In this document: positions 1 through 64,000 of the stretch, piece after piece
Numbering within the stretch: the first letter of the stretch is position 1
Layout of the letters: each line of letters begins with the position of its first letter
Assembly (NCBI GenBank): GCA_012522045.1
Contig: JAAYLC010000198.1
Span: 1,797-65,796 of the forward strand
Direction: 5' to 3'
Origin: Bacteroidota bacterium
Lineage (GTDB): Bacteria > Bacteroidota > Bacteroidia > Flavobacteriales > Flavobacteriaceae
Length of the DNA stretch: 64,000 nucleotides
Made by a program: the position numbers and the translations under genes
Notes under the pieces: generated by a model
Database searches by the model: none
The model's input: only the letters and a program-made list of their open reading frames with translations
Told to the model about the DNA's origin: nothing

Positions 1-890
1 GTGAAGTTCGTTATCCGGAAGGCTGGGCGGGTTCCCATTTAGTAAATTCAATTGCCTTGCAGGCGATTTATATTCAGCCTACGGTTTCTTTTAAATTGAA
101 TGATATCATAAGTTTCGGAGGAGGTCCCATTTTTGCTATCGGATCTGTTGATTTTGACAGAAGTGTCAATCGCACCTTGACGGATTTGGAAGGAAATCGA
201 TCCACTGTAAATGTGGAAGCTTCTAATGTGACAAGCTGGGGATGGGTGGCAAGTACCATGATTCATTTTACGGAAAATCTTCACTTTGGTGCAACCTATC
301 GTTCAAAAATCGATTTGAATGCCGATGATGGACAGGCAACTTTTCAAAACATTCCGAATTCGCCTTTAACACCCTTTGAAGATTCTAAAATCGCTGCCGG
401 ATTGCCTATGCCGGCCGAGATGACAGTAGGGATTTCTTATGATTACAAAGATTGGATCTTTGCTTTTGATTACAACAGAACGTTTTGGAATGCTTATCAT
501 TCATTAGATATTGAGTTCCAAAATCCCAATATTCCGGATTCAAAAAATTCCAGAAACTATAAAAATTCTTCAATCTACAGATTTGGATTGCAGTATGATG
601 TAAATCAAACGTTCGCGCTAAGGGGAGGATATTATTATGATAAGTCCCCGGTTCGTGCGGGATATTTTGCGCCGGAAACTCCTCGCAATGACAGCAGTAA
701 TTTTACTGCAGGGATGACTGTTAATATAGGTTCAAATTTTCAAATAGATGCTGCTTTTCTGTATTCCTACTACAAAGAAATAAATGCTTCTTACGATTAT
801 TATTACGAAGATGGTGTGGCGGTTCCTTTCGGAGGAACTTATAAGTCAAATGCTTTTGCGCCTTCCATTGGAATCACCTATAAAATGTAA
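1..890 (+). CDS. FadL/OMPP1/TodX-type outer-membrane transport barrel, C-terminal part (5' end outside the window)
   Basis: Frame 3 is open from the window edge (EVRYPEGWAGSHLVNS...), so the TTG at 57 in the ORF track is not the true start. Gly/Tyr/Asn-rich alternating strand pattern (YRFGLQYDVNQTFALRGGYYYDKSPV) is typical of FadL-family barrels. Confidence 0.6.
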   Translation, partial: EVRYPEGWAGSHLVNSIALQAIYIQPTVSFKLNDIISFGGGPIFAIGSVDFDRSVNRTLTDLEGNRSTVNVEASNVTSWGWVASTMIHFTENLHFGATYRSKIDLNADDGQATFQNIPNSPLTPFEDSKIAAGLPMPAEMTVGISYDYKDWIFAFDYNRTFWNAYHSLDIEFQNPNIPDSKNSRNYKNSSIYRFGLQYDVNQTFALRGGYYYDKSPVRAGYFAPETPRNDSSNFTAGMTVNIGSNFQIDAAFLYSYYKEINASYDYYYEDGVAVPFGGTYKSNAFAPSIGITYKM

Positions 891-909
891 CCTCTAAACA
901 GACTTCACC

Positions 910-2442
910 ATGAAAAATTACTTGAAATATACCTTACTTATTTTTTTGGCGGGATTCTATGGTTGTGAGCCGGAGTTTGAGAATTCAGTGGATGACCCGG
1001 GGTTTTATAGCAGCGGTTCTGCAGATTTTTCGCGCTATGTCGCTGTGGGAAATTCATTGACAGCGGGATACACCGATGGCGCTTTGTTCATAAGTGCGCA
1101 AGCATACAGTTATCCGAATTTAATGGCAAGCAAGTTTCAGTTTGTCGGAGGTGGAGAATTTAACCAACCTTTGATGAACGACAACATAGGAGGAATGAAG
1201 CTTGGAGGAACACAAATTCTTCCCAATAGATTGGTGCTTTCCGTAGACGCGAATGGCAATTTTTCACCGGTGCGGATGGATGCCGTTCCAACTACAGATG
1301 CAGGAACAAAACTGTCCGGATCGTTTCAAAATTTAGGAGTTCCGGGAGCCAAAAGTTATCATTTGATGGCACCGGGATACGGAAATGTAGCCGGGATTTT
1401 ACAGGGAACAGCCAATCCTTATTTTGTACGCTTTTCAAGTTCTGAAAATGCAACCGTAATTGCCGATGCTGCTAGTCAAGATCCCACTTTTTTCAGCCTC
1501 TGGATAGGCAATAACGACATGCTCGGATACGCTACTTCCGGAGGTTCCGGTGTTGATCAAACAGGGAATATGAATCCTGAAACCTACGAAACCAACGATA
1601 TTACTGACCCCAATCTCTTCGCTGCTATTTTTACCCAACAAGTAGATGCACTAATTCAAAATGGTGCAAAAGGAGTGGTTTTTAATTTGCCGGAGGTGAC
1701 TGCGATTCCTTATTTTAATACCGTTCCAACACGAGTCATCCCGTTGGATGCGTCAACAGCTGCGATGCTAAACAGTCAATTTGAACCCTACAACAATTTG
1801 ATTTTGCCGGGACTTCAGGCAGCAGGAATAATCAGTTCCGATGAAGCGCAAATGAGAAAAATTAATTTCGTCTCAGGTCAGAATTTTCCGATAATGTCCG
1901 ATGATGAATTAACCGATATCAGCAACCTATTAATGGGGACACCTTTTAATCTTCCTGTAGAAACAGCCAAATTGTTAGGTCAATTGCGACAGGTAAATGA
2001 CGATGATTTGATAGTACTGACTGCGTCGTCAGTGATTGGAACGATTCCGGATACAAATAACCCCTTGGGCATTATCGGCGTCTCCATTCCATTGGAAGAT
2101 CAATGGGTTTTGACAAAAAAAGAACAAGATCGCGTAAAACAAGCAACGCAGGCTTATAACATCACCATAAAAACCGTAGCCGAGTCGAGAGGGCTTGCTT
2201 TTGTCGATGTGAATCAAGCCTTACAACGTGTGGCAAATGAAGGGATTCCGTATGACGGAGGGATTTTGACAGCGCAGTTTGTAGTTGGTGGTACTTTTTC
2301 TTTAGACGGGGTGCATCCTACACCCAAAGGATATGCATACATCACCAATTTGGCTATCGATGCTATCAACAGAACCTATGATGCCACAATTCCAAAAGTA
2401 AATGTGGGTGATTATCCCAGTTTAACCTTACACAATAATTGA
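910..2442 (+). CDS. SGNH/GDSL-family hydrolase lipoprotein
   Basis: Signal peptide with lipobox-like LAGFYGC. SGNH block I (VAVGNSLTAGY) and block V (DGVHPTPKGY) are present. Starts 19 nt after the FadL-like gene. Confidence 0.75.
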   Translation: MKNYLKYTLLIFLAGFYGCEPEFENSVDDPGFYSSGSADFSRYVAVGNSLTAGYTDGALFISAQAYSYPNLMASKFQFVGGGEFNQPLMNDNIGGMKLGGTQILPNRLVLSVDANGNFSPVRMDAVPTTDAGTKLSGSFQNLGVPGAKSYHLMAPGYGNVAGILQGTANPYFVRFSSSENATVIADAASQDPTFFSLWIGNNDMLGYATSGGSGVDQTGNMNPETYETNDITDPNLFAAIFTQQVDALIQNGAKGVVFNLPEVTAIPYFNTVPTRVIPLDASTAAMLNSQFEPYNNLILPGLQAAGIISSDEAQMRKINFVSGQNFPIMSDDELTDISNLLMGTPFNLPVETAKLLGQLRQVNDDDLIVLTASSVIGTIPDTNNPLGIIGVSIPLEDQWVLTKKEQDRVKQATQAYNITIKTVAESRGLAFVDVNQALQRVANEGIPYDGGILTAQFVVGGTFSLDGVHPTPKGYAYITNLAIDAINRTYDATIPKVNVGDYPSLTLHNN

Positions 2443-2493
2443 TAAAATCAATAATTTCGGGAAAGAAATTGAGATGTATAATTTAGAATCTTT

Positions 2494-2835
2494 ATGAGAG
2501 TCATTGTAAAACTATTATTGACTGCAGTTGCCGTTATAATTCTTGCACGGTTGCTTCCGGGAATTTCCGTATCCGGTTTTGGTCCCGCATTTTTTGTGGC
2601 AATTGTTCTGGCATTACTACGATTTACCGTAAAACCAATTTTACTTATTTTGACCCTGCCGATAACCATTTTGACTTTCGGATTGTTTATTTTGGTCATA
2701 AATGCAATTATTATTTTATTGGCAAATTACGTGGTGCCCGGTTTTACGGTGAGTTCCATATGGTGGGCAATGTTGTTTAGCCTCTTGCTCAGTTTTTTTG
2801 AATCCATATTGTTTTCTGTACTCAAGGAGAATTAA
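2494..2835 (+). CDS. small 4-TM membrane protein, phage-holin-4-like family
   Basis: 113 aa, almost entirely hydrophobic helices (LLLTAVAVIILARLLPGI..., LTLPITILTFGLFILVINAI...). Resembles the holin superfamily IV membrane-protein family. No phage genes nearby. Confidence 0.55.
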   Translation: MRVIVKLLLTAVAVIILARLLPGISVSGFGPAFFVAIVLALLRFTVKPILLILTLPITILTFGLFILVINAIIILLANYVVPGFTVSSIWWAMLFSLLLSFFESILFSVLKEN

Positions 2836-2859
2836 AGCACGATTATAAGTCTCGGTTAA

Positions 2860-2891
2860 TTTGTATTTTAGGATATAAAAAATTAGTTTTG
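2860..2891 (+). promoter_or_regulatory. Bacteroidota-type promoter upstream of tig (-33 TTTG / -7 TAnnTTTG)
   Basis: TTTG at 2860-2863 and TAGTTTTG at 2884-2891, with 20-nt spacing. The -7 element ends 23 nt before the ATG. Confidence 0.45.
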
Positions 2892-2914
2892 CAGGCTTAA
2901 ATTCTCAAAAGAAA

Positions 2915-4249
2915 ATGAATATTACAAAAAGAGATGTAGACAATTTAAATGCTGTTCTTACTATTGAAGTTGATAAAGAAGATTACGCAGATAAAGTAGA
3001 AAAAACATTAAAAGAGTATCGAAAAAATGCCAATGTTCCAGGGTTCCGAAAAGGACAAATCCCGATGGGAATGATTAAAAAACAACATGGCAGAGCAGTC
3101 TTGGTCCAAGAAGTCAACAAAGTGATTCAGGACGCTATCCAAAATTATCTTACCGAAGAAAAATTAAACATTCTGGGATATCCGATTCCTTCGAATGAAG
3201 CTGATATAGACTGGAATAAGGAAAATTTCACTTTTGAATTTAAACTTGGACTTTCGCCTGAGTTTGACGTAAATCTTCAGGAAAAAGAAATCACGCATTA
3301 TAAAATAACAATTGACGAAGAGAGTATTGACAATCAAGTGAAACGCTTTCGCAAACAATACGGAAAAATTATTTCGCAATCGGAAATAACCGAAGAAGTT
3401 GAACTGAACGGGAAATTCACCAATGCCGATGACAAAGAAGGACAACCTGTTGTCGATAAAGAAGCCAATTTTAGCATGTCGGATGTTGCCGGAGAAGAAC
3501 AACGCAAAGCACTTCTAAACGCCAAACACGGAGAAACAATTACATTAAATACCAAAGGACTTTTCAAGGATGAGCATATGAACCAAGAATTCTTGGGTGT
3601 AAGCCATGAAGAAGCCCATGGCTTGGATATCGATGTAAACTTTGAAATTAAAGAAATTGTCATTCGTGAGTTGGCGGAAATGAACCAAGAGTTTTTCGAT
3701 AAAATATTTGGAGAAGACACGGTGCATTCCGAAGAAGAAATGCGAGAAAAAATTAAAGAAAGTGCCGAAGCACAGTTTCAACAACAAAGTGATCAAAAAT
3801 TGCTCGATGATGTGATTGAATCTTTAATTGAAAATACCAAGTTTGAACTTCCGGAAGAATTTCTCATTCAATGGTTAGGGCGTTCCGGCGAACAACAACT
3901 CTCTGATGAAGAAGCCAAAGAGGAATATAAAAAGAATGAAAAAGGACTTCGCTATCAACTTATCGAAGGGAAGCTGAGAGAAGACCACAACATCAACATA
4001 ACTTTCGAGGAGCTAAAAGCTTATGCCAAAGGGATGATGATTTATCAAATGGCGCAATACGGAATTTTAAATACTGACGAAAATGAACTGGAACAAATTT
4101 TGGCAAGAACTTTGTCAAACAGAGAAGAAGTAGAACGATTGACAGAGCAGGTAAAAACCAATAAACTCTTGCAACTGTTTAAAGAGAAAGCACTCTTAAA
4201 AACAAAAGAAGTTACTTTTAATGAATTTGTGGAAGAAGCGTACGCTTAA
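2915..4249 (+). CDS. tig: trigger factor
   Basis: 444 aa with the ribosome-binding signature GFRKGQIP near the N-terminus and an acidic C-terminal arm. Sits upstream of clpP-clpX. Confidence 0.9.
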   Translation: MNITKRDVDNLNAVLTIEVDKEDYADKVEKTLKEYRKNANVPGFRKGQIPMGMIKKQHGRAVLVQEVNKVIQDAIQNYLTEEKLNILGYPIPSNEADIDWNKENFTFEFKLGLSPEFDVNLQEKEITHYKITIDEESIDNQVKRFRKQYGKIISQSEITEEVELNGKFTNADDKEGQPVVDKEANFSMSDVAGEEQRKALLNAKHGETITLNTKGLFKDEHMNQEFLGVSHEEAHGLDIDVNFEIKEIVIRELAEMNQEFFDKIFGEDTVHSEEEMREKIKESAEAQFQQQSDQKLLDDVIESLIENTKFELPEEFLIQWLGRSGEQQLSDEEAKEEYKKNEKGLRYQLIEGKLREDHNINITFEELKAYAKGMMIYQMAQYGILNTDENELEQILARTLSNREEVERLTEQVKTNKLLQLFKEKALLKTKEVTFNEFVEEAYA

Positions 4250-4276
4250 AAATGTTAAAAATATAGTTATATTTAA

Positions 4277-4305
4277 GCGTCGAATCGTCACATTCGGCGC
4301 TTTTT
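4277..4305 (+). terminator. rho-independent terminator after tig
   Basis: GCGTCGAAT (4277-4285) pairs with ATTCGGCGC (4292-4300, one G-U pair), followed by TTTTT. Confidence 0.6.
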
Positions 4306-4318
4306 CATTAAAATGAGG

Positions 4319-4326
4319 TACCTTTG
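4319..4326 (+). promoter_or_regulatory. TAnnTTTG -7 element upstream of clpP
   Basis: TACCTTTG, 45 nt before the ATG and just downstream of the tig terminator. Confidence 0.35.
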
Positions 4327-4371
4327 AAGATTCAATTATCATAAATTAGATTCAAAAATATAAAAATTTAT

Positions 4372-5049
4372 ATGGACTATACAAAAGAATTCGAACGATT
4401 TGCTATAAAAGATCAAGGGATAAATCCGATGTACTACGACAAAATTATCACCAGTATGTATCCTGTGAATCTCACTCCGAATATTATAGAAGAACGACAA
4501 ATGAATGCCGTGGCGATGGATGTGTTTTCACGATTGATGATGGACAGAATTATCTTTCTCGGTACCGGAATTACCGATCAGGTGGCAAACATTGTACAAG
4601 CACAACTTTTATTTCTAACCAGTACCAATGCCTCACAGGACATTCAGATATTTATTAACTCTCCCGGAGGAAATGTCTATGCAGGATTGGGAATTTACGA
4701 TACCATGCAATATGTAACTCCCGATGTGGCAACTTTTTGTACTGGGATTGCAGCCTCTATGGCAGCAGTATTGTTATGTGCCGGAACCAAAGGAAAACGA
4801 AGTGGTTTGCCACATTCGCGGGTGATGATTCACCAGCCTTTGGGTGGGGCGCAAGGTCAAGCAAGTGATATTGAAATTACGGCAAGAGAAATTATTTCCT
4901 TAAAAGAAGAGCTGTACAATATCATTTCCAAACATACCGGACAACCCTATGAAAAAGTCTATGAAGACAGTGATCGGGATTATTGGATGAAAGCTGAACA
5001 AGCACGCGAATACGGAATGATTGATGAAGTATTGACGAAGTCAAAATAA
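4372..5049 (+). CDS. clpP: ATP-dependent Clp protease proteolytic subunit
   Basis: Motifs FINSPGG, catalytic-Ser context GIAASMAAVLL, and MIHQPLGG. Confidence 0.95.
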   Translation: MDYTKEFERFAIKDQGINPMYYDKIITSMYPVNLTPNIIEERQMNAVAMDVFSRLMMDRIIFLGTGITDQVANIVQAQLLFLTSTNASQDIQIFINSPGGNVYAGLGIYDTMQYVTPDVATFCTGIAASMAAVLLCAGTKGKRSGLPHSRVMIHQPLGGAQGQASDIEITAREIISLKEELYNIISKHTGQPYEKVYEDSDRDYWMKAEQAREYGMIDEVLTKSK

Positions 5050-5068
5050 ATAAAGAAACTAGGAAAAT

Positions 5069-6304
5069 ATGTCGAAAGAAGATTTGGAATGCTCATTTTG
5101 CGGAAGAAAAAAAGGCGAAACCAACTTGCTGATTGCCGGGTTGGATGCGCATATTTGTGATCGTTGTATTGAACAGGCTCATGGAATTGTGATTGAAGAA
5201 GCTCTGCACAGTGGCGGTTCTGTCCTCTCTGATGAGGTGATGCTTAAAAAACCCAAAGCAATTAAAGCTTTTTTGGACAAATATGTAATCGGACAAGATG
5301 ACACCAAAAAAGTGATGTCTGTTGCTGTTTATAATCACTACAAAAGATTGCTTCAGGCAAAGGGAGAAGATGAAGTCGAAATTCAAAAGAGCAACATTAT
5401 TATCGTAGGGCACACCGGAACCGGAAAAACGCTTATTGCAAAGAGCATTGCAAAAATGTTAAACGTTCCTTTAGCAATAGTCGATGCTACGGTTTTAACA
5501 GAAGCAGGATATGTGGGAGAAGACGTCGAAGGCATTCTCACCAGATTGCTTCAGGCTGGCGATTACAATTTGGAAAAAGCGCAAAACGGAATTGTTTTTA
5601 TTGATGAAATTGATAAAATTGCCCGTAAAAGCGACAATCCTTCCATCACCAGAGATGTGAGTGGAGAAGGGGTGCAGCAAGCTTTGTTAAAATTATTGGA
5701 AGGTACCGTGGTCAACGTTCCGCCAAAAGGAGGAAGAAAACATCCCGACCAGAAATTCATCGAGTTTAATACCGAAAACATCCTCTTTATAGCCGGAGGT
5801 GCCTTTGACGGAATTGAGCGGATTATTTCTAAAAGAATGAATATGCAAACCATCGGGTTTAAATCTGCTTCTGCAAAAGAAAGTCAAATTGATTCCGAGA
5901 ATTTATTAAAATACATCATTCCGAAAGACTTAAAAGATTACGGATTAATTCCTGAAATCATCGGAAGGTTGCCGGTACTTACTTATATGAATCCGTTAGA
6001 CAAGAAAACCCTTCGAATGATTCTTACCGAACCTAAAAATGCAATCATAAAACAGTATCAAAAACTGTTTGAAATGGACGGAATCGAATTTCAGATGACT
6101 GATGGTGCATTGGATTACATCGTAGATAAAGCCTTGGAATACAATCTCGGAGCTCGGGGACTTCGTTCGTTGTGTGAAACAGTTTTAACCGATGCTATGT
6201 ATGAGCTTCCGGGAACGGATACCAAGAAATTGGTCATAAACAAAACTGATGTGGAGAAAAAATTAAATCAAGTGACCCTGCATCAACTGAAAGCAGTTTC
6301 ATAA
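5069..6304 (+). CDS. clpX: ATP-dependent Clp protease ATP-binding subunit ClpX
   Basis: N-terminal zinc finger CSFCGRKK...CDRC and Walker A GHTGTGKT. Immediately follows clpP. Confidence 0.95.
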
Positions 6305-6337
6305 AATCAAGTTTTCTTGATATTTTAGATTCAAGGC

Positions 6338-7240
6338 ATGGAAATTCGGACAGACCAAATAAACTTAAAAGATTTTGGACTCTCTGATTATCGCCTTTAT
6401 ATTAGACGTGAGGATCAAATCCATCCTCTTATTTCCGGAAATAAATATCGAAAATTAAAATACAATCTTCAAAAAGCAAAGCAGTCGGGCTATAACCGAC
6501 TGCTTACGTTTGGAGGTGCTTTTTCCAATCATCTCGCAGCTGTAGCAGCAGCCGGTAAAGCATACGGTTTCAAGACCGTCGGAATTGTCAGGGGAGACGA
6601 GTTGGCATTAAAAGAAAAATTAAATCCGACACTTCATTTTTGTAGGAAAAAAGATATGAAACTGGTCTATGTAACTCGGGAAACTTACAAGCAAAAAACC
6701 GATTTCCAATTCTTAAAGCAACTTGAAAGCAATTTCGGTAAATTTTATCTGCTTCCGGAAGGAGGAACGAATGCGGAAGCAATTCAAGGGTGCAAAGAAA
6801 TTATTAGTGAGGAAGATGCAATTTATGATTACATTTGTGTTGCAGTCGGTACCGGTGGCACTATGGCAGGATTGGTGTCTTCAGCTTTTTCAAATCAAGA
6901 AATACAAGGGTTTTCGGTGCTGAAAGGAACATTTCAAAACCGTTTGATAGCAGAATACGCAGGAAATAAAAAATATTCACTGACCGATGCGTATTCTTTT
7001 GGAGGTTATGGTAAAATAGAAACGAAATTGGTGCGTTTTATAAATGCGTTCAAAGCGAAAACAAATATCCTTTTAGATCCTGTTTATACAGGGAAGATGA
7101 TGTAAGGAGTGATGGATCGGATGCGAAATAATAAATATCCGTCAAATGCAAAAATTCTTGTTATTCACACAGGCGGAGTACAGGGAATTGAGGGGATGAA
7201 TCAATTGTTAACAAAGAAGGGAATTGAATTAATTAATTAA
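6338..7240 (+). pseudogene. D-cysteine desulfhydrase / ACC deaminase-family PLP enzyme interrupted by an in-frame TAA at 7103-7105
   Basis: Family motifs SGNKYRKLKYN and FGGAFSNHLAAVAAAG. The ORF stops at ...DPVYTGKMM*, but the same frame continues GVMDRMRNNKYPSNAKILVIHTGGVQGIEG... to a TAA at 7238-7240. That continuation is the conserved C-terminus of the family. Confidence 0.7.
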
Positions 7241-7242
7241 AT

Positions 7243-8100
7243 ATGCTCAAAAAATATTTCTGGGGATTGCTGCTTATCTTTCTCATAAATATAGGGTGTG
7301 ATTCCAAGCGTCCTACGGTTTATAACAAACGTAAAGCACCAAAAGAACGTACCACTCCGACCAGGCAGCCGGTTCTTAAAGAAACTAAGCCTATGGTTAT
7401 TTCAGACAGGGATGAAACCACGCCCGAACCAATTCCTACAGACATTCCATACAATGATCGGGTACAGATGTATATCGATCAATTTGCCGAAATAGCCAAA
7501 GATGAAATGGTACATTACGGAATTCCGGCGAGTATCAAATTAGCGCAGGGAATTTTGGAAAGCGGCGCAGGTGCTGGAAATCTGGCAGTACGTTCCAACA
7601 ATCACTTTGGAATCAAATGTCATACCGGTTGGGAAGGAGAACGCGTTTATCACGATGACGATGAAAAAGGCGAGTGTTTTAGAAAATACAATCATCCGAA
7701 GTATTCATACCGCGATCATTCATTGTTTTTGACCAATCGTTCTCGTTATCGCGATTTGTTTTCGCTTCGCAAAGACGATTACAAAGGTTGGGCACGCGGA
7801 TTAAGAAAAGCCGGCTATGCAACCGACCCGCGCTATCCGGAAAAACTTATCGGAATCATCGAACGTTACAATCTTCATGAATACGATGCCGAAGTATTGG
7901 GAAGAAAAACCGATAAAAAATCTGTTGCGACAGTTCCTCAACCGGAAATTCAAACCTATTCGGTACAACCCGGAGATACTTTATACAGCATTTCAAGAAG
8001 GTTTAACCTTACTGTTGTAACTCTAAAGAAGTACAATGGTTTGGTCGAAGATACAATTTCAGTCGGTCAAATTTTGTATTTGCAGCCTGTGGACAATTGA
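7243..8100 (+). CDS. peptidoglycan N-acetylglucosaminidase-domain lipoprotein with C-terminal LysM
   Basis: Lipobox LINIGC, glucosaminidase motif AQGILESGAGAGNLAVRSNNHFGIK, and LysM segment YSVQPGDTLYSISRRFNLTVVTLKKYNGL. Confidence 0.8.
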   Translation: MLKKYFWGLLLIFLINIGCDSKRPTVYNKRKAPKERTTPTRQPVLKETKPMVISDRDETTPEPIPTDIPYNDRVQMYIDQFAEIAKDEMVHYGIPASIKLAQGILESGAGAGNLAVRSNNHFGIKCHTGWEGERVYHDDDEKGECFRKYNHPKYSYRDHSLFLTNRSRYRDLFSLRKDDYKGWARGLRKAGYATDPRYPEKLIGIIERYNLHEYDAEVLGRKTDKKSVATVPQPEIQTYSVQPGDTLYSISRRFNLTVVTLKKYNGLVEDTISVGQILYLQPVDN

Positions 8101-8256
8101 AACAGGTATAAAATTCCTTTTTCTTAATTGTCACAATTTATTAGATTGCACGATTAATGAGAAAATGCGTAATTGCTTGCATCAGTTCCGGAGTACGGCA
8201 CGTAAATTTTGATACGAAAGAAGTATTACTGTCCTAATAAACTCAACTTCTCCAAA

Positions 8257-9507
8257 TTAATTATTTGAAATGGTACTGGAGTTTGCTCCGCCAACTCCGA
8301 TGATTCGGTCATATCTTCCCCCCAATTCCCGATAGTAGGCAATAACAGTATAATCATTTTCGGTTTCCCAAAAATCTCCACTGATGGCTCCTGAATCGAT
8401 GGTTCCGTCACGATTTACAAGGACGTATTTGTAATTGTAAAACCCTTGTTTGAAAAGACGGGTGTTCTTATAAGTGTCGGATGTAGAATCATAACGCATA
8501 TAAGTGCTGTCGTCTATGGTCCAATTGTTGAAATTTCCGTATAGGTGAATTTCCTTGTCTCCGATGTCTTCAAAATATTGGAGCGTAAAATGGACGCGAA
8601 CATATTCTGCTTCGGTTCGCACATTTGACGTGTTGAGTTTTCTTACCACAAAATTCCCGTTAATATCCGGATTGTAGGTATAAGGCCGATTAAACCTGCC
8701 AATATCCGTGTAAAGATAATTTTCGTATAAATCGGTCATCGCCACCGAGCGAATGCCGTTTGTTGCAGAGCGAACATCTTTATTGTCAAATGCGAGGAAT
8801 TCATTACCGCCGCCAAATGCCGCTTCTTGGTCGTATTTGTAAATCAGTTCGTTCCCCATCGTATACTGAGGAACTAAATCGGTAATGGCTTCTTTGAGAT
8901 TGCTGTTTTGAAGAATTACGGTTTTGACGGTTTCCTTGGGATTGATAAGCAATAAATTTGGCGAATTGATGCTGAATTGCACCACTTGCTTCTCTTTAAT
9001 ATGCCTCAAATCACGGGAACGTTTAATATCCACTTTCACCGAGGCAATATTTTCTATTACCATAAATTTTCGTGTAAAAACCAAATCGCCGTTGCGATCA
9101 AGAATACTTATCATATAATTGCCGCTTCTCTTAAAACCGCGTGTATCCCGATTGGGAATGGAAAGCATATAATGCGAATACGATTGAAGCGTGTTGAGTG
9201 AGTTTTCATATGTGTGAATACGCACCTCATCAAAACCGTCTAAATATTCGCTTTTTGACAATTCACTTTCCGACCAGTCAAAATTATGATGGGTGATTTT
9301 GTAATAATAATCGGCTTCGCTGCCGTTTAAGGCATCAAAAGACAGTTGGATTCCTTGGCCCAAACGAATAATAGGAAGCTGACTGAAATCCGAATTTCCG
9401 CGAAATTGAACAGTACGGATATAAGAGGGTTCGATTTTTTCATACGCTTGAGAAAAGCTGTGTTGAAAAGTAAATATCAGGGATAAAAATAAAATCAGGT
9501 TTCGCAT
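8257..9507 (-). CDS. secreted DUF5103-like protein (possible type IX secretion plug-protein family)
   Basis: 416 aa with a signal peptide. The N-terminal pattern IRTVQFRG...LPIIRLGQGIQLSFDALNGSEADYYYKITHHNFDWSESELSKSEYLDGF matches my recollection of DUF5103. Not verified by any search. Confidence 0.45.
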   Translation of the reverse strand: MRNLILFLSLIFTFQHSFSQAYEKIEPSYIRTVQFRGNSDFSQLPIIRLGQGIQLSFDALNGSEADYYYKITHHNFDWSESELSKSEYLDGFDEVRIHTYENSLNTLQSYSHYMLSIPNRDTRGFKRSGNYMISILDRNGDLVFTRKFMVIENIASVKVDIKRSRDLRHIKEKQVVQFSINSPNLLLINPKETVKTVILQNSNLKEAITDLVPQYTMGNELIYKYDQEAAFGGGNEFLAFDNKDVRSATNGIRSVAMTDLYENYLYTDIGRFNRPYTYNPDINGNFVVRKLNTSNVRTEAEYVRVHFTLQYFEDIGDKEIHLYGNFNNWTIDDSTYMRYDSTSDTYKNTRLFKQGFYNYKYVLVNRDGTIDSGAISGDFWETENDYTVIAYYRELGGRYDRIIGVGGANSSTISNN

Positions 9508-9682
9508 AACTTAAAATATGAGGACTAAGATACTTAAAAAAATCAAAGTGGTTTTCAATACGTAATCATCAAATTTTTATCAAATAATTCCGAAGTTCCT
9601 AACGTTATAATAATCAAGGTGAATAAATCTTATTCCTTGTAAATTTATCGGGGTTTATTTGTGGGTTTATGCTTTAAATTTT

Positions 9683-9690
9683 TAAATTTG
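9683..9690 (+). promoter_or_regulatory. TAnnTTTG -7 element upstream of nqrA
   Basis: TAAATTTG, 73 nt before ATG 9764. Confidence 0.3.
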
Positions 9691-9763
9691 CTCGCCTTTA
9701 TACTTGCTAACATTTATTTATGAAATAAAGGTAGTTTATAAGGATTTATTTAACTTCAAAATT

Positions 9764-11116
9764 ATGTCCCAAGACATCAAGATTAAAAAAGGTCTTACTA
9801 TTAATTTAATAGGAGAAGCCGAAAAAAATCTTTCGGGAGCCCCCCGATCAAGAACTTTTGCTATCCGACCTGCTGAGTTTCATCTTCGGATTCCACGGAT
9901 GATGTTGAGAGAAGGCGATCGTGTTGAAGCCGGTCAACCCATTTTTCATGCTAAAGACGATGAATCCATAAAATTCGTATCCCCGGTAAGCGGCGTGTTG
10001 ACTAAAATTGAGCGAGGTGCAAAACGTGTGATTACACAATTGTTGATTGAGGCCGATCCCCAAGATACTTTTGTTGAACACGGTGCGCTTGATCCGAAAA
10101 CTGCATCTGCAGAAGCGATTAAAACAAGACTTTTAGAGTCCGGATGCTGGCCGTTTATTCAACAACGTCCTTATGCGATTATAGCCAATACGGAAGTGAT
10201 TCCACGTGATATTTTTATCTCCGGTTACAACTCGGCGCCCCTAGCAAATGATTTGGATTTCTCCCTCCAAGGAAAAGAAAGAGAGATTCAAGCAGCATTG
10301 ACGGCATTGAGTAAATTAACTTCAGGCAAAGTTCATGTCGGGATTCATAAAAATTCCAACGGGGTATTTAACGGAATGAATGATGTGGTCATACACCGAG
10401 TAAATGGACCGCATCCCGTAGGAAACGTAGGAACACAGATAAATAAAATAGCACCGGTCAATAAAGGAGAACTTATATGGACGGTGGCGGCTCAAGATTT
10501 GGTGATTATCGGCGAGTTGCTTTTAACCGGAAGGTTTAATGCCGAAAGAATAATAGCGTTGGCAGGATCGGAAGTGAAAAGTCCAAAATATTACCGTACA
10601 AAAATCGGTTCTGAAGTAGCTACTTTTGTATACGATTCCGGGATTAAAAACGAAAATGTGCGTGTTGTCAGTGGCGATGTGCTGACCGGTAAATCTGTCA
10701 CTTTAAAAGGGCATTTGGGATATTATGCAAATACGGTGACCGTAATCCCTGAAGGAGATGATTATGAATTGTTCGGATGGAACAAACCGGTTTTCGATAA
10801 AATATCAACGACAAGAGCATTGACTTTCTCTTGGCTGAATCCCAAGAAAAAGTATGATTTAGACACCAATACCAATGGAGAACATCGCGCTTTTGTAGTT
10901 ACCGGAAATTATGAAGAGGTTTTTCCGCTGGATATGTATCCGCTTCAAGTATTAAAAGCGTGTATGGTGAAAGACTTAGACGAAATGGAAGCTTTGGGAA
11001 TGTACGAAGTTGCTCCGGAAGATTTTTCGTTGACAGAATTTGTTTGTGTCAGTAAACAACCGCATCAAGAGATCATCAGAAATGGTCTTGATTTAATGTA
11101 TAAAGAAATAGGATAG
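9764..11116 (+). CDS. nqrA: Na+-translocating NADH:quinone oxidoreductase subunit A
   Basis: First gene of a six-gene nqr operon. I start it at ATG 9764 (MSQDIKIKKGL...); the track's TTG at 9704 adds 20 low-complexity residues. Confidence 0.9.
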   Translation: MSQDIKIKKGLTINLIGEAEKNLSGAPRSRTFAIRPAEFHLRIPRMMLREGDRVEAGQPIFHAKDDESIKFVSPVSGVLTKIERGAKRVITQLLIEADPQDTFVEHGALDPKTASAEAIKTRLLESGCWPFIQQRPYAIIANTEVIPRDIFISGYNSAPLANDLDFSLQGKEREIQAALTALSKLTSGKVHVGIHKNSNGVFNGMNDVVIHRVNGPHPVGNVGTQINKIAPVNKGELIWTVAAQDLVIIGELLLTGRFNAERIIALAGSEVKSPKYYRTKIGSEVATFVYDSGIKNENVRVVSGDVLTGKSVTLKGHLGYYANTVTVIPEGDDYELFGWNKPVFDKISTTRALTFSWLNPKKKYDLDTNTNGEHRAFVVTGNYEEVFPLDMYPLQVLKACMVKDLDEMEALGMYEVAPEDFSLTEFVCVSKQPHQEIIRNGLDLMYKEIG

Positions 11117-11120
11117 AATA

Positions 11121-12320
11121 ATGGGTTTAAAGCAAAATTTACATAAGCTTAAAGAAAAGTATGCCGGAACCAAAATGGCTCCTGCGTTTAACGCAATTCA
11201 TACTTTTTTGTACATGCCTAATGAAACAACACGTTCAGGTTCTCATATTCGTGCAGCAGACGATTTAAAGCGAGTCATGAATACGGTAATTATGGCATTG
11301 GTTCCCGTGTTGATTTTTGGAATATTCAATACAGGCTATCAACATTATGCCGCTTTTGATGAAAGTATGAGGCTTGCACCTCTTCAAAACTTCTTTACTT
11401 GGGATAATTTCATGCTCGGTTTGTGGACGGTTTTGCCTTTGGTGTTAGTCTCTTACGGAGTTGGATTGGCAATCGAATTTGTTTTTGCCGTTATCAACAA
11501 ACATGAAGTAGAAGAAGGGTATCTCGTGACCGGGATGCTCGTTCCACTGATTGTTCCTGTTGATATTCCTTTGTGGATGTTGGCAATAGCCGTTGCTTTT
11601 GGAGTGATTATCGGAAAAGAAGTTTTTGGAGGTACGGGGATGAACTTTTTAAATCCTGCTTTGACGATTCGTGCATTTTTGTTTTTTGCGTATCCGACTT
11701 GGATGAGTGGGGATAAAGTTTGGGTACATGGTGCACAAGAAATGGCAGGACAACCCGATGCTATTTCAGGAGAAACAATTCTTGGTAGTTTGGCTCAAAA
11801 TCAAGAAGTGGTGTACAGCCTATCCGATATGTTTTTTGGGTTTATTCCCGGTTCGATCGGAGAAACATCTACGTTCCTAATTTTATTGGGCGGACTGTTT
11901 TTAATTTTCACCAAAGTCGGAAGTTGGCGTATCATGCTTTCATCTGTTTTAGGAGTACTGGCCATGGGACTCATATTTAATTCGGTAGTAAATGCCGGAT
12001 GGATCACTCCCGGAAGTAATTTTTACAGTTTGATGAGCACTCCTTTCTGGCAACACTTGCTGTTGGGTGGAATGGCATTTGGTATTGTTTATATGGCGAC
12101 CGATCCGGTAACTGCGGCTCAAACCAATAAAGGAAAATGGATTTACGGCTTTTTTATAGGTTTTATCTCTATTATGATTCGCGTTTTCAATCCTGCGTAT
12201 CCGGAAGGAGTGATGCTGGCCATTTTATTTATGAACGTATTCGCTCCGACAATTGATCATTACGTAGTAAAAGGAAATATTAATAAACGTTTAAAACGTC
12301 TAAAAGTAAAAACAGCTTAA
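11121..12320 (+). CDS. nqrB: Na+-NQR subunit B
   Basis: Polytopic membrane protein, 399 aa, with ...DAISGETILGSL... and ATDPVTAAQT motifs. Position in the operon fits. Confidence 0.9.
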   Translation: MGLKQNLHKLKEKYAGTKMAPAFNAIHTFLYMPNETTRSGSHIRAADDLKRVMNTVIMALVPVLIFGIFNTGYQHYAAFDESMRLAPLQNFFTWDNFMLGLWTVLPLVLVSYGVGLAIEFVFAVINKHEVEEGYLVTGMLVPLIVPVDIPLWMLAIAVAFGVIIGKEVFGGTGMNFLNPALTIRAFLFFAYPTWMSGDKVWVHGAQEMAGQPDAISGETILGSLAQNQEVVYSLSDMFFGFIPGSIGETSTFLILLGGLFLIFTKVGSWRIMLSSVLGVLAMGLIFNSVVNAGWITPGSNFYSLMSTPFWQHLLLGGMAFGIVYMATDPVTAAQTNKGKWIYGFFIGFISIMIRVFNPAYPEGVMLAILFMNVFAPTIDHYVVKGNINKRLKRLKVKTA

Positions 12321-12322
12321 GA

Positions 12323-13084
12323 ATGTCAAAATTAACTGATAAAAACTCATATACCGTAATCTTTGCCATCATTATGGTAGTGGTTGTGGGCAGTCTGTTG
12401 GCAGGTGTTGCACAAACGCTAAAAGGAAGAATTTCCGAAAATGAGCGGTTTGAAAAACAACAGAACATACTTTATGCAATGGGAATAAATAACAATCAAG
12501 GAGCAACTGATGTCGCTTTTATTCCCGCCACTGAAGTTGCAGAAAAATTTGATACTTACATAAAAAAGCAAGTGGTGATTCAGGGAGATCAAATAACTGA
12601 AGATCCGGAGGCATTTCTTATCGACATCAAACAAGAAGCTTCAAAAGCAAAGGATGATCCAAATTATCAGCGAAGACTTCCAATGTTTATTGGGGAGAAA
12701 GATGGAAAGACCCTCTATATAGTCCCAATGCGTGGAAACGGACTTTGGGATGCCATCTGGGGATTTATGGCAATTGACGAAAACTTGAGAGTAGAAGGGG
12801 TGTTTTTTGATCACGCCGGGGAAACGCCGGGGTTGGGAGCAAACATAAAAGAACGTTTTTTTATGGATCCTTTTACAGGTGAAGAGTTGATGAGTAATGG
12901 AACTTTTAGAGGGGTTACCGTAGCCAAAGGAAACAACGATCCGCGGAATAACAGAAAAGACGACCATAGAGTTGATGCTATTGCCGGATCAACAATTACG
13001 GGAGACGGAGTTACTGCAATGATACGCAGAGATGTTGCAATGTATATTCCGCATATAAAGAAATTAATTAACGAACAGCAATAA
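12323..13084 (+). CDS. nqrC: Na+-NQR subunit C
   Basis: Single N-terminal TM helix and FMN-attachment-type motif DAIAGSTITGDGV. Position in the operon fits. Confidence 0.9.
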   Translation: MSKLTDKNSYTVIFAIIMVVVVGSLLAGVAQTLKGRISENERFEKQQNILYAMGINNNQGATDVAFIPATEVAEKFDTYIKKQVVIQGDQITEDPEAFLIDIKQEASKAKDDPNYQRRLPMFIGEKDGKTLYIVPMRGNGLWDAIWGFMAIDENLRVEGVFFDHAGETPGLGANIKERFFMDPFTGEELMSNGTFRGVTVAKGNNDPRNNRKDDHRVDAIAGSTITGDGVTAMIRRDVAMYIPHIKKLINEQQ

Positions 13085-13092
13085 ATAATAAT

Positions 13093-13737
13093 ATGGCACT
13101 TTTATCACGAAAAGAAAGAAATTTAGTGTTGGATCCGCTTACGGACGATAACCCTATTACAGTGCAAGTGTTGGGAATTTGTTCGGCGCTGGCAATTACC
13201 GCAGAATTAAAAGCTTCCGTAGTGATGGCTGTATCAGTAATTGCGGTGTTGGCAGTAGGGAATGTGGTTATTTCTTTACTGAGAAATGTTATTCCCAATA
13301 AAATTAGAATTATCGTTCAGCTGGTTGTTATTGCTGCACTTGTTATTTTAGTAGACTTGATTTTAAAAGCATTTGCCTTTGAATTGAGTAAACAGCTTTC
13401 AGTTTTTATCGGACTTATTATTACAAACTGTATTATTATGGGTCGTTTTGAAGCATTTGCTTTAGGAAATAACCCTTGGCACTCGTTCCTTGACGGTATC
13501 GGAAATGCCGGTGGATACGGACTCATATTGATAATCGTAGGTTTCTTTAGAGAATTATTAGGATTCGGGACGCTGTTTGGATATAAAGTACTTGGAGATC
13601 CGATAGAGAAAACCGGATTGTATGCGCTGGGGTATGAAAACAACGGTTTTATGGTGTTGTCACCCATGGCATTAATAGTGATAGGAATTATCATTTGGGT
13701 ACAGCGAATAAAAAACAAAGAACTTATTGAAGATTAG
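13093..13737 (+). CDS. nqrD: Na+-NQR subunit D
   Basis: 214-aa polytopic membrane protein (NPITVQVLGICSALA motif). Position in the operon fits. Confidence 0.9.
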   Translation: MALLSRKERNLVLDPLTDDNPITVQVLGICSALAITAELKASVVMAVSVIAVLAVGNVVISLLRNVIPNKIRIIVQLVVIAALVILVDLILKAFAFELSKQLSVFIGLIITNCIIMGRFEAFALGNNPWHSFLDGIGNAGGYGLILIIVGFFRELLGFGTLFGYKVLGDPIEKTGLYALGYENNGFMVLSPMALIVIGIIIWVQRIKNKELIED

Positions 13738-13785
13738 AGAAATCCGAATGAATAGTTCTAAAAAAACACATAACACAAACACATA

Positions 13786-14535
13786 ATGGAACACATTGAA
13801 TTATTTTTCAAGTCGATTTTTATAGACAATATGATATTTGCAACATTCCTCGGAATGTGCTCATATTTGGCTGTTTCTAAAAGAGTAGCAACCGCTGTAG
13901 GTTTGGGAGCTGCAGTAATTTTTGTACTAGCGGTTACTGTTCCTTTAAACTGGTTGCTCAATGAATATATCTTAAAAGACGGTGCACTTGTTTGGTTGGG
14001 GCCTGAATATGCTTCCTACGACCTGAGCTTTTTAACCTTCATTCTTTTTATTGCTACCATAGCAACTATGGTACAATTGGTTGAGATTGTCGTTGAAAAG
14101 TTTTCTCCGGGTCTCTATAATGCTTTAGGAATATTTTTGCCTTTAATCGCTGTAAACTGTGCCATCCTCGGTGGCTCGCTTTTTATGCAGGCTAGAGAAA
14201 TTCCCACGCTTGGACTGGCGTTGAACTATGGAATTAGTTCCGGAATCGGTTGGTTTTTGGCAATTTTGGCCATTGCTGCCATCCGTGAAAAAATCCGTTA
14301 CTCAAATGTGCCGGCACCTTTAAGAGGATTGGGAATTACCTTTATCATTACAGGATTAATGGCAATCGGATTTATGAGTTTCGGAGGAATGCTCACCGGA
14401 GGTGACGAAGGTGCTGAGGCATCAGAAATCGGTGCTCCTGTTATGGGCGTCGAAACCGAACAACTACAAAACGAGTCTAATAATACAGACAAAACAATTT
14501 CTGTTTTGGATAATCAAACCTTAACCAAAGAATAG
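13786..14535 (+). CDS. nqrE: Na+-NQR subunit E (with an extended C-terminal tail)
   Basis: Polytopic membrane protein homologous to NqrD ([20 protein letters not shown]). The last ~50 aa are hydrophilic and low-complexity. Confidence 0.85.
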
Positions 14536-14536
14536 T

Positions 14537-15850
14537 ATGTTTTTCTTAGAAATAAGCACGTTGGGAGTAATTACAATAACCGTTATATTCCTATTGGTTT
14601 TAACGTTGTTTCTCATTGCGATACTTTTGTTTACAAAAGAAAAGTTGTCGCCTTCAGGTCCCGTAAAAATTACAATAAATGACGAAAAAGTCATCGAAGT
14701 AAACAGTGGCGGAACCTTATTGTCAACACTAGGAAACGAAAAGATTTTTCTCCCTTCAGCATGTGGAGGCGGGGGAACTTGCATTCAATGTACTTGTGTC
14801 GTTTTAGAAGGGGGCGGCGCTCCATTGCCCACCGAAACCCCTCACTTTACAAGAAAAGAACTGCAAGAAGGCGTCCGTTTGAGTTGTCAGGTTCGCGTAA
14901 AACAAGATATGAATATCCGTATTCCGGAAGAAGTGTTCGGTATTAAAAAATGGGAAGCCGTGGTGGTACGAAATTACAACGTTGCTTCTTTCATTAAGGA
15001 ATTCGTCGTGGAAATTCCTGAAGATATGGACTACAAAGCCGGTGGATACATTCAAATTGAAATTCCTCCATGCGAAATAAAATATTCGGATATGGATATT
15101 ACCGCACATCCGGACGAACACGACGTTCCCGATAAATTCCAAGAAGAATGGGATAAATTCAAACTCTGGTCGTTGGTGATGAAAAACACAGAAACCGTTG
15201 AACGCGCCTATTCCATGGCATCATATCCTGCAGAAGGACGTGAAATTATGTTGAATGTGCGTGTGGCAACTCCACCATTTGACCGAGCTAAAGGCGGTTG
15301 GATGAATGTAAATCCCGGGATTGCTTCTTCCTACATCTTCAGCCTTAAAAAAGGAGATAAAGTTATCATTTCCGGACCTTTCGGAGAGTTCTTCATCAAT
15401 GAATCGGATGCGGAAATGTTGTATGTCGGAGGAGGTGCAGGAATGGCTCCGATGCGTTCACATTTGTACCACCTTTTCAAAACCTTAAAGACAGACAGAA
15501 AAGTTACGTATTGGTACGGAGGCCGTTCGAAAAGAGAATTGTTCTATATCGAACACTTTAGAGAATTGGAACGAAGTTTCCCTAACTTTAAATTCTATAT
15601 GGCGTTGTCTGAACCTTTGGAAGAAGACAATTGGAAAGTCAAAAAAGATATCAATGACGAAGAAGGCGACGGATTCGTTGGGTTTATTCACCAAGTAGTA
15701 ATTGACAATTATCTGAATCATCACGAAACGCCTGAAGATATTGAACTCTATTTCTGCGGACCGCCACTTATGAACGAAGCGGTTCAGAAAATGGGAGAAG
15801 ACTTTGGAATCCCGGATGAAAACATTCGATTCGACGATTTCGGATCTTAA
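14537..15850 (+). CDS. nqrF: Na+-NQR subunit F
   Basis: N-terminal TM helix, 2Fe-2S motif [13 protein letters not shown] motif RAYSMASYP, and NAD motif [12 protein letters not shown]. Confidence 0.95.
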
Positions 15851-15866
15851 AAATTATTAATTATTT

Positions 15867-15900
15867 GAAAACCGCTTCTGTTTATTGAAGCGGTTTTTTT
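15867..15900 (+). terminator. rho-independent terminator-like hairpin after nqrF
   Basis: Stem GAAAACCGCTTC (15867-15878) pairs with GAAGCGGTTTT (15887-15897), followed by a T-run. Confidence 0.6.
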
Positions 15901-15938
15901 ATTTTACCATAAATTTAATCATCAGATTTTTATGTATA

Positions 15939-16301
15939 ATGAAAGAGAAATTAACAAAACAAGAACTCCATAATCTCGCCATGAACATTGTGGGGAAAAA
16001 ATTGGAAGAAGAAGGCTATGAATTTTTGGGAGTCAATTCACAATTAAAAAGAGATCCGCAGTTTGTCGTTTTAAAAGAGAAAAAAATATCTTTTATAGTA
16101 GTCAGGGCCATTGCGTATCCCGATCCTATTGACGATTATGACAAAGCCCTGTTGGAACGCATCCGCAAACACGCCGAAAAATTTGAAGCACGAACGTTTT
16201 ATGCGGGAGTGGGCCTTGGTCACGGCGATGATTACGAACAGCCGGTCATTAAAGACGAAGATTTTTCATTGATGTACAACGGATTAATTGAAATTAAATG
16301 A
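15939..16301 (+). CDS. small cytoplasmic hypothetical protein, translationally coupled to apbE
   Basis: The track's TTG start at 15885 lies inside the terminator hairpin, so ATG 15939 (MKEKLTKQEL...) is more plausible. Its TGA stop overlaps the apbE ATG as ATGA at 16298-16301. Confidence 0.55.
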   Translation: MKEKLTKQELHNLAMNIVGKKLEEEGYEFLGVNSQLKRDPQFVVLKEKKISFIVVRAIAYPDPIDDYDKALLERIRKHAEKFEARTFYAGVGLGHGDDYEQPVIKDEDFSLMYNGLIEIK

Positions 16302-17305
16302 AAAAAATCCTGTTGGCATTCTTTTCCGTTTTTCTGTTAAGTTGCACCCAACAAAATGAGAAACTTCAAGCTATCGAAGGACTGGCTTTTGGAACGACTT
16401 ATCACATTCAGTATTACGGATCAGCTCCGGAGGAGATTCAAAAAGGGGTTGATTCGGTGATTGATGCCATTAATCAGTCGGCAAGCACTTATATAAAAAA
16501 CAGCGATATTTCCAGAATCAATAATGGTGATTCAACAGTGGTGGTGGATGCGTTTTTTAAAGAGGTCTTTAAATTATCAGACAGAATTCATAAAGAATCC
16601 CAAGGTTTTTTTGATCCGACAGTCGGCGTGTTACGCAATGCTTACGGTTTTGGAGAAGAGAACCCGTTGATGAATTTGGATACGCAAACTTTAGATTCCT
16701 TGATGAAATTTGTCGGTTTTCACAAAGTACGCCTGAATGACAACGGAACAATTTTTAAAGAATCTCCCGAAATTTATATTGATTTCAATGCCATTGCCAA
16801 AGGTGCCGGAGTAGATTATGTGGGAAAATATCTCGATTCTAAAGACCTAACCGATTACTTGATTGAAATCGGTGGAGAAATCCTTGCCAAAGGACAGAAT
16901 AAAAACAAGAACAGCAAATGGACAGTGGGCATTGAAAAACCGGATTCCGAGTTGACAGACCGAAGTTATGAAGCTGCCATTCAACTCGAAAATCAAGCGC
17001 TGGCCGCGTCCGGAAATTATCGAAAATTCAGAGTTGATGAAACGACGGGAAAAAAATATGTTCACACCATCAATCCCTTGACAGGTTCAGCCGAAATGAG
17101 TGATGTGACAAGTGCTACGGTCGTCGCCAAAACGTGTGCCGAAGCCGATGCATATGCCACAGCCTTGATGGCGATGGGCTTTGAAAAAGCAAAGAAATTG
17201 TTGTCGGAAAACAATAAAATCGATGCGTATCTTACCTATCTAAATGAAGACGGAACCCAGCAGGTTTATATGACCAATGGTTTTAGAAACTTGCTTGTAA
17301 AATGA
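16298..17305 (+). CDS. apbE: FAD:protein FMN transferase (ApbE family) lipoprotein
   Basis: Lipobox FLLSC plus ApbE motifs AIAKGAGVDYV and ASGNYRKF. Located after the nqr operon, whose B and C subunits need flavinylation. Confidence 0.85.
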   Translation: MKKILLAFFSVFLLSCTQQNEKLQAIEGLAFGTTYHIQYYGSAPEEIQKGVDSVIDAINQSASTYIKNSDISRINNGDSTVVVDAFFKEVFKLSDRIHKESQGFFDPTVGVLRNAYGFGEENPLMNLDTQTLDSLMKFVGFHKVRLNDNGTIFKESPEIYIDFNAIAKGAGVDYVGKYLDSKDLTDYLIEIGGEILAKGQNKNKNSKWTVGIEKPDSELTDRSYEAAIQLENQALAASGNYRKFRVDETTGKKYVHTINPLTGSAEMSDVTSATVVAKTCAEADAYATALMAMGFEKAKKLLSENNKIDAYLTYLNEDGTQQVYMTNGFRNLLVK

Positions 17306-17392
17306 TTTTGCTTATAAAATTCAGCGTTTTCCTCGGTCTTGTTTGAATTGTCATAAAAAGCAAGGCCCATTTTAATTTAAGAATGGGTTCAG

Positions 17393-17400
17393 TACCTTTG
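17393..17400 (+). promoter_or_regulatory. TAnnTTTG -7 element upstream of recR
   Basis: TACCTTTG within TACCTTTGCACAAGA, 16 nt before the ATG. Confidence 0.4.
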
Positions 17401-17416
17401 CACAAGAATTTAATGT

Positions 17417-18037
17417 ATGGAATTTTCATCTAAATTAATAGAAAAAGCCGTTGATGAAATGGCGCAGTTTCCGGGGGTGGGTAAAAGAACGGCACTTCGA
17501 TTGATACTGCATTTGCTTAAACAACCCAAGGAACACACGACAAGTTTGGTAACTGCACTCCAAAAAATGCGGGAAGAAATAAAATTTTGTGCAAGTTGCT
17601 ACAATATCAGCGATACCGATGTATGTGAAATCTGTGTCAATGCTTCAAGAGACAAAACCCTTATTTGTGTGGTTGAGGACATTCGTGATGTGATGGCAAT
17701 TGAAAATACAGGGCAATACCGAGGAATGTACCATGTTTTGGGTGGGAAAATATCTCCGATAGAAGGAATCGGACCGGATGATCTGACCATTGAATCTTTA
17801 ATTGACAAAGTCCAAACCGGAGCAGTGAAAGAACTGGTTTTTGCACTGAGTTCGACTATCGAAGGTGATACTACCAATTTCTATATATTCAGACGAATAG
17901 AAAATTGCAAGATTAAAATAACAACCATTGCGCGTGGAATAGCTGTGGGCGATGAGTTGGAATATGCCGATGAAATTACGTTGGGAAGAAGTATCTTGCA
18001 TCGCATTCCTTTTGAATCTTCACTAAAAAGCACATAA
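17417..18037 (+). CDS. recR: recombination protein RecR
   Basis: HhH motif ([12 protein letters not shown]), Cys4 zinc finger [16 protein letters not shown], and Toprim [12 protein letters not shown]. Confidence 0.95.
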
Positions 18038-18039
18038 GG

Positions 18040-19152
18040 TTGGAACTTTCCGTTGTCATTCTCAACTATAACGTTCGCTATTTTCTGGAACAGTGTCTTC
18101 GCTCCGTTCAGGAAGCCATCCGTAATCTCGAGGCGGAAATCATCGTAATTGACAATGCTTCTTCCGATGAAAGTGGCAGCATGGTTGCTTCGCTGTTTCC
18201 TGAAGTGATTTACATTCAAAATACAGAGAATGTCGGTTTTAGCAAAGCAAACAACCAAGCAGTTGAGAAAGCGAAAGGCAACTATCTTTGCATTCTCAAT
18301 CCCGATACGGCAGTGGCGGAAGACACATTTGTCAAAGCATTGAATTATTATAAAAAAACACCGGGAATAGGAAGTTTGGGCGTGCGTTTAATGGACGGCA
18401 CCGGAAGTTTTTTACCGGAAAGCAAAAGAAATTTACCCACCCCGTGGGTTTCGCTGCAAAAATTAATGGGACGCGGCGGAAATTATTATGCTTCCTACAT
18501 TTCGGAATTTGAAAATGGAAAAGTTCCTGTCTTGGTAGGAGCTTTTATGTTGATGACAAAAGAAATTTACGAAGTCGTAGGCGGTTTTGACGAAGATTAT
18601 TTTATGTATGGCGAAGACATTGACTTGTCTTATAAAATTGAAAAAGCAGGCTATGTGAATCACTATTACGGTCAAACTACCGTGTTGCATTACAAAGGCG
18701 AGAGCACCCAACGAAACGCTGCTTATTTTGATCGATTTTATGGGGCGATGGAGATTTTTTACGACAAGCATTTTAAGAAAAATATCTTGTTGGAAAAAGT
18801 GGTGAGTTCGGGGGTTAAACTCGCAAAGTGGAAAAATAAAAATTTAAAATCTGAAAAAGTAAAATCATTGCCACCACTTCAAGCATATTATATTGTTTCT
18901 GACAATTCCGAGCTTATACTCCGTCTCGAGAAGCTTTTAAAAGTAAAATTTGCGGATTTTCCCCATGCGTTTGATTCTGTTCAGAACAGTATGATTGTCT
19001 TTGATGCGGATTCTATACCATACAGTCGTATTTTTGAAGTCATGCATGCACTTGGTGGTAAGAACAATCGATTCAGAATTCGACCAAAAGCTGCCAATTT
19101 TATCATAGGAAGCGACAGAAGCGATGAAAAAGGGATGGTTTTGACATTTTAA
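18040..19152 (+). CDS. glycosyltransferase family 2
   Basis: TTG start. GT2 motifs VVILNYNVRYFLEQCL, IVIDNASSD and GEDIDLSYK. Confidence 0.8.
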   Translation: MELSVVILNYNVRYFLEQCLRSVQEAIRNLEAEIIVIDNASSDESGSMVASLFPEVIYIQNTENVGFSKANNQAVEKAKGNYLCILNPDTAVAEDTFVKALNYYKKTPGIGSLGVRLMDGTGSFLPESKRNLPTPWVSLQKLMGRGGNYYASYISEFENGKVPVLVGAFMLMTKEIYEVVGGFDEDYFMYGEDIDLSYKIEKAGYVNHYYGQTTVLHYKGESTQRNAAYFDRFYGAMEIFYDKHFKKNILLEKVVSSGVKLAKWKNKNLKSEKVKSLPPLQAYYIVSDNSELILRLEKLLKVKFADFPHAFDSVQNSMIVFDADSIPYSRIFEVMHALGGKNNRFRIRPKAANFIIGSDRSDEKGMVLTF

Positions 19153-19297
19153 TAAATTTGAATTCTGATAACGAACAAATATTGATTAATTTTGCAAACC
19201 TTTGAAGTTGTAAATTAATAAACCAGAAGAGTATTTATTCTCTTAAAATCTGAAAGCAAAATCGCAAAGGCGAGCTAAATATAAAGGACATTTAATT

Positions 19298-20620
19298 ATG
19301 GCAAAATTTGAATTAAAATTACCTAAAATGGGAGAGAGTGTGGCAGAAGCGACACTGACAACATGGCTTAAAGAAGTAGGCGATACGATTGAACTCGACG
19401 AACCGGTTCTGGAAATCGCAACCGACAAAGTGGACAGTGAAGTTCCCAGTGAAGTTGAAGGCGTTTTGGTAGAAAAATTATTTGAGGTGGATGATGTAAT
19501 TCAAGTGGGACAAACCATTGCCATAATTGAAACAGATTCACAAGTGGCAACTGAAGACACTCCGGTTGCCGAGGTTGCACAAGCTGCAGCGCCGTCTGCT
19601 GAAGTTTTAAAAGAAGTCGAAGGAAGAGTTGACGCAGCAAAAGACACTGCCGATACAAAAATCGAAAGTTCTGAAGGACGTTTTTATTCTCCGTTGGTTA
19701 AAAATATTGCCGCTACCGAAGGAATTTCTCAGAGTGAATTAGACAGCATTGCCGGCACCGGAAAAGATGGACGTGTTACCAAGAACGATATCTTGTCCTA
19801 CGTTAAAACCCGTCAATCTCAACCGCAAGCAGCACAAACTTCCACATCGCAAGCAACGCCGGAACCAAAAGCAGCAGCTCCGGTTACCAAAACACCCATC
19901 AGCATTAGCGGAGAAGATGAGATTATCGAAATGACGCGTATGGGCAAACTGATTTCACAACACATGACCTCCAGTGTGGCTACTTCAGCTCACGTACAGT
20001 CGTTTGTAGAGTGTGATGTAACCAACATCTGGAATTGGAGAAACAAGCACAAAGCAGCATTTGAAAAGCGAGAAGGGGAGAAGCTGACTTTTACACCTAT
20101 TTTTATGGAAGCCGTAGCAAAAGCGTTGCGTGATTTCCCGATGATGAATATTTCGGTAGATGGTGATAAAATCATTAAAAGAGGAAATATTAACCTCGGA
20201 ATGGCAGCAGCATTGGCGGATGGGAATTTGATTGTGCCCGTGATTAAAAATGCCGATCGCTTAAATTTATTGGGAATGGCAAAAGCTGTAAATGATCTTG
20301 CCCATCGCGCGCGAAACAACAAATTAAAACCCGATGAAATTCAAGGGGGCACGTATACGGTTACCAACGTTGGAACCTTTGGCAGCATTATGGGTACGCC
20401 CATTATCAATCAGCCGCAAGTAGGAATTCTCGCGTTGGGAGCCATCCGTAAAGTTCCTGCTGTCATCGAAACTCCTGAAGGTGATTTTATCGGAATTCGT
20501 TACAAAATGTTCTTATCACACAGTTATGACCACCGTGTGGTAAACGGAGCCTTGGGCGGGCAATTTGTGCAGCGTGTTGCAGATTATCTCGAAGCTTGGG
20601 ATATGAATACGACTGTGTGA
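19298..20620 (+). CDS. 2-oxo-acid dehydrogenase E2 component (dihydrolipoamide acyltransferase)
   Basis: Lipoyl domain with ATDKVDSEV, an Ala/Pro-rich linker, and catalytic SHSYDHRVVNGALGG. Confidence 0.85.
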   Translation: MAKFELKLPKMGESVAEATLTTWLKEVGDTIELDEPVLEIATDKVDSEVPSEVEGVLVEKLFEVDDVIQVGQTIAIIETDSQVATEDTPVAEVAQAAAPSAEVLKEVEGRVDAAKDTADTKIESSEGRFYSPLVKNIAATEGISQSELDSIAGTGKDGRVTKNDILSYVKTRQSQPQAAQTSTSQATPEPKAAAPVTKTPISISGEDEIIEMTRMGKLISQHMTSSVATSAHVQSFVECDVTNIWNWRNKHKAAFEKREGEKLTFTPIFMEAVAKALRDFPMMNISVDGDKIIKRGNINLGMAAALADGNLIVPVIKNADRLNLLGMAKAVNDLAHRARNNKLKPDEIQGGTYTVTNVGTFGSIMGTPIINQPQVGILALGAIRKVPAVIETPEGDFIGIRYKMFLSHSYDHRVVNGALGGQFVQRVADYLEAWDMNTTV

Positions 20621-20648
20621 AACACACACACCACCATAATTAAAATTT

Positions 20649-20680
20649 AAGGGAATCGACAACCTCGATTCCCTTTCTTA
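20649..20680 (+). terminator. hairpin terminator after the E2 gene
   Basis: AAGGGAATCGA (20649-20659) pairs with TCGATTCCCTT (20665-20675), followed by a T-rich tail. Confidence 0.6.
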
Positions 20681-20684
20681 ATTC

Positions 20685-20730
20685 AAAAAAATAAAATAAC
20701 CGTCATTAAGAAAAAAATGACGGTTATTTT
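20685..20730 (-). terminator. hairpin terminator after lpdA (minus strand)
   Basis: AAAATAACCGTCA (20693-20705) pairs with TGACGGTTATTTT (20718-20730). On the minus strand the stem is followed by a T-run. Confidence 0.6.
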
Positions 20731-20767
20731 ATAAATATTAGACTTTTTTAAGCAGTCTTTAAATCAC

Positions 20768-22168
20768 TTAAATGTGAAGCGGTCTGTTATCCGTAGCGGC
20801 CAATGCAGCTTCTTTTACAGCTTCGGCATAAGTTGGGTGCGCATGCGTCATTCGTGCGATGTCTTCTGCACTTGCACGATATTCCATAGCAACTACTGCT
20901 TCTGCAATCAAATCGGCTACACGAGCACCGACCATATGAACTCCCAAAACCTCATCAGTTTCACTGTCTGAGAGAATTTTGACAAATCCGTCAATATCGC
21001 CGCTGGCTCTGCTTCTTCCCAAAGCTCTCATTGGAAATTGTCCGGTTTTGTAGGAGGTATTTGCCTCTTTTAGTTGTTCTTCCGTTTTTCCTACAGATGC
21101 AACTTCAGGCCAGGTATAAACCACACTCGGAATTAAGTCATAGTTAATATGCGGTTTTTGACCCGCAATAATTTCTGCAACCATCACTCCTTCTTCAGAA
21201 GCTTTGTGCGCCAACATAGGTCCTTTTACTACATCGCCAATGGCATAGATGTTTTCAACATTGGTACGTAATTGGTCGTTGACTTCCACTTGACCTCTGT
21301 CTGTAACTTTGATGCCGGCTTTTTCCAAGTTTAATCCGTCGGTATAAGCCCTTCTTCCAACCGACACCAAACAATAATCGCCGGTAATGCTTATTTCCTT
21401 ATCTTTTTTGTCGGTAGCCGTAACGGTTACTTTTTTCCCTTTTGAGGAAACTGCAGAAACCTGATGTGACAAATAGAATTTAATGCCTTGTTTTTTTAAT
21501 ACTTTCAGTAATTCTTTGGATTGTGCGCCATCCATAGTCGGGATGATTTTATCCATATATTCCACGACCGTTACTTCCGCTCCCAAACGGTGGTACACCT
21601 GACCCAATTCCAGTCCGATGACTCCTCCGCCGATAACGATTAAATGCTCAGGAACTTCTTTGAGACTTAATGCTTCGGTAGAAGTAATGATTCGTTTTTT
21701 ATCCAATTTTATAAACGGCAGACTGGAAGGTTTGCTCCCTGTTGCAATGATGCTGTATTTTGCTTCAATTTCTTGAGATTTCTCTCCCTCAATTTTAATG
21801 TGCGTCGTATCTTTGAAGGAGCCGATGCCTTGGTAAACATCGATTTTGTTTTTATTCATCAAATAATCGATGCCTTTGGTTGTCTGTTCAACCACGGAAT
21901 CTTTGCGCTTCATCATTTTCTTGAGATTCAATTTTAAATCGCCCTTAATTTCAATGCCGTGCTCTTCAAAATTCTTGAGCGCGTCTTCGTAATGATGTGA
22001 AGAATCCAATAAAGCTTTACTGGGAATACACCCGACATTTAAACAAGTTCCGCCGAGAACGTCGTATTTTTCAATAATTGCTGTTTTTAATCCTAATTGT
22101 GAGCAGCGTATGGCAGCCACATAACCACCCGGGCCGGAACCTATTACTGCAACATCGTAAGTTTTCAT
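20768..22168 (-). CDS. lpdA: dihydrolipoyl dehydrogenase (E3)
   Basis: GSGPGGY FAD motif, redox-active disulfide GGTCLNVGCIPSK, and a C-terminal HAHPT-type motif (THAHPTYAE). Confidence 0.9.
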   Translation of the reverse strand: MKTYDVAVIGSGPGGYVAAIRCSQLGLKTAIIEKYDVLGGTCLNVGCIPSKALLDSSHHYEDALKNFEEHGIEIKGDLKLNLKKMMKRKDSVVEQTTKGIDYLMNKNKIDVYQGIGSFKDTTHIKIEGEKSQEIEAKYSIIATGSKPSSLPFIKLDKKRIITSTEALSLKEVPEHLIVIGGGVIGLELGQVYHRLGAEVTVVEYMDKIIPTMDGAQSKELLKVLKKQGIKFYLSHQVSAVSSKGKKVTVTATDKKDKEISITGDYCLVSVGRRAYTDGLNLEKAGIKVTDRGQVEVNDQLRTNVENIYAIGDVVKGPMLAHKASEEGVMVAEIIAGQKPHINYDLIPSVVYTWPEVASVGKTEEQLKEANTSYKTGQFPMRALGRSRASGDIDGFVKILSDSETDEVLGVHMVGARVADLIAEAVVAMEYRASAEDIARMTHAHPTYAEAVKEAALAATDNRPLHI

Positions 22169-22237
22169 AAAATGGATTTTAAAAAATAAAACACAAAGGT
22201 AACAGTAAAGTACAGAAATAGAAAACTATCAACCTAC

Positions 22238-22245
22238 TATATTTG
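22238..22245 (+). promoter_or_regulatory. TAnnTTTG -7 element upstream of the PLP-enzyme gene
   Basis: TATATTTG, 76 nt before ATG 22322. Confidence 0.3.
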
Positions 22246-22321
22246 TATAGAAGTTTATTAAATTACTTGGCTTTTGGTGATAATTTTCTCACATTTGTGT
22301 AATTTTAAAATTTACTTAACA

Positions 22322-23521
22322 ATGGCATTTAAACCAGCAGATAAAATACAAGATTTACAATATTTCGGAGAATTTGGAGGCGTCAATCCTTCCATTTCCG
22401 ATTCTTCTACATATACTTTTCTTTCAGCCAAATCTATGGCCGATACCTTTGAAGGAAATACCGAGGGTTGCTATTTGTATTCCCGACATTCATCGCCTTC
22501 CAATCTTTATCTTGGTGAAGCTTTGGCGCAGATGGAAGGAACGGAAAGTGCAAATGTCAGCGCAACCGGAATGGGAGCCATCGCGCCTGCTATTTTGCAA
22601 TTGTGTAAAGCCGGAGACCATATTGTTGCCAGTCGTACCATTTATGGAGGAACTTATGCCTTTTTAAAGAACTTCACGCCGCGTTATAATATTGAAACGA
22701 CCTTTGTTGACATTACCAATCTGGAGCAGGTTGAAAATTCAATCACAGAAAATACGAAGTTTATTTATTGCGAAAGTGTGAGCAACCCGCTTTTGGAAGT
22801 AGCTGATCTTTCCAAACTTACAGAAATCGCTAAAAAACACAATTTAAAATTATTGGTTGACAATACATTCTCGCCTTTGAGCATCACGCCTTCACAACTG
22901 GGAGCGGATGTCGTTTTTCACAGCTTGACCAAATTTATAAACGGAAGCAGCGACACAATGGGAGGAGTTACTTGTGCTACAAAAGAATTCATCGATTTGC
23001 TACGCGATGTGAACGACGGTGCCAACATGCTGCTCGGTCCTGCCTTAGACAGTTTGCGCGCTGCGTCCATTTTAAAAAACCTTCGAACCCTTCACATTCG
23101 TATCAAACAACACAGTAAAAACGCATTGTATCTCGCCGAAAAGTTTGAAAACGACGGACTTCGTGTGGTGTATCCGGGATTAAAATCTCATAAAGACCAC
23201 GAATTGTTCAAGTCTCAAATGAATGAAGAATTTGGTTTCGGCGGAATGCTGACTTTGGATGCCGGAAGCTTGGAAAAAGCAAATGCCTTGATGGAATTGA
23301 TGCAGGAAAGAAATTTGGGATATCTTGCCGTAAGTTTAGGATTTTATAAAACGCTTTTTAGTGCGCCCGGAACTTCTACCTCATCTGAAATACCTGAAGA
23401 TGAACAAGCAGCCATGGGATTGTCGGAAGGCTTGATTCGCATCAGCATTGGTTTGGACAATGACATCGAACGCACGTATCAAATGATGCGCAACTGTATG
23501 AATGAACTTGGAGTTTTGTAA
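22322..23521 (+). CDS. Cys/Met-metabolism PLP-dependent enzyme (methionine gamma-lyase / O-acetylhomoserine sulfhydrylase-like)
   Basis: PLP-lysine context HSLTKFINGSSD. I start it at ATG 22322 (MAFKPADK...) rather than the track's 22274. Confidence 0.75.
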   Translation: MAFKPADKIQDLQYFGEFGGVNPSISDSSTYTFLSAKSMADTFEGNTEGCYLYSRHSSPSNLYLGEALAQMEGTESANVSATGMGAIAPAILQLCKAGDHIVASRTIYGGTYAFLKNFTPRYNIETTFVDITNLEQVENSITENTKFIYCESVSNPLLEVADLSKLTEIAKKHNLKLLVDNTFSPLSITPSQLGADVVFHSLTKFINGSSDTMGGVTCATKEFIDLLRDVNDGANMLLGPALDSLRAASILKNLRTLHIRIKQHSKNALYLAEKFENDGLRVVYPGLKSHKDHELFKSQMNEEFGFGGMLTLDAGSLEKANALMELMQERNLGYLAVSLGFYKTLFSAPGTSTSSEIPEDEQAAMGLSEGLIRISIGLDNDIERTYQMMRNCMNELGVL

Positions 23522-23741
23522 TAGCTCTCATTTATTTCCAGAAAGTAAAAAATATCAGGGGTCTTTATTTTTAGAAGAGTCGCAAATTGTTGCATGTAAA
23601 TACGACGATAATTATGTGCTTCTTATCGCATTAGATTAAGCCATTGCAAGATGTTAGAGCATAAAAGCTTATTTCTTTAAAAAATTAAACTTGCAAAGCT
23701 TTTCTCAAAATCGTAACATTACATTCTATTTCAATTAAATC

Positions 23742-25241
23742 ATGACAACTCAAAACAACCACTCCACCCAACCTCCGGAGGATCAACCTGACGAAAATAG
23801 AGAATTAAGTATCTGGCATGCGCTTATTCCTGTAATCGCATTGATTTTAATGCTGTTTTATAATGTTTTTTATGCTTATGGAGATAGTGCCCTCGATGGG
23901 AGCAATCAATTTATACTGTTATTGGGAGGTGCCGTTGCGGCAATTGTTGGGTTTTTCAACAAGGTGAGCTTTGACAAAATGTTGGATAAAGTTTCAGAGA
24001 ATATCCGGTCTACATCAAGTGCCATCTTAATTTTATTGATGGTAGGCGCTTTGGCAGGAACCTGGTTGATTAGCGGTATCATTCCCACGATGATTTATTA
24101 CGGATTGCAAATATTAAACCCCACGGTTTTTCTGGCATCTTGTGTGGTTATTTGTGCCGTCATTTCCCTGGCAACCGGAAGCAGTTGGACTACTTCCGCC
24201 ACAGTCGGTATTGCACTCATAGGCATTGCAGGCGCTTTGGGAGTACCCTTGGGAATGACCGCCGGAGCTGTTATTTCAGGAGCCTATTTTGGAGATAAAT
24301 TGTCTCCGTTGAGTGATACCACCAATCTCGCGCCGGCGATGGCAGGGACAGATTTGTTTACCCACATTCGTTACATGCTTTATACCACCGTGCCAACCTT
24401 AATTGTGACTCTTATTGTTTTTACTGTTATCGGATTGACTATAGATACGGCGGGAGTTAGTGATACTCATACCATTTCTCAAGCAGTCAAAGAAACTATC
24501 AATGTAAGTCCGTGGTTGTTTATTGTCCCGATTGTTGTTATTGTATTGATCGTTAAGAAAACGTCTCCTTTAATTGCACTCCTCATCGGTACATTATTGG
24601 CAGCATTTGCGGCTTTGATATTTCAACCGGATATCGTTGCCGGAATCGGAGGCGGAACTTCGCTGACCTTCGAAAATGGTTACAAAGGATTGATGAATGC
24701 CATTACCGTAAGCACAGAAATTCCAACTGATAATGAAGCGTTGAAGGATTTATTTTCTTCCGGAGGAATGACCGGAATGTTAAACACCATTTGGCTTATC
24801 ATCTGCGCCATGGCATTTGGTGGAATTATGGACGCCATTGGTGCTTTAGCGGCAATCAGTAAAGCATTGTTAAATTTATTTCACACCACTTTCGGACTAT
24901 TTGCCAGCACGGTAGCGAGTTGCTTGGCATTGAACATCACGGCAAGCGATCAATATCTCGCAATCGTAATTCCGGGAAAAATGTATGCGCAAGCGTTTAA
25001 AGATAAAGGACTGGCTCCCGAAAACCTGTCCAGAACACTCGAAGATTCGGGTACCGTAACTTCCGTGCTTGTTCCTTGGAACACTTGCGGCGCCTATCAA
25101 AGTGGCGTGTTGGGAGTGGACACGGTGCAGTATGCGGGATATGCTATTTTCAACTGGCTCAGTCCCTTTATGACTTTGTTATTTGCAGCTTTCCGAATCA
25201 AAATTCGGCAGCTTTCCAATACGGATAAATCCGTTCTATAG
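23742..25241 (+). CDS. nhaC: Na+/H+ antiporter, NhaC family
   Basis: 499-aa polytopic membrane protein whose length and pattern (GSSWTTSATVGIAL, GAYFGDKLSPLSDTTN) match the NhaC family. Confidence 0.75.
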   Translation: MTTQNNHSTQPPEDQPDENRELSIWHALIPVIALILMLFYNVFYAYGDSALDGSNQFILLLGGAVAAIVGFFNKVSFDKMLDKVSENIRSTSSAILILLMVGALAGTWLISGIIPTMIYYGLQILNPTVFLASCVVICAVISLATGSSWTTSATVGIALIGIAGALGVPLGMTAGAVISGAYFGDKLSPLSDTTNLAPAMAGTDLFTHIRYMLYTTVPTLIVTLIVFTVIGLTIDTAGVSDTHTISQAVKETINVSPWLFIVPIVVIVLIVKKTSPLIALLIGTLLAAFAALIFQPDIVAGIGGGTSLTFENGYKGLMNAITVSTEIPTDNEALKDLFSSGGMTGMLNTIWLIICAMAFGGIMDAIGALAAISKALLNLFHTTFGLFASTVASCLALNITASDQYLAIVIPGKMYAQAFKDKGLAPENLSRTLEDSGTVTSVLVPWNTCGAYQSGVLGVDTVQYAGYAIFNWLSPFMTLLFAAFRIKIRQLSNTDKSVL

Positions 25242-25316
25242 CGCGTGTTTGTTACCATAGCAAAAATCTATTACATTATAAATTATTACATTGAAAATTC
25301 ATGGATTAGAAGGAGC

Positions 25317-25324
25317 TACATTTG
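25317..25324 (+). promoter_or_regulatory. TAnnTTTG -7 element upstream of the peroxiredoxin gene
   Basis: TACATTTG, 42 nt before the ATG. Confidence 0.35.
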
Positions 25325-25366
25325 TAAATTTGTGTCAGAAAAAAATAACTTAAAACACAATAAATT

Positions 25367-25999
25367 ATGTCATTAGTAGGTAAAAAATTTCCAAACATTA
25401 CAGTTGATGCTATGAATGAAATGGGCGACACTTTTAAAATTAACATTTTAGAAGAAGCTCAAAAAAACAAAAAGAAAGTATTACTTTTCTGGTACCCGAA
25501 AGATTTCACGTATGTATGTCCGACAGAAATTCATGCGTTTCAGGAATATTTAAAAGAATTTGAAGACCGCAATACCATGGTAATCGGAGCTTCTTGCGAT
25601 ACTCCCGAAGTGCACTTTGCATGGTTAAACACCTCAAGAGACGACGGTGGAATTGAAGGCGTTACCTATCCTTTATTGGCTGATACGGCTAGAAACTTAT
25701 CAAGTGCGCTCGGTATTCTCGATGCAGAAGAAGAGTATGATGAAGAAACCGATACGTTGTTGGTAAAAGGAGACAACGTAACGTACAGAGCTACGTACTT
25801 GATTGATGAAGAAGGTAAAATTTTCCACGAAAGTGTTAACGATATGCCGCTGGGACGAAACGTAAAAGAGTATATCCGTTTGGTTGATGCCTATACCCAT
25901 GTTCAGGAAAAAGGTGAGGTTTGCCCTGCAAATTGGGAAGAAGGAAAAGAAGCAATGACAGCTTCCAGAGAAGGTGTTTCTGAATATCTTAAAAAATAA
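25367..25999 (+). CDS. typical 2-Cys peroxiredoxin (AhpC/Prx1 type)
   Basis: Peroxidatic Cys in DFTYVCPTE and resolving Cys in EVCPANW. Confidence 0.9.
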   Translation: MSLVGKKFPNITVDAMNEMGDTFKINILEEAQKNKKKVLLFWYPKDFTYVCPTEIHAFQEYLKEFEDRNTMVIGASCDTPEVHFAWLNTSRDDGGIEGVTYPLLADTARNLSSALGILDAEEEYDEETDTLLVKGDNVTYRATYLIDEEGKIFHESVNDMPLGRNVKEYIRLVDAYTHVQEKGEVCPANWEEGKEAMTASREGVSEYLKK

Positions 26000-26004
26000 A
26001 AACT

Positions 26005-26319
26005 ATGTTTGAAGAATTGAAGGAGGACAACTTACAGGAGTTGATTGCGAATGATAAGAACGTTGTAATCCAATATGCTGCCGGATGGTGTGGAAACTGC
26101 AGATTGATGAAACCCAAGTTTAAAAAACTGGCTTCTGAAACTGAGGGATTTAAATTCGTTCTTGTTGACGCAGAAAAATATCCTGAAAGTCGAAAATTGG
26201 CAAAAGTAGACAATCTTCCAACTTTTGCGACTTTTAAAGATGGTGCTTTTGTTAACCAGGTACAGACGAATAAATTTGAAGTTTTAAAAGAATTAGTAGA
26301 TGAAGTTACCGGCAATTAG
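26005..26319 (+). CDS. thioredoxin-family protein
   Basis: 104 aa with active site WCGNC. Starts 5 nt after the peroxiredoxin gene. Confidence 0.85.
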   Translation: MFEELKEDNLQELIANDKNVVIQYAAGWCGNCRLMKPKFKKLASETEGFKFVLVDAEKYPESRKLAKVDNLPTFATFKDGAFVNQVQTNKFEVLKELVDEVTGN

Positions 26320-26548
26320 ACACCTTCAACGCAATAATGAAGTTGAAAAACTTGAGAATTGTATTGAAGTATTGGAATCATACTGTGAATTTAAACGAAT
26401 CACAGAAGAAGAAATGGACGTCATTGGTGAACTGATTACAAACCTTTGCGGTGCAGTGGAAGTTCATAAAATGATTGAAGACGGAATGGCAGAACGAGAT
26501 GCAGCAAATGCATTTGCCAAAAAAGTGTTAGGCTCCATAGACGCTTAA
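26300..26548 (+). CDS. small acidic hypothetical protein
   Basis: 82-aa ORF overlapping the thioredoxin gene by 20 nt and followed by a terminator hairpin. No motif recognised. Confidence 0.45.
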   Translation: MKLPAIRHLQRNNEVEKLENCIEVLESYCEFKRITEEEMDVIGELITNLCGAVEVHKMIEDGMAERDAANAFAKKVLGSIDA

Positions 26549-26572
26549 CGGTCTTGTTTTAAAATTGTAGAG

Positions 26573-26606
26573 AAGCCGCTTCTTAACTGAAGTGGCTTTT
26601 TTATTT
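26573..26606 (+). terminator. rho-independent terminator
   Basis: AAGCCGCTTC (26573-26582) pairs with GAAGTGGCTT (26589-26598, one G-U pair), followed by a T-run. Confidence 0.6.
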
Positions 26607-26856
26607 TTGTTTTAGGAATAACACTTTAATTGCATACATTTGATTCTGAATCACTTTATTTTTTGAATATATTAAATGTTTTATTTCTAATTTATTAGAT
26701 GCTTCTTGCAATTGCATTATTAACAATAAAATTATAAGTTTAAAAATTGGAACGACTCGTATATGGAAAGGTAAAAAATTACACCTTTGTCAATCGAAAT
26801 CTGATTTTATAAATTAGCGATTGAAATGATTTTTTTCAAAAACATACGTACAAAGC

Positions 26857-27228
26857 ATGTGGAAAACCTATATTGGAAAACGTATTAAAGGAGGCGGTTA
26901 TGCGCTTAAAGGTGCATGGCTGCTCTTAAAAAATGAAGCGAGTATTCAAGTTCAAACGGGCATCGGAATTTTTATGACGATTGTGGGATTTTACGTTGGG
27001 ATTTCTCCGACGGAGTGGATGCTTCAAACCTTTGCTATCGGTATGGTACTCAGTATTGAAGGGCTCAACACGGCAGTAGAAGAAATTGCAGATTTTATTC
27101 ATCCCGAATTTCATAAAAAAATAGGATTTATAAAAGACATAGCCGCCGGAGCCGTATGTATGGCTGCCATGGCAGCAATTATCATCGGGTGCATTATCTA
27201 TATCCCTAAACTTAATTCACTTTTATGA
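26857..27228 (+). CDS. dgkA: diacylglycerol kinase (prokaryotic DgkA family)
   Basis: 123 aa, three TM helices, motifs NEASIQVQ and SIEGLNTAVEEIAD. Confidence 0.8.
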   Translation: MWKTYIGKRIKGGGYALKGAWLLLKNEASIQVQTGIGIFMTIVGFYVGISPTEWMLQTFAIGMVLSIEGLNTAVEEIADFIHPEFHKKIGFIKDIAAGAVCMAAMAAIIIGCIIYIPKLNSLL

Positions 27229-27287
27229 GTGCTGAAAAATAGAAATTCAATTTCAAGCGAGCAATCGATTTTCCTATTGCTTATTTG

Positions 27288-27295
27288 TATTTTTG
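27288..27295 (+). promoter_or_regulatory. TAnnTTTG -7 element upstream of ftsK
   Basis: TATTTTTG, 22 nt before the ATG. Confidence 0.35.
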
Positions 27296-27317
27296 CTCAA
27301 AAATTATCGGTTCCTGA

Positions 27318-29738
27318 ATGGCTAAAAGAAAAGAAAAAATAAAACCTGCTACACCTTCTAAAAGAATGAAACTTGCATTGTCTAAAAGACAGCAAGTTAT
27401 CTTGGGGAGTTTCCTCATGTTTTTTGGAATTGCACTCATTCTTTCTTTTGTTTCCTATTTTTTCACTTGGGAACCGGATCAAAGTCAGTTAGGAAATCTC
27501 AGCGAGCGTAAAACAGAAACTTCAAATTTGTTGAGCAAATTCGGCGCTTTTATGGGACATCTTTTTATTTATGACGGTTTCGGAGTCGCAGCATTCATAT
27601 TGGCATTCCTCATCCTGATTAGCGGATGGTATCTGTTTATGAATAAAACCAAAGCACCACTGGTTACGTTTTGGTTTTGGGGATTGCTCCTCATGGTTTG
27701 GTTTTCTGTGTTTTTTGGCTTTTTTCATACAGAACTTGCCCTCTTGGGAGGAGTCATCGGTTTTGAAATGAACGATTATTTACAAGATTATATCGGCGCA
27801 ACAGGAACCGCGCTTTTGCTTGCATTTGTCATGATTTTTTATTTAGTCATGCGCTTAAAAATTACTCCCGATACCATTGTCGGTGCATTTAAATCCTCCA
27901 AAGCAACGCTGAAGGATGAATTGGAAACCTCAAAAGAAATAGAGCAAGAAAGAAATGTTGAAGTTCGTGCTGATCGAAATCCAAAAGAAGAAACAGAAAC
28001 TCCTACGGTAAAAACGTTTAAGCCTGAAGAAGTTTCTTGGTCGAAAAGTACAGCGCAAGGGACGCCGGATGCGGTAAAACAAGAGGGCAGTGAAAGCATT
28101 TCCTTAACACCCGAGCGCGATCAAAGTGCTTCAACACCACAAGTGGAAGTCCAAATGGAAGTTGAAGAAGCACCCGAAGAAGAGGAGATAGCAAGTATCA
28201 GCGAAAAATTGGTTAAAGATTTCGGTCAGTTCGATCCGCGTTTGGAACTGAGTAATTACCGTTTTCCTCCTTTGGATTTATTAAAAGATCATACTTCAGG
28301 ATCGGGAATTACAATCGATCAGGAAGAATTAGAAGAAAATAAAAACAAAATTGTAGAAACGCTCAACAATTACAAAATCGGGATATCGAATATTAAAGCG
28401 ACGGTCGGTCCTACGGTTACGTTGTATGAAATTATTCCGGATGCGGGAATTCGAATTTCAAAAATTAAAAACTTGGAAGATGATATTGCGCTGTCGCTTT
28501 CTGCATTAGGCATTCGGATAATTGCGCCCATTCCCGGTCGGGGTACTATCGGAATTGAAGTGCCCAATAAAAATCCAAAAACCGTTTCGATGCGTTCGGT
28601 GATTGCTTCACAGCGATTTCAAAATGCAGAGATGGAATTGCCTATCGCTTTTGGAAAAACCATCAGCAATGAAACCTTCGTAGCAGATTTGGCAAAAATG
28701 CCTCACTTGCTGATGGCGGGAGCTACCGGTCAAGGAAAATCGGTGGGACTCAATGCAATTCTCACTTCGCTGTTGTATAAAAAACATCCGGCTGAAGTAA
28801 AATTTGTTCTGGTCGATCCCAAGAAAGTCGAACTCACGCTTTTTAATAAAATTGAACGTCATTATTTGGCAAAATTACCGGACAGTGACGAGGCGATTAT
28901 TACCGATACCACCAAAGTCATAAACACGTTAAATTCCCTGTGTATTGAAATGGATGCCCGTTACGACTTGCTCAAAGATGCAATGGTACGGAACATCAAG
29001 GAATACAACCAAAAATTTAAAAATCGCAAACTGAATCCCAATGAGGGACATCGGTTTTTGCCGTATATTGTATTGGTAATCGATGAATTTGCAGATTTGA
29101 TAATGACTGCCGGCAAGGAGGTAGAGACGCCTATTGCCAGACTAGCCCAATTGGCACGTGCCATAGGAATTCATTTGATTATCGCTACCCAACGACCTTC
29201 CGTCAATGTGATTACGGGAATTATCAAAGCTAATTTCCCGGCACGGGTAGCGTTCCGAGTGACCAGTAAAATCGATTCCCGAACCATTCTTGACAACTCC
29301 GGTGCCGACCAATTAATTGGACGCGGAGACATGCTTTATACCCAAGGAAATGAATTGACCCGTTTGCAATGTGCTTTTGTCGATACGCCCGAAGTTGCCG
29401 ATATTGTGGATTTTATCGGCGCTCAAAAGGCATATCCGGAAGCATTGCTTTTACCCGAATATGTAGGAGAAGAAGCTGGCACAACTCTTGATATTGATAT
29501 CGACGACCGTGATCCAAAATTTAGAGAAGCTGCAGAAACAATTGTCATTGCACAATCCGGTTCTACTTCCTTGCTCCAACGGAAATTGAAATTGGGATAC
29601 AACCGAGCAGGAAGAATTATAGACCAATTGGAAGCTGCAGGAATCGTAGGACCTTTTGAAGGCAGCAAAGCAAGAGAGGTGCTCGTTCCGACAATTGATG
29701 CGCTGAATCAGCTTTTAAATGAAGAACAAAACGAATAA
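27318..29738 (+). CDS. ftsK: DNA translocase FtsK/SpoIIIE
   Basis: N-terminal TM helices, an acidic linker, Walker A GATGQGKS, Walker B LVIDEFADL, and a C-terminal winged-helix gamma domain (LLQRKLKLGYNRAGRIIDQLE). Confidence 0.9.
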   Translation: MAKRKEKIKPATPSKRMKLALSKRQQVILGSFLMFFGIALILSFVSYFFTWEPDQSQLGNLSERKTETSNLLSKFGAFMGHLFIYDGFGVAAFILAFLILISGWYLFMNKTKAPLVTFWFWGLLLMVWFSVFFGFFHTELALLGGVIGFEMNDYLQDYIGATGTALLLAFVMIFYLVMRLKITPDTIVGAFKSSKATLKDELETSKEIEQERNVEVRADRNPKEETETPTVKTFKPEEVSWSKSTAQGTPDAVKQEGSESISLTPERDQSASTPQVEVQMEVEEAPEEEEIASISEKLVKDFGQFDPRLELSNYRFPPLDLLKDHTSGSGITIDQEELEENKNKIVETLNNYKIGISNIKATVGPTVTLYEIIPDAGIRISKIKNLEDDIALSLSALGIRIIAPIPGRGTIGIEVPNKNPKTVSMRSVIASQRFQNAEMELPIAFGKTISNETFVADLAKMPHLLMAGATGQGKSVGLNAILTSLLYKKHPAEVKFVLVDPKKVELTLFNKIERHYLAKLPDSDEAIITDTTKVINTLNSLCIEMDARYDLLKDAMVRNIKEYNQKFKNRKLNPNEGHRFLPYIVLVIDEFADLIMTAGKEVETPIARLAQLARAIGIHLIIATQRPSVNVITGIIKANFPARVAFRVTSKIDSRTILDNSGADQLIGRGDMLYTQGNELTRLQCAFVDTPEVADIVDFIGAQKAYPEALLLPEYVGEEAGTTLDIDIDDRDPKFREAAETIVIAQSGSTSLLQRKLKLGYNRAGRIIDQLEAAGIVGPFEGSKAREVLVPTIDALNQLLNEEQNE

Positions 29739-29777
29739 CGTGTCCGAATAAAATTACAAGACAAAATTTGTAATCTC

Positions 29778-30425
29778 ATGAAAAAACTAATTTTAGTCAG
29801 TCTGCTGACATTTGCCTCACTCTCAGCTTTTTCGCAACAAGATTCTCAAGCACAGCAATTGCTTAACGAGGTAACAAAAAAAGTCAGAAGCTACAACAAC
29901 ATTTTAATAGAATTTAAATATTTTATGATCAATCCCGAGAAAAGTATCAAACAAGAAACTCGTGGTGATGTGACATTAGAAGGAAATAAATACGTGTTGA
30001 ATATGATGGGAACTACCCGCATATTTGATGGCAATAAAATTTATACCATCGTTCCCGAAGATGAGGAAGTAACTATTTCAACCTACACCGCCGACAACGA
30101 TGCCGAAATTACTCCCAATAAAATGTTGACTTTTTACGAAAAAGGATACAACGCCCAAATGGACATTCAGCAAAATGTAAAAGGAAGAAAGATTCAGTAC
30201 ATCAAATTGACACCAACCGATTCCAAATCAACCGTTAAAAATGTGTTGTTGGGAATTGATGCACAGACAAAGCATATTTACAAAATGATTCAATCAAACA
30301 AAGAAGGGATGCAGTTTACCGTTACCATCAATTCTTTTAAAACAAATCAACCGCTTTCTAAAACACTTTTTACTTTTGATGAAGACAGATACCGAAACAA
30401 CGGATATTACATAAATAAGCTTTAA
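29778..30425 (+). CDS. lolA: LolA-like outer-membrane lipoprotein carrier protein
   Basis: 215 aa with a signal peptide. Size and the position immediately after ftsK are as usual in Bacteroidota. The call rests on synteny and size only. Confidence 0.6.
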   Translation: MKKLILVSLLTFASLSAFSQQDSQAQQLLNEVTKKVRSYNNILIEFKYFMINPEKSIKQETRGDVTLEGNKYVLNMMGTTRIFDGNKIYTIVPEDEEVTISTYTADNDAEITPNKMLTFYEKGYNAQMDIQQNVKGRKIQYIKLTPTDSKSTVKNVLLGIDAQTKHIYKMIQSNKEGMQFTVTINSFKTNQPLSKTLFTFDEDRYRNNGYYINKL

Positions 30426-30434
30426 TTTTCCCCG

Positions 30435-31898
30435 GTGAAAATTTTAGATCGCTATATACTTGTCAGTTATCTGAAGACTTTTTTGGGAGTCTTTATCATT
30501 CTGATGTTTATATTCGTGCTTCAGACCATTTGGTTGTACATTTCAGAACTGGCAGGAAAGGATTTGGACGCGATGATTATCCTGAAATTCCTTTGGTATT
30601 TTTCTCCAAAAATGATGCCTTTGGTGCTTCCATTGACGATTTTAGTCACCTCGTTGATGGTTTTCGGATCTTTTGCCGAAAAGTATGAGTTTGCGGCTAT
30701 GAAATCGTCCGGAATATCCTTACAACGCGCGATGGGAAGTGTGATGCTTTTTATCCTTTTTCTTGCCATAATCGGATTTTTCTTCGCCAATAATGTGATT
30801 CCTTATTCCGAATACAAATGGCAAAACTTGCGACGCAATATTTCTCAGTTTCAACCTTCATTGGTCATTGCGGAAGGACAATTCAGCCAGATTGGAGATT
30901 TGTTCAACATCAAAGTGGATGAAAAAACCGGTGATCGCGGACAGTTCTTGCACAATGTAATCATTCACAAGAAAAATGAACGACGTCCCAATAACAACCT
31001 GACGGTAATTAAAGCCACCAGCGGAAAGTTAGAAAGTGCCGAAGGAAGCAATACCCTTTCGCTTATTCTCAACGACGGAAATTACTATGAAGAAGTATGG
31101 AATGACAATCCGCAAAGTCAGGCACGGGCTCCCTTTGCCAAAAGTTATTTTGATGAATATTGGATTAATATCGATTTGACCGAATTGAACAAACGCGATA
31201 TCGATCAAGAACACAACGTCGAAAATCAAAATATGTATAATATCAGTGAACTTCGTGTAGAAATAGACTCGATGTCGCGAAGTTACACTACCGATATCAA
31301 TTCTTATACGCGCAATATGTATTATCGTTCGGGAATAGAAAAATTGAGTGAAATGCCTTTAATCAAACAGGATTCACTGTCATCAGAACCTATTGGCGAA
31401 ATTAATACCGTATTGGATTTATATCCCGATAATTTCAAACAACAAATTGTAAAAATGGCGGTCAACAATGCACGGGGTACTTATCAGACGACCCTTGCAA
31501 AAAAAGAAGATTTTCGTCACAAGACCCGTCGATTGAACAAAACGGAAATTGCGTTGCATGAAAAATACGTGTTGAGTGTTTCCTGTATCATCCTGTTTTT
31601 TGTGGGCGCGCCTTTGGGAGCCATTATTCGCAAAGGAGGAATGGGACTGCCGATGGTGGTAGCTGTTTTACTGTTTTTGACCTACCACTTCATTGGGATT
31701 TTTGCTAAAAACAGTGCCGAGGACGGAACCATTGCACCCTATATTGCCGCTTGGTTAAGTACGGGCATTATGTTTCCGTTGAGTATTTGGCTGACATACC
31801 GAGCCACTACGGACCAAGGGATTTTTGATATGGATGCATTTATTCAGCGTATAGGGCGTTGGATCGGGCTGTCTAAAAAGAAAAAAGCTCGCAAATAA
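30435..31898 (+). CDS. LptF/LptG (YjgP/YjgQ) family permease
   Basis: GTG start. N-terminus MKILDRYILVSYLKTFLGVFIIL is typical of the family. TM helices sit at both ends around a periplasmic domain. Confidence 0.8.
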   Translation: MKILDRYILVSYLKTFLGVFIILMFIFVLQTIWLYISELAGKDLDAMIILKFLWYFSPKMMPLVLPLTILVTSLMVFGSFAEKYEFAAMKSSGISLQRAMGSVMLFILFLAIIGFFFANNVIPYSEYKWQNLRRNISQFQPSLVIAEGQFSQIGDLFNIKVDEKTGDRGQFLHNVIIHKKNERRPNNNLTVIKATSGKLESAEGSNTLSLILNDGNYYEEVWNDNPQSQARAPFAKSYFDEYWINIDLTELNKRDIDQEHNVENQNMYNISELRVEIDSMSRSYTTDINSYTRNMYYRSGIEKLSEMPLIKQDSLSSEPIGEINTVLDLYPDNFKQQIVKMAVNNARGTYQTTLAKKEDFRHKTRRLNKTEIALHEKYVLSVSCIILFFVGAPLGAIIRKGGMGLPMVVAVLLFLTYHFIGIFAKNSAEDGTIAPYIAAWLSTGIMFPLSIWLTYRATTDQGIFDMDAFIQRIGRWIGLSKKKKARK

Positions 31899-31973
31899 TG
31901 TGCGATTTGTTCATATTTAAAAACCGGGAAAATGTCAGGTTTTTTTAATGTCTGAAACCTCCTTTCGATTTAT

Positions 31974-31981
31974 TACCTTTG
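31974..31981 (+). promoter_or_regulatory. TAnnTTTG -7 element upstream of ribBA
   Basis: TACCTTTG within TACCTTTGCACAAGA, 16 nt before the ATG. Confidence 0.4.
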
Positions 31982-31997
31982 CACAAGATTTTTTGCT

Positions 31998-33143
31998 ATG
32001 AAAACTACTGAGAAAAAGAATATAAAATTAGACACCATTGAGTCTGCAATTGAGGACATCCGACAAGGAAAAGTCGTCATTGTAGTGGATGATGAAAACC
32101 GAGAAAATGAAGGCGATTTTATTGCCGCAGCTGAAAAAGTAACCCCCGAGATGATTAATTTCATGGCGACACACGGCAGGGGATTGATATGTGCACCGCT
32201 TACAGAAGAGCGATGCAATCAGTTGGATTTGAAAATGATGGTTGAAAACAATACGGTTTTGCATCACACCCAATTTACCGTTTCTGTAGATTTACTGGGA
32301 CACGGGTGTACCACCGGAATTTCAGTTCACGATCGTGCCAAAACCATTAAAGCATTGGTCGATGAGTCTACCAAACCTTCTGACCTAGGTCGCCCCGGAC
32401 ATATTTTTCCGCTGCGGGCAAAAGAAGGCGGCGTATTAAGACGTACCGGACATACGGAAGCCGCAATTGATTTGGCTAGACTGGCAGGGCTAAAACCCGC
32501 GGGAATTCTTGTAGAAATTCTTAATGAAGACGGAACCATGGCCCGCTTGCCGGAATTGGTTAAAGTTGCAGAGCGATTTGATTTGAAACTCATATCGATT
32601 GAAGATTTGGTGAAATACCGTATGGAACACGATTCACTTATCGAGAAAAAAGAAGATTTTATGCTGCAAACCCAATTCGGCGAATTTCGATTGGTGGCTT
32701 ATCGCCAAACTACAAACAATCAAATTCATTTTGCACTGACCAAAGGAAGTTGGAATGCCGATGAACCGGTACCTGTGCGAGTGAATGCAACCTTGGTGAA
32801 TAGTGATATTTTAACAGCACTTACCGATGATGCCGAGAAAAAATTGGACGACATGTTCAAAATCATCGAGCAAGAAGAAAAAGGAGCCATTGTTTTTGTC
32901 AATCAGCAGATGCAGTCCTTAAACTTGTTAAATCGGTTAAAGGAATTAAAAGAAATGCAAACACCCGGGAAGGTTGCAAAAGCGCCGCGAATTGTTTCCG
33001 ATGTAAAAGATTTTGGAATCGGAGCGCAAATTCTTCACGAATTGGGCATTCACAAAATCCGGTTGATCTCCAACAGTCAGGAAACAAAACGGGTGGGAAT
33101 GATCGGATACGGTTTGCAAATTATAGATTACATTCGCTATTAA
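31998..33143 (+). CDS. ribBA: bifunctional 3,4-dihydroxy-2-butanone-4-phosphate synthase / GTP cyclohydrolase II-like protein
   Basis: DHBP synthase motifs [14 protein letters not shown] and [14 protein letters not shown], plus a C-terminal GCHII-like half. Confidence 0.9.
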
Positions 33144-33153
33144 GAGACCGCAA

Positions 33154-33792
33154 TTAAAGTTCGATAATTAATTCGTCCACTCCGCGTCTTACTTTTTTGA
33201 GATTCGAGAAAAAATCGGAAGTATCCCGATATCCCACAGGCAGTACGATGACCGATTCCAAACCGCGTTTGTCAAGTCCTAAAAATGCATCGTATTTTTC
33301 AGGTTGGAAGCCTTCCATGGCACAAGAATCGATTTTTTCTATGGCGCACACCGTCAACAACGCCCCAAGCGTAAGATACAGCTGATTGGTCATCCACACT
33401 TTAATTTCTTCTTTCTCTTTTTCTGAAAAAGTAGCGATTAAATTTTGCTCGTAAGGTTCTAAAATATCGCGAGACGTTTTTCGAATTGCTTCGACGCGTT
33501 TAAAATGTTCAACGATAAATGAAGCATCGATTTCACGTTCAATACACAATACCAACACATGAGAGGCATCCCGAACCTGGGGTTGATAATACGTATATTC
33601 CATGAGTTTTTCTTTGATGTCTTGATCGGAAATGACAACCATTTTTAAAGGCTGCAATCCGTAGGAAGTTGCGGTGAGGTTAAACGCTTCTTTAAGCACG
33701 CGAATTTTATCCTCGGAGAGTTTCCGAGAACTGTCAAATTTCTTGGTGGCGTATCTCCATTTTAATTTGTCTATCGTACCGGATGATCTCAT
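33154..33792 (-). CDS. nitroreductase-family NAD(P)H oxidoreductase
   Basis: N-terminal RYATKKFD motif and a 212-aa length typical of the family. Confidence 0.7.
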   Translation of the reverse strand: MRSSGTIDKLKWRYATKKFDSSRKLSEDKIRVLKEAFNLTATSYGLQPLKMVVISDQDIKEKLMEYTYYQPQVRDASHVLVLCIEREIDASFIVEHFKRVEAIRKTSRDILEPYEQNLIATFSEKEKEEIKVWMTNQLYLTLGALLTVCAIEKIDSCAMEGFQPEKYDAFLGLDKRGLESVIVLPVGYRDTSDFFSNLKKVRRGVDELIIEL

Positions 33793-33976
33793 GATGCAGG
33801 AATTTATTTGATTTGTTTTAAATTGTCCTATTTGGAAATGGGTTATGTACGATTCCCTATAGCGACATCAGGCAAAGTTAAGGATAAAATACGAAGCATT
33901 GAAAAGGTTCAAAATTGTACGGAAATAAAAATTCAATGAAATGCTGAAAATAATTCCTGAATATCAAAAAGCTTTT

Positions 33977-33984
33977 TATATTTG
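33977..33984 (+). promoter_or_regulatory. TAnnTTTG -7 element upstream of tRNA-Ser
   Basis: TATATTTG, 63 nt before the mature tRNA 5' end. Confidence 0.3.
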
Positions 33985-34047
33985 CAACCGCAATTACGGC
34001 AATCGATGGTTTGATTATTTCAAACGTTGGATTACCGAGAAATGCAA

Positions 34048-34132
34048 GGAGGAATGGCAGAGTGGTCGAATGCGGCGGTCTTGAAAACCGTTGAGGGTCA
34101 CACCTCCGGGGGTTCGAATCCCTCTTCCTCCG
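34048..34132 (+). tRNA. tRNA-Ser (anticodon UGA)
   Basis: Acceptor stem GGAGGAA/TTCCTCC. Anticodon stem GCGGT/ACCGT with loop CTTGAAA (anticodon TGA). Long variable arm, T-loop GTTCGAATC, discriminator G, no encoded CCA. Confidence 0.9.
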
Positions 34133-34141
34133 CAACCAAAA

Positions 34142-34180
34142 GGCGCAACTACTTTTAATAGAAAGAGTTGCGCTTTTTTA
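34142..34180. terminator. bidirectional hairpin between tRNA-Ser and dinB
   Basis: GGCGCAACT (34142-34150) pairs with AGTTGCGC (34166-34173). There is a T-run on the plus strand and an A-rich run upstream, which is a T-run for the minus strand. Confidence 0.55.
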
Positions 34181-34217
34181 TTTCCCGTGAACCCACGTTG
34201 TAGTTCGGATTGCTTCT

Positions 34218-35315
34218 TTAAAACTCCAGACGAAGCTGTTCTTCCTTCGGAAAGGGTTTGTTCACGGTGGGAGCTTCGTTGTTCAAATTGGAAACCGAAA
34301 TCCCAAGCAATCGTACCGAATCTTTAAGCTTCTCCTGATACAGCAATTCTTTTACAATTTTTAAAAGGGCAGTTTTCTTATAAACATACGTTTCAATGGT
34401 GCGACTTCGAGTTTGCAAGGTAAAATCGCTGTAACGTATTTTTAAAGTGATGGTTTTCCCGGCAAGTTTTCGCCGATAAAGCCGTTCTTCTACTTGAGCA
34501 GCAATGTTTTCCAAATGTTCAATCATAAACACTTCGGAAGTGATGTTTTCTGAAAATGTGTGTTCTGCTCCCAGTGATTTCTGAAGCCGGAAGGTTCTCA
34601 CGGGACTGTTGTGGATGCCGCGGACTATGTTGTAATAATGTGAACCGCTTTTTCCAAAATGCTTTTCTAAAAATTCAAGGCTTTTATTTTTTAAATCGAG
34701 GCCGGTGAAAATTCCCAATCGGTACATTTTATTTCGTGTCACTTTGCCTACGCCGTAAAATTTCTTGACATCCAGATTTTCTAAAAAGGAGATAACCGCT
34801 TCGGGCGGAATGGTTTTTTGTCCATTGGGCTTATTGATGTCACTTGCAATTTTTGCAATAAACTTGTTTATCGAAATTCCCGCCGAGGCGTTCAATCCGG
34901 TTTCTTCTTTGATTCTGCCTCGCAATTCCCGGGCAATGACCGTAGCGCTGAATAAGCCTTTTTTATTTTTCGTAACATCTAAATACGCTTCATCCAGCGA
35001 AAGGGGTTCGACCAAATCGGTGTATTCAAAAAAAAGTTCTCGAATTTTTGAGGAGATTTCACGATAGCGTTCAAAGCGTGTAGGTACAAAAATAAGATGC
35101 GGACATAATTCACGTGCCAATTTTCCGCTCATTGCACTCCGTACACCGTATTTTCTCGCTTCATAACTTGCAGCAGCGACCACGCCTCGTTTTTCACCTC
35201 CGCCCACTGCCAACGGCTTCCCCTTTAAATTGGGAAAATCCAATTGTTCTACGGAAGCATAAAACGCATCCATATCGATATGAATAATTTTTCTGATGGG
35301 AAAATCAAACTCCAT
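34218..35315 (-). CDS. dinB: DNA polymerase IV
   Basis: Y-family motifs IIHIDMDAFYASVE and SLDEAYLDV. Confidence 0.9.
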   Translation of the reverse strand: MEFDFPIRKIIHIDMDAFYASVEQLDFPNLKGKPLAVGGGEKRGVVAAASYEARKYGVRSAMSGKLARELCPHLIFVPTRFERYREISSKIRELFFEYTDLVEPLSLDEAYLDVTKNKKGLFSATVIARELRGRIKEETGLNASAGISINKFIAKIASDINKPNGQKTIPPEAVISFLENLDVKKFYGVGKVTRNKMYRLGIFTGLDLKNKSLEFLEKHFGKSGSHYYNIVRGIHNSPVRTFRLQKSLGAEHTFSENITSEVFMIEHLENIAAQVEERLYRRKLAGKTITLKIRYSDFTLQTRSRTIETYVYKKTALLKIVKELLYQEKLKDSVRLLGISVSNLNNEAPTVNKPFPKEEQLRLEF

Positions 35316-35380
35316 AAAGTCAAAATTAATACCTTTAAGCGTTATTTAAGTTTATTGAAAACTTAATAATAAAAAAAGAT

Positions 35381-36043
35381 ATGAAAAAAACCGCCATTCT
35401 CATCGGTGCCACCGGATTGACAGGAAGTATTTTGTTACAGAAACTGCTTCAGCATCCCGATTTTGAATTGATTAAAGTATTGACCCGCCGTTCCACCGGA
35501 ATCACTTCACCCAAACTGGAAGAACACATTGTCGATTTACTCAAATTAGAATCTTACCAACATTTATTTAAAGGGACTGTTGTTTATTGCTGTATTGGCA
35601 CGACCAAAGCCAAAACGCCGAATAAAGACCTTTATTTTAAAATTGACTACGGCATTCCCGTTGTGGCCGCAAAATTAGCAAAGGAACAGGGAATCCCGAC
35701 TTATGTTGTCATTTCTTCCTTTGGCTCCAATCCGGACAGTAAAATTTTTTACAGCCGAACCAAAGGGAAAATGGAAAAAGCTGTGGAAGCCGAGCAAATT
35801 CCCAATACCTATATTTTACGACCTTCATTAATCGTTGGAGACAGAAAGGAGACGCGCATCGGAGAAAGAATCGGAGAACTATTTTTTAGAATTTTTAATT
35901 TTTTAATTCCCAAAAGCTATCGTTATATCAAAGCGGAAACGATTGCAGAAGCGATGGTCAAATTGGAAGAAGTTGGTTATCCTAAAATGTATATTCCTTC
36001 CGATGAAATTAAAAAAATAGCCTCAAACCAAATGCAGCAATGA
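35381..36043 (+). CDS. NAD(P)-binding Rossmann-fold protein (atypical SDR / NmrA-like)
   Basis: N-terminal IGATGLTGS glycine-rich motif. 220 aa. Confidence 0.6.
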   Translation: MKKTAILIGATGLTGSILLQKLLQHPDFELIKVLTRRSTGITSPKLEEHIVDLLKLESYQHLFKGTVVYCCIGTTKAKTPNKDLYFKIDYGIPVVAAKLAKEQGIPTYVVISSFGSNPDSKIFYSRTKGKMEKAVEAEQIPNTYILRPSLIVGDRKETRIGERIGELFFRIFNFLIPKSYRYIKAETIAEAMVKLEEVGYPKMYIPSDEIKKIASNQMQQ

Positions 36044-36495
36044 ACGAAATAGAAAGAAAATTTTTGGTTCGCAATGATGCTTATAAAAAGGAAGCGCAAA
36101 AACAAACACGCATTATTCAGGGATTTTTAAACACCGATCCGGAGCGGACGGTTCGCGTTCGAATTTTCGGAGATCAAGGAATGCTTACGGTCAAAGGGAA
36201 ATCAAATCCGTCCGGAACCACTCGATTTGAATGGGAACACAGCATTTCCTTAGAAGATGCGCAAGCCTTATTAGAATTGTGCGAACCCGGAATTATCGAT
36301 AAAATTCGTTATGAAATCCCTGTCAATTCTCATGTATTTGAAGTGGATGAATTTCAAGGAGCTTTAAAAGGCCTGGTCATTGCCGAAATTGAATTGACCG
36401 ATGAAGATGAACCTTTTGCCAAACCTGAATGGCTTGGTAAAGAAGTCACCAGTAACTCGGAGTACTACAATTCCAATTTGGTTAAAAAAATATAG
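36040..36495 (+). CDS. CYTH-domain protein (triphosphate tunnel metalloenzyme)
   Basis: EIERKFLV start motif characteristic of CYTH. 151 aa. Overlaps the upstream gene by 4 nt. Confidence 0.75.
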   Translation: MNEIERKFLVRNDAYKKEAQKQTRIIQGFLNTDPERTVRVRIFGDQGMLTVKGKSNPSGTTRFEWEHSISLEDAQALLELCEPGIIDKIRYEIPVNSHVFEVDEFQGALKGLVIAEIELTDEDEPFAKPEWLGKEVTSNSEYYNSNLVKKI

Positions 36496-36702
36496 CTTTT
36501 TACACCTTCGCGATTCAATATCAATTCAATCATCCGTAAACTTAAATTCGATTTTTTATCGAAAGATTGAACATGGGGAATCGCAGCGGAACTGCATTTA
36601 ATTTTCTATCTTTGCAGAAATCTTTTAAACCTTAATTGAATAGGATTAATGATTGATTGCCAGCGATTTAATTAAAATTTAATATAACAAACCCCTTAGG
36701 AT

Positions 36703-37356
36703 ATGAAGTTTTTTATCGATACAGCAAACCTTGCACAAATAGAAGAAGCGCAAAATTTAGGAATTCTCGACGGTGTAACGACCAATCCGTCGTTGATGGC
36801 AAAGGAAGGAATTACCGGTTCTGACAACATCATGAAACACTATGTGGATATTTGCAACATTGTGGATGGAGATGTTTCGGCTGAAGTTATTGCCACGGAT
36901 TTTGAATCCATCATAAAAGAAGGGGAAGCTTTGGCGGAATTGCATGAACAAATCGTGGTGAAAGTACCGATGATAAAAGACGGCATTCAGGCAATTCGCT
37001 ATTTTAGCGAACAGGGAATTCGTACCAATTGCACTTTGGTTTTTTCTGCAGGACAGGCACTGTTGGCTGCAAAAGCCGGAGCCACTTACGTTTCTCCGTT
37101 TATCGGACGTTTGGACGACGTTTCCACCGACGGGCTTGACCTGATTATGGACATCCGCCAAATTTATGACAATTACGAATTTGAAACCCAAATTCTCGCC
37201 GCGTCGGTAAGACATCCGATGCACATTGTTCACTGTGCAAAAATAGGCGCCGATGTTATGACCGGTCCTTTGTCATCTATTTTGGCATTGTTAAACCATC
37301 CGTTGACGGACATCGGATTGCAAAAATTCTTGGAAGATTATAAAAAAGGAAATTAA
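36703..37356 (+). CDS. fsa: fructose-6-phosphate aldolase / short transaldolase (type 3B)
   Basis: 217 aa with [15 protein letters not shown], Schiff-base lysine context IVVKVP, and SPFIGR. Confidence 0.85.
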
Positions 37357-38750
37357 TCCTGACGATTGAGATACCCGAGCAATAATTGCTCAAAATTGGG
37401 CTGGAACATGGTACAATTTCCGTTCAGAATGGTCAGGTCGGTATCGATAATGAGTGATTTGCTCAAGTTGTTTAGCATCAACGCATGTTCGGAATCGACA
37501 GGGTTTTCCAATTGAAACTCCTCCGAATCTTCATATTTCTGCGTGCGGATAAAATTTCTCCATCGCCGGAAATGATCGTCGGTGTTGATGCTTATGAAAT
37601 TGTATTCAGGATATTTTGCTTTCAACTCACCCGCCCGATTGTGAATAGATTCTGCCTGACGCAGGTATTGATAACTCCAGAAAAACAAAACCGTCGGTTT
37701 GTCTATCAATTCGTGTAAGGTAGTGACATTGTTGTCGGCGGTTAACAAAGAGATGTTGGGAACAGTCTTTCCGGCAGCTATTTTAATCGCCGTATTGTGA
37801 ACTTTTTGAACTTCGGCAATGTATTTCGGGTTGTTGTTGATGTTGTCAAAATCAGTTAAGAATTTTTCCAATTCATCTTGTTTGCGATGTCCGTTAAAAT
37901 AAAATCGTAAGGCGGTGTTGCGTGCCAAATTGTTCCGGATAGAGTCGTTGCTGATGGCCTGTTGAATAGCATTGAGGCGAGCATTAGAAAATTCATAAGA
38001 ATAGCGTTCAGACGCATCACCTAATTGTTTTGACGCCTGATTGTCAAAATAGACGAGCAAAAATCGATAATACGGATAATAGTAGCGAAGCTTTTCGTTG
38101 TTTATGTCAATTTGTTGACGATAGGCAAAAAAAGAATCGTCTATGGAAGCTGCGCGGTGCGTGTTTCCGAGGGCGTACAATTCTTTTTTTAAGTAATAAT
38201 CATAGTCGATGGAAACGCGGGCAACTTTTTTAAAGCCTTCGGTCGCATTCGGGTGTTTGTTTAAAAATTGGTCGTAAAGTGCCTCTTTTGAAACTTTTAA
38301 GGAATCGATTTTTTGAGTATACGCATCCGGTGACAAGGTGTACCATTGCGGCAATACTTTATTCTCATTCTCATTGATTAAAAAGAAACTCATCAGCAGG
38401 TTGTTTTTTTCTGCACCTTTGCCGGAATAGGCAAGCGATTCGTCAAAATCGATGGTATTCAGATGGAGCATCAAGCTGTCACCCGACTCGACATACATCA
38501 CCTGGGTTTCGTTGTGGCGAATAATATAAAGCCCTTCTTTTAACGCATCCGATTGGTATAAAAAGAAATTGTTGGAATCCAATAAAACAGTATCAATCAC
38601 TTTATTGCCTTGAGCAAGGATAATATAATTGGAAGTGGGGTTGACAATCTCTCCGCCAATCCAAACAGTGACTGCGTCTTCCTTTTCGTTACAGGCAAAA
38701 AATAATAGCAAGGATGCTAAAAAAATATTTGAAAATATTTTTTTTATCAA
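37353..38750 (-). CDS. lipoprotein with C-terminal thioredoxin-like (TlpA-like) fold lacking the CxxC motif
   Basis: Lipobox LLFFAC. The C-terminal ~130 aa follow the TlpA pattern (PTVLFFWS....., NFISINTDD), but the position of WCxxC reads WSYQYL. Confidence 0.45.
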
Positions 38751-38871
38751 GTGTGAATGAGTTAAAAATTGTAAAGTACAAAATTAGACACCCTTTGGTT
38801 GTGAGGATGTTAAATAAGGGTTAAATACCAATGGAAATCTTTCTTATTTTTTAAGTGACCATCAAATAAGT

Positions 38872-38879
38872 TACTTTTG
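38872..38879 (+). promoter_or_regulatory. TAnnTTTG -7 element upstream of the ABC-F gene
   Basis: TACTTTTG, 23 nt before the ATG. Confidence 0.4.
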
Positions 38880-38893
38880 CAAAAATTTTTTGA

Positions 38894-40773
<1,880 letters not shown>

Positions 40774-40905
40774 GTCGTATTAGAGTTTTTAAAGATAAAT
40801 ATATTTAAACGTATCTTATTCTTTAAAATTTGTGAAAGTTGGATAAATCTTTTTGTTATATAGAATAAATCAGACTTTTACGCTTATAGCTGTCTGATTT
40901 TTAAT

Positions 40906-40913
40906 TATTTTTG
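40906..40913 (+). promoter_or_regulatory. TAnnTTTG -7 element upstream of the T9SS cargo gene
   Basis: TATTTTTG, 29 nt before the ATG. Confidence 0.4.
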
Positions 40914-40942
40914 CAAGAATAATCAAAATTCTTGCGTCGGTT

Positions 40943-43900
40943 ATGAAATTTAAAATCTTCTTGTTTTTTTTCGCGCTCGGAATCGTAAACACATTCAGTC
41001 AGGTGGTGATTGGAGATCCCAACGGTTTCACGGATTTGCTTCCCATCGATGGAAATTACGAATATTCCTATAGCCAACAACTTGTCTATCAAAACGAGAT
41101 AGATGTTGCCGGAAACATCACCTCCATTTCTTTTATGTACCAGTCGGGAGCGACTACCAACAGCAATCAATGGGAGGTTTACTTGGGACATACGAATAAA
41201 GGCTCATTTGTATCTGCTACCGACTGGGTAGATGCTTCGCAACTCACCAAGGTTTTTGACGGCCTTGTTAGCTTTCCCGCCCCCGGCAATTATCTGCAAA
41301 TCAATTTTTCGGTGCCTTTTGCATATAACAATACCGAGCATCTGGTAATTGCGGTAAAAGAAAAGAAAACAGGATATAACGGGGCAATCCTTTTTGCAAA
41401 AACAGCTAACAATCCTGCCACGCCCGGACGCGCCATTTCTTTTTCCGACGATGGTGTAATGCCGGATCCTTTCAATCCTCCAATGGCTTATGAGCTAACT
41501 AATTATATCAATCACATGATGCTCGGAGGACTGACGCAAACTTGTCCTGCTCCCGAAAATTTGCAGACAACCAACATACAGGGAACAAGTGCCGCCGTTC
41601 AGTGGACAGAACAAGGAACGGCATCGCAATGGACGGTGTATTACGGATTGAATGGTTTTAATCCTGCAAATTCATTGCAAACTACCACGCTTACCGTAAC
41701 TTCTCCAAATGCTGTCCTGACCGGGTTACAGCCTGCTACTGCATACGAGTTTTACGTACGTGCTGATTGTGGTTCTTCGGATTTCAGTCAGTTAAAAGGA
41801 CCGGTAATGTTCACTACCCCTTGTGATATAGCGACACTTCCGTATGTGATGGATTTTGAAGGTGCGACTCAGTGTCTGTCGTTTCAAACCGGAGGACAAG
41901 GAAACGGTTGGCTGAAGATGACGGGAAATCAATCTGGTTTCACCGGTATATATGCAGGTTATTTATTTAGTCCTCGACCTGCCGATGCTTGGCTGTTTAC
42001 ACAAGCAGTGGAATTGGAACAAGGAAAAATGTATCGTTTGAGTTATAAATACGGAAACAATTCGATATTTAATACAGAAAAGATGAAAGTAGCCATAGGG
42101 ATTGAAAATGAAATAAGTGCGATGCATACCGTATTGGCAGACCATCCCGAAATAACGATGGCAATACCTAATTTTAATGAAGTAACTTTTCAGGTGCCGA
42201 ATACCGATATTTATTATGTAGGATTCCACGCTTATTCGAATGCCAATCAGTTCCGATTGATGTTGGATGATATTTTGATAGAAGAAGTCACTTATGACTA
42301 TACCTACCAAAACGGCAGTTGGTCGCCTCAAGATCCATCGGGAGTGGCCACAGCTACAGACAATATTATCGTTATCGACGGTGCGGCAACCATCTCTTTA
42401 CCGTTGTATGTGAATAATCTTAACGTGATGGCCGGTGCGACTTTGAGAATGGAAAACACCTTAAACCTACACGGAAACATATTAGCCGACGGAGATTTGA
42501 TTTTTGGAAGTGGTCCCACCGGAAACGGCGAGCTTGCCGCAGTGTCTTCCACTTCGACCATCACGGGCGATGTTGTCGTTGAGCATTATATGCAGGACAG
42601 ACGATCTTATCGCATGGTTTCCAGTGCGGTAACAACTTCGACTTCCATTCGCGACAATTGGCAGGAAGGCGCCAACAGTCGTGCGGACAATCCGCATCCG
42701 GGATATGGAACTCACATCACGGGAAGTACCATTGATCGGCAAAATGGTTTTGATGCCACGCAAACGGGCAATCCCTCTATGTTTGCCGTGGATGTCGGTG
42801 CACAGCAGTTTGTGCCCATAGCCAATACGGACAACACCACACTCAATGCCGGGGATGCTTATCTGCTCTATGTCAGAGGTGACAGGCAACTGAAACATAT
42901 TGATTCTACAGGACACAGTGAAACGACACTCAGAACTCGCGGACAATTGCATATCGGCGATTATAGCCAAACGTTCCCTACTACCGCTGCCAATCAGTTT
43001 GTAATGTTCGGTAACCCATATCAGAGTGCTGTCGATATCAATAACGTGTTTGACGATGCTGTCAATGTCAATAAAGGATATTACTACGTGTACGACGTCA
43101 ATGTCGGAGATTATGGAGGGTATGTGACAATTACGCTTCCTGCCGGAACAAACACCTTGGGTTTAAGCGTAAACCAATACCTGCAAGCCGGGCAAGCGGC
43201 GCAGTTTTCAACCCTGACCAACGGCAGTGCTACCATCAATTTTTCAGAAGCGCATAAAGCTCCCGGAAATTATACGGCTAACAATGCAGGAAGCGGGATG
43301 ATGGCAACGCAAATGCTCAACATACAGCTGTTTACAGAAAAAAAATATAACGAAGGCGGTTCGGTACAAGACGGCACGGCAATTTTGTTTAATCCAAATC
43401 ACACCAATGCCGTAACAGCATCAGATGCGCCCAAAGCATTTAATTTTGGAGAAAATATAGCCGTTGACAATAACGGAAATTACTTGAGTATCGAACAGCG
43501 TGAATTGCCTCAAGCCGGAGAAGTGTTTTCTCTCTATACTTCCGGTTTTGCGCATCACGAATATGTGTTGAAAATTGAGTCGGAAGGTTTGGACGATTAC
43601 GTAATGGTTTTGGAAGATATGTTTGCCGGAACCGAAACCCTGTTGACTTCTGGAATAAATACTTACAATTTTGAAATTTCCGATGCACTGAGCAAAGCCC
43701 ATGACCGTTTTCGCATTCGGGTCGTTTCCGACTTGTTAAATGTTGACGAATATGCATTCGAAGGCGTACGCCTGTATCCGAATCCGTTGCGACAAACAAA
43801 GTTTTACATTCATGCACCGAGTATTGCAGACCGAGAAGTGGATGTTCACATTGCCGACATGGCAGGACGTGAAATTTATAAAAAACAAGTCACGGTTTCC

Positions 43901-44008
43901 GATCAAACCTTAGCGGTGGAGATTCCCGAACACGTGTCGGCAGGAATTTATTTGGTCACTTTAACGTCTCAAGGAGAAACCCAAACATTGAGATTGGTAA
44001 AGGAATAA
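40943..44008 (+). CDS. large secreted T9SS cargo protein (FN3 domain plus C-terminal sorting domain)
   Basis: Signal peptide MKFKIFLFFFALGIVNTFSQ. FN3-like segment CPAPENLQTTNIQGTSAAVQW...YEFYVRADCG. C-terminal ~80 aa (VRLYPNPLRQTKFYIH...GIYLVTLTSQGETQTLRLVKE) match the T9SS type-A sorting-domain pattern. Confidence 0.8.
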   Translation: MKFKIFLFFFALGIVNTFSQVVIGDPNGFTDLLPIDGNYEYSYSQQLVYQNEIDVAGNITSISFMYQSGATTNSNQWEVYLGHTNKGSFVSATDWVDASQLTKVFDGLVSFPAPGNYLQINFSVPFAYNNTEHLVIAVKEKKTGYNGAILFAKTANNPATPGRAISFSDDGVMPDPFNPPMAYELTNYINHMMLGGLTQTCPAPENLQTTNIQGTSAAVQWTEQGTASQWTVYYGLNGFNPANSLQTTTLTVTSPNAVLTGLQPATAYEFYVRADCGSSDFSQLKGPVMFTTPCDIATLPYVMDFEGATQCLSFQTGGQGNGWLKMTGNQSGFTGIYAGYLFSPRPADAWLFTQAVELEQGKMYRLSYKYGNNSIFNTEKMKVAIGIENEISAMHTVLADHPEITMAIPNFNEVTFQVPNTDIYYVGFHAYSNANQFRLMLDDILIEEVTYDYTYQNGSWSPQDPSGVATATDNIIVIDGAATISLPLYVNNLNVMAGATLRMENTLNLHGNILADGDLIFGSGPTGNGELAAVSSTSTITGDVVVEHYMQDRRSYRMVSSAVTTSTSIRDNWQEGANSRADNPHPGYGTHITGSTIDRQNGFDATQTGNPSMFAVDVGAQQFVPIANTDNTTLNAGDAYLLYVRGDRQLKHIDSTGHSETTLRTRGQLHIGDYSQTFPTTAANQFVMFGNPYQSAVDINNVFDDAVNVNKGYYYVYDVNVGDYGGYVTITLPAGTNTLGLSVNQYLQAGQAAQFSTLTNGSATINFSEAHKAPGNYTANNAGSGMMATQMLNIQLFTEKKYNEGGSVQDGTAILFNPNHTNAVTASDAPKAFNFGENIAVDNNGNYLSIEQRELPQAGEVFSLYTSGFAHHEYVLKIESEGLDDYVMVLEDMFAGTETLLTSGINTYNFEISDALSKAHDRFRIRVVSDLLNVDEYAFEGVRLYPNPLRQTKFYIHAPSIADREVDVHIADMAGREIYKKQVTVSDQTLAVEIPEHVSAGIYLVTLTSQGETQTLRLVKE

Positions 44009-44020
44009 ATTTTTCAGCGG

Positions 44021-44275
44021 GAAGCGGTTTTTTAGTTGAAAGTTGAAAGTTGAAAGTTTTTGGGCGTGAGGCGAAATGCGTGAAGGGTGAAGCGTTTTTT
44101 TTAGTTGAAAGTTGAAAATTTGAGCTTCCTTAAATAGCATTGACCATTAACCATTAACCATTAACCATTTATCATTATTTTGTTGAGGCGTGAAGCGTTT
44201 TTTAGTTGAAAATTGAAAGTTTATTTGAGTCTCCCTAAATAGCGTTGACTTGTCATTTACCTGTTTACTTTCAAC
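44021..44275 (+). repeat. composite repeat block A: two tandem ~100-nt units made of 7-nt tandem arrays
   Basis: Each unit reads (GCGTGAA-type heptads), T-run, AGTTGAA heptads, TTTGAGCTTCCTTAAATAGCATTGAC, then a further heptad array (CCATTAA x~4 at 44143-44169). The unit restarts at 44087 and at 44188. The TTTGAG...TTGAC core recurs at 44119-44144 and 44224-44249. Confidence 0.85.
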
Positions 44276-44361
44276 ACCTCAAATGTCAGTTCGAGTATTT
44301 TTCAAATGTAGCGGAGCAAATTTGGAAAATGTATCGAGAACAGATTATGTTAACTAAACTC

Positions 44362-44416
44362 ACATTCACCATTCACCATTCACCATTCACCATTCCCCAT
44401 TCACCATTCCCCATTC
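44362..44416 (+). repeat. tandem heptanucleotide array CCATTCA/CCATTCC (~7.8 copies)
   Basis: The read is ACATTCACCATTCACCATTCACCATTCACCATTCCCCATTCACCATTCCCCATTC. It ends ~80 nt upstream of the cysQ start. Confidence 0.9.
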
Positions 44417-44493
44417 TTAATTCCTTTTTTATTTACATCTCATTTTCAATTTTTTTTTATTTCTTTGTAAACTCAATAATCTGACCAAATAAC

Positions 44494-45279
44494 GTGAAAA
44501 ATTTATTGACTGCTGCTATTCTTGCCGCTACTGAAGCCGGACAAGAAATACTAAAAATATACGAAAATCCGATTGCTGTTGAAATAAAAGACGACAATTC
44601 TCCCCTTACTCTTGCCGATAAACATGCCAATACGGTCATCAACCATCATCTTGAACCTTTGGGAATTCCGATTATCAGTGAAGAAAACAAGCAAACTGCT
44701 TATGAAGTTCGGAAAGGTTGGAATCGGTGTTGGATTGTGGATCCGTTGGACGGAACCAAAGAATTTATCAAACGCAACGGCGAATTTACCGTAAACATTG
44801 CCCTTATAGAAAACGACACGCCGGTACTCGGCGTGATTTATGTCCCGGTGACCAAAGAACTCTATTTTAGTTCTCCGCAACAAAAAGGCGCCTTTAAAAC
44901 CATTCTCCAATCAGGAGCAAACGTTGAAGAATTTTTAGAACACGCAAAACCGATACATCCCCAAACTGCCGAAGTGGTTAAAATTGTCGGAAGCAAATCT
45001 CATTTAAATGAAGACACTTCCAATTTTATAAAATCGGTTGAGAAGTCCACTCCGGTGGAAGTGATTTCCAAAGGAAGTTCGCTTAAATTTTGTTTGGTAG
45101 CCGAAGGGAAAGCGCAGTTATATCCGCGTTTTGCACCCACCATGGAATGGGATACGGCTGCCGGCGATGCGATATGTCGTGCCGTGGGTGTATCCGTAAT
45201 CGATCAAACGACCGCGAAACCCATGAAATACAACAAACAAAACTTGTTAAACAATTATTTCTTGGTGCGTTATGCTTGA
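44494..45279 (+). CDS. cysQ: 3'(2'),5'-bisphosphate nucleotidase
   Basis: GTG start. Inositol-monophosphatase-superfamily motifs IISEEN and WIVDPLDGTKEF. Context is cysC/D/N. Confidence 0.85.
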   Translation: MKNLLTAAILAATEAGQEILKIYENPIAVEIKDDNSPLTLADKHANTVINHHLEPLGIPIISEENKQTAYEVRKGWNRCWIVDPLDGTKEFIKRNGEFTVNIALIENDTPVLGVIYVPVTKELYFSSPQQKGAFKTILQSGANVEEFLEHAKPIHPQTAEVVKIVGSKSHLNEDTSNFIKSVEKSTPVEVISKGSSLKFCLVAEGKAQLYPRFAPTMEWDTAAGDAICRAVGVSVIDQTTAKPMKYNKQNLLNNYFLVRYA

Positions 45280-45685
45280 TCGGTCCAAAAGGAGGCACCT
45301 TGCCAAGACCATTACTTGGAGAATTGTCGGGACCTTAGACACGATTATTATTTCTTGGGTCATCACGGGAAGTCCTTTATTGGGCGTGCAAATAGGAGGC
45401 GCAGAAGTATTGACAAAAATGGTGTTGTACTACTTGCACGAACGCGCGTGGTTTAAAATCAATTTGACCAAAGCCGGGTATATTCGCAAAAGTCGGATAC
45501 GGCATATCATAAAAGCCGTCACTTGGCGCATTATTGGAACTTTGGATACCATGGTGTTGGGATGGATCATTTCGGGAAATGCCATGGCGGGGTTAAAAAT
45601 CGGATTGGTAGAATTACTGACCAAGATGTTTTTATATTATTTACATGAACGCGTATGGTACAAATCAACCTACGGATTGGATTAG
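45272..45685 (+). CDS. DUF2061-like small membrane protein (internally duplicated)
   Basis: Two homologous halves: RHLAKTITWRIVGTLDTIIISWVITG...LTKMVLYYLHERAWFKI and RHIIKAVTWRIIGTLDTMVLGWIISG...LTKMFLYYLHERVWYKS. Its ATG overlaps the cysQ stop (ATGCTTGA). Confidence 0.6.
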   Translation: MLDRSKRRHLAKTITWRIVGTLDTIIISWVITGSPLLGVQIGGAEVLTKMVLYYLHERAWFKINLTKAGYIRKSRIRHIIKAVTWRIIGTLDTMVLGWIISGNAMAGLKIGLVELLTKMFLYYLHERVWYKSTYGLD

Positions 45686-45696
45686 AATAAAATACA

Positions 45697-46299
45697 ATGG
45701 CAAACCTGTTTAAACAAAATTATCAGATTGAAGCTGCTCATCGTCAAAAATTAAAGGGACACCGTCCTTTGACTTTGTGGTTTACCGGCCTGTCCGGATC
45801 GGGAAAATCGACAATTGCCAATGCGTTGGAACAAAAATTATACGACGAGGGAATTCACACCTATACTTTGGACGGGGATAACATTCGCTTGGGCATCAAT
45901 GCCAACCTCACCTTCAGTCCTGAAGACCGCGCCGAAAACCTGCGCCGTGTAGCCGAAGTAGCCAAATTGATGAATGATGCCGGGCTGGTTGTTCTGGCTG
46001 CTTTTGTGTCGCCTTACAGAAAAGACAGAGAAAAGGTGAAAAATATCGTAGGGAATGATAACTTTGTCGAAATTTATGTAAATACTCCCTTGGAAACGTG
46101 TGAGGCACGCGATATAAAAGGCTTGTATGCAAAAGCACGAAAAGGAGAAATACAGAATTTTACAGGTGTCAATGCGCCTTATGAACCTCCCCTAAATTCA
46201 GACATCAGCATCGACACCTCCAAAGAGTCGATAGAAACTTCCGTAGCAACATTATGGGAGCAACTAAAAAACAGAATCATAGAAACACCATCAACATAA
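45697..46299 (+). CDS. cysC: adenylyl-sulfate (APS) kinase
   Basis: P-loop GLSGSGKST and LDGDNIR motif. 200 aa. Confidence 0.9.
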   Translation: MANLFKQNYQIEAAHRQKLKGHRPLTLWFTGLSGSGKSTIANALEQKLYDEGIHTYTLDGDNIRLGINANLTFSPEDRAENLRRVAEVAKLMNDAGLVVLAAFVSPYRKDREKVKNIVGNDNFVEIYVNTPLETCEARDIKGLYAKARKGEIQNFTGVNAPYEPPLNSDISIDTSKESIETSVATLWEQLKNRIIETPST

Positions 46300-46319
46300 A
46301 TGCATTGAGAACTAATGAT

Positions 46320-47225
46320 ATGAGCACGTATTATTTAAATTATTTAGACGAATTAGAAGCAGAAGCAATTTACATCCTTCGTGAAGTGGCGGCACAATTT
46401 GAAAACCCCGTCATTTTGTTTTCGGGTGGGAAAGATTCTATTTTGGTTACCCATTTGGCACGAAAGGCATTTTATCCGTGTAAGATTCCATTTGCACTTT
46501 TACACGTGGATACCGGACACAATTTTCCGGAAACCATCGCTTTCCGCGACCAATTGATTGAAGAATTGGGCGTTCAGTTGTTGGTAGGCTCGGTACAGGA
46601 AGCCATCGATAACGGAAGAGTGGTGGAGGAACGCGGTAGAAACGCTTCCAGAAATACTTTGCAAATCACCACCTTATTGGATGCCATTGAGACCCATCGG
46701 ATTGATTGTGCCATTGGTGGCGGAAGAAGAGACGAAGAAAAAGCCCGTGCAAAAGAACGCATTTTCTCGCACCGCGATGAGTTTGGACAATGGGATCCGA
46801 AAAACCAACGTGCCGAACTGTGGACCATTCTCAACGGCAAATGTTTTGAAGGCGAACATTTTCGCGCTTTCCCAATCAGTAATTGGACAGAAATGGACGT
46901 GTGGAATTACATTCGTCGGGAAAACATTCAAATCCCTTCTCTTTATTTTGCACACGAACGCGAAGTAGTTTGGAGAAACAACTCGTGGATTCCCGTTTCG
47001 GAGTTTTTAAAACGAGACGAACGCGAAGAAATCGTCACCAAGAGAATTCGCTTCCGCACACTGGGCGACATCACCATTACGGGCGGGATTGAATCCGATG
47101 CCGATACTTTGGAGAAAATCGTGATGGAAGTGGCGGCGATGAAACAGACCGAACGCGGGAATCGAGCAGATGACAAACGCAGTGAAACGGCGATGGAAGA
47201 CAGAAAAAAACAAGGATATTTTTAA
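46320..47225 (+). CDS. cysD: sulfate adenylyltransferase subunit 2
   Basis: PP-loop FSGGKDS. I start it at ATG 46320 (MSTYYLNYLDELEAEAI...) rather than the track's 46254, which overlaps cysC. Confidence 0.9.
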   Translation: MSTYYLNYLDELEAEAIYILREVAAQFENPVILFSGGKDSILVTHLARKAFYPCKIPFALLHVDTGHNFPETIAFRDQLIEELGVQLLVGSVQEAIDNGRVVEERGRNASRNTLQITTLLDAIETHRIDCAIGGGRRDEEKARAKERIFSHRDEFGQWDPKNQRAELWTILNGKCFEGEHFRAFPISNWTEMDVWNYIRRENIQIPSLYFAHEREVVWRNNSWIPVSEFLKRDEREEIVTKRIRFRTLGDITITGGIESDADTLEKIVMEVAAMKQTERGNRADDKRSETAMEDRKKQGYF

Positions 47226-48513
47226 GGGAAATATAAGTAACAAAAAAACGACAGCAGTGGAATTAAATAACAACCAATTATTACGATTTACGACAGCGGG
47301 AAGTGTAGATGACGGAAAAAGTACCCTAATCGGACGTTTGTTGTACGACAGTAAAGCCATTTTTGAAGATCAGTTGGAAGCCGTAGAAAAAACGAGTACC
47401 CGAAAAGGACTTGAATCGGTAGATTTGGCCATGTTTACCGACGGATTGCGAGACGAAAGAGAACAAGGAATTACCATCGATGTTGCTTACCGTTATTTTA
47501 CAACGCCCAAACGAAAATTTATCATTGCCGATACGCCCGGTCACATTCAGTACACGCGAAATATGGTAACCGGTGCTTCGACTGCAAATGCGGCATTGAT
47601 TCTTATCGATGCCCGTCAGGGAGTGACGGAACAAACCAAGCGCCATTCCTTTATCGCTTCGCTGTTACACATTCCTCATGTGATTGTGTGTGTCAACAAA
47701 ATGGATTTGGTCGATTATTCCGAAGAAGTGTTCCAAAACATCGTCCGTCAGTTTGAAGCCTTTTCGTCAAAACTGATGATTAAGGACATTCGGTTTTTAC
47801 CTATCAGTGCTTTGCTGGGAGACAATGTGGTAAACCGTTCCGAAAACATGCCGTGGTTTCAAGGCGCCCCTTTGTTGTCCAATTTGGAAACCATGCACAT
47901 TGGAAGCGATATCAATAAAATTGATGCCCGATTCCCGGTTCAGACCGTGCTGCGACCGCAATCGGAGGAATTCAGAGACTTTAGAGGCTATGCCGGAAGA
48001 ATTTCCAGCGGTATTTTCAGAGTCGGTGACGAAGTGGTGGTGCTGCCTTCGGGATTAACTTCCTCCATCAAAGCCATCACGACCATGGACGGCGAATTGG
48101 ACGAAGCTTTTGCGCCCATGTCCGTCGCCATAAGTTTGGAAGATGATATCGATGTCAGTCGCGGCGATTTGATTGCAAAGAAAAACAACCGTCCGGAACC
48201 GTTGCAGCGGTTTGATGCCATGATATGTTGGTTTGGAACTCGTCCTGCACAAACTCGGGCAAAATACACCATCTTACACGCCAATAACGAACAAAAAGCA
48301 ATAATCAAAGAAGTATTGTATAAAATCGATATCGATACGTATGCCCGGAATGAAGCGGACAAAGAATTGCGGATGAACGACATCTGTCGGGTGAGTATGC
48401 ACACGACGGCACCTTTGATGACCGACAAGTATCGTGACAACCGAATTACCGGAAGTTTTGTCCTGATTGACGAAGGCACGTTCGAAACCGTTGCGGCGGG
48501 AATGATTGTTTAA
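47170..48513 (+). CDS. cysN: sulfate adenylyltransferase subunit 1 (GTPase); start uncertain
   Basis: G motifs GSVDDGKST, DTPGH and NKMD. ATG 47170 overlaps cysD by 56 nt. GTG 47257 (VELNNNQLLRF...) is an alternative start 31 nt after the cysD stop. Confidence 0.85.
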   Translation: MTNAVKRRWKTEKNKDIFKGNISNKKTTAVELNNNQLLRFTTAGSVDDGKSTLIGRLLYDSKAIFEDQLEAVEKTSTRKGLESVDLAMFTDGLRDEREQGITIDVAYRYFTTPKRKFIIADTPGHIQYTRNMVTGASTANAALILIDARQGVTEQTKRHSFIASLLHIPHVIVCVNKMDLVDYSEEVFQNIVRQFEAFSSKLMIKDIRFLPISALLGDNVVNRSENMPWFQGAPLLSNLETMHIGSDINKIDARFPVQTVLRPQSEEFRDFRGYAGRISSGIFRVGDEVVVLPSGLTSSIKAITTMDGELDEAFAPMSVAISLEDDIDVSRGDLIAKKNNRPEPLQRFDAMICWFGTRPAQTRAKYTILHANNEQKAIIKEVLYKIDIDTYARNEADKELRMNDICRVSMHTTAPLMTDKYRDNRITGSFVLIDEGTFETVAAGMIV

Positions 48514-48679
48514 AATTATAGGTGAGAAAAATGCTTAAAATTACGATTGATTTAAAATTTAAGGAGGCCATACATGATTTTAAATACGATCGCAGCACAT
48601 TGGCCTAAAATGAATGGTTTTTATCAATTTCTTATATTTTTTATATTAGCACCACTAACGATTACCATATTTTCAATTT

Positions 48680-49525
48680 ATGGAACTTGAAACCAGAGTA
48701 TATCAAAAAGAAAGCAACCTCCGGGTGGGTAGGCTGCTCAGAGAAAGTTTGATTGACATAAATAAATCCCGCTTTTTGTCGTTTCAATTGGCAAAACGCG
48801 ATATTTCTGCCATGTACCGCCAGAGTTTCCTCGGGATTTTATGGGCATTTATCATGCCGCTCAGTACGGCTTTTGTTTGGATTTTCTTAAACAGCTCGGG
48901 CACGGTACGCGTCACTGACACAGGCATTCCGTATCCGGTGTATGCATTTACCGGAACGCTGCTCTGGTCGATTATTACCGAAGCGATCAATTCTCCCATC
49001 ACGAGTACCAACGGCTCCAAATCCATTTTGGCGAAAATCAACTTTCCCAAAGAGGCATTGGTCATGTCCGGAATTTTGAAGTTGCTCTTTAACAGTTCGA
49101 TAAAGGTGTTAATCCTGATAATTTTTGTGTTTGCCTTCGGAGTCGGATTTCACTGGAGTTTGCTGTTGTTTCCGATTGCTTTGTTCGGCGGGATCCTCTT
49201 CGGAACGACGGTAGGGCTTTTTATTACGCCTCTGGGACTGCTTTATACCGATGTCGGCAAAATGATTACGTTCGGATTGCAATTATTGATGTATGTGACG
49301 CCGGTGGTGTATTCCATTCCGGAAAGTGGCATTATGAAAACCATAATGGAATGGAATCCCTTGACTCCAATCATCTTAACCGCCCGCGATTTGGCTGTGG
49401 GGATGCCGCCGACCTACTTGACCTATTTTTTAATCGTCGTCTTAGGCTGTATTCCCTTGTTGTTTGTAGGCTTGGTATTTTATAGAATTTCCATCCCGAT
49501 TTTGGTGGAGCGGATGAGTTCGTAA
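48680..49525 (+). CDS. wzm: ABC-2 type polysaccharide export permease
   Basis: 281 aa and six TM helices. The N-terminal cytoplasmic stretch ...RDISAMYRQSFLGILWAFIMPL is typical of Wzm/TagG/KpsM permeases. Confidence 0.8.
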   Translation: MELETRVYQKESNLRVGRLLRESLIDINKSRFLSFQLAKRDISAMYRQSFLGILWAFIMPLSTAFVWIFLNSSGTVRVTDTGIPYPVYAFTGTLLWSIITEAINSPITSTNGSKSILAKINFPKEALVMSGILKLLFNSSIKVLILIIFVFAFGVGFHWSLLLFPIALFGGILFGTTVGLFITPLGLLYTDVGKMITFGLQLLMYVTPVVYSIPESGIMKTIMEWNPLTPIILTARDLAVGMPPTYLTYFLIVVLGCIPLLFVGLVFYRISIPILVERMSS

Positions 49526-49527
49526 GA

Positions 49528-49577
49528 GCGTGAAGCGAAATGCGTGAAGGGTGAAGCGAAAAGCGTGACGCTTCACG
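49528..49577 (+). repeat. repeat block B: 7 phased heptads (GCGTGAA GCGAAAT GCGTGAA GGGTGAA GCGAAAA GCGTGAC GCTTCAC)
   Basis: Starts 3 nt after the wzm stop. Shares GAAATGCGTGAAGGGTGAAGCG with 44073-44094. GTGAAGCG and CGCTTCAC within it can pair as a hairpin. Confidence 0.85.
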
Positions 49578-49594
49578 AAAAAATATTAATAGTT

Positions 49595-49945
49595 ATGAAC
49601 CATAAAGATTTAGATGTTTGGAAATGTAGTATGGATTTGGTTACGCTGGTTTATCAAAATACGGCTCAATTGCCGAAAGAAGAACGATATGGATTAACAA
49701 GTCAAATGCGTCGTGCTGCGGTTTCTATACCTTCTAATATTGCTGAAGGTTCAGCGAGGAAAGGAGATAAAGAACTCATTCAATTTATTACAATAGCATT
49801 AGGATCAGTCGCTGAATTAGAAACACAATATTTGATTGCAATACGATTAAAACTTATTGAAGAAAATAACAATTTAGAAGATTTGATAATTAAGGTAAGA
49901 CAATTATTATTGGGATATAGAAATTATTTAGTGCGAAAAACGTAA
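49595..49945 (+). CDS. four-helix-bundle protein (23S rRNA intervening-sequence protein / Avd-like family)
   Basis: 116 aa with the family pattern DLDVWKCSMDLV...LPKEERYGLTSQMRRAAVSIPSNIAEGSARKGDKELIQFITIALGSVAELETQ. The true start is ATG 49595, because the track's GTG at 49544 lies inside repeat B. Confidence 0.85.
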   Translation: MNHKDLDVWKCSMDLVTLVYQNTAQLPKEERYGLTSQMRRAAVSIPSNIAEGSARKGDKELIQFITIALGSVAELETQYLIAIRLKLIEENNNLEDLIIKVRQLLLGYRNYLVRKT

Positions 49946-49947
49946 AA

Positions 49948-50019
49948 CGTGAAGTGAAATGCGTGAAGGGTAAATCGAAATGCGCTAAACGCCTCACGCC
50001 TCACGCCTCACGCCTCACG
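49948..50019 (+). repeat. repeat block C: ~10 phased heptads ending in (CGCCTCA)x4
   Basis: The read is ACGTGAA GTGAAAT GCGTGAA GGGTAAA TCGAAAT GCGCTAA ACGCCTC x4. It starts 3 nt after the four-helix-bundle stop. CGCCTCACG is the reverse complement of the CGTGAGGCG-type heptads on the left side. Confidence 0.85.
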
Positions 50020-50035
50020 AAAAAACAATTAACCA

Positions 50036-51259
50036 ATGAGTAACGAAGTTTTAGTAAAAGTCGAAAACGTCTCCAAAAAATTCTGTAAAGACCTTAAAAC
50101 CAGTTTGTGGTATGGGGTGAAAGATTTAGTTTCCGGCTTGAAGGGCAACAAGCAAGAGCGCAAGTTGCGTCCCAAGGAATTTTGGGCGGTCAAAGACATC
50201 AGTTTTGAGCTGCGCCGGGGCGAGTGTCTCGGCTTGATCGGACACAACGGTGCCGGAAAATCGACCTTGTTGAAAATTTTAAACGGATTGATCAATCCCG
50301 ATGCCGGAAAAGTTACCATGAAAGGCAGGGTAGGCGCGTTGATTGAATTGGGTGCCGGGTTTAACCCCATTTTGACCGGAAGAGAAAACATCTATAACAA
50401 CGGTGCGATTCTCGGTTTTACACGGCAAGAGATTGATGCCAAGATGAAAGCCATCATTGAATTTTCCGAATTGGAAGAGTTTTTAGACATGCCCGTGCGC
50501 AACTACAGCAGCGGAATGAAAGTGCGTTTGGGTTTTGCCGTTGCGGCGCAGATGGAACCGGACGTGCTAATCATAGATGAAGTGTTGGCAGTAGGAGATT
50601 TGGGCTTTATTCTAAAATGCTTTAAGCAGATAGACAGAATATTGCCTCATACAGCCATTATTTTCGTTTCGCACAATATGCCAATGGTCTCCCGCATCTG
50701 TACGCAAATTATTTTGATGGAGAAAGGGCAAAGTAAATTTCAAGGAGAGGATGTGTCTAAAGCCATTGATTTGTACTACACCCGATTTGCAAATAACGAA
50801 AGCAATGTTGTTTTTGATGACGGCTCTTTAAAATTGGAGCAGGTAGAAATTCCCGATGCATCTTATTTGGAAGGCATTCCGCAAGTGCCATGGGGCGAAA
50901 CGCTGAAACTGAAATTCAGGTTTTCGATTAAAAGACCCATGAATGTGCCTTTTTTTGGTATCAATATTTTGGACAAAGAACAGCGTCCGGTGGCGGTATT
51001 AAAGCGCAATCCGGAAAACTCCGATTTGGAAATCAAGGATGGAGTGCTAGAATTCATCGCGATTCATAAACATCTACAGCTTTCAAAAGGACTGTATTCC
51101 ATCAACATTTCGGTTTCGGAATTTGTTAGAAATAACCCCGTACTTAGAATAAATAGCATTCTGTCATTTCAGGTAAATTATGAAGAAGAAATCTGGCCGC
51201 CTTTTTTGCTGCAATCTGAATTTAAGGCAGTCAATAATTCCGTGAAAAGTATAAAATAA
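50036..51259 (+). CDS. wzt: polysaccharide ABC exporter ATP-binding protein with C-terminal substrate-binding-type extension
   Basis: Walker A GHNGAGKST, signature YSSGMKVRL and Walker B LIIDEVL. About 160 extra C-terminal residues are beta-rich (GETLKLKFRFSIKRP...YSINISVSEF), as in Wzt proteins that carry a glycan-end-binding domain. Confidence 0.85.
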   Translation: MSNEVLVKVENVSKKFCKDLKTSLWYGVKDLVSGLKGNKQERKLRPKEFWAVKDISFELRRGECLGLIGHNGAGKSTLLKILNGLINPDAGKVTMKGRVGALIELGAGFNPILTGRENIYNNGAILGFTRQEIDAKMKAIIEFSELEEFLDMPVRNYSSGMKVRLGFAVAAQMEPDVLIIDEVLAVGDLGFILKCFKQIDRILPHTAIIFVSHNMPMVSRICTQIILMEKGQSKFQGEDVSKAIDLYYTRFANNESNVVFDDGSLKLEQVEIPDASYLEGIPQVPWGETLKLKFRFSIKRPMNVPFFGINILDKEQRPVAVLKRNPENSDLEIKDGVLEFIAIHKHLQLSKGLYSINISVSEFVRNNPVLRINSILSFQVNYEEEIWPPFLLQSEFKAVNNSVKSIK

Positions 51260-51329
51260 GAACTATCTTTTTCAATTCCTGCTGGTAAAACCTTATATTC
51301 GCAAAAGAATTCAACCAACCAACAACCAA

Positions 51330-52430
51330 ATGATACCTGTAACCAAACCATTTTTGCCTCCGCAGGAGGAATACCAGGCTTACCTGAACGAGATATGGAG
51401 CAGCGGTTGGCTCACCAATATGGGACCGCTGTCGGTCGAACTGGAACAAAAACTTACAGCCCATCTTCGTGTGCCGCAGCTGTTGTACGTTACCAACGGC
51501 ACCGTGGCATTGCAAATGGCAATCAAAGCATTGGACTTAAAAGGGGAAATCATCACCACGCCTTTTTCTTTCGTCGCCACCACCAGCAGCATTGTATGGG
51601 AAGGCTGTACGCCCGTGTTTGTAGATATCGATTCTGACAGCTTAAACATCGATGCCGGCAAGATTGAAGCCGCCATTACCGAAAAAACAACCGCCATCCT
51701 TGCTACCCACGTTTATGGAAATCCGTGCGATGTGCTTGCCATTGACGCCATTGCCAAAAAACACAACTTAAAAGTAATCTACGATGCCGCCCATGCCTTT
51801 GGCGTGGAAGTTTATGGGAAATCCATTTTTGAATACGGAGACATTTCTACGTGTTCGTTGCACGCTACCAAATTGTACCATTCCATTGAAGGCGGTTTGA
51901 TAATTGCCGGAAATGCGGAATTGCACCAAAAGTTGCGATACATTCGCAATTTCGGAATCTCCGGATTTTATGAGTTTGCAGAATTGGGGATTAACGGCAA
52001 GAATAGTGAGTTTCACGCCGCTATGGGTTTGGTTAATTTAAATCACATCGCTGCCATTTCAGAAAAGCGCAAAGCATTGGTAAAGAAATATGATGAATTA
52101 TTAAAAGAAACCCGGTTGCAGCGTCCTGTTTGGCATCAAGATTCCGAAAATAATGCCGCTTATTATCCTGTTATTTTTGAAACGGAGGAAGCATTACTTC
52201 AAGCGGAAGAAACTTTCAAACAAAATCAAATCGGAACCAGACGGTATTTTTATCCCAGCTTGGCAACTGCATTGCCTTACTTGGATCCAACTGAAATGGA
52301 GATTACAGATAGTATTTCCAAAAGGGTTTTGTGTTTGCCACTTTATTATGATTTAGAAATTGAAGATGTCAACGTTGTATGTGGGATTTTGAAATTAAAT
52401 AATCAAATTCAAACAATAAAGCACAGCTAA
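51330..52430 (+). CDS. DegT/DnrJ/EryC1/StrS-family sugar aminotransferase
   Basis: N-terminus MIPVTKPFLPP and PLP-lysine context SLHATKLYHSIEGG. 366 aa. Confidence 0.85.
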   Translation: MIPVTKPFLPPQEEYQAYLNEIWSSGWLTNMGPLSVELEQKLTAHLRVPQLLYVTNGTVALQMAIKALDLKGEIITTPFSFVATTSSIVWEGCTPVFVDIDSDSLNIDAGKIEAAITEKTTAILATHVYGNPCDVLAIDAIAKKHNLKVIYDAAHAFGVEVYGKSIFEYGDISTCSLHATKLYHSIEGGLIIAGNAELHQKLRYIRNFGISGFYEFAELGINGKNSEFHAAMGLVNLNHIAAISEKRKALVKKYDELLKETRLQRPVWHQDSENNAAYYPVIFETEEALLQAEETFKQNQIGTRRYFYPSLATALPYLDPTEMEITDSISKRVLCLPLYYDLEIEDVNVVCGILKLNNQIQTIKHS

Positions 52431-52445
52431 TCAAATTTTAATGCA

Positions 52446-53588
52446 ATGAAACACAATCAATACAATGAGAATTTCAAGTTTTTCAAAGAACCTTCGGAAT
52501 TCAATAAATATTCAGACAAAAGTTTGTTGCAATATTGTTTGGGAGGGACGTTGTATATGCCTGGAAATAAAAATGTGATTAATAAGATTCTAACTAAGAA
52601 TTTGAATCATGTCACATCAATGGTGATGGACTTTGAAGATGCTCTAAAGGCTAAGGATGTTTCTAATGCAGAGGAAAATGTATTGGAGCACCTAACAATA
52701 CTATATGAAGCTGTTGAATCGAATAAAATTTCGTACGATGACATTCCGCTAATCTTTTTAAGAGTAAGAAATATAGAGCAATTTCGGAATTTTATACAAC
52801 GTGTTAATAGACAACAAGCTGACGTATTAACTGGATTTGTTTTTCCAAAATTTTATAGTGATAATGCGGACGAATATCTGAGTGAATTAAAAAGGTTAAA
52901 CAAAAATCTTGGTGTTAATCTATATGGAATGCCTATCCTCGAGGGTAGGGCAATTGCTTTTAAAGAATCGAGATTAGATGAACTTAAAGCGCTTCAAAAA
53001 ATTATAGAACCTTATAAACATTTGATTCTGAACATTCGTGTAGGAGGAACTGATTTTTCTTCTATTTTTGGAGTTCGGCGAGGCATCAATTCTTCTATTT
53101 ACGATATACTTACAGTTAGAGATTGTCTTTCAGACATCCTCAATTTTTTTAACCGTGAGGGCGTAGGTTATACTGTATCTGCCCCTGTATGGGAATATTT
53201 TTTAGCCTATAAGAAAGATAATATACAACATCTTTTGGAACGCGACATTAATCATTCCTTATTGAGCAGGAATACCATTCTCAACGAAGCCATTGATGGT
53301 CTTTTAAGAGAGGTTTTGTTGGATAAAGCCAATGGATTTGTAGGGAAAACAATTATCCACCCTTCACATATTAAGTTTGTGAATGCAATGCAAGCGGTTA
53401 CAAGAGAAGAATATGAAGATGCGGTACAAGTTTTAGGTACAGAAGGAGGTGTTATAAAAAGTGCAAAAGCCAATAAAATGAACGAGATAAATCCACATCG
53501 GAACTGGGCCGTAAAAATTGTAAATAAAGCCAACGCATACGGAGTGGTAGAAGATGAGCGTTCGTATCTGAAATTGATACTTGGTTAA
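52446..53588 (+). CDS. CitE/HpcH-HpaI-like C-C lyase/aldolase family protein (long form, 380 aa)
   Basis: Metal-site motif MVMDFEDAL (the xDxED of citrate lyase beta/HpcH) and KTIIHPSHI (the IHPxQ-type motif). About 90 aa longer than the canonical CitE length as I recall it. Confidence 0.65.
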   Translation: MKHNQYNENFKFFKEPSEFNKYSDKSLLQYCLGGTLYMPGNKNVINKILTKNLNHVTSMVMDFEDALKAKDVSNAEENVLEHLTILYEAVESNKISYDDIPLIFLRVRNIEQFRNFIQRVNRQQADVLTGFVFPKFYSDNADEYLSELKRLNKNLGVNLYGMPILEGRAIAFKESRLDELKALQKIIEPYKHLILNIRVGGTDFSSIFGVRRGINSSIYDILTVRDCLSDILNFFNREGVGYTVSAPVWEYFLAYKKDNIQHLLERDINHSLLSRNTILNEAIDGLLREVLLDKANGFVGKTIIHPSHIKFVNAMQAVTREEYEDAVQVLGTEGGVIKSAKANKMNEINPHRNWAVKIVNKANAYGVVEDERSYLKLILG

Positions 53589-53605
53589 CTATTAAACAAA
53601 TAATA

Positions 53606-54955
53606 ATGTCAAAAAATTTAACTGACGAGTTTACTGAAGGACTTTACAAATTAAGTAAACAGGATTTTTCAGGGACAGTCATTAGAGAAGCTAAAAATTG
53701 TTTATTAGATTATATAGGGGTAACTATTGTCGGTGCTAAAATCATTAAAGAAAAAAGTTTAAAATCAATTGAAGTTCTTGGAGATGTCGGAGATTGTTCA
53801 ATTGTTGGATTAGAGACTCGGTCTTCCATTCAAACAGCCATGTTGTTTAATGGAATACATGCTCACATTGTTGAATTGGACGATGGTCATAGGGTGGCAA
53901 TGATGCATCCCGGCGCTCCTGTTATTTCAGCTTTATTGCCCTTGGCTCAACAAAAAAATATTTCAGGTATTGATTTTTTAAGAGGCATCATTTTAGGGTA
54001 CGAAGCATCCATTAGGTTAGCATCAGTCTTGCAGCCCTCGATGAAAGATAAAGGCTTTCACGGTACAGGAATTGCCGGAACCATAGGAGCTGCTGTAGGT
54101 ATTGCGACTGCTTTAAAATTTTCCAAAGAACAAATGAAAGATGCAATTTCTGCAGCTGTTACAAGTGCCTCAGGAATACTTAAAGTAATTAAGGATATTT
54201 CAGAGCTAAAACCCTACAATGTAGGGAATGCGGCAAGAAATGGATACATAGCTGCGATGCTTGGCTTAACTGATTTCAAAGGTCCCAAAGATGTTTTCGG
54301 TGGAAAATTAGGATTTTTAATGATGATGTCAGAAAATTATAATAAAGAGTTTCTGCAGTTTAAAGAAAATGAAAAATTGTCTATCCTTAGCATTTATAGA
54401 AAGCCCTATGCAGCTTGCAGGCATTGTCATTCACCTATTGAAGCTGCTTTAAATATTAAAAAAACACATCAATTAGATATAAATCGTATTAAATCGGTTA
54501 ATATAGAAACCTATTACTGGGCAGTAGGAGGGCATGACCATGTGGATGTTATTGGAATAAATTCAGCAAAGATGAGTACGCCATACAGTGTAGCAGTTGC
54601 ATTGGTAAAATCAAAAGCCGGTTTGTCAGAGTTCACTACAGAAATAATCAACAATACTGAAGTAATTAACCTTGCTAAAAAAGTAAAAGTGAAATCAAGT
54701 GAAGAATTAACTTTATTGGTTCCTCATAAAAGAGCTGCAATTTTAAATATAGAAACAAATGACGGGTTAATTTACACCGAAAGGGTTGATTACCCCAAAG
54801 GTGAACCAGAGAATCCTATTACAGATGAAGAGTTAAAAGAAAAGTTTTTCTCTTTGATGCAATATTCAGAAAAATCACATCACGAATCGCAAAAGTTAAT
54901 GCAAATTGTCGATAATTTAGAAACAGATTTAGACAAAATATTTCAATATTTGTAG
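53606..54955 (+). CDS. MmgE/PrpD-family protein
   Basis: 449 aa with family motifs HAHIVELDDGH and KGFHGTGIAGTIGAA. Confidence 0.8.
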   Translation: MSKNLTDEFTEGLYKLSKQDFSGTVIREAKNCLLDYIGVTIVGAKIIKEKSLKSIEVLGDVGDCSIVGLETRSSIQTAMLFNGIHAHIVELDDGHRVAMMHPGAPVISALLPLAQQKNISGIDFLRGIILGYEASIRLASVLQPSMKDKGFHGTGIAGTIGAAVGIATALKFSKEQMKDAISAAVTSASGILKVIKDISELKPYNVGNAARNGYIAAMLGLTDFKGPKDVFGGKLGFLMMMSENYNKEFLQFKENEKLSILSIYRKPYAACRHCHSPIEAALNIKKTHQLDINRIKSVNIETYYWAVGGHDHVDVIGINSAKMSTPYSVAVALVKSKAGLSEFTTEIINNTEVINLAKKVKVKSSEELTLLVPHKRAAILNIETNDGLIYTERVDYPKGEPENPITDEELKEKFFSLMQYSEKSHHESQKLMQIVDNLETDLDKIFQYL

Positions 54956-54970
54956 AACAATTTAATAGAA

Positions 54971-55864
54971 ATGAAAGATAGTAGGAAATTTTTAGAAAAA
55001 ATAGGTTTGCCGGGAGGCGACGCCTACGATTTACCAACATCTGAAAAGCGTTTTTCCGACGGTGCCCAATATCGTTTTGAAGTCCCGGGTATTCAAGGAC
55101 CAAAAGCAATGAAAGCACTTTTGGAAGAAGTTGACAGGTTGGGACTTGTAATTCATAGGGTTACCCAAACCAAAGGAATTATGCTATTGTCAGATAGCGA
55201 TATAGAGCAAATGGTTGCTTTGGCAAATGAGCATAAAGTAGAACTTATTTTAGCCATCGGACCAAGAGCAACAACAGACACCAGTGCATCTGTAAATACA
55301 CCAGAAGGACAAAGAATGGGATACAGATTACGTGGCCAGGAGCAAATCGTAAGAGCAATGGAAGAGGTAAAAAGAGCGGTTAAATTGGGATGTACTTCAT
55401 TCTTGGTTTATGATGAAGGTAGCTTGTGGCTATTTGACAAAATGAGAGAATTGGGAGAAATACCTTCGGAATGTCATTTTAAAGTGTCGGCCCATACCGG
55501 ACACGGTAACCCATGTTCTGCGAAATTACTAGAAAGCATCGGAGCAAATTCGATTAACCCTATCCGCGATATTCAGTTGCAGATGTTAGCTTCTATACGT
55601 CAGGCAATCAATGTGCCTATTGATGTGCATACCGAAAATCCTGCTTCTACCGGAGGATTTATACGCCACTATGAAGTACCTGAAATGATTCGAGTAGCAG
55701 CACCCATTTATTTGAAAACAGGAGGATCAGTAGCAAAAACACACAGTTGGGACACTACGGAGGCAGATGCCAAGCAAAGAGCAAAACAAGTGGCGTTGGT
55801 TAAGCGAATGATTGATGAGTATTATCCTGAGGCGATAGCTTCTAAAAAAGGTTCTATAAAATAG
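54971..55864 (+). CDS. hypothetical enzyme, family not assigned (possible beta/alpha-barrel)
   Basis: 297 aa, no signal peptide or TM segment. Alternating hydrophobic-strand and helix pattern. The segment FKVSAHTGHGNPCSAKLLESIGANSINP loosely resembles the His-containing strand/helix of DRE-TIM metallolyases, but I cannot confirm this. Confidence 0.6.
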   Translation: MKDSRKFLEKIGLPGGDAYDLPTSEKRFSDGAQYRFEVPGIQGPKAMKALLEEVDRLGLVIHRVTQTKGIMLLSDSDIEQMVALANEHKVELILAIGPRATTDTSASVNTPEGQRMGYRLRGQEQIVRAMEEVKRAVKLGCTSFLVYDEGSLWLFDKMRELGEIPSECHFKVSAHTGHGNPCSAKLLESIGANSINPIRDIQLQMLASIRQAINVPIDVHTENPASTGGFIRHYEVPEMIRVAAPIYLKTGGSVAKTHSWDTTEADAKQRAKQVALVKRMIDEYYPEAIASKKGSIK

Positions 55865-55867
55865 ATT

Positions 55868-56899
55868 ATGCCTCAAATCCAACTTGATGTCATTGATACT
55901 GTTGTCATCCAAACGCTTACCAAATGCAGGGTAAGTGTAAAGAATGCTAAAATTATTTCGGACTCAATATTATTTGCTCATCGAACCGGAAAAGGCACAC
56001 ACGGTATTTCTAGGCTTCCTATTTATGTCAAAAAGATTAATAATGGAAGTCTAAACCCGACTACTGAATTTAGCGTAGTTAAAGACCGTAAGGTTGTTGC
56101 TGTACTTGATGCCGAAAACGGATTTGGTCAACTTGCAGCACATAAAGCTGTAGAGATGGCTATCGAAAAGGCAAAAGAATTCGGAGTAGGAATTGTTGGT
56201 GTCCGCAATAGTAATAATTTCGGGACAGCGGCTTATTTTTTGAACCAGGCGGCACAAGAAAACTTTATCAGTACCATCTATTCTAACTCGGCTCCTGCCC
56301 TTGCACCTTGGGGAGGCAGTAAAGCTGTTTTCGGAACTACCCCTATTGGGTATGGGTTTCCGGTAGGTGAAGGAAAAGCACCTATCCTTCTGGATATGGC
56401 TACTTCTTTTGCTGCACGAGGAAAAATCAGATTGGCGGCTAAAAACAATGAGAAAATTCCGCTGGGCTGGGCACTCGACCAAAACGGAAATCCGACGGAA
56501 GATCCGAACGAAGCACTCAAAGGAACTTTAGTACCGATTGGCGAACACAAAGGTGCAGGACTTTCAATGATAGTCGATTTGTTTGCCGGTTTACTTACCG
56601 GTGCCGGATTCGCAGGAGATGTATTGAACTTGAACACCAATGGCGAATACTCCAGAAACGGACATTTTGTAATGGTGCTGAACATTGACTTTTTTATGAG
56701 TCCAGAAGAATATCAATTAAAAATCGAATACTTAATTTCTAAAATAAAGGAACAACAGACCACTAATACGATTAAATATCCGGGAGAATCTGCTTTTGAA
56801 AACAGCAAAACCAATTCGGAATACGTGCAGATTAGTGATAAAGTTGTCAGTGAAATAAATCAATTATTAACTCAATTGGAGTTGAATATCTCAATGTAA
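55868..56899 (+). CDS. Ldh_2-family (malate/L-sulfolactate/ureidoglycolate dehydrogenase-type) oxidoreductase
   Basis: Family motifs THGISRLPIYV, NSNNFGTAAY, DMATSFAARGKI and IGEHKGAGLSM. Confidence 0.8.
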   Translation: MPQIQLDVIDTVVIQTLTKCRVSVKNAKIISDSILFAHRTGKGTHGISRLPIYVKKINNGSLNPTTEFSVVKDRKVVAVLDAENGFGQLAAHKAVEMAIEKAKEFGVGIVGVRNSNNFGTAAYFLNQAAQENFISTIYSNSAPALAPWGGSKAVFGTTPIGYGFPVGEGKAPILLDMATSFAARGKIRLAAKNNEKIPLGWALDQNGNPTEDPNEALKGTLVPIGEHKGAGLSMIVDLFAGLLTGAGFAGDVLNLNTNGEYSRNGHFVMVLNIDFFMSPEEYQLKIEYLISKIKEQQTTNTIKYPGESAFENSKTNSEYVQISDKVVSEINQLLTQLELNISM

Positions 56900-58155
56900 T
56901 GATTGAAAATAACAACAAACCGGTAGCTATCGTGTTAGGAGGTACAAATCCTCATAAAAAATTATTAGAAAAACTAAAAAACAGAGGTTTTTTTGCTGTA
57001 CTAATTGATTATTTGGCTAATCCTCCTGCAAAATTAACTGCTGATTTGCATGTGCAAGAAAGTACTTTGGATAAAGACAAAGTATTGGATATTGCTCAAA
57101 AACTGAATGCGCAACTTGTGATTGCAACATGCGTGGATCAGGCTAACGTAACGGCTTGTTATGTAGCTGAAAAAATGAATTTACCCAGACCTTACAGCTA
57201 CGAAGTTGCTTGTGAAATTTCGGATAAAGTGAAGATGAAACTTCGCATGAAAAAAGCGAATATCCCAACTGCAGCCTATATTCAGACTTCGAGTGCGGAA
57301 GGCTTAAATGTGGATTCTTTACACTTTCCGTTAGTTGTTAAACCATCAGATTCCAATGGGTCTAAAGGAGTAAGAAGAGTGGACAATAACCAAGAGCTCA
57401 ATGCGTATCTTCAGGAAGCTTTAGCCATTAGCCGCAATGGTATGGCAGTGGTGGAAGAATTTATTGAAGGGGATGAAATCGGGGTGGATTGTTTTATTGT
57501 AAATGGAAAAGCGCATATTGTAACCATGCACAAAAAGCGCAAACCATCTATTAAAGACGGAACGGTAATTTATTCGATTGGGTCTATATCACCTCCGAAT
57601 ATTTCGGCTACGGCAAAAAATCTTATTGTTGAAATTGCTGATAAAATAGCGGTCGAGTTTGAGCTACAAAACACACCTTTATTGATGCAACTAATCGTAT
57701 CTGATGACAAAGTGAATGTGGTAGAATTTGCACCACGCATCGGTGGAGGTTTAAACTTCAGAAAGATTAAATTATTTGCCGATTTTGATATACTTGAAGC
57801 TTCGATAGATTCATATTACAACAAAGTCGTTGAAATCCCTAAAAACAATATCGATTTTTTATACTCTGAAAATCATATTTATGTAGAAGCCGGTACATTT
57901 GGTCGCATTGAAGGCATTGCTGATTTAGTAAAAGACGGAACCATCTTGGAATTCTACCAAAACAAAACACAAGGCGCACCAATATTTTCAGGTAACGCCA
58001 GTAAAGATCGTGTAGGGTCGTTTATTGTAAGAGCCAGAGACATCAACGAAGTGAAAAATAAAATCAGAAGAGTTTTTGATACTATCAAAATCTATAATAT
58101 AGACGATAAACCAATGAAGTATAGTTACGACTATATCGATTTATTACTAGATTAA
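56899..58155 (+). CDS. ATP-grasp domain carboxylate-amine ligase
   Basis: FPLVVKPSDSNGSKGV, VVEEFIEGDEIGVDCF and VNVVEFAPRIGGG. Its start overlaps the upstream stop by 1 nt (TAATG). Confidence 0.8.
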   Translation: MIENNNKPVAIVLGGTNPHKKLLEKLKNRGFFAVLIDYLANPPAKLTADLHVQESTLDKDKVLDIAQKLNAQLVIATCVDQANVTACYVAEKMNLPRPYSYEVACEISDKVKMKLRMKKANIPTAAYIQTSSAEGLNVDSLHFPLVVKPSDSNGSKGVRRVDNNQELNAYLQEALAISRNGMAVVEEFIEGDEIGVDCFIVNGKAHIVTMHKKRKPSIKDGTVIYSIGSISPPNISATAKNLIVEIADKIAVEFELQNTPLLMQLIVSDDKVNVVEFAPRIGGGLNFRKIKLFADFDILEASIDSYYNKVVEIPKNNIDFLYSENHIYVEAGTFGRIEGIADLVKDGTILEFYQNKTQGAPIFSGNASKDRVGSFIVRARDINEVKNKIRRVFDTIKIYNIDDKPMKYSYDYIDLLLD

Positions 58156-58196
58156 TTTATTTTTCAACTCTTTGCTAAGTAAAAATTCCTTAGAAT

Positions 58197-58916
58197 ATGA
58201 ACGAAAACTTTATTGCGGAAAATGCAAAACTAATTTCTTCTATCCATGGTTTAGGAGTTAAAATCTACAGGAATGCCGAACTAAGGGAATCAATCCTCGG
58301 AAATGATGTCCAAGTTGGTGACGATTCTATACTTTTAAAGTGTAAGCTAGAATCCAATATAGCCATTAATAGAAGAAATTTTATACAAGAATCACAAATT
58401 GGAAGATTTACTTACACGGGTTTTAATACCGTGATTCGAGGAGTTGAAATTGGAAGATTTTGTTCTATTAGTTGGAATGTATCCATCGGAGGAAAAAACC
58501 ATGATATAGAGCATGTTACTACAAGTGCTATTTGGGGTTTTTACAATATGCTCGGAGAGAAATTAACTGATTTTCAATACAATAAAGGTAAAGGGATTTG
58601 TCAAATCGGTAACGATGTTCTTATTTCATCAGGAGCGATTATATTACGCAATGTTAAAATCGGTAATGGTGCTGTGATCGGTGCAGGTGCGGTAGTAACC
58701 AAAGATGTAGAACCTTATAGTATTGTGGCAGGAGTCCCCGCCAAAAAAATTAAAATGCGCTTTGATGATAAAACCATCGAAGCCTTAGAAGAAATCCAAT
58801 GGTGGAATTGGCCTATTGAAGTCATACGGGAAAATCTGGATTTAATTTATTCCACCAAAGTTGATAAGTCCGTCATCGAAAAATTAAAAGAAATTGCACA
58901 CACCAATAATTTATAA
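58197..58916 (+). CDS. left-handed beta-helix (hexapeptide) acyltransferase, CatB/Vat-like
   Basis: Hexapeptide repeats [35 protein letters not shown] and the C-terminal IQWWNWP motif seen in xenobiotic-type acetyltransferases. Confidence 0.8.
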
Positions 58917-58919
58917 ATT

Positions 58920-60263
58920 ATGTCTTCCTCAATCATTGATTCAAATTATTATAAAGATATGTTCGGTACTTCCGAAATGCGAGAAATATTTTCTGATGAT
59001 GCACGTCTGCAAGCTTGGATAGACACTGAGATAGCCTTGGCTAAAGCACAAGTGCAACTCGGAATTATTCCAAAGGGCATTGATAAAGCACTTGAAAAAG
59101 CAGGTAAAATCGAGAACCTGAATATAGAAGAGATGAAAGCCGACTTTGACAGAGTGGGATTTCCGATACTTCCTTTTGTCAAACAGTTGAATAAAGTTTG
59201 TGATTCAGAAACGGCTCGTTGGATACATTATGGAGCAACAACACAAGATATTTTGGATACAGGCATGGTGCTGCAAATCAAAAAAGGCATTCAACTTGTT
59301 GAAGAGGAATTAAATGCAATTATAGCTGCTACAGCAATACTAGCCCAAAAGCATAGTAAAACCGTTATGGCAGGAAGAACTTTCCAGCAGTTGGCGGCTC
59401 CTATTACTTTTGGCTACAAAGCAGCAGTTTGGTTAGATGAAATGTTACGCCATAGAGAACGAATCCAACAACTTAAAGAGCGCGTCTTGGTAGGACAATG
59501 TGCAGGCGCAGTAGGAACTTTTGCTACTTTAAAAGACAAGGGGATAGCGGTGCAAGAATTAATGATGACTTATTTAGAATTAAAGACACCGGACATTACT
59601 TGGCATACGGCAAGAGATTCTTGGGCTGAAATTGTAAATGATTTTGCCATGATTTCTGCCACGTTTGCAAAAATTGCAAACGAAATTGCAATTTTAATGC
59701 GCTCTGAAGTAGGTGAACTTAGTGAACCTTTTGAAGTAGGACGTGGAGCGAGTACCACCTTGCCACAGAAAAGAAACCCAATATCTTGTGAACCTATAAT
59801 TGCCATTGCTCCAAAAATGAGAGAATTGGCTAGTTCACAACTTACAGCAATGATACAAGAACACGAAAGAGGTGTCGGGCAAATGAATATCGAATGGATG
59901 GTGATTCCTGAAGCTTTTATTCTGATGTCCGGTTCACTTAAACATACACGGTTTCTTTTAGAAAATTTATGGGTAGGGGAAGAAAATATGCGAAAGAACC
60001 TTAATTTGGGTGGGGGGCTGTTGATGTCTGAATCCGTAATGATGGGATTGGCTCCAAAAGTAGGAAAAGCAAAGGCTCATCATTTAGTTTATGATGCAGC
60101 AGGGAAAGCTTATGAAAGTGGGATAACGCTAAAAGAAGCTTTAATGTCTGAACCTGAAATAACAAATGAACTTGATGAAGAAGAAATAGATACACTCACA
60201 GATCCTATAAACTATATTGGATGTGTTGAAGAAATGATACAAAAAGTTTTACAAAGAGTATAA
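58920..60263 (+). CDS. class-II fumarate-lyase superfamily protein (adenylosuccinate lyase / 3-carboxymuconate cycloisomerase-like)
   Basis: Superfamily signature loop GASTTLPQKRNP, plus TQDILDTG and GRTFQQLAAPITFG. Confidence 0.8.
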   Translation: MSSSIIDSNYYKDMFGTSEMREIFSDDARLQAWIDTEIALAKAQVQLGIIPKGIDKALEKAGKIENLNIEEMKADFDRVGFPILPFVKQLNKVCDSETARWIHYGATTQDILDTGMVLQIKKGIQLVEEELNAIIAATAILAQKHSKTVMAGRTFQQLAAPITFGYKAAVWLDEMLRHRERIQQLKERVLVGQCAGAVGTFATLKDKGIAVQELMMTYLELKTPDITWHTARDSWAEIVNDFAMISATFAKIANEIAILMRSEVGELSEPFEVGRGASTTLPQKRNPISCEPIIAIAPKMRELASSQLTAMIQEHERGVGQMNIEWMVIPEAFILMSGSLKHTRFLLENLWVGEENMRKNLNLGGGLLMSESVMMGLAPKVGKAKAHHLVYDAAGKAYESGITLKEALMSEPEITNELDEEEIDTLTDPINYIGCVEEMIQKVLQRV

Positions 60264-60268
60264 AAAGA

Positions 60269-61282
60269 ATGGCGAAACGTTGGAAAATACGCCCTGAACA
60301 TGCTACATGGGGCGATTGGGGAGAAGATGATCAATTAGGCAGGCTTAACTTAATAACTCCTGAAAAAGTAAAACAGGGAATAGCAGAAGTAAAAGAAGGG
60401 AAAACATTTTGCTTAAGTCTGCCACTGGATTATCCGGGTGGACAGGTAATTAATAAAGTTCGTTTTCCACCTGTTCTAAAACCGGTTATCAGGAATGATG
60501 AACCTTACTTTAATTATATGTGGAATAAGTTGAATCCTAATCACACCGATATAGGTTCTGACGACGTGGTATTATTGCATACGCAATATTCAACCCAATG
60601 GGATAGTTTAGCCCATAGAGGAGCACTCTTTGATGTAATGGGGGATGGAAATCCACAACCCGTCTATTATAATGGTTTTAGAGTAGATGAAGATATCTTA
60701 ATAGATGAAAACCACAACACAAATGCCAAGGCTTTAGGCATTGAACAAATGGCATTTCACGGAGTACAAGGCAGGGGTGTTATGGTGGATTTATATTCTG
60801 AATTTGGTGAATTTCCAAGAAAAGAAGTCGGCTATGACGATTTGATGCGGGTAATGGAAAAGAAAAGCATAGTTGTAGAACAAGGAGATATTTTATGTCT
60901 TTGGACCGGACTTGACCAAATGATTCTACGGATGAAAGGAAACCCGGACAATAGTATTAATGAGGCGTGTGCCGTATTAAATGGTTTCGATAATAAATTA
61001 TTAAATTGGATCATCGATTCAGGAGTGGCTGCAATTGCCTCAGATAATTTAGCTGTTGAGGCAGTTGGGAAAAAAGTTCCTGAAGGAACAAAGGGCTCTA
61101 ATTTGCCCATTCATGAACTGTGTTTATTTCGATTGGGAGTACACCTCGGAGAACTTTGGCAATTATGTGACTTGGCTAAGTGGCTCAACAAGCATAATCG
61201 TTATAGATTTTTAATAACAGCACCCCCCTTAAGACTTACAGGAGCAGTGGGTTCGCCGGTATCACCGATTGCAACTGTATAA
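60269..61282 (+). CDS. putative cyclase / kynurenine-formamidase-fold protein with atypical metal motif
   Basis: 337 aa. LLHTQYSTQWDSLAH occupies the place of the HxGTHxDxPxH motif, with the second His replaced by Gln. Confidence 0.55.
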   Translation: MAKRWKIRPEHATWGDWGEDDQLGRLNLITPEKVKQGIAEVKEGKTFCLSLPLDYPGGQVINKVRFPPVLKPVIRNDEPYFNYMWNKLNPNHTDIGSDDVVLLHTQYSTQWDSLAHRGALFDVMGDGNPQPVYYNGFRVDEDILIDENHNTNAKALGIEQMAFHGVQGRGVMVDLYSEFGEFPRKEVGYDDLMRVMEKKSIVVEQGDILCLWTGLDQMILRMKGNPDNSINEACAVLNGFDNKLLNWIIDSGVAAIASDNLAVEAVGKKVPEGTKGSNLPIHELCLFRLGVHLGELWQLCDLAKWLNKHNRYRFLITAPPLRLTGAVGSPVSPIATV

Positions 61283-61296
61283 ATAGAAAATATATT

Positions 61297-62295
61297 ATGA
61301 TGGACAATCTTACCAAAGAAGTGTTGAAAAATAATAGTGCTCTCAAGAAAATTCACGATAAAATAGAAAAAGTGGAAAATTGGGATAAGTTGCCACAAAA
61401 ACCTATGGTAACTATAAGCATGGCAACCTATAATCACGAAAATTTCATCATTAAGTCCATTGAAGGGGTGTTAATGCAGCAAACAAATTTCGACTTTGAA
61501 ATTATAATCAAAGAAGATTTCTCTAATGATAGGACTAGAGAAATAGTTGTTGAATATCAAAAAAAATATCCCCACATCATTCGTTTATGGCTTTGTAAGG
61601 AAAACTTGTATAGTCAAAAACTTAAACCACGATTAGATGCATTTGCAAGAGGACGGTATATAGCCAAATGCGAAGGCGACGATTACTGGACCGACCCGTT
61701 TAAATTGCAGAAACAGGTGGATTTTTTGGAAGCAAATCCTGAATACAGTTTAGTATGCGGCGGTTTTATTTCCAAAAATGATGAAACAGGAGAAGAAAAG
61801 GTTGAGTTAAAAGAAGTAGAAGCTTCCCCCGATCACACTGAGAAAGGGTTTGACATTACCCTGGAACGACTGCTAAAACAATGGTTGACCAAAACCCTGA
61901 CGTTAATGTACAGAAAATCAGCTCTGGATTTAAAGGAATACCAGAAATATAAATATGCCAAAGACTTCCACTTAAATTATGAACTTTTAAAAAAAGGCAA
62001 GGGTTACTATATGAAAGAAATTTTTGGAGTCTATCACGTTCATGATGGTGGTGTTTTCAGTAAACTTACCCAAGAGATGCGACACTCAATTCATTTCCAG
62101 ATGTATGGTGAAGTACATAGAAAAAATCCTTCTGATGAATTAATTAAAAAAAAGTACTACAATGTTCTTAGAAAAATCATTAAAAATGAATACTCCATTA
62201 AAACTCCTTTCCGTATATATTTTGAAATGTACAAAATCTCCGGAAGCAGGAAAGATTTTAAAAAAATGGTTAAGGCGGCTTTAGGCAGGAATTAA
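61297..62295 (+). CDS. glycosyltransferase family 2
   Basis: ISMATYNHENFI, KEDFSNDRT and CEGDDYW motifs. Last gene of the co-directional operon. Confidence 0.8.
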   Translation: MMDNLTKEVLKNNSALKKIHDKIEKVENWDKLPQKPMVTISMATYNHENFIIKSIEGVLMQQTNFDFEIIIKEDFSNDRTREIVVEYQKKYPHIIRLWLCKENLYSQKLKPRLDAFARGRYIAKCEGDDYWTDPFKLQKQVDFLEANPEYSLVCGGFISKNDETGEEKVELKEVEASPDHTEKGFDITLERLLKQWLTKTLTLMYRKSALDLKEYQKYKYAKDFHLNYELLKKGKGYYMKEIFGVYHVHDGGVFSKLTQEMRHSIHFQMYGEVHRKNPSDELIKKKYYNVLRKIIKNEYSIKTPFRIYFEMYKISGSRKDFKKMVKAALGRN

Positions 62296-62315
62296 TAACA
62301 TCCTGCTTCGCTACC

Positions 62316-62545
62316 AAAAAAACTCTCAACTCTCAACTTTCAACTCTCAACTTTCAATTTTCAACTTTCAACTAAAAACCGCTTCACGCCCGAAAAAACT
62401 CTCAATTTTCAATTTTCAACTTTCAATTAAAAAACCCTTCACGCCTCAACAAAATAATGATTAATGATTAATGGTTAATGTTATTTAAGGAAGCTCAAAT
62501 TTTCAATTTTCAATTTTCAATTTTCAACTTTCAATTTTCAACTTT
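62316..62545 (-). repeat. composite repeat block D: three heptad arrays, an inverted copy of block A
   Basis: Heptad arrays of CTCAACT/TTTCAAC type lie at 62322-62373, 62398-62428 and 62495-62545. CGCTTCACGCC/CCTTCACGCC spacers and a TAATGAT/TAATGGT array lie at 62455-62482. Segment 62436-62528 is the reverse complement of 44103-44197, apart from heptad copy number and two flank mismatches. Confidence 0.9.
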
Positions 62546-62617
62546 GACATATTTAAGAATGTAAATTCCGAATTCAAAATTTTTGCTATTTTTATAATTT
62601 CTGAATAGCGACCAATT

Positions 62618-63691
62618 ATGATAAAATTTATTCCGTATACTGAAGACCCTTTTCTACAGCCACCTCTTTATCGTGTAGTGCCTCTTGAACAAACCGATAT
62701 GGGTTATTATACGCTGTTTATAAAAAATCTTATAGCAGCCCACACCTTTGAAAATTTCGACAAAAAGGATTTCCCTTCTGAAACAGAAATCATTAATTAC
62801 CAAACAGAATTATTTGGGGCTTATATAAACGGAGATTTACAGATTAGGAATGAAGGTAGGATAGACAAATCCCCGGTTACCCGCTTCATGGAAATGGAAG
62901 TCGAGGATCTTCAATTTGCCGATATACCTGAGGTAGAGAGTTACTTAAATTTTTTGGTCAGACATAGAAAAGTATTTGAATGTATAGATAGGGCAGTAGA
63001 TTATGAAATTGATGATTCCTTTGATTATGAATCTTACCTAGATAGTAAAATAAGAAGAATAGATTTTTTTGAAATAACTGAAGTTATCTATGAGTTAATA
63101 GTTATCAATTTGGAACTGGTAGAGCAATTGAAGAAACAATTAATCGCCAACTTAGAGATTCAAAAATTGAACATTGAATATGTTAAAGGAAATATTGATG
63201 CATTAAATTATCATTTCAATAACAAGCTTGTTGATTCAGTGAGGATGGCTCAGGTAAAGCACCACAGCGTAATATGGTTTGGACAATTGCTTCGGAAAAT
63301 AGGATTTGAAATCGGATGGCATGACTATAAAGATTTCTTTGATGAAATGAAATCCCTATTCTGCGAAGCCATCAACTATCAGCCTCCTGTTCCGGAGATT
63401 GCAAACATCCCCTATCCAAAACATATTTTTACCGATCCAAAAGCATATTTACTATTTCATGAGATTGCTTCAAAAACAAGTAAAAATATAATCATAAGTT
63501 ATTTATTCCGTAGAATGGGTGAAAGGGAAAATTTTATAAGCGTCCGTGATACCGAATTCCGAGATTGGTTCAACACCGCCGGATACCCCAAAGAACTCTA
63601 CTCCCCAACTCATACCTATGAGAAATCTTACACGGAAGAGCGGGAGTTGTTTGTAAACTTGCTATATGAGAAGTATGGATTGGGAGAATAA
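62618..63691 (+). CDS. hypothetical cytoplasmic protein (orphan, 357 aa)
   Basis: Long ORF, AT-rich, with no signal peptide, TM segment or recognisable motif. Bracketed by repeat blocks D and E. Confidence 0.6.
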   Translation: MIKFIPYTEDPFLQPPLYRVVPLEQTDMGYYTLFIKNLIAAHTFENFDKKDFPSETEIINYQTELFGAYINGDLQIRNEGRIDKSPVTRFMEMEVEDLQFADIPEVESYLNFLVRHRKVFECIDRAVDYEIDDSFDYESYLDSKIRRIDFFEITEVIYELIVINLELVEQLKKQLIANLEIQKLNIEYVKGNIDALNYHFNNKLVDSVRMAQVKHHSVIWFGQLLRKIGFEIGWHDYKDFFDEMKSLFCEAINYQPPVPEIANIPYPKHIFTDPKAYLLFHEIASKTSKNIIISYLFRRMGERENFISVRDTEFRDWFNTAGYPKELYSPTHTYEKSYTEERELFVNLLYEKYGLGE

Positions 63692-63856
63692 GGATTAGGA
63701 ATTTTAGAATAGCGATAGAGAAAAAAGCTTCGATATTTAACATGTACTAATCAACTTAATTCTTTTTTTGGAGTAACTAATTGATACAATGATTATATCG
63801 TCGGATTGAGAATGTCTGGTTGAGCGCAGTCGAAACCTCATATTAACGAAATTCAA

Positions 63857-63949
63857 AACTGTATAATGTAAACTGTATAATGAATGTCCTGAACGCCTCA
63901 AGATAAAAAACTCTCAACTCTCAATTTTCAACTAGAGAAACGTTTCACG
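63857..63949 (-). repeat. repeat block E: 14-nt tandem duplication plus a shortened direct copy of the first unit of block D
   Basis: AACTGTATAATG occurs twice (63857-63868 and 63871-63882). AAAAAACTCTCAACTCTCAATTTTCAACTAGAGAAACGTTTCACG (63905-63949) parallels 62316-62388, but with 3 heptads instead of 7. Confidence 0.8.
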
Positions 63950-64000
63950 AAAAAAAGACGTATGACCGCTTCGCTTTAGGACATAGGACTAAAGAAATCG

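What the first reader, a model, noticed from the sequence alone, without database searches (positions are those of the whole stretch)
44034..44416. Family of different tandem heptanucleotide arrays, with a copy-number difference between the two inverted copies
At least six different sequences are repeated with the same 7-nt period:
- AGTTGAA: 44034-44057, 44103-44117, 44203-44219
- GCGTGAA/GCGAAAT/GGGTGAA: 44064-44094, 49528-49577, 49948-49989
- CCATTAA: 44143-44169
- CCATTCA/CCATTCC: 44362-44416
- CGCCTCA: 49990-50019
- the complementary TTTCAAC/CTCAACT and TAATGAT/TAATGGT arrays at 62322-62545 and 63911-63933

The CCATTAA array has about 4 units at 44143-44169. Its inverted counterpart (62455-62482) has about 2 full units plus partials, and block E carries 3 heptads where block D has 7. 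That is the footprint expected from slipped-strand copy-number change.

A period of 7 is not a multiple of 3, which argues against a coding origin. The arrays lie in the 5' regions of the cysQ operon, wzt and the orphan gene, so length changes could alter promoter or UTR geometry and cause phase variation. A protein or RNA that reads heptad repeats is an alternative.
Basis: partly seen in the sequence, partly recalled or inferred. Interest (0 to 1): 0.65.

Follow-up and report, generated by a model that had tools for sequence, protein, structure and literature searches.

The report
Heptad repeat arrays flanking intervening genes
The 7-base tandem repeats are real and change in 7-base steps between strains, and arrays of the same kind turn out to bracket a small 'intervening-sequence' gene (PF05635) inside operons in at least two bacterial phyla (plus one Clostridia genome), which links two long-unexplained features of bacterial genomes.

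Summary
Only period 7 gives tandem runs in the window: 6 exact runs against 0 in shuffles and 0 for periods 4-6 and 8-12. All arrays are intergenic. The two inverted copies differ by exactly 2x7 nt. Related strains (98.4-99.4% identical) differ by one unit, by unit type, or carry a different heptamer at the same site.

The arrays belong to a mosaic repeat family of purine-strand NNNTGAR heptads and their complements. For example, CCATTCA is the complement of TGGTGAA. The family recurs at other sites in this digester Bacteroidota lineage.

Heptanucleotide arrays as a class are known (cyanobacterial STRR, Beggiatoaceae/Bacteroidetes TAACTGA, H. influenzae hmw). I found no report of their tie to the PF05635 "23S rRNA intervening-sequence protein" gene (IVP, 49595-49945).
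- IVP sits between wzm and wzt in all 20 Bacteroidota places looked up. It is flanked by (NNGTGAR)n arrays of 1-27 in-register units, with GTGA 97-99.5% invariant.
- A complementary array often lies before wzt, giving predicted long stems that enclose the gene.
- In 7 of 8 cyanobacterial plasmid contexts, IVP lies in short spacers between annotated genes (four inside nrd or CRISPR-cas operons) and is likewise flanked by heptads. Background there is about 3 arrays per 50 kb.

Phase variation is not shown. An IVS-like stem or binding-arm role is the best-supported reading.

The parts
44026..44061 (+). T-run followed by (AGTTGAA)x3.6, starting 18 nt after the stop codon of the T9SS-tail protein gene (40943-44008). 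Purine-strand ('R') array.
44062..44102 (+). GCGTGAR-type R array (GGGCGTGAGGCGAAATGCGTGAAGGGTGAAGCG) plus T8. It is a copy of the arm that flanks the IVP gene (78% identical to 49529-49565).
   Evidence: family D3
44103..44142 (+). (AGTTGAA)x2 followed by the non-heptad module TTTGAGCTTCCTTAAATAGCATTGA. The module recurs at 44227, as the reverse complement at 62483, and in L139, L142 and L149.
44143..44177 (+). (CCATTAA)x4-5, a G-free pyrimidine-strand ('Y') array. It is two units longer than its inverted paralogue at 62455-62482.
44186..44221 (+). GCGTGAAGCG, then T6, then AGTTGAA AATTGAA AGTT. This is the composite junction used as the search pattern.
44222..44361 (+). Conserved non-heptad core with a hairpin at 44290-44338 (GTCAGTTCGAGT...TATCGAGAAC). 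Also present in L142/L145 and L149. The hairpin motif alone (about 44286-44345) recurs upstream of wzm in L151 (three copies) and L153, with a different stem sequence.
44362..44424 (+). (CCATTCA/CCATTCC)x8, a Y array with 0 G in 63 nt, 78 nt upstream of the cysQ start. It is the reverse complement of TGGTGAA/TGGGGAA. It differs between strains in copy number and unit type.
49526..49594 (+). R arm starting directly after the wzm stop codon (GCGTGAA GCGAAAT GCGTGAA GGGTGAA GCGAAAA GCGTGAC), then a short complement GCTTCACG and A6. Forms a local hairpin (z = -3.15).
49595..49945 (+). IVP gene, a PF05635 '23S rRNA intervening sequence protein' (four-helix-bundle protein), lying between wzm and wzt.
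   Evidence: (E = 3.1e-35)
49946..50035 (+). Second R arm directly after the IVP stop codon (ACGTGAA GTGAAAT GCGTGAA GGGTAAA...). It is followed by the Y arm (CGCCTCA)x4.4 at 49990-50019, which ends 17 nt before the wzt start. The Y arm pairs with the arm at 49526-49577 in the fold of the whole junction.
62318..62545 (+). Inverted copy of the mosaic: Y arrays (CTCAACT/TTTCAAC/AATTTTC), CGCTTCACGCC modules and (TAATGAT)x3.7. It lies between the GT2 gene stop and the start of the orphan gene. The tract 62318-62454 has 41 C and 4 G.
63905..63955 (+). Short Y array (CTCAACT CTCAATT TTCAACT) plus CGTTTCACG and A7. More heptads (TAATGRT, CAACNGA) follow just past the window end, seen in L139.

Best explanation
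SHOWN. These are genuine heptanucleotide simple-sequence arrays. They form a mosaic intergenic repeat family in an uncultured digester Bacteroidota. Units grow, shrink and swap in 7-nt steps, which is the pattern slippage leaves, and modules are reshuffled between strains.

SHOWN. Arrays of this kind are the regular flanks of PF05635 (IVP) genes. These are small genes intercalated between the cistrons of conserved operons: wzm|wzt here and across Bacteroidota, and nrdB|nrdA, cas6|cas4 and cmr2|cmr3 in cyanobacteria.

INFERRED. The arrays act as the cis arms of an intervening-sequence-like cassette. A purine-strand array follows the upstream stop codon, and a complementary pyrimidine-strand array precedes the downstream start codon. 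In the operon transcript the two pair and loop out the IVP ORF. This is the architecture of the 23S rRNA intervening sequences that gave the family its name and that RNase III excises.

Tandem repeats suit this role for two reasons. Any unit can pair with any complementary unit, so pairing survives indels. The arrays also offer portable homology for moving or deleting the cassette.

The nearly invariant GTGAR core suggests the arms are also read by a protein, possibly IVP itself.

The arrays at 44034-44416, 62318-62545 and 63905-63955 have no IVP gene. On this reading they are solo or rearranged arms of the same family: footprints, landing pads or independently spreading modules. Their effect on cysQ-operon expression is secondary and unproven.
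For: Arrays are real and restricted to period 7.

Change in 7-nt steps:
- Indels in multiples of 7 between the two inverted copies.
- Indels and unit swaps between strains.
- A different heptamer, (CAATGAA)n, at the same position right after the wzm stop codon in L003 and L004.

The same composite modules occur at at least 5 other genomic sites of related digester contigs.

IVP and wzm/wzt:
- IVP lies between wzm and wzt for 6 of 6 homologues looked up, in 20 places.
- One of these lineages has a Wzm only 24% identical to the window's.
- In four Flavobacteriaceae genomes the IVP gene is 99.4% identical at the DNA level. In two of the three comparisons wzm is 77% identical (98.7% in the third). 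wzt is 81-87% identical over about half its length.

Array composition: 200 heptads sliced in register from the two spacers give G195 T194 G195 A199 at positions 3-6 and R at position 7. Positions 1-2 vary. Copy number is 1-27.

Pairing:
- Whole-junction folds give 28-69 long-range pairs enclosing the ORF.
- Arm-to-arm duplexes beat shuffles in 11 of 15 loci, with z down to -10.3. The L158 duplex is weak (-13.8 kcal/mol).
- The heptamer differs between lineages but the arms stay complementary: GCGTGAA/CGCCTCA, GGTGAGT/ACTCACC, GGGAGTA/TCCCTAC, AGTCAGG/CTTCTGA, GGAAATA/TATTTCC.

Independent sample: 8 cyanobacterial plasmid IVP genes were taken by rank from the hit list. Seven have period-7 arrays directly upstream and one has period 8. 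The background is 3 arrays in 50 kb of pNPUN02, about 58 spacers.

Across phyla, neighbouring ARTTGAR arrays within 600 nt are oriented purine-arm then pyrimidine-arm 21 times against 1.
Against: - There is no experimental evidence for transcription, RNase III cleavage or protein binding.
- In one Bacteroidota lineage (L158-L165) and in Pseudanabaena (L177) the arrays on both sides are on the same strand. A stem is therefore not universal.
- In 4 of 15 loci the arms are no more complementary than shuffles.
- Most heptad arrays have no IVP gene nearby. Only 2 of 120 AATTGAA loci carry one within 8 kb, and neither is adjacent. The three IVP-less sites in the window are linked to IVP only by shared modules.
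- The arrays at 44034-44416 are not complementary to each other and fold no better than shuffles.
- The Bacteroidota IVP contexts are one orthologous subfamily, chosen by similarity to the window's protein.
- Module reshuffling rests on short-read metagenome contigs, which can be mis-joined in repeats.
Confidence: 0.5

Rival explanations
1. Classical contingency loci. Slipped-strand changes in heptad number alter promoter spacing or 5'-UTR length and switch the surface-polysaccharide operon, wzt and the orphan gene on and off.
For: - The arrays lie upstream of cysQ, wzt and the orphan gene.
- One-unit differences occur between strains, and a T9/T10 tract also varies.
- There is precedent in the (ATCTTTC)n repeat of H. 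influenzae hmw1A (PMC12721329, PMC8262952).
Against: - No promoter could be placed.
- Identical arrays also sit after stop codons and in other orientations and contexts.
- The 62296-62617 spacer is invariant at 99.7% identity in two other samples.
- Several different arrays per spacer is not the hmw pattern.
- Heterogeneity within one population was not testable.
Confidence: 0.15
2. Neutral or selfish microsatellites. Heptamers are the slippage-prone unit size for bacterial polymerases, and the arrays persist in intergenic DNA without any function.
For: - Heptameric repeats are over-represented in many bacterial genomes, and a polymerase-footprint explanation has been proposed (Mrazek 2007, as cited in PMC4679880 and PMC4692102).
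- Copy number is free to vary.
- The arrays are far more common than IVP genes.
Against: - Variation is concentrated in 2 of the 7 positions while GTGA is 97-99.5% fixed.
- The arrays keep their position at the wzm|IVP|wzt junctions across 56-84% protein identity of the flanking genes, and across 24% for one Wzm.
- The two arms co-vary to stay complementary.
- Neighbouring arrays show a 21:1 polarity.
Confidence: 0.2
3. Unstructured single-strand platforms in mRNA. G-free Y arrays upstream of start codons act as landing pads for ribosomes or protein S1 in an organism without Shine-Dalgarno sequences, or as Rho loading sites. Stop-rich R arrays after genes end translation in all three frames.
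For: - Y arrays have 0-4 G in 63-137 nt and fold at about -1 kcal/mol.
- They precede the starts of cysQ, wzt and the orphan gene.
- R units carry TGA, and the stop codon is often part of the first unit.
- No intrinsic terminators follow the T9SS or GT2 genes.
- MacGregor proposed S1 or Csp binding for TAACTGA repeats (PMC4679880).
Against: - Between co-directional genes the G-containing strand is the sense strand 37 times against 18, the opposite of what a rut site predicts.
- A Y array directly follows the GT2 stop codon.
- Stop-codon content of unrelated heptamers is only weakly above chance, 18 of 31 against 40% expected.
Confidence: 0.12
4. The inverted 120-200-nt copies at 44.0 kb and 62.4 kb are the ends of a composite mobile or invertible 18-kb polysaccharide segment.
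For: The arms are 91-92% complementary and include non-heptad modules.
Against: - Copies elsewhere in the lineage are equally similar, at 84-91%.
- Arrays more than 600 nt apart show no orientation bias in 120 loci: 7, 6, 5 and 4.
- No recombinase or transposase ORF was seen among the genes annotated between 40.9 and 63.7 kb, and no target duplication was noted.
- Inversion between these arms would carry the cysQ leader along with the operon.
Confidence: 0.03

Closest known systems
Heptanucleotide tandem repeats of cyanobacteria, Beggiatoaceae and Bacteroidetes (STRR of Calothrix/Anabaena; TAACTGA repeats, MacGregor 2015, PMC4679880; GGGAATC and GGGGAYT repeats, PMC4692102)
   Same: - 7-nt unit and intergenic location.
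- Several heptamer types mixed in one spacer.
- 7-nt indels between strains.
- Stop codons in all three frames on one strand.
- Contigs that break inside the arrays.
- The reverse complement of TAACTGA itself occurs in related contigs of this lineage (L144, L147).
   Different: The heptamers here are different (AGTTGAA, GCGTGAA, CCATTCA and others). They are combined with non-heptad modules into a dispersed mosaic. The papers I read do not report any link to PF05635 genes or complementary arms bracketing a gene.
23S rRNA intervening sequences (IVS) carrying an S23p/PF05635 ORF (from my own knowledge: Leptospira, Coxiella and others; excised by RNase III at a stem formed by the flanks)
   Same: A PF05635 ORF is enclosed by complementary flanks that can form a long stem. 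It is inserted into a transcript whose two sides must both stay functional.
   Different: - The host is a protein-coding operon (wzm|wzt, nrd, cas), not rRNA.
- The stem arms are tandem heptads of variable copy number.
- Some lineages have same-strand arrays and no stem.
- Excision was not tested.
H. influenzae hmw1A/hmw2A (ATCTTTC)n phase-variable repeat (PMC12721329)
   Same: A heptanucleotide repeat in a transcribed leader forms one arm of a long hairpin with a complementary arm and is processed by RNase III. Copy number varies.
   Different: hmw is a single array type at one pair of genes, with a proven effect on expression. Here there are many array types at many junctions, bracketing a gene, and no expression data.
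Mosaic intergenic repeats such as E. coli BIMEs/REP elements and MITEs
   Same: Dispersed intergenic elements built from a small set of modules in varying order, number and orientation, sitting at gene boundaries and at rearrangement breakpoints.
   Different: The units are tandem heptads rather than palindromic REP units. No RAYT or other transposase, terminal inverted repeat or target duplication was identified.

Membership tests
Heptanucleotide simple-sequence repeat arrays (STRR-like / long SSR) | Head-to-tail copies of a 7-nt unit, beyond chance | tested here: met
   TRF. 6 exact runs against 0 in shuffles, and 0 for other periods.
Heptanucleotide simple-sequence repeat arrays (STRR-like / long SSR) | Intergenic location, with several different heptamers in one genome | tested here: met
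Heptanucleotide simple-sequence repeat arrays (STRR-like / long SSR) | Length polymorphism in multiples of the unit between copies or strains | tested here: met
   2x7 nt between paralogues. 8 against 7 units and a 21-nt block between strains.
SSR-driven phase-variable contingency locus | Repeat lies between the promoter elements, in the 5'-UTR or in the ORF of the regulated gene | tested here: inconclusive
   The arrays are 17-78 nt upstream of start codons, but no promoter could be placed.
SSR-driven phase-variable contingency locus | Repeat-number heterogeneity within a population | not testable with these tools
   No reads are available. Two assemblies of the same sample agree.
SSR-driven phase-variable contingency locus | Expression changes with repeat number | not testable with these tools
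   Needs reporter fusions or RNA-seq.
IVS-type intervening element with a PF05635 ORF | Encodes a PF05635 protein | tested here: met
   Pfam E = 3.1e-35.
IVS-type intervening element with a PF05635 ORF | Complementary flanks that form a stem enclosing the ORF | tested here: met
   41 long-range pairs in the window fold. Duplex -52.9 kcal/mol, z = -8.2. Not met in L158-L165.
IVS-type intervening element with a PF05635 ORF | Inserted in a 23S rRNA helix | tested here: not met
   It lies between the wzm and wzt protein genes. There is no rRNA in the window.
IVS-type intervening element with a PF05635 ORF | Excised or processed by RNase III | not testable with these tools
   Needs end mapping in wild type and an rnc mutant.
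MITE / composite transposon | Terminal inverted repeats with a target-site duplication, and a cognate transposase | tested here: not met
   No transposase among the genes annotated between 40.9 and 63.7 kb. No orientation bias for distant arrays. No target duplication was noted, although I did not run a dedicated search for one.
Known RNA family (Rfam) | Match to a curated covariance model | tested here: not met
   No match at E <= 1 in 43000-64000. In the whole window only tRNA-Ser reaches a gathering score.

The most novel reading that the evidence does not exclude
Heptanucleotide arrays (STRR-type repeats) are the cis-acting arms of a widespread, unrecognised class of intervening gene cassettes that encode PF05635 proteins. 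The arms form RNase III-type stems, are bound by the IVP oligomer at the periodic GTGAR-like core, and provide the homology by which cassettes move between operon junctions. The many solo arrays in cyanobacteria and Bacteroidota, including 44034-44416, are their footprints or landing pads.
Probability: 0.25. Interest if true: 0.85.

Novelty: new variant of a known kind. Interest (0 to 1): 0.62.

Why it matters
Heptanucleotide repeats have been catalogued in cyanobacteria since 1990 (my recollection of the original STRR report) and later in Bacteroidetes and Beggiatoaceae, without a function. PF05635 proteins are abundant and, in the one paper I read on the point (bioRxiv 10.1101/2024.02.27.582315), are described as functionally uncharacterised.

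A consistent physical link between the two would make both questions testable:
- Map RNA ends at the arrays.
- Test whether IVP binds them.
- Delete the arms.

The link rests on arrays flanking IVP genes in two phyla plus one Clostridia genome. The arms co-vary to stay complementary, and the cassette is far more conserved than its host genes.

There is also a practical point. These arrays are where short-read contigs of polysaccharide loci break, and where strains differ.

Tried and rejected
1. A universal 'NNNTGAA' rule. Among 31 heptamer types at least 3 mismatches away from the search seed, only 1 contains TGAA (expected 5.7%). Stop-triplet content is 18 of 31 against 40% expected. The rule holds only within this lineage and around IVP.

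2. Rfam. No hit in 43000-64000 at E <= 1.

3. Promoters and terminators. There is no Bacteroidetes -7 motif (TAnnTTTG) on the sense strand of any array-bearing spacer. The sigma-70 and terminator scans are at shuffle level, and no terminator follows the T9SS or GT2 genes.

4. A special relation between the two inverted copies 18 kb apart. Rejected because other copies in the lineage are equally similar, and arrays more than 600 nt apart show no orientation bias.

5. Rho loading sites as a general role. The orientation statistics run the wrong way.

6. RNA structure of the 44222-44362 core. z = -0.4, and no covariation among 4 sequences. Later copies in L151 and L153 do show a changed stem, but I did not score this formally.

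7. IVP genes next to AATTGAA arrays. Only 2 of 120 loci carry one, and neither is adjacent.

8. A viral-contig scan for the composite junction gave 0 hits.

9. The L147 junction looks like a circle or duplication junction between two element copies. It may be a chimeric short-read contig, so I did not use it as evidence.

10. The first version of the duplex-shuffle script timed out. I reran it with shorter arms.

Full report
OBSERVATION.

TRF lists ten period-7 arrays between 44034 and 63933, and only one other, weak one in the window (13765-13786, score 37). A census of exact self-match runs gives 6 runs for period 7 and none for periods 4-6 or 8-12. Dinucleotide shuffles of the five intergenic regions (500) and of the whole window (30) give none.

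All arrays lie in spacers between ORFs with Pfam or synteny support:
- T9SS-tail protein | cysQ
- wzm | IVP | wzt
- GT2 | orphan gene
- downstream of the orphan gene

Motif searches find nothing of the kind in positions 1-44000.

The inverted copies at 44105-44221 and 62411-62513 are 91-92% complementary and include non-heptad modules. The right copy lacks exactly two 7-nt blocks of the CCATTAA array. It has 7 ARTTGAA units where the left has 2-3.

Several 'different' heptamers are complements of one purine-strand family: CCATTCA = rc TGGTGAA, CGCCTCA = rc GCGTGAG, CTCAACT = rc AGTTGAG.

SOURCE AND STRAIN COMPARISON.

Exact-protein look-ups place the window in anaerobic-digester metagenomes. 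The T9SS sorting domain and the lack of Shine-Dalgarno sequences point to Bacteroidota.

Contigs from other samples, 98.4-99.4% identical, show the following:
- The array upstream of cysQ has 7 rather than 8 units in L003 and L146. In five other contigs CCATTAA units replace CCATTCA.
- Most Logan contigs end inside the arrays.
- In L146 the modules between the first AGTTGAA array and the core are in a different order and number.
- In L003 and L004 the sequence right after the wzm stop codon is (CAATGAA)n instead of the GCGTGAA array.
- L150 has an extra 21-nt block in the same arm.
- By contrast, the 62296-62617 spacer is identical in two other samples at 99.7% identity.

So the arrays change in 7-nt steps, but not so fast that every population differs.

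A MOSAIC FAMILY.

A metagenome scan for the composite junction (GTGAAGSG, a T-run, then ARTTGAA) found 8 loci. One is the orthologous locus. The others are different genomic sites in contigs of similar G+C content (0.32-0.42). They carry the same modules in various orders, next to gene starts or ends, in either orientation.

A 140-nt non-heptad core (44222-44361, hairpin 44290-44338) recurs at two of these sites. Its hairpin motif, with a different stem sequence, also lies upstream of wzm in more distant relatives.

The loci span Bacteroidota, Ignavibacteria, Thermoanaerobaculia, CPR bacteria, cyanobacteria and others. They share only the arrays with the window. Neighbouring arrays 10-600 nt apart are oriented purine-arm then pyrimidine-arm 21 times against 1, and they fold into long stems. 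Beyond 600 nt there is no bias. The 18-kb separation of the window's inverted copies therefore needs no special explanation.

THE LINK TO THE IVP GENE.

The ORF at 49595-49945 is a PF05635 '23S rRNA intervening sequence protein'. It lies between wzm and wzt, which to my knowledge are normally adjacent.

All six homologues I looked up (70-99% identical, 20 places) lie between an ABC2_membrane (or, where Pfam gives no hit, a same-sized 281-aa) gene and an ABC_tran/Wzt_C gene wherever both flanks are on the contig. In one lineage the Wzm is only 24% identical to the window's.

In four Flavobacteriaceae genomes the IVP gene is 99.4% identical at the DNA level. wzm is 77% identical in two of the three comparisons (98.7% in the third). 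wzt is 81-87% identical over about half its length.

In every case both spacers are filled with heptads that start at, or include, the stop codon. I sliced 200 units in register without requiring a motif. Positions 3-6 are G195 T194 G195 A199, position 7 is A or G, and positions 1-2 vary. Copy number ranges from 1 to 27.

In the window's lineage, in L154 and in L166-L169 a complementary (YTCACNN)n array precedes the wzt start. Folds of the whole junction give 28-69 long-range pairs that enclose the IVP ORF. L158-L165 have same-strand arrays on both sides and no strong stem.

INDEPENDENT SAMPLE.

A tblastn search of plasmids found IVP homologues almost only in cyanobacteria (23 of 24 records), mostly Nostocales. 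I fetched eight, chosen by rank. In seven, IVP sits in short spacers between annotated genes:
- nrdB | nrdA
- cas6 | cas4 (twice)
- cmr2 | cmr3
- three spacers between hypothetical or integrase genes

The eighth (Stanieria) lies between divergent genes next to a transposase.

Seven have period-7 arrays directly upstream, for example (GGGAGTA)x8 and about 45 units of ACAGGTG/ACAGGGA. One has period 8. Five have the complementary array right after the stop codon, with a duplex of -75.4 kcal/mol in Nostoc edaphicum.

As a control, 50 kb of pNPUN02 with about 58 spacers holds three period-7 arrays, and one of them is the array next to its IVP gene.

A Clostridia MAG shows (GGAAATA)n ... IVP ... 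(TATTTCC)n.

Arm-to-arm duplexes beat shuffles in 11 of 15 loci; the L158 duplex is weak, at -13.8 kcal/mol. The heptamer differs between lineages while the arms stay complementary. That is covariation at the level of whole arrays.

INTERPRETATION.

Shown:
- The arrays are real.
- They change in 7-nt steps.
- They form a dispersed mosaic family.
- There is a strong association of PF05635 genes with flanking heptad arrays, whose core is constrained and whose arms are often complementary.

Inferred: the arrays are the arms of an intervening-sequence-like cassette that loops the IVP ORF out of the host operon transcript. The cassette may be processed by RNase III, as rRNA IVSs are (my own knowledge) and as the hmw heptad hairpin is (PMC12721329).

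Tandem arms pair in any register, and they supply homology for cassette exchange or loss. The fixed GTGAR core suggests a protein reader, possibly IVP.

The arrays at 44034-44416 carry a copy of the IVP arm (44064-44094) but no IVP remnant. They do not pair with one another. I read them as solo or rearranged arms, with less confidence.

WHAT IS KNOWN.

Heptamer arrays as a class are described in PMC4679880, which reports mixed heptamer assemblages in Gramella, Aequorivita and Elizabethkingia, 7-nt indels between Cyanothece strains, and stop codons in all frames. PMC4692102 reports over-representation of intergenic heptamers and inverted arrangements.

Phase variation by a heptamer is proven for hmw (PMC8262952, PMC12721329).

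A full-text search for PF05635 and its names returned 27 papers. From the titles and abstracts listed, and the passages I read in two of them, none links it to heptads or to wzm/wzt. One calls the domain functionally uncharacterised.

VERDICT.

- Phase variation is unproven and not the best fit.
- The arrays are a new variant of a known kind.
- The IVP link is the part worth following up.

Noticed in passing
window 49595-49945; loci L150-L169: The PF05635 gene is a conserved tenant of the wzm|wzt junction across Bacteroidota. This holds even where Wzm is only 24% identical to the window's. In four Flavobacteriaceae genomes its DNA is 99.4% identical. The flanking wzm is 77% identical in two of the three comparisons, and wzt is 81-87% identical. 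This points to recent exchange or very strong constraint.
   Followed up: yes
L170-L177 (cyanobacterial plasmids): PF05635 genes lie inside conserved operons: nrdB|nrdA, cas6|cas4 (twice) and cmr2|cmr3. In the nrd case the gene is antisense to its host operon.
   Followed up: partly
window 44286-44345; L151:346-710 (three copies); L153:926-977; L142; L149: A hairpin motif has conserved flanks (GTCAGTTCGAGYG ... TATCGAGAAC) and a stem whose sequence differs between lineages while remaining a hairpin. It sits in the leader of these polysaccharide operons, just upstream of a G-free Y array. There is no Rfam match. It could be a structured RNA or a protein site.
   Followed up: partly
window 44450-44458: The T9 tract 36 nt upstream of the cysQ start is T10 in contig L008, so a homopolymer also varies between strains.
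   Followed up: no
window 44494-62295: One co-directional cluster (apparently a single operon) combines three sets of genes:
- sulfate activation genes (cysQ, a DUF2061 gene, cysC, cysD, cysN);
- wzm and wzt;
- an unusual enzyme set: DegT aminotransferase, C-C bond lyase, MmgE/PrpD, Ldh_2, ATP-grasp, hexapeptide transferase, adenylosuccinate-lyase-like, cyclase and GT2.
This suggests a sulfated or otherwise decorated polysaccharide. G+C falls from about 0.41-0.44 to 0.33-0.39 after 52 kb.
   Followed up: no
window 62618-63691: An orphan 357-aa ORF with no Pfam match. Its exact sequence was found only in this strain's assemblies (3 contigs); a 364-aa gene at the same position in L139 appears to be a variant of it.
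   Followed up: no
L013-L132 (120 genomes of many phyla): ARTTGAA arrays commonly come as inverted pairs, purine arm first (21:1), bracketing 22-420 nt that often contain a GC-rich hairpin. These look like extended bidirectional stem-loops at gene ends. L096 and L115 share a 'TGCTTACGCAAA' segment in the loop.
   Followed up: partly
L144, L147, L148 (contig LSQX01275711.1 and Ga0079225_10058432): L147 joins the inner flanks of two direct element copies that lie 8.4 kb apart in the other contig. That is the junction expected from a circle or a tandem duplication, but it could also be a chimeric short-read assembly.
   Followed up: partly
L144:~6300-6340; L147; L139:4235-4265: The reverse complement of MacGregor's TAACTGA heptamer (TCAGTTA, within GTTATCAGTTATGAG), and CAACTGA/CAACCGA units, occur in this lineage next to the ARTTGAA arrays.
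   Followed up: no
window 34048-34133: tRNA-Ser (anticodon TGA) is the only Rfam or ARAGORN hit in the window.
   Followed up: no
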